Assembly (NCBI GenBank): GCA_030390025.1
Contig: CM059431.1
Span: 136,774,001-136,838,000, forward strand
DNA length: 64,000 nt
Reading direction: 5' to 3'
Source: Squalus acanthias
Lineage: Eukaryota
Shown here: one piece after another, positions 1 through 64,000 of the stretch
How positions within the stretch are numbered: the first letter of the stretch is position 1
Layout: every line of letters begins with the position of its first letter
Notes under the pieces: model-generated
The model's database searches: none
What the model saw: only the letters and a program-made list of their open reading frames with translations
Told to the model about the DNA's origin: nothing
Made by a program: the position numbers and the translations under genes

Positions 1-3000
1 CCCACTGACCCAGACAAACAACTATATCCCACTGACCCAGACCAACAAGGATATCCCACTGACCCAGAGCAACAACGATATCCCACTCACCCAGACCAAC
101 AACGATATCCCACTGACCCAAACCAACAACGATATCCACTGACCCAAACCAACAACGATATCCCACTGACCCAAACCAACAACGATATCCCACTGACCCA
201 GACCAACATCGATATCCCACTGACCCAAACCAACAATGATATCCACTGAGCCAAGACCAACAACGATATCCCACTGACCCAAACCAACAACGATATCCCA
301 CTGACCCAGACCAACAACGATATCCCACTGACCCAGACCAACAATGATATCCCACTGACCCAAACCAACAATGATATCCCACTGACCCAGACCAACAACG
401 ATATCCCACTGACCCAGAACAACAATGATATCCCACTGACCAAACCAACAACGATATCCCACTGACCCAAACCAACAACGATATCCCACTGACCCAAACC
501 AACAATGATATCCCACTGACCCAATCAACAACGATATCCCACTGACCCAAACCAACAACGATATCCCACTGACCCAAACCACAACGATATCCCACTGACC
601 CAGACCAACAACGATATCCCACTGACCCAAACCAACAACGATATCCCACTGACCCAGACCAACAATGATATCCCACTGACCCAAACCAACAACGATATTC
701 CACTGACCCAAACCAACATCGATATCCCACTGAACCAAACCAACAACGATATTCCACTGACCCAGACCAACAAGGATATCCCACTGACCCAAACCAACAA
801 CGATATCCCACTGACCCAAACCAACATCGATATCCCACTGACACAAATCAACAACGATATCCCACTGACCCAAACCAACAACGATATCCCACTGACCCAG
901 ACCAACAATGATATCACACTGACCCAAACCAGCAACGATATCCCACAGAGCCAGACCAACAATGATATCACACTGACCCAAACCAACAATGATATCCCAC
1001 TGACCCAGACCAACAACGATATCCCACTGACCCAGACCAACAATGATATCACACTGACCCAAACCAACAACGATATCCCACTGACCAGACCCACAACGAT
1101 ATCCCACTGACCCAGACCAACAATGATATCCCACTGACCGAAACCAACAACGATATCCCACTGAACCAAACCAACAATGATATCCCACTGACCCATACAA
1201 ACAACTATATCCCACTGACTCAGACCAACAAGGATATCCCACTGACCCAGAGCAACAACGATATCCCACTCACCCAGACCAACAAGGATATCCCACTGAC
1301 CCAAACCAACATCGATATCCCACTGACACAAATCAACAACGATATCCCACTGACCCAAACCAACAACGATATCCCACTGACCCAGACCAACAATGATATC
1401 ACACTGACCCAAACCAACAACGATATCCCACAGAGCCAGACCAACAATGATATCACACTGACCCAAACCAACAATGATATCCCACTGACCCAGACCAACA
1501 ACGATATCCCACTGACCGAGACCAACAATGCTATCACACTGACCCAAACCAACAACGATATCCCACTGACCAGACCCACAAAGATATCCCACTGACCCAG
1601 ACCAACAGTGATATCCCACTGACCCAAACCAACAACGATATCCCACTGACCCATACCAACAATGATATCCCACTGACCCAGACCAACAAGGATATCCCAC
1701 TGACCCAAACCAACAACGATATCCCACTGACACAAACCAACAACGATATCCCACTGACCCAAACCAACAACGATATCCACTGACCCAGACCAACAACGAT
1801 ATCCCACTGACCCAAACCAACATCGATATCCCACTGACCCAAACCAACAACGATATCCCACTGACCCAAACCAGCAACGATATCCCACTGACCCAAACCA
1901 ACAACGATATCCCACTGACCCAGACCAACAACTGATATCCCACTGACCCAAACCAACAACGATATCCCACTGACCCAGACCAACAATGATATCCCACTGA
2001 CCCAACCAACAATGATATCCCACTGACCCAAACCAACAACGATATCCCACTGACCCAAACCAACAATGATATCCACTGACCCAAACCAACAAGATATCCC
2101 CACTGACCCAAACCAACAACGATATCACACTGACCCAGAACAACAACGATATCCCACTGACCCAGACCAAAACGATATCCCACTGACCCAAACCAACAAC
2201 GATATCCCACTGACCCAGACCAACAATGATATCACAGTGACCCAGACCAACAACGATATATCTCTGACCCAGACCAACAAGGATATCCCACTGACCCAAA
2301 CCAACAATGATATCCAACTGACACAAACCAACAACGATATCACACTGACCCAAACCAACAATGAAATCCCACTGACCCAGACCAACAACTATATCCCACT
2401 GACCCAGAACAACAAGGATATCCCACTGACCCAAAGCAACAACGATATCCCACTGACCCAAACCAACAACGATATCCCACTGACCCAGAACAACAAGGAT
2501 ATCCCACTGACCCAAACCAACAACGATATCCCACTGACCCAGACCAACATCGATATCCCACTGACCCAAACCAACAACGATATCCCACTGACCCAGACCA
2601 ACAATGATATCCAACTGACCCAAACCAACAACGATATCCCACTGACCCAAACCAACATCGATATCCCACTGACCCAAACAAACAACGATATCCCACTGAC
2701 CCAAACCAACATCGATATCCCACTGACCCAAACCAACAACTATATCCCACTGACCCAAACCAGCAACGATATCCCACTGACCCAAACCAACAACGATATC
2801 CCACTGACCCAAGACCAACAACGATATCCCACTGACCCAAACCAACAACGATATCCCACTGACCCAGACCAACAATGATATCCCACTGACCCAAGCCAAC
2901 AATGATATCCCACTGACCCAAACCAACAACGATATCCCACTGACCCAAACCAACAACGATATCCCACTGTCCCAGACCAACACCGATATCCCACTGACCC

Positions 3001-6000
3001 AAACCAACATCGATATCCCCCTGACACGGAGCAACATCGATATCGCACTGACCCAAACCAGCAACGATATCCCACTGACCCAAACCAGCAACGATATCCC
3101 ACTGACCCAGACCAACAATGATGTCCCACTGACCCAAACCAACAATGATATCCCACTGACCCAGACCAACAACGATATCCCACTGACCCAGAACAACAAT
3201 GATATCCCACTGACCCAAACCAACAACGATATCGCACTGACCCAAACCAACAACGATATCCCACTTTCCCAAACCAACAATGATATCCCACTGACCCAAT
3301 ACAACAACGATATCACACTGACCCAGACCAACAATGATATCTCACTGACCCAAACAAACAACGATATCCCACTGACCCAGACCAACATCGATATCCCTCT
3401 GACCAAAACCAACAACGATATCCCACTGACCCAAACCAACAAGGATATCAAACTGACCCAAACCAGCAACGATATCCCACTGACCCAAACCAACATCGAT
3501 ATTCCACTGACCCAAACCAACATCGATATCCCACTGACCCAAACCAACATCGATATCCCACTGACCCAGACCAACAATGATATCCCACTGACCCAAACCA
3601 ACAATGATATCCCACTGACCCAAACCAACAACGATATCCTTCTGACACAAACCAGGAACGATATCCCACTGACCCAAACCAACAACGATATCACACTTAC
3701 CCAAACAAACAATGATATCCCACTGACACAAACCAACAACGATAACCCACTGACCCAAACCAACAACGATATCCCACTGTCCCAGACCAACACCGATATC
3801 CCACTGACCCAAACCAACAACGATATCCCACTGACCCAGACAAACAATGATATCACACTGACCCAGACCAACAACGATATCCCATTAACCCAGACCAACA
3901 ACGATATCACACTGACCCAAACCAACAACGATATCCCACTGACCCAGACCAACAATGATATCACACTGACCCAGACCAACAACGATATATCTCTGACCCA
4001 GACCAACAAGGATATCCCACTGACCCAAACCAACAATGATATCCAACTGACGCAAACCAACAACGATAGCCCACTGACCCAAACCAACAATGAAATCCCA
4101 CTGACCCAGACCAACAACTATATCCCACTGAACCAGAACAACAAGGATATCCCACTGACCCAAAGCAACAACGATATGCCACTGACCCAAACCAACAACG
4201 ATATCCCACTGACCCAGAACAACAAGGATATCCCACTGAACCAAACAAACAATGATATCCCACTGACCCAGACCAACAAGGATATCACACTGACCCAGAC
4301 CAACAGGGATATCCCACTGACCCAGACCAACAACGATATCACACTGACCCAAACCAACAATGATATCCCACTGACCCAGACCAACAACGATATCCCACTG
4401 ACACAGACCAACAATGATATCCCACTGACCCAAACCAACAACGATATCCCACTGACCCAAACCAACATCGATATCCCACTGACCCAAACAAACATCGATA
4501 TCCCACTGACCCAAACCAACATCGATATCCCACTGACCCAGACCAACAATGATATCCCACTGACCCAAACCAAGAATGATATCCGACTGACCCAAACCAA
4601 CAACGATATCACACAGACCCAAACAAACAACGATATTTCACTGACCCAAACCAACATCGATATGACACTGACCCAAACAAACAACGATATCCCACTGACA
4701 CAAACCAGCAACGATATCCCACTGATGCAAACCAACAACGATATCCCACTGACCCAGACAAACAATGATATCACATTGACCCAAACCAACAACGATATCC
4801 CATTGACACAGACCAAGAAGGATATCCCACTGACCCAGACCATCAAGGATATCCCACTGACCCAAACCAACAATGATATCACACTGACCCAAACCAACAA
4901 CGATATCACACTGAACCAAACCAACAAAGATATCCCACTGACGCAAACCAACAATGATTTCCCATGACCCAAACAACAACGATATCCCACTGACCCAGAT
5001 CAACAATGATATCCACTGACCCAAACCAACAACGATATACCACTGACCAAGACCAACATCGATATCCCGCTGACCCAAACCAACAACGATATCCCACTGA
5101 CCCAGACCAACAATGATATCCCACTGACCCAAACCAACATCGATATCCCACTGACGCAGACCAACAATGATATCCCACTGACCCAAACCAAGAATGATAT
5201 CCGACTGACACAAACCAACATCGATATCACACTGACCCAAACCAACAACGATATCCCACTGACCCAGACCAACAACGATATCCCTCTGACACAAACCAGC
5301 AACGATATCCCACTGACCGAAACCAACAACGATATCACACAGACCCAAACCAACAACGATATCCTTCTGACACAAACCAGGAACGATATCCCACTGACCC
5401 AAACCAACAACGATATCACACTTACCCAAACAAACAATGAAATCCCACTGACACAAACCAACAACGATAACCCACTGACCCAAACCAACAACGATATCCC
5501 ACTGTCCCAGACCGACACCGATATCCCACTGACCCAAACCAACAACGATATCCCACTGACCCAGAAAAACAATGATATCACACTGACCCAGACCAACAAC
5601 GATATCCCATTAACCCAGACCAACAACGATATCACACTGACCAAACCAACAACGATATCCCACTGACCCAGACCAACAATGATATCACACTGACCCAGAC
5701 CAACAACGATATATCTCTGACCCAGACCAACAAGGATATCCCACTGACCCAAACCAACAATGATATCCAACTGACGCAAATCAACAATGATATCCCACTG
5801 ACCCAAACCAACAATGATATCCCACTGACCCAGACCAACAACTATATCCCACTGAACTAGAACAACAAGGATATCCCACTGACCCAAAGCATCAACGATA
5901 TGCTACTGACCCAAACCAACAACGATATCCCAATGACCCAGAACAACAAGGATATCCCACTGAACCAAACCAACAATGATATCCCACTGACCCAGACCAA

Positions 6001-8845
6001 CAAGGATATCACACTGACCCAGACCAACAGGGATATCCCACTGACCCAGACCAACAACGATATCACACTGATCCAAACCAACAATGATATCCCACTGACC
6101 CAGACCAACAACGATATCCCACTGACACAGACCAACAATGATATCCCACTGACCCAAACCAACAACGATATCACACTGAACCAAACCAACAAAGATATCC
6201 CACTGACACAAACCAACAATGATTTCCCATGACACAAACAACAACGATATCCAACTGACCCAGATCAACAATGATATCCACTGACCCAAACCAACAACGA
6301 TATCCCACTGACCCAGACCAACATCGATATCCCACTGACCCAGACCAACAATGATATCAAACTGACCCAAACCAACAACGATATCCCACTGACCCAAACC
6401 AACATCGATATCCCACTGACCCAAACAAACATCGATATCCCACTGACCCAAACCAACATCGATATCCCACTGACCCAGACCAACAATGATATCCCACTGA
6501 CCCAAACCAAGAATGATATCCGACTGACACATACCAACAACGATATCACACTGACCCAAACCAACAACGATATCCCACTGACCCAGACCAACAACGATAT
6601 CCCTCTGACACAAACCAGCAACGATATCCCACTGACCCAAACCAACAACGATATCACACAGACCCAAACAAACAACGATATCCCACTGACACAAACCAGC
6701 AACGATATCCCACTGATGCAAACCAACAACGATATCCCACTGACCCAGACAAACAATGATATCACATTGACCCAAACCAACAACGATATCCCATTGACAC
6801 AGACCAACAACGATATCACACTGACCTAAACCAACAACGATATCCCACTGACCCAGACCAAGAAGGATATCCCACTGACCCAGACCATCAAGGATATCCC
6901 ACTGACCCAAACCAACAATGATATCCCAATGACGCAAACCAACAAAGATATCCCACTGACCCAAACCAACAATGATATCCCACTGACCCAGACCAACAAG
7001 GATATCCCACTGACCCAGACCAACAAGGATATCCCACTGACCCGAACCAACAAAGATATCCCACTGACCAAGACCAACAATATATCCCACTGAGCCAAAC
7101 CAACAATGATATCCCACTGATCAAGAGCAACAACGATATCCCACTGACCCAGAGCAACAAGGGTATCCCACTGACCCAGAGCAACAACGATATCCCACTG
7201 ACCCAAACCAAGAACGATATCCCACTGACCCAGAACAACAAGGATATCCCACTGACGCAAACCAACAATGATATCCCACTGACCAAGACCAACAAGGATA
7301 TCCCACTGACCCAGACCAACAAGGATATCCCACTGAGCCAGTTCAACAATTATATCCCACTGACCCAAACCAACAATGATATCCCACTGATCAAGACCAA
7401 CAACGATATCCCACTGACCCAGAGCAACAAGGATATCCCACTGACCGAGAGCAACAACGGTATCCCACTGACCCAAACCAACAACGATATCCCACTGACC
7501 CAGATCAACAAGGATATCCCACTGATCCAAAGCTACAATGATATCCCACTGACCCAGACCAAGAAGGATATCCCACTGACCCAGATCAACAAGGATATCC
7601 CACTGACCCAGACCAACAACTATATCCCACTGACCCAAACCAACAATGATATCCCACTGACACAGATCAACAATTATATCGCACTGGCAAAGGCCAGCAA
7701 CGATATCCCACTGACCCAGAGTAACAAAGATATCCCACTGACCCAAACGAACAAAGATATCGCACTGACCCAGACCAACATCGATATCCCACTGACTCAA
7801 ACCAACATCGATATCCCCCGACCCAGAAAAAACATCGATATCCCACTGAACCAAACCAACAACCATATCCCTCTGACCCAGACCAACAACGATATCCCTC
7901 TGACCCAAACCAGCAACGATATCCCACTGACCCAGAAGAACAAAGATATCCCACTGACCCAGACCAACAATGATATCCCACTGACCCAAATCAACAACGA
8001 TATCACACTGACCCAGACCAACAACGATATCACACTGACCCAGACCAACAACGATATCCCACTGACCCAGACAAACAACTATATCCCACTGACCCAAACG
8101 AACAATGAAATCCAACTGACCCAAACCAACAATGATATCCCACTGTCCCAAACCAACAACGATATCCCACTGACCCAAACCAACTACGATATCCAACTGA
8201 CCCAAACCAACAACGATATCGCACTAACCCAGACCAACAATGATATCCCACTGACCCAAACCAGCAACGATATCCCACTGACCCAGACCAACAATGATAT
8301 TGCACTTACCCAGACCAACAATGATATCCCACTGACCCAAACCAGCAACGATATCCCACTGACCCAGACCAACAATGATATCGCACTGACCCAAACGAAC
8401 AACGATATCTTCCTTCCAATCCAACAACGAAATCACACTGACCCAAACCAACAACGATATCCTACTGACCCAGATCAGCATCGATATCCCTCTGACCCAA
8501 ACCAACATCGATATCCCACTGACCCAAAGCAGCAACGAAATCCCACTGTACCAAACCAACATCGAGAGCCCACTGACCCCAACTAACAACGATATCCCAC
8601 TGTCCCAAACCAAAATTGATATCCCACTGACCCAAACCAACAACGATATCCCACTGACCCAAACCAACATTGATATCCCACTGACCCAAACCAACATTGA
8701 TATCCCACTGACCCAAACCAACAACGATATCCCACTGACCCAAACCAACAACGAAATCCCACTGACCCAAAACAACTTCGATATCCCACTGACCCAAACC
8801 AGCATTGATATCCCATTGACCCTGACCAAAACAATATCCCACTGA
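1..8845. repeat. 27-bp tandem satellite, consensus CCCACTGACCCAAACCAACAACGATAT (over 300 units; runs off the left edge)
   Basis: Unit read directly from the sequence; GATATC in almost every unit; rare variants recur about 1.73 kb apart (GATATATCTCTGACC at 2255, 3984, 5708). Confidence 0.97.
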
Positions 8846-8849
8846 CACT

Positions 8850-9671
8850 GACGTAGACCAATATACAACTTACACAAACCTACTACAAATCTCCACTGAC
8901 CGAAGACTCCATCAAACCGCACTGACATGGTCCTGCACCGAGAAAACACTGACACACCCCTCCAAATAATCTCACTTAGCCAGCCATACACTGACAACCT
9001 ACTGACCCTTCCCTACAGCGACACCCCACTGACCCAGTCTAAACATACACCCCACTGGCCCAACATTGCCTGAATCCCCAGTAACCCACTCCTATAAGGA
9101 CAATCCACTCAGGCAGTCCTACACAGAAACAGCAACCAGCCACTCCTACACCAAATACCGACTGACACAGCCCCACGCCCCACTGACCCAGACCCACACC
9201 CCACTGACCCAGTCACACACCGACACACCACTCACCCAGACCCACAGCCTACTGACAGAGCCCACACCCCACTGACCCAGACCCACAACCAACTGACACA
9301 GTCCCACACCACATTCACCTAGCCCTTCACCCCACAGACACAGCCCTACAACCGACTGACCAAGCCCCACACCCCACAAACACAGTTCCCCATCCCAGTG
9401 ACCCAGCCCCACACCGACACAACACTCACCCAGCCCCACACCACACTGACCCAGCCCCACACCCCACTTACCCAGACCAACACCACACTGACCTAACTCT
9501 TCACCCGCTGACCCAGACCCACACCACACTTACACAGACTCACACCACAATGAAACAGCCCCACACCCCACTGGCCCAGACATACACCGACACCCCACTG
9601 ACCCAGACACACACCGACACCCCACTGACCCAGCCTCACACCCCACTGACCTAGTCCCACACCAACACCTC
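8850..9671. repeat. Degenerate C-rich 21/27-bp minisatellite (CCCCACTGACCCAGCCCCACAC...), reverse complement of the 23130-35160 array
   Basis: Units such as ccccactgacccagcctcaca are the reverse complement of tgtggggctgggtcagtgggg. Confidence 0.85.
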
Positions 9672-12418
9672 ACTGAGCAATCTGTGTGAAAGCTGTTGCC
9701 TGTCCTCAGGATTGCTTTCTAATAAAATATTCCTCAGTTGCTTCAGAACTTGGGAAGGCCTATCCAGTGAAATCGAATAGAAGGGATTAACAAATTGTTT
9801 CCACTAGAACAGTGAACAAAATTGTTTGTAAATTTTCTCGATCTCTTATCCCTGTTAGTGCAGTAAAACAGGCGAATGTATTTAATGTCCCGGGGCCCTG
9901 CTGTCTATTGATCATTTGAGCTAATTATTATATAAGGATTAGTAAATCGTTTCCACCTATCCGTGAGACAGGTGGTTTCAGCCCTGAAAGCGTTTTCCGT
10001 CGAACCTGTTTCTCTCTAAAGGGAGCGGGTCTCTCGGATTTTCTATTCAGCCAGTTTGATAATAATCGCTTCATTAACAGGATTTTATTCCCAGCAAATA
10101 CGGAAGTCACTGCTCCATTCTCCCGCTAATTCACATCCGCTCTGACTGAGTTAAACTGACATTTCTAGGTTATACAGCCTTTCATTATTATACTTAATCC
10201 CGGGTCAAGTTTTATCTCCGAAATTGCTCTGTTCTCTCCGGGCTCAGTTAACCAGAGGCTGATTTTCCCGGTGCTGGACATGAACGATAATCGGGAATGT
10301 GTTAACACTTCACTGAGTTGAACTATGTGTGTTCGGTCTTAAACTTCTAATCCCGCCTTTGATCAGTTCAATAGAAATGCACTGGGCAATAAATGTGCAG
10401 TGAGAGATATATTGTCCCAAAAATTAGTGAGTGAGCCTTCGTGCGAGGGTAAGGCTTCCCCGCGATCTCTCACTGCGCGCTGGCTTTTTTATTCCCAGCT
10501 CGCACGAACTTGATGTTCTGGACAGCAGCTCTGCAGTGCTTTCGTATCCCACAGGCGCAGTTATTTCGTGCGAGCTGTGGGATCACGTGACTCAGTTAGA
10601 GCCAATGGCAGCACACCATCTTTCATTCATAGCTTTCACAGCACGGCTGTGAAAGCTATGAATACTATACCCCCCAAAAGAACAGCTAAACCTCAATTAA
10701 ATTTAAAAAAAACAACACTTTAATAAAATAAGTATAGTTAAATAAAGTAACCACTTTAAACAAAAAATTAAATTTTTGAAAAAATTTAAAATCTTTTAAA
10801 AAGTTATAAAAATAAACTTTCCTTTCTTTAAAGTCTCCAAAAAAGATATACCTGTTGAAAAAAATTCAAAATAATACTTAATTAACTACTTACCTTGTTA
10901 AAAGAGGGTCTTACGCCTCCTTTCTTTATGTGCAAAATGTTCCATGCTTGCCTGCGCGTTCAAAGCACCTAGGAACCGCCCCCTTTTGAAATCACCAAGT
11001 GCCGGTTTTCAGCGCATGCGCAGTGCATGCAGAAAACCGGCAATTGGAGACAGAATACGCGAGAGTACACAGTGCGTACTCTCGCGTAGCGGCACTAATT
11101 TTTGGGCCAATAAAACATTCATACGGAGTTAGAGCGCCGCTGGTTTCCAGCCCTGTCTGTCTGAACTGTGAATTCGACAATAGGGAGGAGGCGCTAATGG
11201 ACAACAATGGGTTAAAGCCCCAGAGTTCGTGTTCCTGTTTTCTGTCCCGCAATCGCTTTTCAATGTGTCTGTAGGGAGACTGGGGGTGAGCAGGGGTACG
11301 ATTAGCCCTGAAATTGCCGGTGTAAAATGACAGCCCTCAGTTACAGTCTGAAACCAACTCACAGAATAGCTGCATCCCCGGCAATGGGGAACATATCAGA
11401 CCGCGGGTAATAAGCTTCAGAGAGGAAGAATAAATGGAGAAGTAAATTAATAAAATGCAGAAATGAATCTTATCATCTACATGAACCTTACCTTTACCCC
11501 TCATTGACTTTCTGTCTCTTTATTTCCGTGTAGATTATGCAAGTTATTAACTTGTTATTTCATTAAATCAATCAGGTTGAGGTTCCTTGTTTTAATTTAG
11601 CAGGTCACAAATTGGGAATTTCTGGTGAAAACAAATCGAACCGTTTGGCAGTTCGCTGCCGCGTTAAATGTAAACAAAGTTAGTTATACATTTTATTTCA
11701 TCTCTACTTGTTCAAGTAAAGTTCAGTAAAAGGACAAATGGTGAGAAATAAATTGTTGCATTTCCTTCTGGGGCATTGTTCACTGAAATTCCCATCATAT
11801 TTCCTGGTGTTTTGGCTTTGAGCCCAGCGTCCAAGAGCCAGTGACTTGTCAGTCAGCTGAAGGAGAGGCTGTTTGTGTACATGAGCGAATTAGCCTTTTA
11901 ACCGCCGAAGTAAACTATCCCTGAGCATCAATACAAACGCAATATACTGAAGATACTGGAAATCTGAAATAAAAACAGAAAATACTGGAGGTACTCAGCA
12001 GGTCAGGCAGCCTCTGTGGAGCGAGAAACAGCGTTAACGTTGCAGGTCGATGACCTTTCGTCAGAGCTGGCAAAACTTGGCGTTGTAACAGGTACCGAGC
12101 AGGCACAGAGGCTGGGGAAGGGGCGGGGAGGAAAGAACAAAGGAGAAGGACTGTGACATGTAGAAGGCAGCAGTGAAACAATGACTAAACGGATGATGAC
12201 GATGCAAAACCAAAAGGGGCTGGTAATGGGCCAAGAAAAGAAACAAAAGATGGGCCTGAGCAAATATAAATGAAAATCAGATTCATTACCAACAGCTGCT
12301 GTGCGGAAAATGGGAGCAGTGGTCATGATCTGAAATTGTTGAACTTTATGTTGAGTCCGAAGGGCTGTAAAGTGCCTAATCGGAAGATGAGGTGCTGTTC
12401 CTCGAGCTTAAATTGAGA
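9672..12418 (-). repeat. Left arm of an inverted segmental duplication (partner 20965-23129)
   Basis: actgagcaatctgtgtgaaagctgttgcctgtcctcagg (9672) is the reverse complement of cctgaggataggcagcagctttcacatagattgctcagt (ends 23129). Collinear matches continue to ctcgagcttaaattgaga (12418) vs tctcaatggaagctcg (20965). Confidence 0.92.
10412..11110. mobile_element. Non-autonomous DNA transposon / MITE, copy 1 (~700 bp; possibly PIF/Harbinger-related, superfamily not established)
   Basis: 18-bp TIRs ttgtcccaaaaattagtg / cactaatttttgggccaa (1 mismatch). The element is absent from the paralogous right arm (empty site near 22350-22365). Related copy at 47602-48360. Confidence 0.88.
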
Positions 12419-14115
12419 ACAAATGTGGCGGGAATGGACAAACTGGGAGAATGGAATAGAGGCATTACATGAAGCGGGGTGGTAGGAAGTGTAACCAATG
12501 TAGCTGTGGGTGTCACTGGTCTTATTCTAGATATTGGTCGACAACCTATCCCCAGAAATGGAGATAGCAAAGTTAAGGAAAGGATGGGGAGTGTAGGAGA
12601 TGGACCATGTTAAGTTGAAGTGTAGGCTTCGCAAAAACCCCCAGAAACTCGAACAGAACCCGGAGTGAAGTGATTTTTAAAGATCACAAGAAGAAAACCC
12701 TGAGGAAAATGACTTTTCGAATCTTACAGTTGGGAAAGACACCTTTCACAGATACAATGACTGCAGAGGGGCGTGGCCAGACAGTGTTGTAAGCTGTCTG
12801 CAGTGTTTACACTGCCTTCCTATCAAGGAGGAAAAGACAAAACCAAAAGCCTCACAACACAAAAGACAATATGAATAATCCAAGACCTCCTCTGAAATCA
12901 ATAAAACATTTTGTACTTCATCAAAAACCAATCAACCAGGTATCCACAGGACAGATTTAAAACCCGCCAATCGACCTAGGACAATAGGGTTGAGATTTGG
13001 CGCGCAGATAAGGCTGTGTTAAATCGGAAAACGATCAGGTATTGTTTAACAGTGAGCTAAAGCCATCGGAACTGGCAAGCCCGCCAATACTAGACAATGG
13101 ACTAAGCAGGGCTCATTTGCATCCTTAAGGAAACCGTTTTAGTAAGGGGTTTTTGGGCGCCAAAAAGACAATATAATTGAAAGCCTGTCCCAAAACTGTT
13201 TCTCTTTTGGACTCGCTGACAACGCCGGCACAGCTCTCCCCCTGCTCCAGCAAAACCACTACAAGCCACGAGGAGGAAGGCCAGCAAACAGACCATCACA
13301 CAAGAAGAAACCAGAGCGACTGCTACAGTGACCATCGGACACCTCGCAGCAACAAGGGCCTTACGAAAAATCCTGCCAAGGATTCGTTGGTGAGAATTAT
13401 CCCTGATCTCCTGAAAACAAAAACCTAGCTAGATAGTGGGATCTTTGGGAGGGATAAGGTTTTTGTTTGGTATATTGTCATTCTCCCTCGCCTGTACCGT
13501 GTGCTCCCCAATCTGTGTTTAAGTATTAAGTGTGTTTTAAGTTTTTTCCCTTTTTTTTCTTTTAATAAAGTAAAAATTCTTTCATCAGACCCTGTTGTCT
13601 ACTGCATTTTTGTTCACAACCCCTAAATAAGTCCAAAGTCGAGGAACCAGGGGCGTGGGAGCGAGTCGAACCGCTCACTGAGTCAGAAGTCGAAAGCTGA
13701 CCCCATTACCACCCCCTACAGAAGGACGGGTGAACATTTGAAATAAATTGGATGACATTTTCCAGTTCGGAGCGAGAGCAAGAGCAGTCATCAATGTACC
13801 GGAAAAGAGGTGAGGGAGGGGAACTAAGTAGGACTGGAAAAAAGAATGCTCCACATATCCCACGAAAAGGCAAGCATAGATAGTACCCATACGGGTTCCC
13901 GTAAGTCGTTGGATGAAGTAAGTGGAATTAAATGAGAATTTGTTCAATGTAAGAACAAGTTCAGCCAGGTGGAGGGGTTGGTGCTGGATGGGGATTGGTT
14001 GGGCCTGCATTCAAGCAAGAAGCGGAGGGTGCACAGACCATCCTGGTTTGGGGGGCGGGGCGGGGGCGGCGGGGCGGTGCTGTGCGTAGGTGGACAGGCT
14101 CTGGCCGTCCCTGGT
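11925..14115 (-). mobile_element. Penelope-like element fragment (RT remnant plus 3' end/pLTR), internally deleted and interrupted by a solo LTR
   Basis: Minus-strand peptide LAELVLTLNKFSFNSTYF...GTRMG..YACLFVGYVEH (PLE RT). The 3' end is shared with 20645-21432 and 44234-44714. Degenerate hammerhead core at about 12030-12068. Confidence 0.85.
12621..13720 (+). mobile_element. Solo LTR (1100 bp) inserted in the PLE
   Basis: Termini TGTAGG...CCTACA; 4-bp TSD GAAG at 12617-12620 and 13721-13724; AATAAA at 13564; PLE sequence resumes on both sides. Strand inferred from the AATAAA only. Confidence 0.85.
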
Positions 14116-14124
14116 GAAAAGGAT

Positions 14125-14225
14125 CAATGTTTCAATGTTTTGTGATAAAGCTCCTTTGATGCGCTCTCAGACGGTTTTCTGCAATACAGGCGCTATATAA
14201 ATGCAAGCTCTTGCTCTTGTTGTTG
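14125..14225 (+). mobile_element. L2/Deu-SINE-type 3' tail fragment
   Basis: ggcgctatataaatgcaag followed by ttgttgttg, the reverse complement of the tails at about 14900 and 16558. Confidence 0.6.
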
Positions 14226-14892
14226 AATGCATACAGACAGACGGGCTAGCAGGTGATTCTACAGCCCACGCGGCCGTGGGTTGAGTAGAAGAGGAGGAAG
14301 AAAGGGAAATTGTCAATGAAAAACCTTCATGAATCTAAGGTTGCATTTAATACTTTTTCAGAATGAAAGTGGAAGATTAGATTTAACCCACTAAACCGCG
14401 GGGCGTGTTTATAATATATTTAAATGTGACAAAGTTGACATTTTCCCTTTGAGTGAGAAACATGCAACGACATCTAATGCATTTACGCATTGAAACTGGA
14501 TTAAATCAGTTCCCGACTCGCTACCCGGGAATCAGGAATTAGCTGCGAAAGGTAAGGCAATTGGAATGGTCTTACGATGGGACATAAACTACAGAATGCA
14601 TTAAGGAGGAGCTGGGTTAATTAATCAATGTAAAATAATGAAACATCAGATTTACTGAGCTAAAGGGGTTAAAGCTATTTGGGTATAATCTTGTTTTCAG
14701 TGTGAGTGATTCAAATAAGTAGTCTTTTCACTGAAAATTATTTATGTTAACTGGGAGAGCAACTTATCAACCTGATTGGAATTTGTAATAACAGAAACAC
14801 TGATTAATTTCCTGTGAAGCTGGTCAGCAACACATAACAAAATAATAAAAAAGAGCGCCGGGCCATCAGGTTTTTAATATCGCTTTCACATA

Positions 14893-15500
14893 ACAACAAA
14901 AGCTTGCATTTATATAGCACCCTGAACATGTAAAATATCTCTTGGCGCTTCATAGAAACATTATCAAAAATGGCACCGAGCGAAGCAAAGAAATAGTAAG
15001 AAAATGAGCAAAGGCTTGTTTAAAGACATGAGTTTGAAGCAGGGTCTTAAAGAATAAAGGAAGGTGGAGAGGCTTAGAGAGTGAATTCCAAAGCATGCGA
15101 ATGACCGGCTGAATGTACAGCCGCCAAATGTGAGGCAAAGGGAAGAAGAGTGCATTGAGGCCACATTCCTTGGAAGGGCAGTTAGGTCGGTTGTGGGAAG
15201 GATGTTTCAGAGATACCGAATGAGGGGTAGTTCAGAGAGGAGAGGCGTGATGGGCTGGCTTGGCTCGGTGTGGCATAGGATGCAGACTGCAGTGTTCGGG
15301 ATGAACTGAAGTTAATGGACGGGGGCCACAAGGAAACATTGTAATAGTCATGTGTGGAATCCACAGAGGCAGGCAGAAGGGTTTCAGTGACAAATAGGCG
15401 GAAGGAGCGGTGGAGTCTGTGTTCCGGAATTGGACAGAGGCAATATTTGTGATTGAGCGAATATGGGGTCAGAAGCTCAGTTCGCAGTCAATTCCCAGAT
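14893..15500 (-). mobile_element. L2 LINE 3' fragment
   Basis: Minus-strand peptide RMLWNSLSKPLH...FFKTLLQTHVFKQAF matches the L2 ORF2 C-terminal pattern LWNSLP..FK..LKTHLF; tail cttgcatttatatagc. Confidence 0.75.
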
Positions 15501-15869
15501 CAAGATCAAGTCGGGGAGAAGAGCAGGGTGGGGTTGGACTGAATGACAAGGGTGCAGAGAGGCTAAAACTGATCTTTGCGGTAGCGCAAAATGGCCAAAA
15601 GTAAACTTTTTAACACAAAGCCCAATTCTAGTTTCCATTGAGCTCAATGGAAAATGGTCAGTAATTGCGCGAGGAGTTGTGGAAAGTGCTCCCACGCTGC
15701 TGAACTGTTAAATCCTAATAGTGAGGGCTCACACCTGACATGATATCTGTAATGTCCTCCATCCTACATACCACCAATACCCCAACTGGTCGCTACTATT
15801 CTGTCCCACAGCAAGTCTTGCTCACGTAGTAATTCGAATTATGATGCTGGGCTCGGCTTCAAATTATAC

Positions 15870-16275
15870 GTGGCCTTGCCTCACCCTATCACTATATCTC
15901 TGCAGGACCTCTCGTTAGAAGCGGACCTCACGCTATCTCTATATCTCTACAGGACCACTCGTTACCAGCGGATCTCACCCTATCTCTATATCTCTGCAGG
16001 ACCTCTCGTTACAAGCGGATCTCTCCCTATCTCTACATTTCTACAGGACGCCGCATTTCCAGCGGATCTCACCCGATCTCTATATCTCTGCAGGTTCCCA
16101 CGTTACCAGCGGACAGTTACCAGTATAATGTTGCAATTGTACCTGGCCTTGCCTCTCCCTATATCTATATCTCTACAGGACCCCGCGTTACCAGCAGATC
16201 TCACCCTATCTCTGTATCTCTACAGGACTCCGCGTTACCAGTGGACAATCACCAGTATAATGTTCCAATTTCTCG
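15870..16275. repeat. 47-bp minisatellite (CTCACCCTATCTCTATATCTCTGCAGGACC...CGTTACCAGCGGAT), about 7 units
   Basis: Units start at 15880, 15927, 15974, 16021, 16068, then about 16153 and 16200 after a short linker that itself recurs near 16250. Confidence 0.9.
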
Positions 16276-16549
16276 CTGATTGACTTCAATAGATTGACAA
16301 TGATGGAATGTGTGCCCGCAATTGTTCAGTAAACCGCCCGATGCCTGCGGGGTCTGGGAAAAGTTGATGCAAGGTGTGTAAAATTCCAAATGGATTGTTA
16401 TGTTCATAGGATAGAATTCATTATTTTTGAAGATGGACCTGCACATACCAGCTATATATCTGGGATTTAAGAGGCTGCTTGGCACGTTTATTGGACAACC
16501 CTTATCAAGTAAGATATGCTCCTCTCATATGGGGTCACAAGGCTCAATA

Positions 16550-17012
16550 AAGAAAGACTTGCATTTATATAGCGCCTTTCACAACCACCGGACGTCTCAG
16601 AGCGCTTTACAGCCAATGAAGTACTTTTTGAAGTGGAGTCACTGTTGTAATGCAGGAAATGCAGCAGTCAAATTGCGCACAGTAAACTCCTACAAACAGC
16701 AATGACAAGAGAATCTGTTTTTTTTAGTGATGCTGATTGAGTGATAAATATTGGCCAAGACACCGGGGATAACTCCCCTGCTCTTCTTTGAAATAGTGCC
16801 ACTGGATCTTTTACGTCCACCTGAGAGAGCAGACGGGGCCTCTGTTTAATGTCTCAGCCGAAAGACGGCACTTCCGACAGTGCCGCGCTTCCTCAGTGCT
16901 GCACTGGAATGTCAACTTAGATTTTTGTGCTCAAGTCACTGGCATGGATGTTGAACCTACAACCTTCTTACTCAGAGGCGAGGCTGCTACTAACTGAAAG
17001 CTGCCAGCTGAC
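16550..17012 (-). mobile_element. tRNA-derived Deu-domain SINE (SacSINE1/AmnSINE1-like) with L2-type tail
   Basis: Tail gacttgcatttatatagcgcctttcac; central ctcttctttgaaatagtgcc...ccacctgagagagcagacggggcctc...gtttaatgtctc..ccgaaagacggcac recognised as Deu-SINE core; tRNA-like head near 16950-17010. Confidence 0.8.
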
Positions 17013-17019
17013 AAAAAGA

Positions 17020-17310
17020 ACAATTACCGCCCAATCAGCCTACTCTCAATCATAAGCAAAGTAGCGAAGGTGTCGTCGACAATGCTATCAAGAGGCACGT
17101 ACTCACCAATAACCTGCTCAACGATGATCAGTTTGAGTTTCATGACAACAGACGGCAGCAGACCTTATTACAAACTGGGTCTAAAGAAGAACAAAGGAGC
17201 GGACTTCCAGAGGTGAGATGAGAGTGACTGCCCTTGACATCAGGACAGCATCTTACTGAGTATGGCTCGAAAGATCCCTAGCAAAATTGCAATCAATGAA
17301 TATTCCCACC
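17020..17310 (+). mobile_element. Non-LTR retrotransposon RT fragment (CR1/L2 group)
   Basis: Encodes NYRPISLLSIISKV and VTALDIRTA (RT motifs), with frameshifts. Confidence 0.75.
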
Positions 17311-18295
17311 TCTGACCATATGATGGAGTTAAAGGCCATTGATGAAGCAGCTGAAGGAAGTTGGGCAGTGGATACTGCTTTGAGGAAACTCTGCAGCGAT
17401 GTCCTGGGGCTGGGATGAATAGCCTCCAACCACCACAACCATCTTACTTTCTGATAGGTATGAATCCAGCCAGTGGAGAGTTTCCTTCAATTCCCATTTT
17501 CTTCAGTTTTACAAGGGCTCCTTGATGCCACACTCGGTCAAATGCTGCCTTGTTGTCAAGGGCAGTCTCTCTCACCTCACCTCATGAATTCAGCTCTTTG
17601 TTCCATGTTTTGTCGAAAGCCGTAATGAGGTATGGAGAGAAATGATCTTGACGGAAATCAAACTGAGCATCGGTGAGTAGGATATCAGTGAGTAAGTGCT
17701 GCTTGATAGCATTGTCGATGACACCTTCCATCACTTTTCTGATTATTGAGAGTCGGCGGATGGGGCAGCACTTGGCCTGATTGGGTTTGTCCTGGTTTTT
17801 GTGGATAGTACACTACAGCCGGGATGTTGCCGGGGCCCATAGCGTATCCATTGCATTCAACCGTTTATTGATAAAACGTGGAGCGCTTCGCCTTGGCTGA
17901 AGATTGGCATATGTGACGGTGAGGACCTCAGGAGGAGGCCGAGTTGAATCCTCAATTCATCACTTCTGGCTGAAGATTGTGGAGAACATTTCAACCATTC
18001 ATTCTTCTCTCACGTGCCTTGCTCTGTCACCGTTAAGGCTGGGCATCTTCATGGAATCTCCCCTTCGCGGTAGATGTTTAATGATCGATCACTATTCAAA
18101 ACAGAATGTTCCAGGACTGCAGAGATTTGATCTGAACCGTTGGTTGTTGGAACGCTTTGATCTGTCTATACCATGCTGCATCCACTGATTAGCATGCATG
18201 TAGTACTGTGCATATCTCACCGTGTTGGACCCTCATTTTCAAGTACACGTGGATCTGCTCCTGCAATGCTACTCTTCACTCATTATTGACACAGC
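17311..18295 (-). mobile_element. Oppositely oriented fragment(s) of the same LINE family
   Basis: 17510-17730 is the diverged reverse complement of 17060-17280 (caagggcagtctctctcacctcacctc vs gaggtgagatgagagtgactgcccttg). Confidence 0.65.
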
Positions 18296-18309
18296 ATTCT
18301 TGTCTGAAA

Positions 18310-20640
18310 ACTGACCATCCAAAACATAATAATGACCTGGGGACTGACACCACCCAAGCAGAATTATTTCCTGGGCACTGACTGCTCGCAAACACAATCA
18401 ATAACTGTGTATTTACACCTATGATACGCAATAATTACCTGGGAACTGAACCCTCACAAACAGAATCATTATCTGGGCACTGACCCTTCACACCAGAATC
18501 ATTACCAGGGAACTGGTATCTCCCAAACAGAATCATTAACTGGGCACTGAATCCTCCTGGACAGAATCATTACCTGGGCACTGACCCCTCACAAACTGCA
18601 TCGTTACATGGGCACTGTCTCCTCCCAAATAGAATCATTACCTGGGCACTGACCACTCACAAACGGAATCATTAACTGGGCACGCAATTTTCCCAAACAG
18701 AATCATTACCCGGGCACTGACTCATCCCAAACAGATTTATTACCTGGGCACTGACCCCTCCCATACAGAATCATTAACTGGGCACTGACGACTCCCAAAC
18801 AGAATCATTAACTGGGCACTGACCCCTCTCAAACAGAATCATTACCTGGGCACTGACCCATCCCAAACAGAATCATTACCTGGGCACTGACCCCTCCCAT
18901 ACAGAATCATTAACTGGGCACTGACCCATCCCAAACAGAATCATTACCTAGGCACTAACTCCTCACAAACAGAATCATTACCTGGGCCCTAGATTTCCCA
19001 AACAGAATCATTACCTGGGCACTGACCTCTCAAGAACAGAATCATTGCCTGGGCACTGACCCCTCCCAAACATAAGCATTTCCTGGGCACTGACTCTTCC
19101 CAAATATAATCTTTAACTGGGCACTGACAATCCCAAACAGAATCATTTCCTGGGCACTGACCCCTCTCAAACAGAATCATTACCTGGGCACTGACCCCTC
19201 TCAAAGAGAATCATTACCTCGGCACTGACCCTTTCCAAATAGAATCATTACCTAGGCACTGATTCGTCCTAAATAGAATCACTACCTGCACTGAACCATC
19301 GAAACAGAATCATTACCAAGCAGAATGGTTACCTGGGCTCTAACACCTCTCGAACAGAATCACGACATGGGCACTGGCAGCCCCAAAACAGAGTCATTAA
19401 TTGGACACTGACCCCTCCCAAACTAAAGCATTACATGGTCACTGACCAGTCACAAACTGCAACATTACCTGGGCACTGATCCATCCCAAACCGAATAATT
19501 ATATGGGAACTGACGCCTGAAAAACAGTATTATTATGTGGGGACTGACCACACCCAAACAGAATCATTACCTGGGCACTGACCCCATCCAAGCAGAATCA
19601 TTATTTTGGCACTGACCTCTTAAAAACAGAATCATTGACAGGTCATTGACACCTCCCAAACAGAAGCATTACCTGGGTAGTGATCACTCCCACACAGAAT
19701 CATTATCTGGGCACTGAACCCTCCCAAACAGAATCATTACCTGGGCACTGACCACTCCCAAACAGAATCATTATCTGGGCACTGACCCCTCCCACACAGA
19801 ATCATTACCTGGGCACTGACCACTCCCACAGAGAATCATTACCTGGGCACTGACCCCACCCAAATAGAATCATTGCCTGGGCACTGAGCCCTCCCACACA
19901 TAATCATTACCTGGGCACTGACCACTCGCAAACGGAATCATTACGTGGGAACTGACTCATCCCAAGCATATTTTTTACCTGGGCACTGACCTCTCCAAAA
20001 CAGGATCATTATCTTGGCACTGACCTGACAAAAATATAATTGCCAGCGCATTGACCCATTCAAAACAGAATAATTACCTGGGCACTGACTCTTTCCAAAC
20101 AGAATCATTATCTGGGCACTGACTCTTCCCAAACAGAATCATTACCTGTGCACAGACACTCCCAAACAGAATCATGACCTGGGCACTGAACCATCACAAA
20201 CAGAATCATTAACTCGCCACTGGCCCCTCCCAAACAGAATCACTACCTGTCACTGAACAATTCGAAACAGAATCATTAACTGGACACTGACATCTCCCAA
20301 ACTGAAGCATTACATGAGTGCTGACAAGTCACAAGCTGCATCATTACCTGGGCACTGACCACTCCCAAACAGAATCATTACCTGGGCACTGTCTCCTCCA
20401 AACAGAATCATTACCTGGGAACTGACCCCTCCAAAATAGAATCATTACCTGGGCACTGAACCATCACAAATAGAATCATTACCTCGGCACTGACCCCTCC
20501 CAAACAGAATCACTACCTGGCACTGAACAATCCGAAACAGAATCATTACCTGGCCACTGACCCCTCCACAACAGAACCATTACCTGGGCACTGACGCCTC
20601 CCAAATAGAATCATTACCTGGGCACTGACCCCACCACAAC
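18310..20640. repeat. 34-bp tandem satellite, consensus CAGAATCATTACCTGGGCACTGACCCCTCCCAAA (about 68 units)
   Basis: Period 34 read directly (cagaatc at 18800, 18834, 18868). Confidence 0.95.
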
Positions 20641-20644
20641 CGAA

Positions 20645-21432
20645 CCCCTCCACTTCCATGTTTCCTTCCCTGCAAGTGCAGGAGATGCTACAACTTCCGT
20701 TTTACCTCATCCCTTCCCACCATCCAGGGCCCCAAACACTCCTTCAAGGTGAAAAAGCCATTTACATGTACATCGTTAAATTTAGTATACTTTGTTCGTC
20801 GCTCCTCTACATTGAGAAGACCAAACTCATATTGTGTGATCGCTTTGCGGTACAACTCCGTTCAGTATTCAAGCTTGACCCTAAGCTTCCAGTCGCTTGT
20901 CTTTTTCATTTTCCACTCCCACGCTGACCTCTCTGTCATCGGCCCCCTACACGGTTCCAATTAATCTCAATGGAAGCTCGATGAACAGCAACTCATCTTT
21001 CGATTAGGCACTTTCCAGTCTTCCGGACTCAACAATGAGTTCAACAATTTCAGATCATGACACTGCTCCCATTTTTCGGACAGCAGCTGTTGGTATTGAC
21101 TCTGATTTAATCATTTACATTTGCTCAGGTCCAATTGTTTTTCTTTTCTTTGCACATTTCCAAATCCTTTTGGTTTTGCACCATCATCCATTTAGTCATT
21201 ATTTCACTCCTGCCTTCCACACTATCACAGACTTTTATCCTTTCCTCCCCGCCCCTTCCCCAGGATCTGTGCCTGCTCGGTACCTGTTACATCGCTAACT
21301 TTTGCCAGCTCTGACCTGCAACATTAACGCTGTTACTCTCTCCACAGAAGCTGCCTGACCTGCTGAGTGCCTCCAGCATTTTCTGTTTTTATTTCAGATT
21401 TCCAGTATGTTCAGTAAATTGTGTTGGTATTG
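20645..21432 (+). mobile_element. Penelope-like element 3' fragment (GIY-YIG endonuclease remnant plus pLTR)
   Basis: Peptides FPCKCRRC, QGPKHSFKVKKPFTCTSLNLVY, LYIEKTK and KLDEQQLIFRLGTFQSSGLN across frameshifts. The hammerhead stem II is deleted at about 21311. Confidence 0.85.
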
Positions 21433-23129
21433 CTGCTCAGGGATAGTTCAATTCGGCGGTTAAATGGTTAATTCCCTCATGCACACAAACAGCCTCTCCC
21501 TCAGCTGACTGACAAGACACTGGCTCTTGGACCCTGGGCTCAAAGCCAAAACACCAGGACATAGGATGGGAAATTCAGTGAACAATGTTCCAGATGGAAA
21601 TGTAAAACATTATTTCTCACCATTTGTCCTTTTACTGAACGGACCTAGAACAAGTGGAGATGAAATCAAATGTATAACTAACTTTGTTTACATTTAAAGC
21701 GGCAGTGAATTGCCAATTGATTTCACCAGAAAGTCCGGTCCCTGCTATGAGCAACTGAGAGATGTTTGCGCTCAAATTCTCAGTGAAGGCAGCAACTTTA
21801 CACAGAGGGTGCAGCTCTGAATCTCACAGTACAAACATCTGATCAAATTCCCAAGTTATGACTTCCTCAATTTAAACAAGGAAACTCAACCTGATTGGAT
21901 TTAACGCTGTAACAAGTAAATAACTTGCATAATCTACACGGAAATAAAGAGACAGAACGTCGTTGCGGGATCATGGTAAGGTTAATGTCGCTGCTAAGAT
22001 TAATTTCTGTGTTTTATTAATGTATTTCTCCCTTTATTCTTCCTCTCTAAATCTTATTTCCAGCGGTCTGATATGTTCCCCAGCGTGGGTTGCGGCTATT
22101 CTGTGTGTGAGGGCTCAGACTGTGACTGAGGACAGTCCATCTTACAGCGGGGATTTCGGGGCTAAATCCACTCCTGGTCTCCACCAGTCTCCCCACAGAC
22201 ATAGTTTAAAGCGTTTGCGGGACAGAAAGCAGAAACACGAATTCTGGGGATTTACCCCATTTTGGTCCAGTGGCGCCTCCACCCTATTGTAGATTCACAG
22301 TTCAGACAGACAGGGCTGGAAACCTGTGGCGCTCTAACTCCGGATGAATATTTTATTATATCTCTCACTGCAGCTTTATTGGCCAGTGCATTTCTATTGA
22401 ACTGTTCAAAGGCGGTATTAGTAGTTAATAACGAACACACATAGTTCAATTCAGTAAAGAGCGAACACATTCGCACTGCCCGATTATCGTTCACGGTTCA
22501 GCACCGGGAAAATCAGCCTCTGTGTTCCCTGAGACCGGACTGAACGCGATATAATCCCAGGAACGGAGCACTTTCGGAGATACAACTTGACCCGTGTTTA
22601 ATTATAATAATTAAATGCTGTATAACCGAGAAATGTCAGTTTAACTCAGTCAGGAGCGGATGTGAATTAGGGGGAGAATGGAGCAGGGACTTCCGTATTT
22701 CCTGGAAAAATAAGTACCTGTTTAATGAGGCGATTATTATCAAACTGGCTGAACAGAAAATCCGAGAGACTCGCTCCCTTTAGAGAGAAACAGATTGGAC
22801 GCAAAACGCTTTCAGGGCTGAAACCACCTGTCTCACAGATCGCTGGAAACGAATTACTAATCCTTACATAATAATCAGCTCAAATTATCAACAGGCAGCA
22901 GGGCCCCGGGACTTTAAATACATTCGCCTGTTTTACATCACTGACTGGGAACAAGAGATGCAGAAAATATTTAAATAACTTTGTTCACTGTTGAAGTGTC
23001 AACGAATTTTTAAACCGCTTCTATTGGATTTCAAAGGAAAAGCCTCCACAAGTTCTGATGCAACTGAGGAATATTTTATTTGAAATCCATCCTGAGGATA
23101 GGCAGCAGCTTTCACATAGATTGCTCAGT
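20965..23129 (+). repeat. Right arm of the inverted segmental duplication (partner 9672-12418)
   Basis: Collinear reverse complement of the left arm. It lacks the MITE and carries about 115 bp (21735-21845) missing from the left arm. Confidence 0.92.
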
Positions 23130-26100
23130 CGGGCGTGGGGATTATCAGTGGGGTGTGGGGCAGTGTCAGTGGGGTGTGGGGCAGTGTCAGTGGGGTGTGG
23201 GTGTGGGGCTGGGTCAGTGGTGTGTGGGTGTGGGGCTGGGTCAGTGGGATGTGGGGCTGGGTCAGTGGGTTTTGGGGCTGGGTCAGTGGGGTGTGGGGCT
23301 GGGTCAATGGTGTGTGGTGCTGTGTCAGTGGGGTGAGGGGCTGGGTCAGTGGGGTGTGCGGCTGAAAAGTGGGTGTGGGGCTGGGTTAGTGGAGTGTGGG
23401 GCTGGGTTAGTGGGGTGTGGGGCTGGGTTAGTGGTGTGTGGGTGTGGCGCTGGGTCAGTGATTTGTAAGTGTGGGACTGGGTCAGTGATGTGTGGGGATG
23501 GGTCAGTGCGGTGTGGGTGTGGGGCTGGGTCAGTGGAGTGTGGGTGTGTGTCTGGGTCAGTGGGATGTGGGGCTAGGTAAGTGGGGTTTGGGTGTGGGAC
23601 TGGGTCAGTGGGGTTTGGGTCTGGAGCTCGGTCAGTGGGGTGTGTGGCTGGGTCAGTGGGGTGTCGTGTGGGGCTGGTTCAGTGGGGTGTGTGTGTGGTT
23701 CTGGGTCAGTAGCGTGAGGGTGTGCGGCTGGGTCAGTGGGGTGTTGGTGTGGGGCTGGGTCAGTGGTGTGTGGATGTGGGGCTGGGTCAGTGGGGTGTGG
23801 ATGTGAGGCTGTGTCAGTGGGGTGTTGGTGTGGGGCTGCGTCAGTGGGGTGTCAGTGTGGGGCTGGGTCAGTGGTTTTTGGTTTGGGGCTGGGTCGGTGG
23901 GGTGTGCTTGTGGGGCTGGGTTAGTGGGCTTTGCTTTGGGAGAGCGTCAGTTGGGTGTGGGTGTTGGGCTGGGTCAGTGGGGTGTGGGTGTGGGGCTGGG
24001 TCAGTGGGGTGTGGGTGTTGGGCTGGGTCAGTGGGTTGTGGGTGTGGTGCTGAGTCCGTGGGGTTTGGGTGTGGCGCTGAGTCAGTGGGGTTTGGGTGTC
24101 GGGCTGGGTCAGTGGGGTTTGGGTGTGGGGCTGTGTCAGTGGGGTGTGTGTGTGGGGCTGAGTCAGTGGGGTTTGGGTGTGGGGCTGGGTCAGTGGGGTT
24201 TGGGTATGGGGCTGGGTCAGTGGGATGTGGGTGTGGGGCTGTGTCAGTGGGGTGTGGGGCTGGGTCAGTGGGGTGTGACTATGAGGCTGGGTCAGTGGGT
24301 TTTGATTGTGGGGCTGGGGCAGTGGTGTGTTTGTGTTGGGCTGGGTCAGTGGGGTTTGGATGTGGGGCTGTTTCAGTGGGGTGTCGGTGTAGGACTGGGT
24401 CAGTGGGTTGTAAGTGTTTGGCTGGGTCAGTGGGGTGTTGGTTTGGGTCTGGGTCAGTGATTTGTGGGTGTGGGGCTGGGTCATTGGGGTGTGGGTGTGG
24501 GGCTGGGTCAGCGGGGTGTGGGATTGGGTCTGGTCATGAGGCGTGGGTGTGGGGCTGGGTCAGTGAGGTGTGGGTGTGGGGCTGGGTCAGTGGGGTGTGG
24601 GTGTGGGGCTGGGTCAGTGTAGTGTGGGTGTGGGGCTTGGTCAGTGAGGTGTGGGTGTGCGGCTGGGTCAGTGGGGTGTGGATGTTGGGCTGGGTCAGTG
24701 GGGTGTGGGTGTGGGGCTGGGTCAGTGGGGTGTGGGCGTGTGGGCTGGGTCTGTGGGGTGTGGGTGTGGGGCTGAGTCCGTGGGGTTTGGGTGTGGCGCT
24801 GTGTCAGTGGGGTTTGGGTGTCGGGCTGGGTCAGTGGGGTTTGGGTGTGGGGCTGTGTCAGTGGGGTGTGGGTGTGGGGCTGAGTCAGTGGGGTTTTGGT
24901 GTTTGGCTGGGTGAGTGAGGTGTGGGTGTTTGGCTGGGTCAGTGAGGTGTGGGTTTGCGGCTGGGTCAGTGGGGTGTGGGTGTTGGGGTGGGTCAGTGGG
25001 GTGTGGGTGTGGGGTGGGTCAGTGTGGTGTGGGTGTTGGGCTGGGTCAGTGGGGTGTGGGTGTGGGGCTGAGTCCGTGGGGTTTGGGTGTTGCGCTGGGT
25101 CAGTGGAGTTAGAGTGTAGGGCTGGGTCAGTGTGGTTTGGGTGTGGGGCTGTGTCAGTGGGGTTTGGGTGAGGGGCTGAGTCAGTGGGGGTGGGTGTGGG
25201 GCTGGGTCAGTGGGGTGTGGGGCTGGGTCAGTGGGGTGTGACTATGAGGCTGGTCAGTGAGGTGTGGTTGTGGGGCTTTGTCAGTGGTGTGTCTGTGTGG
25301 GGCTGGGTCAGTGGGGTTTGGATGTGGGGCTGGGTCAGTGGGGTGTCGGTGTAGGACTGGGTCAGTGGGTTGTAAGTGTATGGCTGGGTCAGTGGGGTGT
25401 TGGTTTGGGTCTGGGTCAGTGATTTGTGGGTGTGGTTCTGGGTCATTGGGGTGTGGGTGTGGGGCTGGGTCAGTTGGGTGTTGATGTGGGTCTAGTTCAG
25501 TGGTGTGTGTGTGTGTGGCTCGGTCATGGGGTGTGGGTGTAGGGCTGGGTCAATGGGGTGTAGATGTGAGGCTGTGTCAGTGGGGTGTGGGTGTGGGGCT
25601 GCGTCAGTGTGTTGTCAGTGTGGGGCTGGGTCAGTGGTTTTTGGTTTGGGGCTGGGTCAGTGGGGTGTGTTTGTGTGGGTGGGTTAGTGGGTTTTGGTTT
25701 GGGGGAGCGTCAGTGGGGTGTGGGTGTGGGCCTGAGTCAGTGGGGTTTGGGTGTGTGGCTGGGTCAGTGGGATTTGGGTGTGGAGCTGGGTCAGTGGGGT
25801 GTGGGGTTGTGTCAGTAGGGTTTGGGGCTGGGTCAGTGGGGTGTGACTATGAGGCTGGGTCAGTGGGGTGTGGTTGTGGGCCTGGGTCAGTGGTGTGTTT
25901 GTGTGGGTCTTGGTCAGTGGGGTTTGGATGTGGGGCTGGGTCAGTGGGGTGTCGGTGTAGGACTGGGTCAGTGGGTTGTAAGTGTGTGGCTGGGTCAGTG
26001 ATTTGTGGGTGTGGGTCTGGGTCATTGGGGTGTGGGTGTGGGGCTTGGTCAGTGGGGTGTGGGATTGGGTCTGGGTCAGTGATTTGTGGGTGTGGGGATG

Positions 26101-29100
26101 GGTCATTGGGGTGTGGGTGTGGGGCTGGGTCAGTGGGGTGTGGGATTGTGTCTGGGTCAGTGGGGTTTGTGTGTGGAGCTCGGTCAGTGGGGTGTGGGTG
26201 TGGGGCTGGTTCAGTGGAGCTTGTGTGTGGGGCTGGGTCATGGGGTGTGGGGCTGGGTCAATGGGGTTTGGGTGTGGGGCTGGGTCAGTGGAGTGTGGGT
26301 GTGGGGCTGGGTCAGTGGGGTGTGGGTGTGGGGCTGGCTCAGTGGGGTGTGGGTGTGGGGCTGGGTCAATGGGGTGTAAGTGTGGCTCTGGGTCAGTGGG
26401 GTGTGGGGCTGGTTCAGTGGGGTGTGGGTGTGGGGCTGTGTCAGTAGAGTGTGGGTGTGTGGCTGGGCCAGTGGTGTGAGGGTGTGGGTCTGGGTCAGTG
26501 GGATGTGGGTGTGGGGCTGCGTCAGTGGGGTGTCAGTGTGGGGCTGGGTCAGTGGGGTTTGGGTGTGAGTCTGGGTCAGTGGAGTGTGGGTGTGGGACTG
26601 GGTCAGTGGGCTATCGGTGTGGGGCTGCGTCAGTGCGGTGTCAGTGTGGGGCTGGGTCAGTGGTTTTTGGTTTGGGCTGGGTCAGTGGGGTGTGTTTGTG
26701 GGGTTGGGTAAGTGGCGTGTGGGTGTGCGGCTGGGTCAGTGGGGTGTGGGTGTGGGGCTGGGTCTGTGGGGTGTGGATGTGGGGCTGGGTCAGTGGGGTG
26801 TGGATGTGAGGCTGTGTCAGTGGGGTGTGGGTGTGGGGCTGGGTTAGTAGGTTTTGGTTTGGGGCTTGGTAAGTTGTGTGTGGGTGTGTGGCTGGTTCAG
26901 TGGTATTTGGGTGTGGGGCTGTATCAGTTTTGTGTGGGTATGAGGCTGGGTCAGTGGGGTGTGGGTGTGGGCCTGGGTCATTGGGGTGTGGGGCAGGGTC
27001 AGTGGGATGTGGGTGTGGGCCTGGGTCAGTGGGTTTTGGGGCTGGGTCAGTGGGGTGTGGGGCTGGGTCAATGGTGTGTGGTGCTGTGTCAGTGGGGTGA
27101 GGGGCTGGGTCAGTGGGGTGTGGGTGTGGGCCTGGGTCATTGGGGTGTGGGGCAGGGTCAGTGGGGTGTGGGTGTGGGCCTGGGTCAGTGGGTTTTGGGG
27201 CTGGGTCAGTGGGGTGTGGGGCTGGGTCAATGGTGTGTGGTGCTGTGTCAGTGGGGTGAGGGGCTGGGTCAGTGGGGTGTGCGGCTGAAAAGTGGGTGTG
27301 GGGCTGGGTTAGTGGGGTGTGGGGCTGGGTTAGTGGGGTGTGGGGCTGGGTTAGTGGTGTGTGGGTGTGGCGCTGGGTCAGTGATTTGTAAGTGTGGGAC
27401 TGGGTCAGTGATGTGTGGGGATGGGTCAGTGCGGTGTGGGTGTGGGGCTGGGTCAGTGGAGTGTGGGTGTGTGTCTGGGTCAGTGGGATGTGGGGCTGGG
27501 TAAGTGGGGTTTGGGTGTGGGACTGGGTCAGTGGGGTTTGGGTCTGGAGCTCGGTCAGTGGGGTGTGTGGCTGGGTCAGTGGGGTGTCGTGTGGGGCTGG
27601 TTCAGTGGGGTGTGTGTGTGGTTCTGGGTCAGTAGCGTGAGGGTGTGCGGCTGGGTCAGTGGGGTGTTGGTGTGGGGCTGGGTCAGTGGTGTGTGGATGT
27701 GGGGCTGGGTCAGTGGGGTGTGGATGTGAGGCTGTGTCAGTGGGGTGTGGGTGTGGGGCTGCGTCAGTGGGGTGTCAGTGTGGGGCTGGGTCAGTGGTTT
27801 TTGGTTTGGGGCTGGGTCAGTGGGGTGTGCTTGTGGGGCTGGGTTAGTGGGCTTTGCTTTGGGAGAGCGTCAGTTGGGTGTGGGTGTTGGGCTGGGTCAG
27901 TGGGGTGTGGGTGTGGGGCTGGGTCAGTGGGGTGTGGGTGTTGGGCTGGGTCAGTGGGTTGTGGGTGTGGTGCTGAGTCCGTGGGGTTTGGGTGTGGCGC
28001 TGAGTCAGTGGGGTTTGGGTGTCGGGCTGGGTCAGTGGGGTTTGGGTGTGGGGCTGTGTCAGTGGGGTGTGTGTGTGGGGCTGAGTCAGTGGGGTTTGGG
28101 TGTGGGGCTGGGTCAGTGGGGTTTGGGTGTGGGGCTGGGTCAGTGGGATGTGGGTGTGGGGCTGTGTCAGTGGGGTGTGGGGCTGGGTCAGTGGGGTGTG
28201 ACTATGAGGCTGGGTCAGTGGGTTTTGATTGTGGGGCTGGGGCAGTGGTGTGTTTGTGTTGGGCTGGGTCAGTGGGGTTTGGATGTGGGGCTGTTTCAGT
28301 GGGGTGTCGGTGTAGGACTGGGTCAGTGGGTTGTAAGTGTTTGGCTGGGTCAGTGGGGTGTTGGTTTGGGTCTGGGTCAGTGATTTGTGGGTGTGGGGCT
28401 GGGTCATTGGGGTGTGGGTGTGGGGCTGGGTCAGCGGGGTGTGGGATTGGGTCTGGTCATGAGGCGTGGGTGTGGGGCTGGGTCAGTGAGGTGTGGGTGT
28501 GGGGCTGGGTCAGTGGGGTGTGGGTGTGGGGCTGGGTCAGTGTAGTGTGTGTGTGGGGCTTGGTCAGTGAGGTGTGGGTGTGCGGCTGGGTCAGTGGGGT
28601 GTGGATGTTGGGCTGGGTCAGTGGGGTGTGGGTGTGGGGCTGGGTCAGTGGGGTGTGGGCGTATGGGCTGGGTCTGTGGGGTGTGGGTGTGGGGCTGAGT
28701 CCGTGGGGTTTGGGTGTGGCGCTGTGTCAGTGGGGTTTGGGTGTCGGGCTGGGTCAGTGGGGTGTGGGTGTGGGGCTGAGTCAGTGGGGTTTTGGTGTTT
28801 GGCTGGGTGAGTGAGGTGTGGGTGTTTGGCTGGGTCAGTGAGGTGTGGGTTTGCGGCTGGGTCAGTGGGGTGTGGGTGTTGGGGTGGGTCAGTGGGGTGT
28901 GGGTGTGGGGTGGGTCAGTGTGGTGTGGGTGTTGGGCTGGGTCAGTGGGGTGTGGGTGTGGGGCTGAGTCCGTGGGGTTTGGGTGTTGCGCTGGGTCAGT
29001 GGAGTTAGAGTGTAGGGCTGGGTCAGTGTGGTTTGGGTGTGGGGCTGTGTCAGTGGGGTTTGGGTGAGGGGCTGAGTCAGTGGGGGTGGGTGTAGTGCTG

Positions 29101-32100
29101 GGTCAGTGGGGTTTGGGTGTGGGGCTGGGTCAGTGGGGTGTGGGGCTGGGTCAGTGGGGTGTGACTATGAGGCTGGTCAGTGAGGTGTGGTTGTGGGGCT
29201 TTGTCAGTGGTGTGTCTGTGTGGGGCTGGGTCAGTGGGGTTTGGATGTGGGGCTGGGTCAGTGGGGTGTCGGTGTAGGACTGGGTCAGTGGGTTGTAAGT
29301 GTATGGCTGGGTCAGTGGGGTGTGGGTTTGGGTCTGGGTCAGTGATTTGTGGGTGTGGTTCTGGGTCATTGGGGTGTGGGTGTGGGGCTGGGTCAGTTGG
29401 GTGTTGATGTGGGTCTAGTTCAGTGGGGTGTGTGTGTGGCTCGGTCATGGGGTGTGGGTGTAGGGCTGGGTCAGTGGGGTGTAGATGTGAGGCTGTGTCA
29501 GTGGGGTGTGGGTGTGGGGCTGCGTCAGTGTGTTGTCAGTGTGGTGCTGAGTCAGTGGGGTTTTTGGTTTGGGGCTGGGTCAGTGGGGTGTGTTTGTGTG
29601 GGTGGGTTAGTGGGTTTTGGTTTGGGGGAGCGTCAGTGGGGTGTGGGTGTGGGCCTGAGTCAGTGGGGTTTGGGTGTGTGGCTGGGTCAGTGGGGTTTGG
29701 GTGTGGGGCTGGGTCAGTGGGGTGTGGGGTTGTGTCAGTAGGGTTTGGGGCTGGGTCAATGGGGTGTGACTATGAGGCTGGGTCAGTGGGGTGTGGTTGT
29801 GGGCCTGGGTCAGTGGTGTGTTTGTGTGGGTCTTGGTCAGTGGGGTTTGGATGTGGGGCTGGGTCAGTGGGGTGTCGGTGTAGGACTGGGTCAGTGGGTT
29901 GTAAGTGTGTGGCTGGGTCAGTGATTTGTGGGTGTGGGTCTGGGTCATTGGGGTGTGGGTGTGGGGCTTGGTCAGTGGGGTGTGGGATTGGATCTGGGTC
30001 AGTGATTTGTGGGTGTGGGGATGGGTCATTGGGGTGTGGGTGTGGGGCTGGGTCAGTGGGGTGTGGGATTGTGTCTGGGTCAGTGGGGTTTGTGTGTGGA
30101 GCTCGGTCAGTGGGGTGTGGGTGTGGGGCTGGTTCAGTGGAGCTTGTGTGTGGGGCTGGGTCATGGGGTGTGGGGCTGGGTCAATGGGGTTTGGGTGTGG
30201 GGCTGGGTCAGTGGAGTGTGGGTGTGGGGCTGGGTCAGTGGGGTGTGGGTGTGGGGCTGGCTCAGTGGGGTGTGGGTGTGGGGCTGGGTCAATGGGGTGT
30301 AAGTGTGGCTCTGGGTCAGTGGGGTGTGGGGCTGGTTCAGTGGGGTGTGGGTGTGGGGCTGTGTCAGTAGAGTGTGGGTGTGTGGCTGGGCCAGTGGTGT
30401 GAGGGTGTGGGTCTGGGTCAGTGGGATGTGGGTGTGGGGCTGCGTCAGTGGGGTGTCAGTGTGGGGCTGGGTCAGTGGGGTTTGGGTGTGAGTCTGGGTC
30501 AGTGGAGTGTGGGTGTGGGACTGGGTCAGTGGGCTATGGGTGTGGGGCTGCGTCAGTGCGGTGTCAGTGTGGGGCTGGGTCAGTGGTTTTTGGTTTGGGC
30601 TGGGTCAGTGGGGTGTGTTTGTGGGGTTGGGTAAGTGGCGTGTGGGTGTGCGGCTGGGTCAGTGGGGTGTGGGTGTGGGGCTGGGTCAGTGGGGTGTGGA
30701 TGTGGGGCTGGGTCAGTGGGGTGTGGATGTGAGGCTGTGTCAGTGGGGTGTGGGTGTGGGGCTGGGTTAGTAGGTTTTGGTTTGGGGCTTGGTAAGTTGT
30801 GTGTGGGTGTGTGGCTGGTTCAGTGGTATTTGGGTGTGGGGCTGTATCAGTTTTGTGTGGGTATGAGGCTGGGTCAGTGGGGTGTGGGTGTGGGCCTGGG
30901 TCATTGGGGTGTGGGGCAGGGTCAGTGGGGTGTGGGTGTGGGCCTGGGTCAGTGGGGTGTGGGGCTGGGTTAGTTGGGTGTGGGCCTGCGTCAGTGGGGT
31001 GTGGGTCTGCGTCAGTGGGGTGTGGGTCTGGGGCTGGGTCAGTGGGATGTGGGGCTGGATCAGTGGGGTTTGTCTGTGGGGCTGGGTCAGTGGGGTGTGG
31101 GATTGGGTCTGGGTCAGTGAGGTGTGGGTGTGGGGCTGGGTCAGTGAGGTGTGGGTGTGGGGCTGGGTCAGTGAGGTGTGGGTGTGGTGCTGGGTCAGTG
31201 AGGTGTGGTTGTGGGGCTGGGTCAGTGGGGTGTGTGTTTGGGTCTGGGTCATTGGGGTGTGGGTGTGGGGCTGGGTCAGTGTGGTGTGGGTTTGGGTCTG
31301 GGCCAGTGAGGTGTCGGTGACGGGCTGGGTCAGTGGGGTGTGGGTGTGGGGCTGGGTCAGTGAGGTGTGTGTGTGGGGCTGGGTCAGTGGGGTGGTGATG
31401 TGAGGCTGGGTCAGTGGGGTGTGGGGCAGGGTCAGTTGGGTGTGGGGCTGCGTCAGTGGGGTGTTGTTGTGGGTCTGGTTCAGTGATGTTTGTGTGTGGG
31501 GCTCGGTCAGTGGGGTCTGGGTGTGGGGCTGGTTCAGTGGAGCTTAGGTGTGGGGCTGGGTCATGGCGTGTGGGGCTGGGTCAGTGGTGTTTGAGTGTGG
31601 GGCTGGGTCAGTGGCATGTAAGTGTGGGGCTGGGTCAGTGGGGTGTGGGGCTGGGTCAATGGGGTGTGGGTGTGGGGCTGGGTCAGTGGAGTGTGGGTGT
31701 GGGGCTGGGTCAGTGGGGAGTGGGTGTGGGGCTGGCTCAGTTGTGTGTGGGTGTGGGGCTGGGTCAATGGGGTGTAAGTGTAGGGCTGGGTCAGTGGGGT
31801 GTGGGGCTGGTTCAGTGGCGTGTGGGTGTAGGGCTGTGTCAGTGGGATGTGGGTGTGGGGCTGGGTCAGTGGGGTGTTGTTGTGGTTCTGGGTCAGTGGG
31901 ATGTGGGTGTGGGGCTGCGTCAGTGGGGTGTCAGTGTGTGGCTGGGTCAGTGGGGTTTGGGTGTGGGGCTGGGTCAGTGGGGTGTGGGTGTGGTTCTGGG
32001 TCAGTGGGATGTGGGTGTGGGGCTGCGTCAGTGGGGTGTCAGTGTGGGGCTGTGTCAGTGGTTTTTGGTTTGGTGCTGGGTCAGTGGGGTGTGTTTGTGG

Positions 32101-35100
32101 GGCTGGGTAAGTGGCGTGTGGGTGTGCGGCTATGTCAGTGGGGTGTGGGTGTGGGGCTGCGTCAGTGGGGTGTCAGTGTGGGGCTGGGTCAGTGGTTTTT
32201 GGTTTGGAGCTGGGTCAGTGGGGTGTGTTTGTGGGGCTATGTTAGTGGGTTTTGGTTTGGGGGAGGGTCAGTTGGGTGTGGGTTTTGGGCTTGGTCAGTG
32301 GGGTGTGGGGCAGGGTCAGTGGTGTGTGGGTGATGGGCTGGGTCAGTGGAGTGTGAGTGTGGGGCTGTGTAAGTGGGTTTTAGTTTGGGGCTGTATCAGT
32401 GGGATGTGGGTGTGGGGCTGGGTTAGTGGGTTTTGGTTTGGGGCTTGGTAAGTTGTGTGTGGGTGTTTGGCTGGGTCAGTGGTATTTGGATGTGGGGCTG
32501 TATCAGTTGTGCGTGGGTGTGAGGCTGTGTCAGTGGGGTGGGGGTGTGGGCCTTGGTCAGTGGGGTGTGGGGCTGGGTTAGTGGGGTGTGGGCCTGCATC
32601 AGTGGGGTGTGGGTCTGGGGCTGGGTCAGTGGGATGTGGGGCTGTGTCAGTGGGGTTTGTCAGTGGGGCTGGGTCAGTGGGGTGTGGGTGTGGGGCTTGG
32701 TCGGTGGGGTGTGGGTGTGGGGCTGGGTCAGTGGGGTGTGGGTGTGAGGCTTGGTCAGTGGAGTGTGGGTGAGTGGCTGTGTCGGTGGGTTTTGGGGTGG
32801 GGCTGGGACAGTGGGGTGTGAGTGTGAGACTGGATCAGTGGGCTGTGGGGCTGCCTCAGTGGGGTGTGGCTGTGGGGCATTGTCAGTGGGGTGAGGGTGT
32901 GGGTCTGTGTCTGTGCGATGTGGGTGTGTGGGTGTGTGGCTGGGTCAGTGGTGTGTCGGTTTGGGGCTGGGTCAGCGGGGTGTGGGTGTGGGGCTGGGTC
33001 AGTGGGGTGTGGGTGTGGGGCTGGGTCAATGGGATGTCGGGCTGGGTCAATGGTGTGTGGTTGTGGGGCTGTGTCAGTGGGGTGTGTGTGTGGGTTAGTT
33101 GGGAATGGGTGTGGGGCTGTGTCAGTGGGGTTTGGCTGTGGGTCAGTGGGCTGTGGGTGTGGGGATGTGTCAGTGGGGTGTGGGGCTGGATCAGTGCGCT
33201 GTGGGTGTAGGGATGTGTCAGTGGGGTGTGGATGTGTGTCAGTGGGGTGTGGGTGTGTGGCTGGGTCAGTGAGATGTGGGGTGTGGGGCTGGGTCAGTGC
33301 GGTGAGGTTTTGGAGCTGGGTCAGTGGGTTCTGGGTGTGGGGCTGGGTCAGTGCGGTGTGGGTGTGGGGCTGGTTCAGTGGGGTGTGGGTGTGGGGCTTG
33401 GTCAGTGAGTTTCGTGTGTGGGCCTGGGTCAGTGGGGTGTGGGTTTGGGGCTGAGTCAGTGTGGTGTGGGTGTGGTGCTGGGTCAGTGGGGTCTGGGTCT
33501 GGGGCTGGGTCAGTGGTGTGTGGGTGTGGGGCTTTGCCAGAGGAGTGTGGTTGTGGTGCTGGGTCAGTGGGGTGTGGGTGTGGGGCTGGGTCGGAGGGTT
33601 GTCGGTGTAGCGCTGGGTCAGTGGGGTGTCGATGTAGGGCTGGGACAATGGGGTGTAAGTGTAGGGTTGGGACAATGAGGTGTCGGTGTAGGGCTGGGAC
33701 AATGGGGTGTCGGTGTAGGGCTGGGACAATGGGGTGTCGGTGTAGGGCTGGGACAATGGGGTTTTGGTGTAGGGTTGGGTCAGTGGGGAGTCGGTGTAGG
33801 GCTGGGACAATGGGGTGTCAGTGTAGGGCTGGGACAATGGGGTGTCGGTGTAGTGCTGGGACAATGGAGTTTCGGTGTAGGGCTGGGACAATGGGGTGTC
33901 GGTGTAGGGTTGGGTCAGTGGGGAGTCGGTGTAGGGCTGGGACAATGGGGTTTCGGTGTAGGGCTGGGACAATGGGATGTAAGTGTAGGTTTGGGACAAT
34001 GAGGTGTCGGTGTAGTGCTGGGACAATGGGGTGGCGTTGTAGGGCTCGGACAATGGGGTGTTGGTGTAGGGCTGGGACAATGGGGTGTCGGTGTAGGGCT
34101 GGGACAATGGGGTGTCGGTGTAGGGCTGGGACAATGGGGTGTCGGTGTAGGGTTGGGTCAGTGGGGAGTCGGTGTAGGGCTGGGACAATGGGGTGTCGGT
34201 GTAGGGCTGGGACAATGGGGTGTAAGTGTAGGGTTGGGACAATGAGGTGTCGGTGTAGGGCTGGGACAATGGGGTGTCGGTGTAGGGTTGGGTCAGTGGG
34301 GAGTCGGTGTAGGGCTGGGACAAAGGGGTGTCGGTGTAGGGCTGTGTCAATGGGGTGTCGGTGTAGTGCTGGGACAATGGGGTGTTGGTGTAGTGCTGGG
34401 ACAATGGGGTGTCGGTGTAGTGTTGGGTCAGTGGGGAGTCGGTGTAGGGCTGGGACAATGGGGTGTCGGTGTATGGCTGGGACAATGGGGTGTAAGTGTA
34501 GGGTTGGGACAATGAGGTGTCGGTGTAGTGCTGGGACAATGGGGTGTCGGTGTAGTGCTGGGACAATGGAGTTTCGGTGTAGTGCTGGGACAATGGGGTG
34601 TTGGTGTAGGGCTGGGACAATGGGGTGTCGGTGTAGGGCTGGGGCAAATGGGTATCGGTTTAGGGCTGGGGCAATGGGGTGTCAGTGTAGGGCTGTGACA
34701 ATGAGGTGTCGGTGTAGGGCTGGGGCAATGGGGTGTCGGTGTAGGGTTGGGACAATGGGGTTTTCTTGTAGGGCTGGGGCAAAGGGGTATCGGTTTAGGG
34801 CTCGGGCAATGGGGTGTCAGTGTAGGGCTGGGACAATGAGGTGTCGGTGTAGTGCTGGGACAATGGGGTGTCGGTGTAGGGCTGGGACAATGGGGTGTCG
34901 GTGTAGGGCTGGGACAATGGGGTGTCGGTGTAGGGCATGGGTCAGTGGGGAGTCGGTGTGGGGCTGGAACAATGGGGTGTTGGTGTAGGGCTGGGGCAAT
35001 GGGGTGTGGGTGTAGCGCTGGGAAAATGGAGTGTGGGTGTAGGGTTGGATCAGTGGCTAATAGGTGTCCGGCTGTTTCAAATTGATGTAGATAGAGGGCT

Positions 35101-35160
35101 GTGTCAGTGAAACGTGGTCAGTGCGGTTTGGGGCTGGATCAGTGCGATGTCGGTCTGGGA
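23130..35160. repeat. G-rich 27-bp (and 21-bp) satellite GGGGCTGGGTCAGTGGGGTGTGGGTGT; distal sub-array TGTAGGGCTGGGACAATGGGGTGTCGG at about 33600-35040
   Basis: Units read directly. A 3923-bp higher-order duplication is marked by gcggctgaaaagt at 23358 and 27281. Confidence 0.97.
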
Positions 35161-35164
35161 ATTT

Positions 35165-35510
35165 GCTGAATAGGGGGATGTAGTTTTTGCTTTTTGCAAA
35201 CACTACTTGTAGTGCTTTGTGTTCTCGGTAGATTTTTAATTTCAGTACTCTTAACTTAATCTAAATCAAATAACTAGTCAAGAAAATAAACTGTAAACTA
35301 AGTTGTCTAATCACAAATGTATTTAAATTTAATTAATTAAAACAATGTCTTGTAGGGCTGGCAGTGCAGGTGGTGTGCTTAAACTGCAGCTTTGGGAGTT
35401 TGTGGAGAGCATTGTGATGCTGGATAGCCACGTTTGCAGTAACGAGCTGGATTCTGAAGTGCAGACATTGCGGGGCATCAGGGATGTGGACAATTACCTG
35501 GAAACTTATC
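35165..35510 (+). mobile_element. CR1 5' UTR/ORF1 zinc-finger fragment
   Basis: ggcagtgcaggtggtgtgc...gggagtttgtggagagcattgtgat...gcagacattgcgg matches 45738-45890. Confidence 0.7.
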
Positions 35511-35745
35511 CAAGATTGTGACCCAGGGTTCTAGACTCCCCAGCCAGGAAAAACATCCTCCCTGCATCTACCCTGTCAAGCCCTATAATAATTTTGTATT
35601 TTTCAATGAGATCACCTCACATTCATCTAATCTCGAGAGAGTATAGGCCTATTCTGCTCAATCTCTCATCATAGGACAATCCCCCCAATCCAGGAACCAG
35701 TCTGGTGAACCTTCGTTTCACTCCCTCTGCGGCAAGTATATCCTT
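35510..35745 (-). mobile_element. CR1 ORF2 fragment (host element, left part; continues at 39512-39910)
   Basis: Peptide KDILAAEGVKRRFTRLVPGLGGLSYDERLSRIGLYSLE. The junction caagtatatcctt joined to ccttaggtaagg (39514) reconstitutes the sequence seen intact at 42921-42945. Confidence 0.8.
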
Positions 35746-38700
35746 GAGTAAGAGGTGCAAGCAGGTAGTGCAGGGGTCCCCTGTGGCCATCCCCCTCTGC
35801 AACAGATATACCACTTTGGATGCTGTTGGGGGGGGATGACTTATCAGGGGAAGGCGGCAGCAGCCAACTTCCTGGCACCATGGGTGGCTCTGCTGCACAG
35901 GCTGGGAGGAAAAAGTCTGGAAGAACTATAGTGATAGGGGACCCAATTGTAAGGGGAATAGATAGGCGTTTCTGCGGCCGCAAACGATACTCCAGGATGG
36001 TGTGTTGCCTCCCTGGTGCAAGGGTCAAGGACGTCTCGGAGCGGCTACAGAACATTTTGGAGGGGAAGGACGAACAACTAGTTGTCGTGGTGCACATAGG
36101 CATCAACGATATAGGTAAAAAACGGGATGAGGTCCTAAAAGCAGAATATAGGGAGTTAGGAGGTAAATAAAAAAGTGGACCTCAAAGGTAGTAATCTCAG
36201 GATTGCTAACAGTACCACGTGCTAGTCAGAGTAGAAATAGGAGGATATTTCAAATGAATACGTGGCTAGAGGAATGGTGCAAGGCGGAGGGATTCAAATT
36301 TCTTGGACATTGGAACCGGTTCTGGGGGAGGTGGGACCAGTACAAACGGGACGGAATGCACCTGGGCAGGGCCGGGACCGATGTCCTCGGGGGAGTGATT
36401 GCTCGTGCTGTTGGGGAGGGTTTAAACTAAAGTGGCAGGGGGTTGGGAACCTGAGCAGGGAGACAGAGTACAGGGAAACAAGGATAAAAGCTAAAGACAG
36501 CAAGGAGAAAAACAAAAGTAGAAGGCAAAGAACTCAACGGTTTAAATCATACATGGTCACTTTAAATAATAATTCATATAGGTCTGAGAGCGTTAAAAAA
36601 CAAGCCTGAAGGCTTTGTGTGTTAATGAGAGGAGCATTCGGAACAAGTTGGATGAATTAGCTGTGCAAATAGAGGTAAATGAATACGATTTGATTTGGAT
36701 TACAGAAACATGGCTCCAGGGTGGCCAAGGCTAGGAACTCATCATCCAGGTTTATTCAATATTTAGGAAAGATAGGCAAAGAAGAAAGGGAGCTGGGGTA
36801 GCATTGCTGATTAAAGAGGGGATTAACACAATTGAAAGGAAGGATATTAGCTCTGATGATGCGGAATCTGTATGGGTAGAACTGAGAAATAACAAGGGGC
36901 AGAAAACGTTAGTGGGAGTGGTATATAGACCTCATAACAGTAATACGGTGGTTTGAGACGGCATTAAAAGGGAAATTAGAGAAGCATGCAGCAAGGGCAC
37001 AGCAGTAATCATGGGTGACTTTAATTTACATATAGATTGGGCTAACCAAATTAATAAAAATACTGTGGAGGAGGAATTCCTAGAATGTTTACGAGATGGT
37101 TTTCTGGAACAATATGTCGAGGAACCAACCAGACATCAAACATCTTAGACTGGGTATTATGTAACGAGAAAGGATTAATTAGCAATCTTGTTGTACGAGG
37201 CCCCTTGGGTCAGAGTGATCATAATATGATAGAATTCTTCATTAGGATGCAGAGTGAAGTAGTTGAATCAGAGACTAGGGTCCTGAATTTAAATAAAGGA
37301 AACTACGATGGTATGAGGTGCGAATTGGGTAGGATTGATTGGGGAATGTCACTCAAGGGGTTGTCGATGGATAGGCAATAGCAAACATTCAAAGACTGCA
37401 TGGATGAACTACAGAATTTGTTAATCGCAGTGTGGCATCAGAATAGAACAAAAAGGCTGACTCAACCGTGGCTAACAAGGGAAACTAGGGATAGCATAAG
37501 ATCCAAGGCGAGGTATATAAATTGGCCAGAAAAAGCGGTAACCCTGAGGATTGGGAGCAGTTTAGGATTAAACAAAGGAGGACAAAGGGATTAATTAAGA
37601 AGAGGAAAATAGAATATGAAAGTAAGTTTGCTGGGAACATAAAAACTGACTGTAAGAGCTTTTATAGATATGTGAAGAGAAAAAGATTAGTGAAATCAAT
37701 TGTAGGTCCCTTGCATTCAGAAGCGGGGTAAGTTATAATGGGGAACAAAGAAATGGAAAACCAATTAAATGCATATTTTGGTTCTGTCTTCACAAAGGAG
37801 GACACAAATAACCTCCCAGAGATGTTGGAGAACATACGGTCTGATGAAAGGGAGGAACTGAAAGAAATCAGTATTTGCAGGGAAATGGTGTTATGGAAAT
37901 TGACGGGATTGAAGGCCGATAAATCCCCAGGGCCTGATAATCTACATCCTAGGGTATTTAAGGAAGTGGCCCTAGAAATAGTAGATGCATTGCTGATCAT
38001 CTTCCAACATTCGATGGAATCTGGAACTGTACCCATGGATTGGAGTGTAGCTAATGTTACCCCACTATTCGGAAAGTGTGGTAGAGAGAATGCGGGGAAT
38101 TACAGACCGGTAAGCCTGACATCGGTATTGGGGAATATGCTACTGTCTATTATAAAGGATGTAATGGCTGAGCACCAGAAAAACAGTGACAGGATCGGAC
38201 AAAGTCAACATGGATTTACAAAAGGTAAATCGTGCTTGACTAATCTACTGGAATGTTTTGAGGATGTAACTGGGAAAATAAATAAGGGAGAAACAGTAGA
38301 TATGGTGTATTTGGACTTTCAAAAGGCTTTCGATAAGGTCCTGCATAAGAGATTAGCGTGTAAAGTTAAGGCACATGGGATTGGGGGCAAGGTATTGATT
38401 TGGATAGAGAACTGGTTGGCGGACAGAAAGCAGAGAGTAGGAATTAATGGGTCTTTTTTCCGATTGGCAAGCAGTGACTGGTGGGGTACCGCAGGGATCG
38501 GTCCTTGGACCCCAGCTATTCACAATATACATTAATGATCTAGATAAGGGAACTAAATGTAATATCTCCAAGTTTGCAGATGACACAAAGCTGGGTGGGA
38601 GTGTGTGCTGCGAGGAGGATACCGAGAAACTCCAGGATGATTTGGACAGGTTGGGTGTGGGCAGAAGCGTGGCAGATGCAATATAACGTGGATAAGTGCG

Positions 38701-39513
38701 AGGTTATCCACTTTGGTGTCAAAAACAGAAAGGCAAACTATTATCTGAATGACTATAGATTGGGAGAAGGGGAAGTGCAACGAGACCTGGGTGTCCTTGT
38801 GCACCAGTCGCTGAAAGTAAGCATGCAGGTCCAGCAGGCGGTGAAGAAGGCAAATGGTATTTTGGCCTTCATAGCGAAAGGGTTTGAGTATAGGAACAGG
38901 GATGTCCTGCTGCAGTTGTACAGGGCCTTGGTGAGACCACACCTTGAGTATTGTCTGCAGTTTTCATCGCCTTATCTGAGGAAGGATGTTCTTGCCATGG
39001 AAGGAGTTCAGCGAAGATTCACAAGGCTGATACCTGGGATGGCAGGAATGACATATGAGGAGAGATTGGGTCGATTGGGCTTATACTCGCTGGAGTATAG
39101 GAGAATGAGAGGGGATCTCATCGAAACATATAAAATTCTGACAGGTCTGGACAAACTAGATGCAGGAAGAATTTTCCCGATGGTCGGAGAGTCCAGAACC
39201 AGGGGTCATAATCTAAGGATAACGGGTAACCCATTTAGGACAGAAATGAGGAAGAATTTCTTCACCCAGAGAGTGGTGAACCTGTTGAATTCTCTACCAC
39301 AGAAGGTAGTTGAGGCGAAGTCATTAAATATATTCAAGAATGAGTTATATATATTTCTTAAAGTTAAAGGTATCAAGGGATATGGGGAGAAGGCAGGTAC
39401 AGGGTACTGAGTTTGGAGGATCAGCCATAATCTCATCGAATGGCGGAGCAGGCTCGAGGGGCCGAATGGCCTACTCCTGCTCCTATCTTCTATGTTTCTA
39501 TGTTTCTATGTTT
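35746..39513 (+). mobile_element. Near full-length CR1 LINE (5'-truncated ORF1 SGNH esterase, ORF2 APE endonuclease plus RT), disrupted by stops and frameshifts
   Basis: ORF1 IVIGDPIVRG..CLPGARVKDV..VVHIGIND..DGMHL. ORF2 [49 protein letters not shown]. 3' tail (TTCTATGT)n. Confidence 0.95.
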
Positions 39514-39910
39514 CCTTAGGTAAGGAGAACAAACTGTACTTAATACTCCAGGTGTGGTCTCATCAGGGCCCTATATAATTCCAGTGAGACGTCCTTACTC
39601 TTAGACACAAATCCTTTTGTAATAAAGGCCAACATGCCATTTGCTTTCCTAATTCCTTGCTGTACCTGCATGTTAACTTTTAGTGATTCTTGTACAAGGA
39701 CACCCAGGTCCCTCTGAACACCAACATTTCCCAATCTCTCACCATTAAAAAAATACTCTGGTTTTATATTTTTCCGACGAAAGTGGATAACTTCATATTT
39801 CTCCACATTATATTCCATGTGTCTTTCACTTGCCCACTAAATTAGCCTGTCTATATCCCCTTGAAGCCTCCATGCAACTTCCTCACAACTTACATTCCCA
39901 CCCAGCTCAG
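39512..39910 (-). mobile_element. CR1 ORF2 fragment (host element, right part)
   Basis: Peptide VQRDLGVLVQESLKVNMQVQQGIRKANGMLAFI...RPHLEY. Confidence 0.85.
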
Positions 39911-40029
39911 TAACAGAAGCTACATTTTCTCATGGAACTGGAGCCAGATTATTGATATTATTAAATATTACAACGCCAAACAAAGAGAATTGCACTGGAA
40001 CAAGATGCTTGATCAATTCTGGCTTAATT

Positions 40030-41615
40030 CATAGTCATAGAGTCATAGAGTTATACAGCACAGAAAGAGGCCCTTCGACCCATCGTTCCGTGCCGGCCAT
40101 CAAGCCCTGTCTATTCTAATCCCATTTTCCAGCACTTGGTCCGTAGCCTTGTATGCTGTGGCGTTTCACGTGCTCATCTAAAAGCTTCTTGAATGTTTTG
40201 AGGGTCCCTGCCTCTACCACCCTTTCAGGCAGTGACTTCCAGATTCCAACCACCCTCTGGGTGAAAAAGTTTTTCCTAAAGTCCCCTCTAAAACTCCTGC
40301 CCCTTACCTTGAAACTATGCCCCCTGGTTATTGACCCCTCTACTAAGGGGAAACGTTCCTTTCTCTCTACCCTATCTATGCCGCTCATAATTTTGTACAC
40401 CTCAATCAGGTCCCCCCTCAGCCTTCTCTGCTCTAAGGAAAACAACCCCAGCCTGTCCAGTCTCTCTTCATAGCTGAAGCGCTCCAGCTCAAAAACAACC
40501 TGGTGAATCTCCTCTGCGCCCTCTCCAATGCAATCACAACCTTCCTATAGTGTGGTGACCAGAACTGCACACAGTATTCCAGCTGTGGCCTAACTAGGGT
40601 TTTGTACAGCTCCATCATAACCTCCCTGCTCTTATGTTCTATGCCTCGGCTAATGAAGGCAAGTATACCATATGACTTTTTAACGAACTTATCGACCTGT
40701 CCTGCTGCCTTCAGAGATCTATGTACATGCACACCAAGGTCCCTCTGATCCTCTGTCCTTCCTAGGGTCCTACCATTCATTGTGTATTCCCTTTCCTTGT
40801 TAGGCCTCCCAAAATGCATCACCTCACACTTTTCAGGGTTAAAATCCATTTGCCACTGTTCTGCCCATCTGACCAACCCGCCTATATCGTCGTGTAGCCT
40901 AAGGCTTCCCTCCTCGCTATTTATCCCCCCACCAATTTTCGTGCCATCTGCAAACTTACTGATCGTACCTCCCACATTCATATCTACATAATTAATGTAC
41001 AGTACAAACAGCAAAGGACCCAGCACAGATCCCTGCCGTACACCACTGGACACAGGCTTCCAGTCACAAAACCAACCTTCGACCATCACCCTCTTCCGCC
41101 TGCCACTAAGCCAATTTTGGATCCAATATGCCAAGTTGCCATCGATCCCATGGGCTTTTACCTTCTTGACCAGTCTCCCATGCGGGACTTGGTCAAAAAC
41201 TTTACTGAAGTCCATGTAGACCACATCAACTGCACTACCCTCATCCACACACCTAGTCACCCCCTCGAAAAATGCAATCAAATTGTTCTGACATGATGTC
41301 CCCCTGACAAAGCCATGCTGGCTATCCTTGATTAATCCTTGCCTCTACAAGCGGAGACTAATTCTGTCCCTCAGAATTTTTTACAATAATTTCCCTACCA
41401 CTGATGTTAGGATCACTGGCCTGTAATTCCCTGGTTTATCCCTACTACCCTTCTTGAATAATGGTACTACGTTAGCTGTTCTCCAGTCCACTGGCACCTC
41501 CCCTGTGGCCAGAGAGGATCTGAAAATTTGTGTCAGAGCCCCTGCAATCTCATCCCTTGCCTCACACAGCAGCCTGGGATACATCTCGTCTGGGCCTTGG
41601 GATTTATCCACTTTT
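40030..41615 (-). mobile_element. 5'-truncated CR1 LINE
   Basis: Peptides DKSQGPDEMYPRLL, YMDFSKVFDQVPH, KFADGTK, RRLRGDLIEVYKI; tail catagagtcatagag at 40030. Confidence 0.92.
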
Positions 41616-41659
41616 TAAAAGCAACAAAAAATTACAGGAACGCTGTTAGAAAAAGAACC

Positions 41660-43610
41660 GTAGAAAAATAGGAGCAGGAGTAGGCCATTCGGCCCTTCGA
41701 TCCTGCTCTGCCATTCAACAAGATCTTGGCTGATCCTCTATTTCATTACCATATTCCCGCTCTCTCCTCATACCCCTTGATGCCTTTGTGTCTAGAAATC
41801 TATCTATCTCCTTCTTAAATATATTCAGTGACTTGACCTCCACAGTCTTCTGTGGTAGAGAATTCCACAGGTTCACCACCCTCTGAGTGAAGACATTTCT
41901 CTTCAACTAAGTCCTAAATTTCCTACCCCGTATCCTGAGACTGTGACCACACGTTCTCGAACCCCCAGCCAAGTGAAACATCCACCCTGCATTCAATCTG
42001 TCTAGCCCTGTCAGATTGTTATACGTTTTATAGAAGCATAGAAGATAGGAGCAGGAGTAGGCCATTCGGCCCCTCGAGCAGGCTCCTCAATTTAATGAGA
42101 TCATGGCTGATCATTCAAATTCAGTTCCCTGTCCCTGCTTTCCCCCCATATCCCTTGATCCCTTTAGCCTTAAGAAATATATCTCTCTCGTTCTTGTATA
42201 TATTTAATGAATTGGCATCAACTGCCTTCTGTGGTAGAGAAATCCACAGGTTCACCACTCTCTGGGTGAAGAAATTCCTCCTCATTTCAATCCTAAATGG
42301 CTTACCCCTTATCCTTAGACTGTGAACTCTGGATGTGGACTCACCCGCCATCGGGATCATCCTTCCTGCATCTAGTCTATCTAGTCCTGTTAGAATTTTA
42401 TAAGTTTCAAGGAGATCCCCTCTCATTCTTCTAAACTCTAGCGAATATAAGCCTAATCGACCCAATCTCTCTTCATACGTCATTCCTGCCATCCCAGGTA
42501 TCAGTCTGGTAAATCTTCGCTTCACTCCCTCCATGGCAAGAACATCCTTCCTCAGATAAGTTGACCAAAATGCACACAATACTCAAGGTGTGATCTCACC
42601 AAGGCCTTGTACAACTGCAGCAAGACATCCTTGCTCCCGTACTCGAATCCTCTCGCTATGAAGGCCAACATACCATTTGCCTTCTTAAACGCCTGCTGCA
42701 CCTGCATGCTTACCTTCAGCGACTGGTGCACAAGGACTCCCAGATCTCGTTGTACTTCCCCTTTTCCCAATGAGATCCTCAATGAGATCCTCAATGAGAT
42801 CCCCTCTCATTCTTCTAAACTCTAGTGAATAAAGGCCTAGTCGACCCAAACCCTGCTCGTACGACAGTCTTGCCATCCCAGGAATCAGTCTGGTGAACCT
42901 TCGCTGCACTCCCTCTTTGGCAAGTATATCCTTTCTTAGGTAAGGAGACCAAAACTGCACACAGTACTCCAGGTGTGTTATCACCAGGGCCCTGTATAAC
43001 TGTAGTGAGACATCCTTGCATCTGTACTCAAATCCTCTTGCAATGAAGGCCAATATTCCATTTGCCTTCCTAACTGCTTGCTGCACCTGCATGATTACTT
43101 TCAGTGACTGGTGTACAAGGACACCCAGTTCCCTCTGTACATGAACATTTCCCAATCTACCACCATTTAAATAATACTCTGCCTTTCTTTTTTTTCCTAC
43201 CAAAGTGAATAACTTCACATTTGTCCTCTTTATACTGCATCTGCCATGTATTTGCTCACTCATTCAACTTCTCTAAAATGCCTTGAAGCCTCTTTGCATC
43301 CTCCTCACTACTCACAGTCCCACCAAGCTTCGTCTCATCAGCAAACTTGGGAATTTTACATTTTGTTCCCTCATCCAAATCATTGATATGCATTGTGATT
43401 AGCTGGGGCCCAGCACTGATAATTGCGGTACCCTACTAGTCACCGCCAGCCAGCCCGAAAAAGACCTATTTATTCCTACTCTCTGTTTCCTGTCTGTTAA
43501 CCAATTTTTAAACCATGCCAGTATATTTCCCCCAATCCCATGCGATTTAATTTTGCACACTAACCTCTTATGTGGGAATTTATACAAGACCTTCTGAAAA
43601 TCCAAATAGT
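41660..43610 (-). mobile_element. CR1 LINE (host) split by a second CR1 inserted at about 42030-42770
   Basis: Tail tagaaaaataggagcaggagtaggcc. Host tatacgttt (42028) rejoins caatgagatcccctctc (42792). CR1 RT peptides at 42685-43263 and 43399-43600. Confidence 0.85.
42030..42770 (-). mobile_element. 5'-truncated CR1 of the same subfamily as 35746-39513, nested in an older CR1
   Basis: Its own tail atagaagcatagaagataggagcagg; peptide RFTRLIPGMAGMTYEERLGRLGLYSLE is shared with ORF 38574-39410. Confidence 0.88.
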
Positions 43611-43815
43611 CATCCACTTTGGAGCTAAAAAGTATAGAACCGGCTATTTTCAATATGGTGAAAGCTAAAAATAGTGCAGGTCCAAAGACACGAGGGGTTC
43701 CAGGCTCATAGATCACTAAACTTTCATGAACAGGTACAGAAAATAATCAAAAATAACAACAGAAAACGCTGGAAAAACTCAGCAGGCCAGGCAGCATCCG
43801 TGGAGAGAGAAAGAG

Positions 43816-43852
43816 AGTTAACGTTTCAGGTCGATGACCTTTCATCAGAACT
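43816..43852 (-). ncRNA. Mirror copy of the hammerhead motif in the inverted arm
   Basis: Exact reverse complement of 44581-44617. Confidence 0.72.
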
Positions 43853-44580
43853 GGGAAGAGCCGGAAATCAAATAGATTTAAGGCCAAGGTAAAGCTGGGA
43901 AAAGGGGGAGGGGATAAAGGAACAAAGGGAGGGATGAAGAGACATTAAGAGACATTAAGAGATATGCAAGGCTAGAGGTGGTGTTAATGTGACAGATTAA
44001 GGCTGAATGAAGTGTGAAATCCACTGGCAGAATGAAGGACAGCTGCCAGCTTCTAGGAGTAAAAAAAAAAGGTGGGGGGGGACAAATAAAAGGGTGGATA
44101 AAATAAAATATAAATGTGATTGGAGCTGAGGTTATGATCTAAAATTGTTGAACTCGATATTGAGTCCAGAGGGCTGTAGCGTGCCTAAACGAAAGATGAG
44201 GTGCTGTTCCTCGAGCTTACGCTGAGCTTCCGTGGAACAGCACCTCATCTTTCGTTTAGGCACGCTACAGCCCTCTGGACTCAATATCGAGTTCAACAAT
44301 TTTAGATCATAACCTCAGCTCCAATCACATTTATATTTTATTTTATCCACCCTTTTATTTGTCCCCCCCCACCTTTTTTTTTCCTCCTAGAAGCTGGCAG
44401 CTGTCCTTCATTCTGCCAGTGGATTTCACACTTCATTCAGCCTTAATCTGTCACATTAACACCACCTCTAGCCTTGCATATCTCTTAATGTCTCTTCATC
44501 TCCCCCTTTGTTCCTTTATCCCCTCCCCATTTTCCCAGCTTTACCCTGGCCTTAAATCTATTTGATTTCCGGCTCTTCCC

Positions 44581-44617
44581 AGTTCTGATGAAAGGTCATC
44601 GACCTGAAACGTTAACT
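44581..44617 (+). ncRNA. Minimal type I hammerhead ribozyme motif in the PLE pLTR
   Basis: agtt-CTGATGA-a-aggtc-atc-gacct-GAAA-c-gtt-aact gives the catalytic boxes, stem II, a palindromic minimal stem III and stem I agtt/aact. PLE pLTRs are known to carry such motifs. Confidence 0.75.
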
Positions 44618-45489
44618 CTCTTTCTCTCTCCACGGATGCTGCTTGGCCTGCTGAGTTTTTCCAGCGTTTTCTGTTGTTATTTCGGATTTCCAGCATCCGC
44701 AGTATTTTGCTATCACAGAAAATAATCAAAACGGCTAATGGGATGTTGGCCTTTATATCTGGAGGAGTAGAATACATGGGGGTAGAAGTTGTGCTGCAGC
44801 TGGTCAAAAACCTAGTTAGACCACACCTGGAGTACTGTGAGCAGTTCTGGACACCACACCTTAGGAAGGATATATTGTCCTTGGAGGGAGTGCAGCGTAA
44901 ATTTACCAGAATGATACCCGGACTTCAATGTTTAAGTCACGAGGAGAGATTACACAAATTGGGGTTGTAGTCCCTCGAATTTAGAAGGTTAAGGGTTGAT
45001 CTTATCGAAGTTTTCAAGATATTAAGGGGAACAGATAGGGTAAATAGGAAGCAACTATTTCTGCTGGTTGTAGATTCTAGGATTAGGGGGCATAGTCAAC
45101 AAATTAGGGCCAGAACTTTCAGGAGTGAAATTAGGAAACACTTCTACAGATAAAAGGCGGTAGAAGTTTGGAACGCTCTTCCTTAAAGAGCAATTGATGC
45201 TAGGTGAATTGTTAATTTTAAATTGGAGATTGATAGCTTTTTGTTAACCAATGCTATTAATCGATATGGGTAAAAGACGGGTATGTGAAGTTAGGTCGCA
45301 GATCAGCCATGATCTCATTGCAAGTTGGAACAGTCTCGAGGAGCTCAATGGCGTACTCCTGTTCCTATGTTCCTAATGGAAACAGAGATCACAGTTGTGA
45401 TGGAAATTCGCCCTGTGCTAGGCGATCAATCTCTATTAGAAAGTTACCTTTGTCTTTCCAAGTGATGTGTACAGAGTATTCTTTAAGAG

Positions 45490-48400
45490 AGTGCTTCTAA
45501 TCAGAGTGTTAAATTTGGGAATTTGGAGAGTTTGGGAATTCGGAACAGAGGGGGAAGGAGGTGTTGATTGTTGCCTCCAATACTTGGAGAGCTTTATGTT
45601 ACAGGTAAATATTTAATTTAATCTACATAGAACTTAAACTAGATCTAGCAATTAGCTAAAACAAAACTATAAGCTAAGTTAATTAAAGGCATAAAATTTA
45701 GTTCACTATATAAATAAAAAAAGGTTATAAAGTGAGGGCAGTGCAGGTGGAGTGCCGCAACTGCAGCTTGTGGGAGTTAGTGGAGAGCATTGTGATCCCG
45801 GACAACCACGTTTGCGGTAAGTGCCTGCAACTTGAGGAACTTCAGCTCAGAGTTGTTGAGCAGGAGTCTGAGGTGCAGACATTGCGGGACATCCGGTAAG
45901 GGGTGTGTTATATGGACAATTTGATCCAGGAGGCAGTCGCACCTCTTAGGTTAGGTAGTGGTACAGGTCTGGTTAGTGGTCATGGCCGGGAGTGTATGAC
46001 TGCAATGCAGGCAGTTAAGAGGACTCCAGGTGCAGTGCTGGAGAGCCTCAGCCTTTGCCCTTGTTCAACATGTATGAGGTTCTAACTGCCTTTGTGGATG
46101 AGGGCAAAGTCTGCAGGGTGGATGAACAAACTGACCACGGCACCATGATACAGGAAGCCATTCAAGTGGGGGGAGTGAAAACGAATGTTGCAGTGTTAGG
46201 GGACAGTATAGTCAGGAGGATTGCTTCTGCGCTTTGTAGCCGAGACAGCGATTTCCGAAAGCTTTGTTGCCTGGGTTAAGGATATCTCCTCGCGGCTGGA
46301 GAAGAATCTTGAGTGGGAGTGGGAGGATACAGTATACATGATCCAAGTAGGAAGCAGGGACATAGGTAGAACTAGGAATGAGGTTCTGCTGAATGAGTTT
46401 GAGGAGCAGATTTGGAAAATAAATTACGCAGCTGCGCAAGAACTATAGCCTAGTGATAATGAGAGACTTTAACTAAACCAGTATTAAATGGGGCAGTGAT
46501 TGTGTTAAGAGCACGGAACGGGAGGAATTCTGAAGTGTGTGCAGGAGAATTTTATTGATCAGTATGTTTCCTGCCCAATGAAACATGAAGCATTGCTGGA
46601 TGTAATCCTGGGAAATTAATTTTATCAAGTGGAGAATGTTACAGTTGGAGTGAATCTCACGAAGAGTGATAATTATATCATAAGTTGTAGATTCGTTATG
46701 GAGAAGGACAAGGTACAATCTAGAATTGAAATAAACCTTAACTGCGTAAGGGCTAGTCTCATCGAATTGAGGAGGGATCTGTCCAGTTAAATTGGTGTCT
46801 AACATTGGCAGGCAGAAAAGTAATGGATCAATGGGCGGCCTTTAAAGAGGAGATGGTTCGGGAACAGTCTAGATACAATCCTGCAAGGGGGAAAGGAAGG
46901 ACAACCAAAGCAAGAGTTCACTGGATGACGAAGGTGTTGGAGAGTAGTATGGAGCAGAAAAAGGGGGCGTATGACAGATGTCAGCTTGATAATACAATGG
47001 AGATTCAGGCTGAATATAAAAAGGAGAATTGAAAAAGGATATAAGTGGAGCAAAGAGACAGTACAAGAATAGAATGGCGGCTAACATAAAAGTGAATCCA
47101 AAGGTCATCTTTAGGCATATTAACAGTAAAATGGTTGTCAGAGGAACGGTGGGTCCGATTAGAGACCAAAATGGAGAACTATCGGTGGAGGCAGAAGGCA
47201 TGGCTGAGATAATAAATTAATACTTTGCATCGGTTTTTATCAAGGAAGAGAACTTTAACAAAGATATGGTAAACGAGGAGGCTGCTGGAACACTGGATGA
47301 GATACAAACAGATAAAGATGCGGTACTAGAAAGGCTGGCGGTACTTAGAGTGGATAAGTCACCCGGTCTGGCTGGGATGCATCCTAGTGTGCTGAGGGAA
47401 GTAAGGATAGGAATTGCGCAGGTGCTCGCCACAATCTTCCAATCCTTCTTAGAGACGGGGTGCTGCCAAAACGGACTGCACGATTGTAAATCTTACATCA
47501 TTGTACAAAAAAGGCGAGAAAAATAAACCTGACAATTACAGGCCAGTCAGTTTAACGTCGATGGCGGGGAAGCTTTTAGAAACAATAATCCGGGAGAATT
47601 CGGCCCAGAAATTCGCGTGTCCGGCTTGCCGCGGGGGTAAGGATCGCGCGCTCTTACCTACTGCGCCTGCCGTTGTGTTTTGGGCCCACGGGAACTTCGG
47701 GTCCTAAGCCTCTCCCAACTGCCGGCGCACAGTGCTTGCGTGTTCCAGGGGCGCAGTTAGTGCGATGCGACCCCCGGGATCAGGTGGGCCATGGAGAGCC
47801 AATGGCAGCAGTCCATCTTTCATTCATATATTTGACAGGAGACCTGTCAAATTTGTGAATTGAAATCGGCCCAAACAGAACAGCTAAACTTAAAATAAAT
47901 TTTAAAAAAACATCACATTTATAAAATAACTATAGTTAAATAAATTAACCACTTTAAACAAAAATTTAAATATTTGAAAAAATTAAAATACTTTTTAAAA
48001 GTTATAAAAATAAACTTACCTTTCTTTAAAGTATCTAAAAAAATAAAGCTGTTGAAATTTTTTTTAAATTATACTTAATTAACCACTTACCTTGTTCAAA
48101 AGTGGTCTTACGCCTTCTTTTTATTAGCGTAGTATCTTCAATACCTACCCTCGCGTAGAAACCTGAAAAATAATCTAAGTGTGCTGCGTGCGCGCAGCCT
48201 CTAGCGCACAAGCGGTTCACCTAGAAACCGCCCCCTTCACCATACCGGAAGTACCGGTTTCCCGCGCATGCGCAGTGCATGTAGGAAACCGGCACTTCGG
48301 GAAGCAATACGGGTGAGTACGCACTGTGTACTGACGCGGGAAGGGCCGAATTTTTGAGCCATTAGTAGCTACTTAGACAAGCATGGATTAATAAAAGAGA

Positions 48401-49692
48401 CCTAGCACCGACTTATTAAGGGCAAATCGTGTTTTACTAACTTGATTTAGTTAGTTGAAGAGGTAACAGAGAGGGTTGATGAGGACAGTGCAGTTGATGT
48501 TGTGTATATAGACAACCAATACACGTTTGACAAAAAATACCAAAAATTAGGCTTGTTAGCAAAAATGAAGCCCAAGGGATAAAAGGGGCATTAGCAGCAT
48601 GGATACAAAACTGACTAAGAGATAGAAAGCAGAGAGTTGTGGTGAATGGTTGTTTTTAGGACTGAAAGCAGGTATAGAGTGACGTTCCCCAAGGTTCAGT
48701 ACTGGGACCACTTTTGTTTTTGATTCACATTAATGACTTGGATTTGGAGGTACTGGGCGCAATTTAGAAATTTTCAGTTAGCACGAAACTTGTAAGTGTA
48801 GGAAACAGTGAGGAAGCTAGTTTTAGACTTCAAGATAACATAGACAGACTGGTGGAATGGACGGTAACATGACAGATAACATTTAACGCAGAAGGTCTGA
48901 GGTGAAACAATTTGGTACGAAGATGACGAGAGACCATACAGACTAAACGGTACAATTTTAAATGGGGTGCAAGAACAGAGAGACCTGGAGGGAGTTTTCA
49001 CAAATGTTGGACGTTGGCTGGACAGGTTAACAAAGCAGCTAATAAAGCATATGCGATCCTCAGCTGTGTGAATAGAGGCATGGAGTGCACAAGCCAAGAA
49101 GTTATTCTAAACCCAACAGCAGGGCGGCCCAGCTGGATTATTGTAACCAATTCTGGGAATAACACTTCAGGAAGAAAGTGAAGGCTTTGGAAAGGGCACA
49201 GAAGAGATTTACTAGAACAGCTCCAGGGATAAAGGATACACAGTTACATGGTTAGACTGTCGAAGCTGGGTTTGTTCTCCTTAGAGCAGAGAAGGGCAAG
49301 AAGAGATTTCATAGATATGTTTAAAATCATGACGTTTTCAGATAGAGTAAATGGAAATTAACTGCTTACAATGGCTGAAGGGTCGATAACCAGAGGGGCA
49401 GAATAAATGTGATTCGCAAAATGAATAGAATCTACTGGAGGGAACATTTTTTTCGCAACGAGTGGTTTGGATTTGGAATGTACTGCCTGATAACGTGTGG
49501 ATACAGATTCAATAGTAGACTTCAAAAGCGTATTGGAAAAAAGCATAAAGGACACAAAATTGCAGGGATATCGGGAAAGAGCGGGGAGCTGGGACTAACT
49601 GGATTGCTCTGTGAAAGAGCCGACGCAGACCCGATGGGCCGAATGGCCTCCTTCTGTTCTGTACTATTCTAAGATTCTATGATCCTATGATT
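45490..49692 (+). mobile_element. Degenerate near full-length CR1 LINE interrupted by a MITE
   Basis: ORF1 zinc-finger region (gagtgccgcaactgc...tgcggtaagtgc) and VLGDSIVR. ORF2 DKSPGLAGMHPSVLRE and NYRPVSLTSMAGKLLETIIRE. Tail attctaagattctatgatcctatgatt. Confidence 0.88.
47602..48360. mobile_element. Non-autonomous DNA transposon / MITE, copy 2 (~760 bp), same family and orientation as 10412-11110
   Basis: TIRs ggcccagaaattcg / cgaatttttgagcc. It splits CR1 ORF2 (ETIIRE | attagtagctacttagacaagcatgga). It shares agagccaatggcagca, aacagctaaac, the AT-rich core and gcgcatgcgcagtgcatg with copy 1. Confidence 0.88.
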
Positions 49693-49810
49693 GAAACGAA
49701 ATTTGCTTTGATACCGCACTGCCCAAATGACAACCCATGTTGCAATATTTCCTCAGTTGTTACATCTAAACAGTCATTATGATTATACGAATGATATCGG
49801 CTTCCGACTT

Positions 49811-50215
49811 GGAACATAGGAGCAAGAGCAGGTCATTTGGTCCCTCGAGCCTGTTGACCCATTAAATGAGATAATGGCCGATCTGTAACATGACTCCATA
49901 TACCTGACTTTGCCCCAAATAATATAAATCTGTCAATTTAAGATTTAAAAATAACATTAACAATCCCTCCATGGCCGTTATGCCCTTCCTATGGGGTGTT
50001 GCCCAGAACTGAACACAGTCCTCCAGGGGTGGCCTAACGAGGGCTTCGTATAGATGTAGCATAACGTCTAAACCCTTGTATTCTAGTCTTCTAGAAATAA
50101 AGGCCAGCATTTCATCAGCCCTTTTGATTCGTGTCTGTACCTCTCCATGAAATTTTCACGATGTATGTACATAGACCCCGAATTCACTTTGGATCTCCAT
50201 TGAATCTAGCATTGG
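49811..50215 (-). mobile_element. CR1 3' fragment whose 5' side runs directly into the 23-bp satellite
   Basis: Tail ggaacataggagcaagagcagg; peptide MLAFISRRLEYKGLDVMLHLYEALVRPPLEDCVQFWA. Confidence 0.85.
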
Positions 50216-53200
50216 ACCTCCACTGTTTCTAGCTTCGGGTCTCCTCTATTTTCAAGCTTTGGACCTTCATTGTTTCGAGCTCTGGACCTTCACTGTTTCT
50301 AGCTTTGGACCTCCACTGTTTCTTGCTTTGGACATCCACCGTTTCTAGCTTTGGACATTCACTGTTTCGAGCTTTGGACCTCCACTTTTTCTAGCTATGG
50401 ACAAGCACTGTTTCTAGCTTTGGACCTGCACTGTTTCTAGCTTTGGATCTCCACTGTTTCTTGCTTTGGACATCCACCGTTTCTAGCTTTGGACCTCCAC
50501 TGTTTCTAGCTATGGACCTGCACTGTTTCTGGCTTTGGACCTTCACTGTTTCCAGCTATGGACCTGCACTGTTTCTAGCTTTGGACCTTCACTGTTTCTA
50601 GCTTTGGCCCTACACTGTTTCTTGCTTTGGACATCCACCGTTTCTAGCTTTGGACATTCAATGTTTCTAGCTTTGGACCTCCACTTTTTCTAGCTATGGA
50701 CAAGCACTGTTTCTAGCTTTGGACCTGCACTGTTTCTAGCTTTGGATCGCCACTGTTTCTTGCTTTGGATTCCACCGTTTCTAGCTTTGGACCTCCACTG
50801 TTTCTAGCTATGGACCTGCACTGTTTCTGGCTTTGGACCTTCACTGTTTCCAGCTATGGACCTGCACTGTGTCTAGCTTTGGACCTTCACTGTTTCTAGC
50901 TTTGGATCTTCACTGTTTCTAGCTTTGGACCTGTACTGTTTCTAGCTTTGGACCATCACTGTTTCTAACTATAGACCTGCACTGTTTCTAGCTTCGGGTC
51001 TCCTCTATTTACAAGCTTTGGACCTTCATTGTTTCGAGCTTTGGACCTTCACTGTTTCTAGCTTTGGACCTCCGCTGTTTCTTGCTTTGGACATCCACCG
51101 TTTCTTGCTTTGGATCTCCACTGTTTCTAGCTTCGGGTCTCCTCTAATTTCAAACTTTGGACCTTCATTGTTTTGAGCTTTGAACCTTCACTGTTTCTAG
51201 CTTTGGACCTCCATTGTTTCTTGCTTTGGACATCCACCGTTTCTAGCTTTGGTCCATCTCTATTTCCAGCTATGGAACTTCACTGTTTCTAGCTTTGGAC
51301 CTTCACTGTTTCTAGCTATGGACCTGCAATGTATCTAGCTTTGGCCCTTCACTGTTTCTAGCTTTAGATCTTCACTGTTTCTAGCTTTGGACCTGCACTG
51401 TTTCTAGCTTTGGACCTTCACGCTTTCTAGCTATGGACCTGCACTGCTTATAGCTTTGGACCTTCACTGTTTCTAGCTTTAGATCTTCACTATTTCTAGC
51501 TTTGAACCTCCGCTGTTTTTAGCTTTCGACCTTCACTGTTTCTAGCTTTGAACCTTCACTGTTTCTAGCTTTGGCTCTCCACTGTTTCTAGCTTTGGACC
51601 ACAACTGTTTCTAGCTTTGGACCTCCACTGTTTCTAGCTTTGGACCTGCACTGTTTCCAGCTTTGGACCTTCACTATTTCTAGCTTTGGATCTCCACTGT
51701 TTCTAGCTTTGGACCTCCACTGTTTCTAGCTTTGGACCTTTACTGTTTCTAGCTATGGACCTTCACTGTTTCTAGCTTTGGATCTCCGCTGTTTCTAGCT
51801 TTGGACCTTCACTGTTTCTAGCTTTGAACCTTCACTCTTTCTAGCTTTGGCCCTCCACTGTTTCTAGCTTTGGACCACAACTGTTTCTAGCTACGGACCT
51901 AACTGTTTCTAGCTTTGGACCTGCACTGTTTCCAGCTTTGGACCTTCACTATTTCTAGCTTTGGATCTCCACTGTTTCTAGCTTTGGACCTCCACAGTTT
52001 CTAGCTTTGGAGATCACTGTTTCTAGCTATGGACCTTAACTGTTTGTATCTTTGGCTCTTCACTATTTCTAGCTATGGGCCTGCACTTTTTCTAGCTTTG
52101 GAACTTCACTGTTTCTAGCTATGGATCTTCACTGTTTCAGGCTTTGGACCTTCACTTTTTCTAGCTTTGGACCTTCACTGTTTCTAGCTATGGAACTTCA
52201 CTGTTTCTAGCTTTGGACCTCCACTGTCTCTTGCTTTCGACATCCACCGTTTCTAGCTTTGGTCCATCTCTATTTCCAGCTATGGAACTTCACTGATTCT
52301 AGCTTTGGACCTTCACTGTTTCTAGCTATGGACCTGCACTGTATCTAGCTTTGGAACTTCACTGTTTCTAGCTTTAGATCTTCACTGTTTCTAGCTTTGG
52401 ACCTGCACTGTTTCTAGCTTTGGACCTTTACTCTTTCTAGCTTTGGACCTTCACTGTTTCTAGCTATGGACCTGCACTGCTTATAGCTTTGGAACTTCAC
52501 TATTTCTAGCTTTGGATCTCCGCTGTTTCTAGCTTTGGACCTGCACTGTTTCTAGCTTTGGATCGCCACTGTTTCTTGCTTTGGACATCCACCGTTTCTA
52601 GCTTTGGACCTCCACTGTTTCTAGCTATGGACCTGCACTGTTTCTGGCTTTGGACCTTCACTGTTTCCAGCTATGGACCTGCACTGTGTCTAGCTTTGGA
52701 CCTTCACTGTTTCTAGCTTTGGATCTTCACTGTTTCTAGCTTTGGACCTGTACTGTTTCTAGCTTTGGACCATCACTGTTTCTAACTATAGACCTGCACT
52801 GTTTCTAGCTTCGGGTCTCCTCTATTTACAAGCTTTGGACCTTCATTGTTTCGAGCTTTGGACCTTCACTGTTTCTAGCTTTGGACCTCCGCTGTTTCTT
52901 GCTTTGGACATCCACCGTTTCTTGCTTTGGATCTCCACTGTTTCTAGCTTCGGGTCTCCTCTAATTTCAAACTCTGGACCTTCATTGTTTTGAGCTTTGA
53001 ACCTTCACTGTTTCTAGCTTTGGACCTCCATTGTTTCTTGCTTTGGACATCCACCGTTTCTAGCTTTGGTCCATCTCTATTTCCAGCTATGGAACTTCAC
53101 TGTTTCTAGCTTTGGACCTTCACTGTTTCTAGCTATGGACCTGCAATGTATCTAGCTTTGGCCCTTCACTGTTTCTAGCTTTAGATCTTCACTGTTTCTA

Positions 53201-56200
53201 GCTTTGGACCTGCACTGTTTCTAGCTTTGGACCTTCACGCTTTCTAGCTATGGACCTGCACTGCTTATAGCTTTGGACCTTCACTGTTTCTAGCTTTAGA
53301 TCTTCACTATTTCTAGCTTTGAACCTCCGCTGTTTTTAGCTTTCGACCTTCACTGTTTCTAGCTTTGAACCTTCACTGTTTCTAGCTTTGGCTCTCCACT
53401 GTTTCTAGCTTTGGACCACAACTGTTTCTAGCTTTGGACCTCCACTGTTTCTAGCTTTGGACCTGCACTGTTTCCAGCTTTGGACCTTCACTATTTCTAG
53501 CTTTGGATCTCCACTGTTTCTAGCTTTGGACCTCCACTGTTTCTAGCTTTGGACCTTTACTGTTTCTAGCTATGGACCTTCACTGTTTCTAGCTTTGGAT
53601 CTCCGCTGTTTCTAGCTTTGGACCTTCACTGTTTCTAGCTTTGAACCTTCACTCTTTCTAGCTTTGGCCCTCCACTGTTTCTAGCTTTGGACCACAACTG
53701 TTTCTAGCTACGGACCTAACTGTTTCTAGCTTTGGACCTGCACTGTTTCCAGCTTTGGACCTTCACTATTTCTAGCTTTGGATCTCCACTGTTTCTAGCT
53801 TTGGACCTCCACAGTTTCTAGCTTTGGAGATCACTGTTTCTAGCTATGGACCTTAACTGTTTGTATCTTTGGCTCTTCACTATTTCTAGCTATGGGCCTG
53901 CACTTTTTCTAGCTTTGGAACTTCACTGTTTCTAGCTATGGATCTTCACTGTTTCAGGCTTTGGACCTTCACTTTTTCTAGCTTTGGACCTTCACTGTTT
54001 CTAGCTATGGAACTTCACTGTTTCTAGCTTTGGACCTCCACTGTTTCTTGCTTTCGACATCCACCGTTTCTAGCTTTGGTCCATCTCTATTTCCAGCTAT
54101 GGAACTTCACTGATTCTAGCTTTGGACCTTCACTGTTTCTAGCTATGGACCTGCACTGTATCTAGCTTTGGAACTTCACTGTTTCTAGCTTTAGATCTTC
54201 ACTGTTTCTAGCTTTGGACCTGCACTGTTTCTAGCTTTGGACCTTTACTCTTTCTAGCTTTGGACCTTCACTGTTTCTAGCTATGGACCTGCACTGCTTA
54301 TAGCTTTGGAACTTCACTATTTCTAGCTTTGGATCTCCGCTGTTTCTAGCTTTGGACCTGCACTGTTTCTAGCTTTGGATCGCCACTGTTTCTTGCTTTG
54401 GACATCCACCGTTTCTAGCTTTGGACCTCCACTGTTTCTAGCTATGGACCTGCACTGTTTCTGGCTTTGGACCTTCACTGTTTCCAGCTATGGACCTGCA
54501 CTGTGTCTAGCTTTGGACCTTCACTGTTTCTAGCTTTGGATCTTCACTGTTTCTAGCTTTGGACCTGTACTGTTTCTAGCTTTGGACCATCACTGTTTCT
54601 AACTATAGACCTGCACTGTTTCTAGCTTCGGGTCTCCTCTATTTACAAGCTTTGGACCTTCATTGTTTCGAGCTTTGGACCTTCACTGTTTCTAGCTTTG
54701 GACCTCCGCTGTTTCTTGCTTTGGACATCCACCGTTTCTTGCTTTGGATCTCCACTGTTTCTAGCTTCGGGTCTCCTCTAATTTCAAACTCTGGACCTTC
54801 ATTGTTTTGAGCTTTGAACCTTCACTGTTTCTAGCTTTGGACCTCCATTGTTTCTTGCTTTGGACATCCACCGTTTCTAGCTTTGGTCCATCTCTATTTC
54901 CAGCTATGGAACTTCACTGTTTCTAGCTTTGGACCTTCACTGTTTCTAGCTATGGACCTGCAATGTATCTAGCTTTGGCCCTTCACTGTTTCTAGCTTTA
55001 GATCTTCACTGTTTCTAGCTTTGGACCTGCACTGTTTCTAGCTTTGGACCTTCACGCTTTCTAGCTATGGACCTGCACTGCTTATAGCTTTGGACCTTCA
55101 CTGTTTCTAGCTTTAGATCTTCACTATTTCTAGCTTTGAACCTCCGCTGTTTTTAGCTTTCGACCTTCACTGTTTCTAGCTTTGAACCTTCACTGTTTCT
55201 AGCTTTGGCTCTCCACTGTTTCTAGCTTTGGACCACAACTGTTTCTAGCTTTGGACCTCCACTGTTTCTAGCTTTGGACCTGCACTGTTTCCAGCTTTGG
55301 ACCTTCACTATTTCTAGCTTTGGATCTCCACTGTTTCTAGCTTTGGACCTCCACTGTTTCTAGCTTTGGACCTTTACTGTTTCTAGCTATGGACCTTCAC
55401 TGTTTCTAGCTTTGGATCTCCGCTGTTTCTAGCTTTGGACCTTCACTGTTTCTAGCTTTGAACCTTCACTCTTTCTAGCTTTGGCCCTCCACTGTTTCTA
55501 GCTTTGGACCACAACTGTTTCTAGCTACGGACCTAACTGTTTCTAGCTTTGGACCTGCACTGTTTCCAGCTTTGGACCTTCACTATTTCTAGCTTTGGAT
55601 CTCCACTGTTTCTAGCTTTGGACCTCCACAGTTTCTAGCTTTGGAGATCACTGTTTCTAGCTATGGACCTTAACTGTTTGTATCTTTGGCTCTTCACTAT
55701 TTCTAGCTATGGGCCTGCACTTTTTCTAGCTTTGGAACTTCACTGTTTCTAGCTATGGATCTTCACTGTTTCAGGCTTTGGACCTTCACTTTTTCTAGCT
55801 TTGGACCTTCACTGTTTCTAGCTATGGAACTTCACTGTTTCTAGCTTTGGACCTCCACTGTTTCTTGCTTTCGACATCCACCGTTTCTAGCTTTGGTCCA
55901 TCTCTATTTCCAGCTATGGAACTTCACTGATTCTAGCTTTGGACCTTCACTGTTTCTAGCTATGGACCTGCACTGTATCTAGCTTTGGAACTTCACTGTT
56001 TCTAGCTTTAGATCTTCACTGTTTCTAGCTTTGGACCTGCACTGTTTCTAGCTTTGGACCTTTACTCTTTCTAGCTTTGGACCTTCACTGTTTCTAGCTA
56101 TGGACCTGCACTGCTTATAGCTTTGGAACTTCACTATTTCTAGCTTTGGATCTCCGCTGTTTCTAGCTTTGGACCTTCACTGTTTCTAGCTTTGAACCTT

Positions 56201-58670
56201 CACTGTTTCTAGCTTTGGCCCTCAACTGTTTCTAGCTTTGGACCACAACTGTTTCTAGTTATGGACCTGCACTGTTTCTAGCTTTGGACCTGCACTGTTT
56301 CCAGCTTTGGACTATCACTATTTCTAGCTTTGGATCTCCACTGTTTCTAGCTTTGGACCTCCACTGTTTCTAGCTTTGGACCTTCACTGTTTCTAGCTAT
56401 GGACCTTCACTGTTTCTAGCTTTGGTTCTTCACTGTTTCTAGCTATGGGCCTGCACTGTTTCTAGCTTTGGAATTTCACTGTTTCTAGCTATGGATCTTC
56501 ACTGTTTCAGGCTTTGGACCTTCACTTTTTCTAGCTTTGGACCTTCACTGTTTCTAGCTTTGGACCTCCACTGTTTCTTGCTTTGGACATCCAACGTTTC
56601 TAGCTTTGGTTCATCTCTATTTCCAGCTATGGAACTTCACTGTTTCTAGCTTTGGACCTTCACTGTTTCTAGCTATGGACCTGCACTTTATCTAGCTTTG
56701 GACCTTCACTGTTTTTAGCTTTAGATCTTCACTGTTTCTAGCTTTGGACCTGCACTGTTTCTAGCTTTGGACCTTCACTCTTTCTAGCTATGGACCTGCA
56801 CTGCTTATAGCTTTGGACCTTCACTATTTCTAGCTTTGGATCTCCGCTGTTTCTAGCTTTGGACCTTCACTGTTTCTAGCTTTGAATCTTCACTGTTTCT
56901 AGCTTTGGCCCTCCACTGTTTCTAGCTTTGGACCACAACTGTTTCTAGCTATGGACCTGCACTGTTTCTAGCTTTGGACCTGCACTGTTTCCAGCTTTGG
57001 ACCTTAACTATTTCTAGCTTTGGATCTCCACTGTTTCTAGCTTTGGACCTCCACTGTTTCTAGCTTTGGACCTTCACTGTTTCTAGCTATGGACCTTCAC
57101 TGTTTCTAGCTTTGTCTCTTCACTGTTTCTAGCTATAGGCCTGCACTGTTTCAGGCTTTGGAACTTCACTGTTTCTAACTATGGATCTTCACTGTTTCAG
57201 GCTTTGGATCTTCACTTTTTCTAGCTTTGGACCTTCACTGTTTCTAGCTATGGAACTTCACTGTTTCCAGCTTTGGACCTTCACTGTTTCTAGCTTTGGC
57301 TCTTCACTGTTTCAGGCTTTGGAACTTCACGATTTCTAGCTTTGGACCTTCACTGTTTCTAGCTTTGGACCTTCACTGTTTCTAGCTTTTGTTCTTCGCT
57401 GTTTGTAGCTTTGGTTCTTCACTGTTTCAGGCTTTGGACCTCCACTGTTTCTAGCTTGGACCTCCACTGTTTCTAGCTTTGGAACTCCTCTATTTCTAGC
57501 TTTGGAACTTCACTGTTTCTAGCTTTGGACCTACACTATTTCTAGCTTTGGATCTCCTCCGTTTCTAGTTTTGGATCTTCACTGTTTCTAGCTTTGGATA
57601 TTCACTTTTTCAGGCTTTGGACCTCCACTGTTTCTAGCTTTGGACCTCCACAGTTTCTAGCTCAGGACCTTCACTGTTTCTTGCTTTGGATCTCCACTGT
57701 TTCTTGCTTTCGACATCCACCGTTTCTTGCTTTGGACCTCCACTGTTTCTAGCTTCGGGTCTCCTCTATTGTCAAGCTTTCGACCTTCATTGTTTCGAGA
57801 TTTGAACCTTCATTGTTTCGAGCTTTGAACATTCACGTTTTCTAGCTTTGAACCTTCACTGTTTCTAGCTTTGGACATCCACCGTTTCTAGCTTTGGACC
57901 TGCACTGTTTCTAGCTATGGAACTTCACTGTTTCTAGTTATGGACCTGCACTGTTTCTAGCTATGGTCCTTCACTGTTTCTAGCTTTGGCTTGTCACTGT
58001 TTCTAGCTATGGATCTTCACTGTTTCAGGCTTTGGAACTTCACTGTTTCTAGCTTTGGACCTTCACTGTTTCTAGCTTTGGAACTTCACTGTTTCTAGCT
58101 TTGGCCTTCACTGTTTCTAGCTTTGGATCTTCACTGTTTCAGGCTTTGGACATTCACTATTTCTAGCTTTGGACCTTCACTGTTTCTGGTTTTGGACCTT
58201 CACTGTTTCTAGCTTTGGTTCTTCACTGTTTGTAGCTTTGGATCTTCACTGTTTCAGTCTTTGGACCTTCACTATTTCTAGCTATGAATCTCCACCTTTT
58301 CTAGCTTTGGATCTTCACTGTTTCTCGCTTTGAACCCTCACTGTTTCTAGCTTTGGACCTTCACTGTTTCTAGCTTTGGATCTTCACTTTTTCTAGCTTT
58401 GGACCTGCACTGTTTCTAGCTTTGGATCTTCACTGTTTCTAGCTTTGGATCTCCACTGGTACTAGCTTTGGACCTTCACTGATTCTAGCTTTGGACCTTC
58501 ACTTTTTCTAGCTTTGGACCTTCACTGTTTCTAGCTTTGGACCTTCACTGTTTCTAGCCTTGGATCTTCACTGTTACTAGCTTTGGACATCCACCGTTTC
58601 TAGCTTTGGACCTCCACTGTTTCTAGCTATGGACCTGCACTGTTTCTAGTTATGGATCTTTACTGTTTCT
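50186..58670. repeat. 23-bp tandem satellite, consensus CTTTGGACCTTCACTGTTTCTAG (about 370 units), with three copies of a ~1817-bp higher-order repeat
   Basis: Period 23 (cactg at 50291, 50314); diagnostic variant ggatcgccactg at 50744, 52560, 54377. Confidence 0.97.
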
Positions 58671-58854
58671 ACCACCAAACCTTTATTCTGTTTACCTTAT
58701 TTAAAAATCAATGATGACAACCGCTTTAAATGCTCCTTTGACATTTGTCTTCGATTATTTTACCGGCGACTCCAACTTATTTAAAATAAACCACTTATTG
58801 TCGGGGGAGTTGTTAAAATCAGGCACTTTTCAGTCTAAAATGTTAAATTGTGTG

Positions 58855-59170
58855 GACAGATTCCGTTCACTTGGCTTGCACTCCCTGGGGTATAGAAAAT
58901 TAACAGGTGATCTGTAACAGATGATTACAGTAGGTATATGGTATGTAGTAGAGGGGAAATATCTACCTCTGGTGTGGGAGTCCTTATTAAGGGTGGAAAT
59001 TTTATAATGGGAGCTGATCCTGTCAGGGCTAATGTCAGGAAGCACTTCTTCACAAAAAGGATGACGGTACCGAGCCGGGAAAATGGAGTTCAGATACAGA
59101 TCAACCATGATCTAATTGAATGGCAGAACATGTTCGATGGGCTGCATGGTCTCCTCCTATTCCTATGTTA
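58855..59170 (+). mobile_element. Old CR1 3' fragment
   Basis: LGLHSLGYRKLTGDL and VRKHFFTKR; tail ctcctattcctatgtt. Confidence 0.7.
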
Positions 59171-59242
59171 CTAATCGAGCCAAATAATCTTAAACTGGAA
59201 AGTGATTCCCCTTGCATTATCCGGAATCGACCAAAATCAATG

Positions 59243-59261
59243 TGTTTATTTTGTTTTACAG
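59243..59261 (+). promoter_or_regulatory. Candidate 3' splice acceptor ahead of the B3GALT5-like coding exon
   Basis: tgtttattttgttttacAG ends 36 nt upstream of the ATG at 59297. Confidence 0.6.
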
Positions 59262-59296
59262 CTGATTTAAAACATGATGATATTTTCTGGTGCAAT

Positions 59297-59948
59297 ATGG
59301 TGTTCCGAATGAAGTACTACAAATGTTCAGTTGTTTGTGTGAAACTTTTGCTGATGTTTATAATACTCAGATATTTAAGCCTCAACAATTCTGATTATTG
59401 GCCTTACCCAAAGTTAAATGACGCCTCCTACTTAATGCGACCCGATAGCAGGTGTAATTTTGTCCGTCCGCCTCCTTTGTGATGAAAACCGATTCAGACA
59501 TGTTTGTCAACGCTGATTATCTGAGAGAGCTCTTGTCACGAACCAGCCGCAGGAACATCTTCACCGGCTACATACTAAGACACCAAAGACCCTTCAGGGA
59601 CAAATCCAGTAAATGGTACGTGAGTGAAGAGGAATACCCTCTGGAAACGTATCCGCCATTCTGCTGCGGCACTGGGTACATTCTCTCGTCCAATGCCGCC
59701 TGCCGAGTTGGAATGTTTCGAAAACCGTCACCAAACTGAAATTTGAGGACGTTTTCGTCGCTCTCTGCCTGGCTAAGTTGAAGGTAGCGCCGGTGGAAGT
59801 AGACTCGCGGAAAGAATTCTACAATTCAAAGGTCTAGTTTTCTATTTGCACCTTTCAGAAACTCGTGACCTCTCACGGGGTGAAACCCTACGAGCTGCTG
59901 ATCTACTGGAAAGCACTGGCAGATGCAGCAACTGAGGACTGCCCTTGA
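59297..59948 (+). pseudogene. B3GALT5: Beta-1,3-galactosyltransferase 5-like (GT31) pseudogene, single coding exon
   Basis: N-terminal type II anchor MVFRMKYYKCSVVCVKLLLMFIILRYL..YLMRPDSRC; then FCPSASFVMKTDSDMFVN, SKWYVSEEEYP, YPPFCCGTGY, FEDVFVALCL, LVTSHGVKP, YWKAL..EDCP*, matching human B3GALT5 motifs as recalled. Lesions: large deletion with frameshift near 59457, frameshift near 59709, TAG at 59835. Orthology versus paralogy is not established. Confidence 0.88.
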
Positions 59949-60409
59949 GATACGTGAAGGAGGCAATCGTGACGAGGCTTGTCATTTGGCTCTCCAAATT
60001 CCACCATCCCTTTATTGTGCAGCATCATTACACCCATACCAGATACCAAATCTGCTGCTGTTGGTGTGCAGGCATAATGTTCACTGCACCTCCAAAATAA
60101 TCTGTGTCAAGTGCATTAGGATGATTTTGGGAGATCCGACAAGGTGTTAGGTTTATCTGTCCTTTATTGGAATTTGTACATCTCTATTCATTTCCTCCTT
60201 TCTCTTCACATTTATTAAGGATGCCTCCTTTATGAACAGGCTATGCTGTAATTACACTCTCCTTCCAGTGGTGATGCTGTAGAGCCGCAGTTTGACGCCT
60301 CCCAGCTCCTCCGCCTGTGCCACTGAGAAGCCAAATCCACATCTCCGCTTCCCAAATTGCAATTTACCTCGATTTCTCAATACAAATATTAATATAAAAT
60401 CAAGATATG

Positions 60410-60650
60410 TAAAGATGTATATTTTTAAGATAATTAACGATTGATCCAGAGAGAAGATGGGGTGGATTTGTCTCTCGCAGCGAGTTGTTGTGATCTGGAA
60501 TGCAGTGCTTTGAGAGGGTGGTGGAAACAGTAGCAATAGTAACTTTCAAAAGGGAATTGTATAAATACTTGAAGGGAAAAATGTGCAGGGCTATGGGGAA
60601 GGAGCAGGGGAGTGGGACTAAACGGAGGCTCTTTCACAGAGCCGGCACAG
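60410..60650 (+). mobile_element. Old CR1 3' fragment
   Basis: cagcgagttgttgtgatctggaatgca...gagagggtggtggaa...actttcaaaagggaattg (QRVV.IWN..ERVVE..FKREL). Confidence 0.7.
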
Positions 60651-61289
60651 AAAGGGATTTCTTGATGAAACAAACAAATTAATCAAAGAGCTTCTTGAAA
60701 ATAATGTCTGCCATTTTTATCATTATCTGAAATGTCTCATCTTCAAACTGAGATTCTAAATAAAAACAAAAACTTGATTTTCGCATCAACATCATTAAAT
60801 CTAATGATGGCATTGTTTTTAATATTTATTTTATTGCCTTCCATGAAGATTTAACTTCAAAGCATCAGCATGTCGCAAAAACCTGGGTTTACATTAATAT
60901 TTTTTAACCAGAGAATAGTTGAATAAATCTTTCAAAGACACATGTACATTCTGAGTTGCTCGAATTTCTGGATCCCAGGCAGCCACGTTGCATATTTGCG
61001 CCAACTACTTAACTCCAGAGCCGCTCTCTCTGTTCACAAATCTTTAAGCCACATTCCCAGTGCTCCCTGATCCCAGGTCTGGCCCCAGTGCTCTAACATC
61101 CTGAGATCCCCAATGATTTTTCCCAGGATCCTAATACAAATGGTAAATCGTGAGATCTCAATGTACACAAAAATACATCGATGTAACAGCACGGAAACAT
61201 TCCATTCCACCTGTGGAAGTGCAGTTTTTCTCTCGGACAAAATGGCTTCCTTGAATTTAAACTAATATAAAATGGCCGACTATGACTTG

Positions 61290-61731
61290 TGTGGAAAAGG
61301 GAAAAATCCATTGTTATGTTCTTTACTGAAAATAACTTTAAAGTTCTAGACTATGCTGTCAGCAAAGTCTGCCTGCACAAAAGAAAACAGGCTTAAATCG
61401 AGATAACCAAGGGCTAGTAAAGTAAACAAACAGGGCCTTGGCCTTGGGAAGAAAAAGAACAGACAGATAGACTCCATTTTATAGGGATTAGTTAGTCTCA
61501 CTGTAAGGCATTTCTTATGTGTTTTTTCTAATGGTTAATTTAGCTTACCTTAAACAACATGTCATGTGATATTGTAATGTATAAGAATACGCCATTTTCT
61601 GTGATTCGGCAGTTTGTCATCATAGCTAATTGGGCTATGGTTGCAGTCTCCTTGCAAGTAAAATATAATAAAAAGCCTTCTTTGACGATATTGTCTACAA
61701 GAGTCTTTAATCGGAAGTCGAAACTTCGACA
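61290..61731 (+). mobile_element. 5' LTR of an endogenous retrovirus-like element (left boundary uncertain)
   Basis: TATA-like tgtataag near 61578, AATAAA near 61667, and a terminal ...cgaCA followed 6 nt later by a PBS. Confidence 0.72.
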
Positions 61732-61737
61732 GTTTCT

Positions 61738-61755
61738 TGGAGGTCCCACCGAGAT
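61738..61755 (+). promoter_or_regulatory. Primer-binding site complementary to tRNA-Gln
   Basis: TGGAGGTCCCACCGAGAT, the 18-nt Gln-type PBS known from gamma-type ERVs. Confidence 0.88.
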
Positions 61756-64000
61756 CGCTTGCTATCTTTCGGTAATCACGGACAAGGCATCATGAATTTC
61801 TAGTGACAAATCCTATGGCCACAGTGATTTTTTTTATCACAAAAAAGGGATTTCTCATTAGATCCTGAATGGTGTGTGTCTGTTTCTTCCGACAGGTACA
61901 CTGCGATTGTTGAGACTTTTGTTTAGATTTGAGTTGAATCTTGTAACTTTTGATTTGGACAAATTGGGGAAAAAAAAGGGAAGGAAATTAAAAAAAAAAA
62001 CTGTCGGGCAAAGAAGGCAAGGGAAAAAGTCGACAGGGTTGTATCCCGGACTGATTAAAACTGCAGTCTCAAGGGTGGGTCCCTTGCCCTTGAGCAGCGA
62101 AAGCTGCAGTATAAAAGGTACCAGGAAATAAAACTGCAGTATCAAGGGTGGGGCCCTTGAGCCGTGAAAAGATAACTGAGAATTGACTATTTGTGAATCT
62201 CACGGCAGAGTATAGAGTATAAGTTATATGTTAAGGACTCAGGTTGTAATGAAGAACAATGCAAAACTGAGAATTGACTACTTGTTTAGTTTAAAGTATA
62301 AGGTTAAATGTTTAATTATTTGATTTGTTTTTGCATTACGTATAATTGACTTGATTGTTTTTAGTTCTTGTTATCGTCTTGTAATAGAATTGGATGGTCA
62401 GAAATAATCGTAAGGGGGTAAAGGGTAAAACTTGCGATTTAGAAGAGTGCCAAGTATAATTAAAACTTTACTAAGAATAGAAGAATTACATGTCTAGAGG
62501 ACTGTCTCGCAAATAGAGACCAACAAAGAAGAGGTAAAAAGTCAATAAATTGGTCAACCTTTTCAGGCTGGAAAAAGGAAGCAGAAAGGCGTAAGGACCA
62601 TAGTATACAAGCCAGTAGATCTGACATTAAAAATAAGAGAAAAGACCTCGTGAGTAAATTGGCTAAACAAAATGAAGTTAGACAAATAGGGACCAAAAGA
62701 ATAAAGTTTCCCTCTTAATGGAGCAAGCAGCTTCCGCAACACCGACGGAACAGAATTGAAATCTGAAACACAAAGCAAAAAAAAAGAAGGGTTTTGGAAA
62801 GCCAGGAAAAGCTGCTGAGAAAAGTTTTACCGGCATGGAAGTTATTAATGTCTGTGCCGAGATAAAAGCTAATATACAAGATTTGTTGAGTGAAAGGAAT
62901 CTTAAAAGGAATACTGGGATCTCAGTTGTGTGAAAGTGTGTGTGAAAAGTGTAAAAGATTCCTGATTGTGTGAATGTTTAAGTTTGTTAAGTTACAGTAT
63001 TATTTTGTCCCTGAGAAAAAAAATCTGCCTAAAAAAAAAGGTGTCTGTCATTTTGTTTATGTTTTAGCTCCACCCACTCTTTTGTACAGAGAGCTAAAAG
63101 CTGTTTTGAACTCTTTGAAGACTTGTCTTGAATGATACTCAAGTGTGTTGTTTTAAGTTTGTTAATTGTTTTACAAAAGAGGTATAAACTTCAGTCTTGA
63201 AGTCACAGTTGCCAATGTGCCTGGAAAGAAAATTAATTTGAATGTTTACAAGGTAATTGTTTCTTTGTTAAATGTGACTATGGTTTCTTTTCCAACTGAA
63301 ACTGGTTAGTTTAAAAAAATTGATCTGGATTGAATTGGAATTATTGAGGTTAATTAACCTATTAAAAACCAGACTTTCATTGTGCACGGTGAAATTCTGG
63401 TTGGTGTAAATTTGTGTAGACCGCATTGAATAAGATATTTAATGGTCTGAAACCAAATTTTGAAATATTTACATTCTTGGATACAGAACGGGTTCTGGTC
63501 CATACCATTGGCAGAGGAATCACAAGGGAAATTCGCCTTTACTGTCAGGGATAGACAGGAATTTTATATCAGACTTTGCAGGGAAAGTGCCCCAAGAATT
63601 AGATAAAAAGCTAATTTGAATTACAATTTATGTTAAGCTGGTGTGTAAAAACTGAGAAGAACAACAGAAGAAAAAAGTTTGTTTAACAAAAATGAAGTTT
63701 CAGTCTGAGATTTAACCTTGGAGTCGCGGTTGCTATGGTGAAATCTTCCAAAGCAATTTGATTTGATTTGCTTAAATGTGAAAAACTAATTTATAGTTCT
63801 AGTATTTTGGAAAGACATCTGAAGAAAGGACAATAAGAAATATTATGTAATTTACTAGTTCTGCAAGCATGTGCTATTTTGTTTTGTTTTATCTGTTCTG
63901 TTCGTGCTTAGTTTAAAGTGTGAAAACACAACTGCTTTTTTGGATCGGGAAAGTTTTTTTTAAATTTACGTAAAGTGACGCAATTGCGTGCGCCTGATAA
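61756..64000 (+). mobile_element. ERV internal region, non-coding, with a short RT remnant at about 63420-63558; runs off the right edge
   Basis: 63487-63558 translates to NGFWSIPLAEESQGKFAFTVRDRQ (retroviral/LTR-type RT motif A region), preceded by out-of-frame FLD and ALNK. No gag ORF is recognisable. Confidence 0.75.

Follow-up and report, generated by a model that had tools for sequence, protein, structure and literature searches.

Element copies, ends and target site

The window (the whole 64-kb stretch of DNA that was analysed) contains two copies of a MITE in the same orientation, and its remainder consists of long tandem arrays and LINE fragments. The copies represent two subfamilies of an element 695-760 bp in size with 12-bp TIRs (Table 1). 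They are 81% alike over 392 nt and 75% alike over 147 nt, and no third copy of the family was found in the 64-kb window. Pairing in the 12-bp TIR core, which is the same in both subfamilies, is 11/12 in copy 1 and 10/12 in copy 2. The element is non-coding: stop-free frames of at least 75 aa over copy 1 gave no Pfam match, copy 2 has no frame of at least 120 aa, and none of the 59 frames scanned in the window matched a transposase family. A TIR-like string at 11304 was rejected as part of a further element, as the paralogous segment has the string too and the partner end is lacking.

Table 1. Positions in the window of the two MITE copies, their internal parts and the target sites
Feature	Positions	Strand	Remarks
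MITE copy 1	10414..11108	+	695 bp, young; empty site in window; 698-nt skip in runs X5 and X11
MITE copy 2	47602..48360	+	759 bp, other subfamily, more decayed; inside LINE reverse-transcriptase region
Left TIR, copy 1	10414..10425	+	12-bp core; pairing extends to 10429
Right TIR, copy 1	11097..11108	-	GGCCCAAAAATT read on minus strand
Left target-site copy	10411..10413	+	ATT, one mismatch to empty-site AAT
Right target-site copy	11109..11111	+	AAT
Empty target	22355..22357	-	AAT, inverted paralogous segment
Stem D, copy 1	10546..10583		9-bp outer arms and 4-bp inner stem; 2 compensated pairs
E-box-like and CCAAT-like block	10583..10622	+	16 nt identical in both copies
Stem A, copy 1	10625..10663		18/18 pairs; 3 compensated; centre variable among copies
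AT-rich core	10680..10923		most conserved part; minus-strand splice-donor-like motifs (10895)
Stem B, copy 1	10992..11050		17/19 pairs around invariant 18-nt centre; 2 compensated pairs within 10995-11047
Stem C, copy 1	11056..11088		13 perfect pairs; 1 compensated
Stem D, copy 2	47742..47779		approximate ends
Stem A, copy 2	47822..47860		16/18
55-nt segment without counterpart in copy 1	48162..48216		palindromic, approximate ends; other family members have it
Stem B, copy 2	48244..48302		16/19
Stem C, copy 2	48308..48340		11/16 Watson-Crick; inverted centre 48321-48327

Words of copy 1 were present in 20 public runs from 9 studies; 18 of these, drawn from five organisms and two runs without an organism label, carried 29-59% of the words. 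Four of the 20 runs were compared in detail, as contigs only. The summed contig depth of the element relative to the flank was about 9,000, 31,000 and 43,000 in three of them, values that are not a copy number, and the flank itself is duplicated; the fourth had no cover of the flank and hence gave no ratio. The family is clearly very abundant. Exact-pattern scans found 0 copies in viral contigs and 0 in metagenome contigs, and the one match in prokaryote genomes (L001) shared only 24-32 nt and was attributed to chance. Copy 1 is a young insertion; at least eight of the 37 variant rows listed are private to it, and none of those listed falls in stems A-D. The element being short, non-coding, bounded by TIRs and high in copy number, its identification as a MITE in the sequence-only reading holds. 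The limits given there for copy 2 were also right, and those of copy 1 (10412-11110) had to be moved to 10414-11108.

Copy 1 lies in an inverted segmental duplication (9703-12418 and 20965-23098, about 84% alike), each half of which adjoins a 21/27-bp tandem array and which provides an empty site. The paralogue (about 20965-23098) lacks the element and reads GATAT-AAT-AAAA, where the filled site reads GATAT-ATT-element-AAT-AAAA. One contig each in runs X5 and X11 skips 698 nt at the copy-1 site, which equals the 695-bp element plus a 3-bp duplication (AAT/ATT, one substitution). It had been supposed that the two copies do not resolve the TSD; for copy 1 the empty paralogous site resolves it. 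Copy 2 is flanked by ATT on the right (48361-48363) and by ATTC on the left, and with this extra C the 3-bp duplication fits the right side only. Two contigs of other loci likewise reach A after the TIR. A 2-bp TSD with T..A ends suits both filled sites, which leaves only a doubt: it needs a 1-bp indel relative to the empty site of the window and the two runs, and the number of ad hoc events is then equal. The flanking motif A-N-N-Y/R-N-N-T matched one of four flanks. As a side observation, the one mismatch between the TSD copies (10411-10413 and 11109-11111) makes them reverse complements and lengthens the TIR outward to 19/20; this could be chance or TIR-to-TIR copying after insertion.

The TIRs of both copies begin with GG (GGCCC ends), and the PHIS hallmark, a G/GG start with a short target duplication, is present. 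The element is likely a PHIS (Harbinger-like) cut-and-paste MITE, the basis for this being one empty site with one mismatch. An autonomous partner in this superfamily would be expected to have the same TIRs and to encode an IS5-like DDE transposase together with a second ORF. Kolobok, whose target duplication is TTAA, was rejected, as neither site has TTAA. Helentron/HINE and Crypton elements make no TSD, and their inverted repeats are subterminal or absent; they too were rejected, as the TIRs are terminal and the 3-bp duplication accounts for the skip. For the same two reasons the HUH and tyrosine-recombinase enzymes, which had been named beside DDE as candidates for the autonomous partner, fit poorly. 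A single-stranded or recombinase intermediate (HUH/Helentron-like or Crypton-like) with the hairpins as recognition signals would agree with one hairpin lying 20 nt from the element's right end, with the irregular left junction of copy 2, and with the possibility of drawing the 698-nt insertion without a TSD (10412-11109). Drawn without a TSD, however, the ends become asymmetric and unlike between the copies, whereas the skip is accounted for by 695 nt of element and a duplicated 3-bp target, with inverted repeats that are exactly terminal in both copies and begin with GG. Such an intermediate is the most improbable of the explanations weighed here.

In the PHIS survey of Han et al., an ANT target with GG ends belongs to Pangu, TWA to PIF/Harbinger, AATT to ISL2EU, and CWG and CTNAG to Nuwa (PMC4482050); Pangu is the Harbinger2 of Repbase (PMC12730594). 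PIF/Harbinger in the strict sense was rejected for the absence of a TWA target (copy 1 has AAT/ATT and copy 2 has ATT on the right), and NuwaI and NuwaII for the absence of CWG or C|TNA|G. ISL2EU, which has an AATT target and the arrangement AAT-element-ATT, was rejected as well: the empty site of copy 1 is without AATT and its flanks are ATT and AAT, and at copy 2 AATT is present yet two extra bases would be required. The Pangu group has a 3-bp ANT/AWT target duplication, which copy 1 would fit with one substitution, and a short TIR (11-40 bp) beginning with GG, as the present element does (PMC4482050). A Pangu/Harbinger2-type placement thus has thin evidence in its favour, namely two sites, copy 2 contributing its right side only, in a comparison that includes no transposase. 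The group is defined by transposase phylogeny, whereas the present element is placed by its ends and target alone; the 15 host genomes of the group include no vertebrate, and internal palindromes go unmentioned in the available text of the survey (PMC4482050). TIR starts of the form GGCCC or GGCCT occur 0 times in three of its supplements, which give few TIR sequences as text. If the placement is true, the ANT target extends Pangu/Harbinger2 to vertebrates relative to the 2015 survey. In elephant shark no Harbinger was found, and examination of other cartilaginous fish has been urged (PMC9179366); to judge from its types of repeat, the present host is probably one of these.

Paired stems and their covariation

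Hairpins A and B lie where the sequence-only reading had located them (Table 1). The arms of B surround an identical 18-nt centre, and the part quoted in that reading includes one compensated pair, the second lying just outside. The stems number four, as C and D covary besides A and B. Stems were defined from copy 1 alone and their fate was read in copy 2; the comparison rests on these two full copies and comprises the 57 Watson-Crick pairs of stems A-D. Two candidates were left out of this count because they were not kept: stem E (10474-10504), in which 3/10 pairs are unchanged and 1 is compensated in copy 2, and a palindrome of the AT core (10768-10789), with 0 compensations in 10 pairs.

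From copy 1 to copy 2, 38 of the 57 pairs stay the same and 8 show compensation; 10 have lost their pairing through a change on one side, and 1 through changes on both. The 8 compensated pairs (A 3, B 2, C 1, D 2) compare with a mean of 2.0 under permutation of partners (P = 1.5e-5); stems A and B alone have 5/33, with P between 2e-4 and 6e-3 if sites are taken as independent. The covariation between arms is real, and the claim that the arms were altered together is borne out beyond chance. To describe the hairpins as conserved by compensation rather than by sequence was an overstatement, with 38/57 pairs identical and 8 compensated; 31 of the 118 stem letters differ, i.e. about 74% are identical. 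Of the covariation claimed for the TIRs there remains a single compensated pair among 16 examined, and copy 2 no longer pairs at the next-but-one positions. Row counts of G>A and A>G variants are compatible with compensation at 10655, 10570 and 11033 and are not decisive, the rows for the partner positions 11009, 10633 and 10558 falling outside those listed.

Folded as DNA, the two copies gave z-scores of -12.7 and -7.6, and 5 of the 6 short-loop hairpins scoring at least 12 in 31,476 unmasked bases belong to these two elements. Both strands fold strongly, and the preferred strand is not consistent between the copies.

Motifs that we take to be E-box, CCAAT, GC-box, NRF1-like and splice-donor-like are predicted to point inward from both ends of the element. 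The block at 10583-10622, presumably an E-box and a CCAAT motif, appears promoter-like, and the invariant centre of stem B contains what we assume to be an NRF1-like palindrome. The AT-rich core with the promoter-like and splice-donor-like motifs probably represents remnants of the gene leaders of a two-gene parent.

Between the copies the AT-rich core differs at 13.6% and unpaired GC-rich sites at 34%, which puts the subfamily-level divergence of the latter at about 21% (34% minus the 13.6% of the core). Compensated turnover in the stems is 14% (95% CI 6-26%) against this value of about 21%. Uncompensated letters in the stems of copy 2 amount to 12/114, compared with 25-28/243 in the core after removal of the differences traceable to copy 1 or to subfamily variants (Fisher P 0.86-1.0). 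Among the loose ends listed, which are separate contigs and do not establish linkage between arms, the main ones of stem B in run X5, left (40 records) and right (30 records), are complementary at 8/8 positions and unlike both window copies; in run X18 the right arm of stem A, in a single record, matches the left arm of copy 2 at 17/18. The simplest reading of these data is that the stems were paired in the subfamily founders, or transposing lineage, and that once inserted they decay as fast as the background. Since this is what copy 2 shows, repair acting passively on resident copies is too slow to maintain the stems.

Two further observations concern stem A: its centre (10641-10647) shows several substitutions and insertions among copies, one variant being listed for the 16-bp outer stem, and a motif that lies about 40 bp downstream recurs in one loose end.

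Probable re-matching of the arms by template switching

The 7-nt centre of stem C in copy 1 (11069-11075) is the exact reverse complement of the corresponding letters of copy 2 (48321-48327). The chance of such an inversion arising by point changes is 3e-5 to 2e-4, computed after the fact and for a single event. Loose-end consensuses of runs X5 and X6, in which only some records span those letters, continue from a copy-2-type left arm into the copy-1 orientation. Because these ends combine the two, both orientations of the centre exist in the copy-2-type lineage.

Six of the 8 compensations are by transversion, four being C-G to G-C, for which there is no G-U wobble route. The 2/8 of transition type agree with the background transition share of 36% (P = 0.41 for two or fewer of 8) and are fewer than an assumed 65% through G-U (P = 0.025). 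Given 6/8 compensations by transversion without a G-U route, an inverted centre in stem C and folding of either strand, template switching in DNA fits better than stepwise selection on RNA. Compensated turnover also lies near the divergence of unpaired sites, which would be faster than two-step compensation under strong selection permits. Of the three explanations that had been offered in the sequence-only reading, arm-to-arm homogenisation thus gains from the centre inversion, the transversions and the rate of turnover, and selection on RNA structure receives little support.

That the stems are RNA structures, selected in transcripts of the parent or of the MITE through stepwise compensatory substitution, would be in keeping with their predicted folding, which is strong in 8/8 segments (z -4.1 to -10.2), and with six runs, guessed to be RNA, in which the element is present at shares of 0.33-0.41. 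Two RNA runs with small shares (0.07 and 0.04) were discarded as evidence for it. Against this reading, only 2/8 compensations could have taken the G-U route, both strands fold with no consistent preference, no Rfam family matched at the gathering score (0 matches), and a cut-and-paste element is not copied through RNA. Moreover, transcription probably does not extend through stems B, C and D, since none of them is located inward of the promoter-like motifs. Taken together, these observations make RNA selection very improbable.

Template switching is recognised by multiple compensations, extended stems and inverted loops (PMC8794818, PMC5453318), and the hairpins ascribed to it in rRNA and the human genome share these features, inverted centres included, with the present stems (PMC8794818, PMC5453318). 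The published cases are RNA genes and single loci, the word 'transposable' occurring 0 times in the available text of PMC8794818, whereas the sieve here would be transposition among many copies. It has also been pointed out that template switching may maintain apparent structures without selection (PMC5453318).

Transposition as a possible sieve, related systems and the remaining window

The explanation that we favour, tentatively, is that the palindromes are re-matched in one step by template switching and are kept since re-matched copies go on transposing. The transposase and a partner DNA-binding protein of an unseen autonomous parent would act in trans. Once one arm has acquired a point mutation, brief use of the opposite arm as template by the polymerase would later either transfer the change to the second arm or remove it. 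This would happen at the fork or while an excision gap is being refilled by homology-directed repair, and some of these events would invert the centre. Homology-directed repair can replicate mPing (PMC10288884). Out of tens of thousands of copies, the next subfamily would be founded by those whose DNA has stayed symmetric, while residents decay. What counts in the stems would be their shape as DNA (hairpin or cruciform, bending, nucleosome placement), and their letters would not be read.

It is possible, and somewhat less probable in our view, that the stems have no function and are re-matched as a by-product of amplification: refilling of the excision gap by strand-annealing repair would expose pairing single strands, and the exposed arms would be copied or mismatch-repaired, so that often-transposing lineages stay symmetric. 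The same template-switch signatures apply to this case, apparent structures can be maintained without selection (PMC5453318), and replication of mPing by homology-directed repair lends it a precedent (PMC10288884). For four stems to hold against about 21% unpaired divergence, however, a large fraction of transposition cycles would have to include re-matching, and passive repair is visibly slow in copy 2. A sieve on internal sequence is also suggested by the conservation of the core and by the invariant blocks, for which exchange between subfamilies is an alternative. The transposition sieve is preferred because four stems have outlasted about 21% divergence, because conservation is strong in the core and in two motif blocks as well, and because internal regions of mPing regulate its mobility in a manner that its authors judged not to be sequence-specific (PMC9921582). 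Against the sieve, core conservation could stem from exchange between subfamilies; copy 1 itself tolerates two mismatches in the outer part of stem B, and copy 2 retains no more than 11/16 pairs in stem C. Selection may or may not act on pairing at the DNA level in the copies that transpose.

In another view the palindromes are two-fold sites to which host factors or the Myb/SANT-type protein of the parent bind, subfamilies having co-evolved with a changed partner specificity. The CCAAT block and the centre of stem B, which is invariant, resemble sites that are read as sequence. Harbinger3_DR has a CWG target and short, repeated, sequence-specific palindromes, and Sinzelle et al. are said to have described in 2008 its 9-bp palindromic subterminal sites. 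The present element differs from it in having four unrelated stems of 9-19 bp with arms altered in mirror image. Myb-like protein does bind terminal or subterminal transposon sequence (PMC2836001, PMC13668399), and such proteins evolve rapidly from one family to another. However, no arm sequence is common to the four stems, arms of 13-19 bp exceed the 6-8 bases that such domains usually read, free positions of a site have no reason to change in mirror image, and the TIR core is identical across both subfamilies. Site symmetry is a better explanation for the constancy of the stem-B centre and for the CCAAT block than for the mirrored arm changes; sequence-specific palindromic binding sites, as the sequence-only reading had proposed, receive little support and appear improbable.

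Returning to the transposition sieve, it had been assumed that TIRs are all a cut-and-paste MITE needs. In this superfamily the assumption is wrong, as internal regions of mPing promote or inhibit its transposition (PMC9921582). mPing of rice, a Tourist-like PIF/Harbinger element, is likewise small, non-coding and TIR-bounded, has a 3-bp TSD and is mobilised in trans (PMC9921582, PMC2836001, PMC10288884); its internal regions also influence mobility, and copies are also gained by homology-directed repair (PMC9921582, PMC10288884). It differs in its TAA/TTA target and in that covarying internal stems are undescribed, 'secondary structure' occurring 0 times in the available text of PMC9921582. 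Zebrafish Harbinger3_DR and Harbinger3N_DR provide the vertebrate counterpart, a two-protein Harbinger with short TIRs and non-autonomous derivatives (cited in PMC2836001, PMC9179366). In its most specific form, our proposal is that a vertebrate Pangu/Harbinger2-type family needs several internal hairpins or cruciforms, read as shape, for its mobilisation, variants being supplied by template switching and selected by transposition, so that RNA-like covariation would arise in a cut-and-paste DNA element without any part played by RNA; this we regard as conceivable and doubtful.

Elements of this class are already known, as are cis-effects of internal sequence and template switching. No report of covarying internal MITE stems or of the present family was found in the paper listings and abstracts covered; a consensus of the family may be deposited in Repbase, Dfam or supplements. 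Covariation is usually taken as proof of a functional RNA stem, and a DNA transposon with the marks of template switching is a warning case. As the family has several subfamilies and about 10^4 copies that can be dated, the rates at which stems are compensated, invert their centres and decay could be estimated separately for transposing and for resident lineages, which rRNA cannot offer. If the stems are necessary for mobilisation, a structural cis-requirement is added to cut-and-paste transposition, and this may help explain why some MITEs outrun their parents.

Elsewhere in the window, the tandem arrays at 1-8846, 18310-20632, 23172-35056 and 50187-58671 have units of 27, 34, 27 and 23 bp, respectively; the two 27-bp arrays are related and opposite in orientation, and the second carries long stop-free frames. 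LINE reverse-transcriptase fragments at 38308-43608 form nested inverted and direct duplications that are 76-88% alike. A perfect palindrome at 44062-44382, with 149-bp arms (149/149) and a 23-nt loop, is very recent or an assembly effect and resembles what we take to be a Penelope-type fold-back insertion. A Galactosyltransferase (PF01762) fragment at 59461-59739 (E 7e-22), amid LINE debris, is probably a gene piece or pseudogene.
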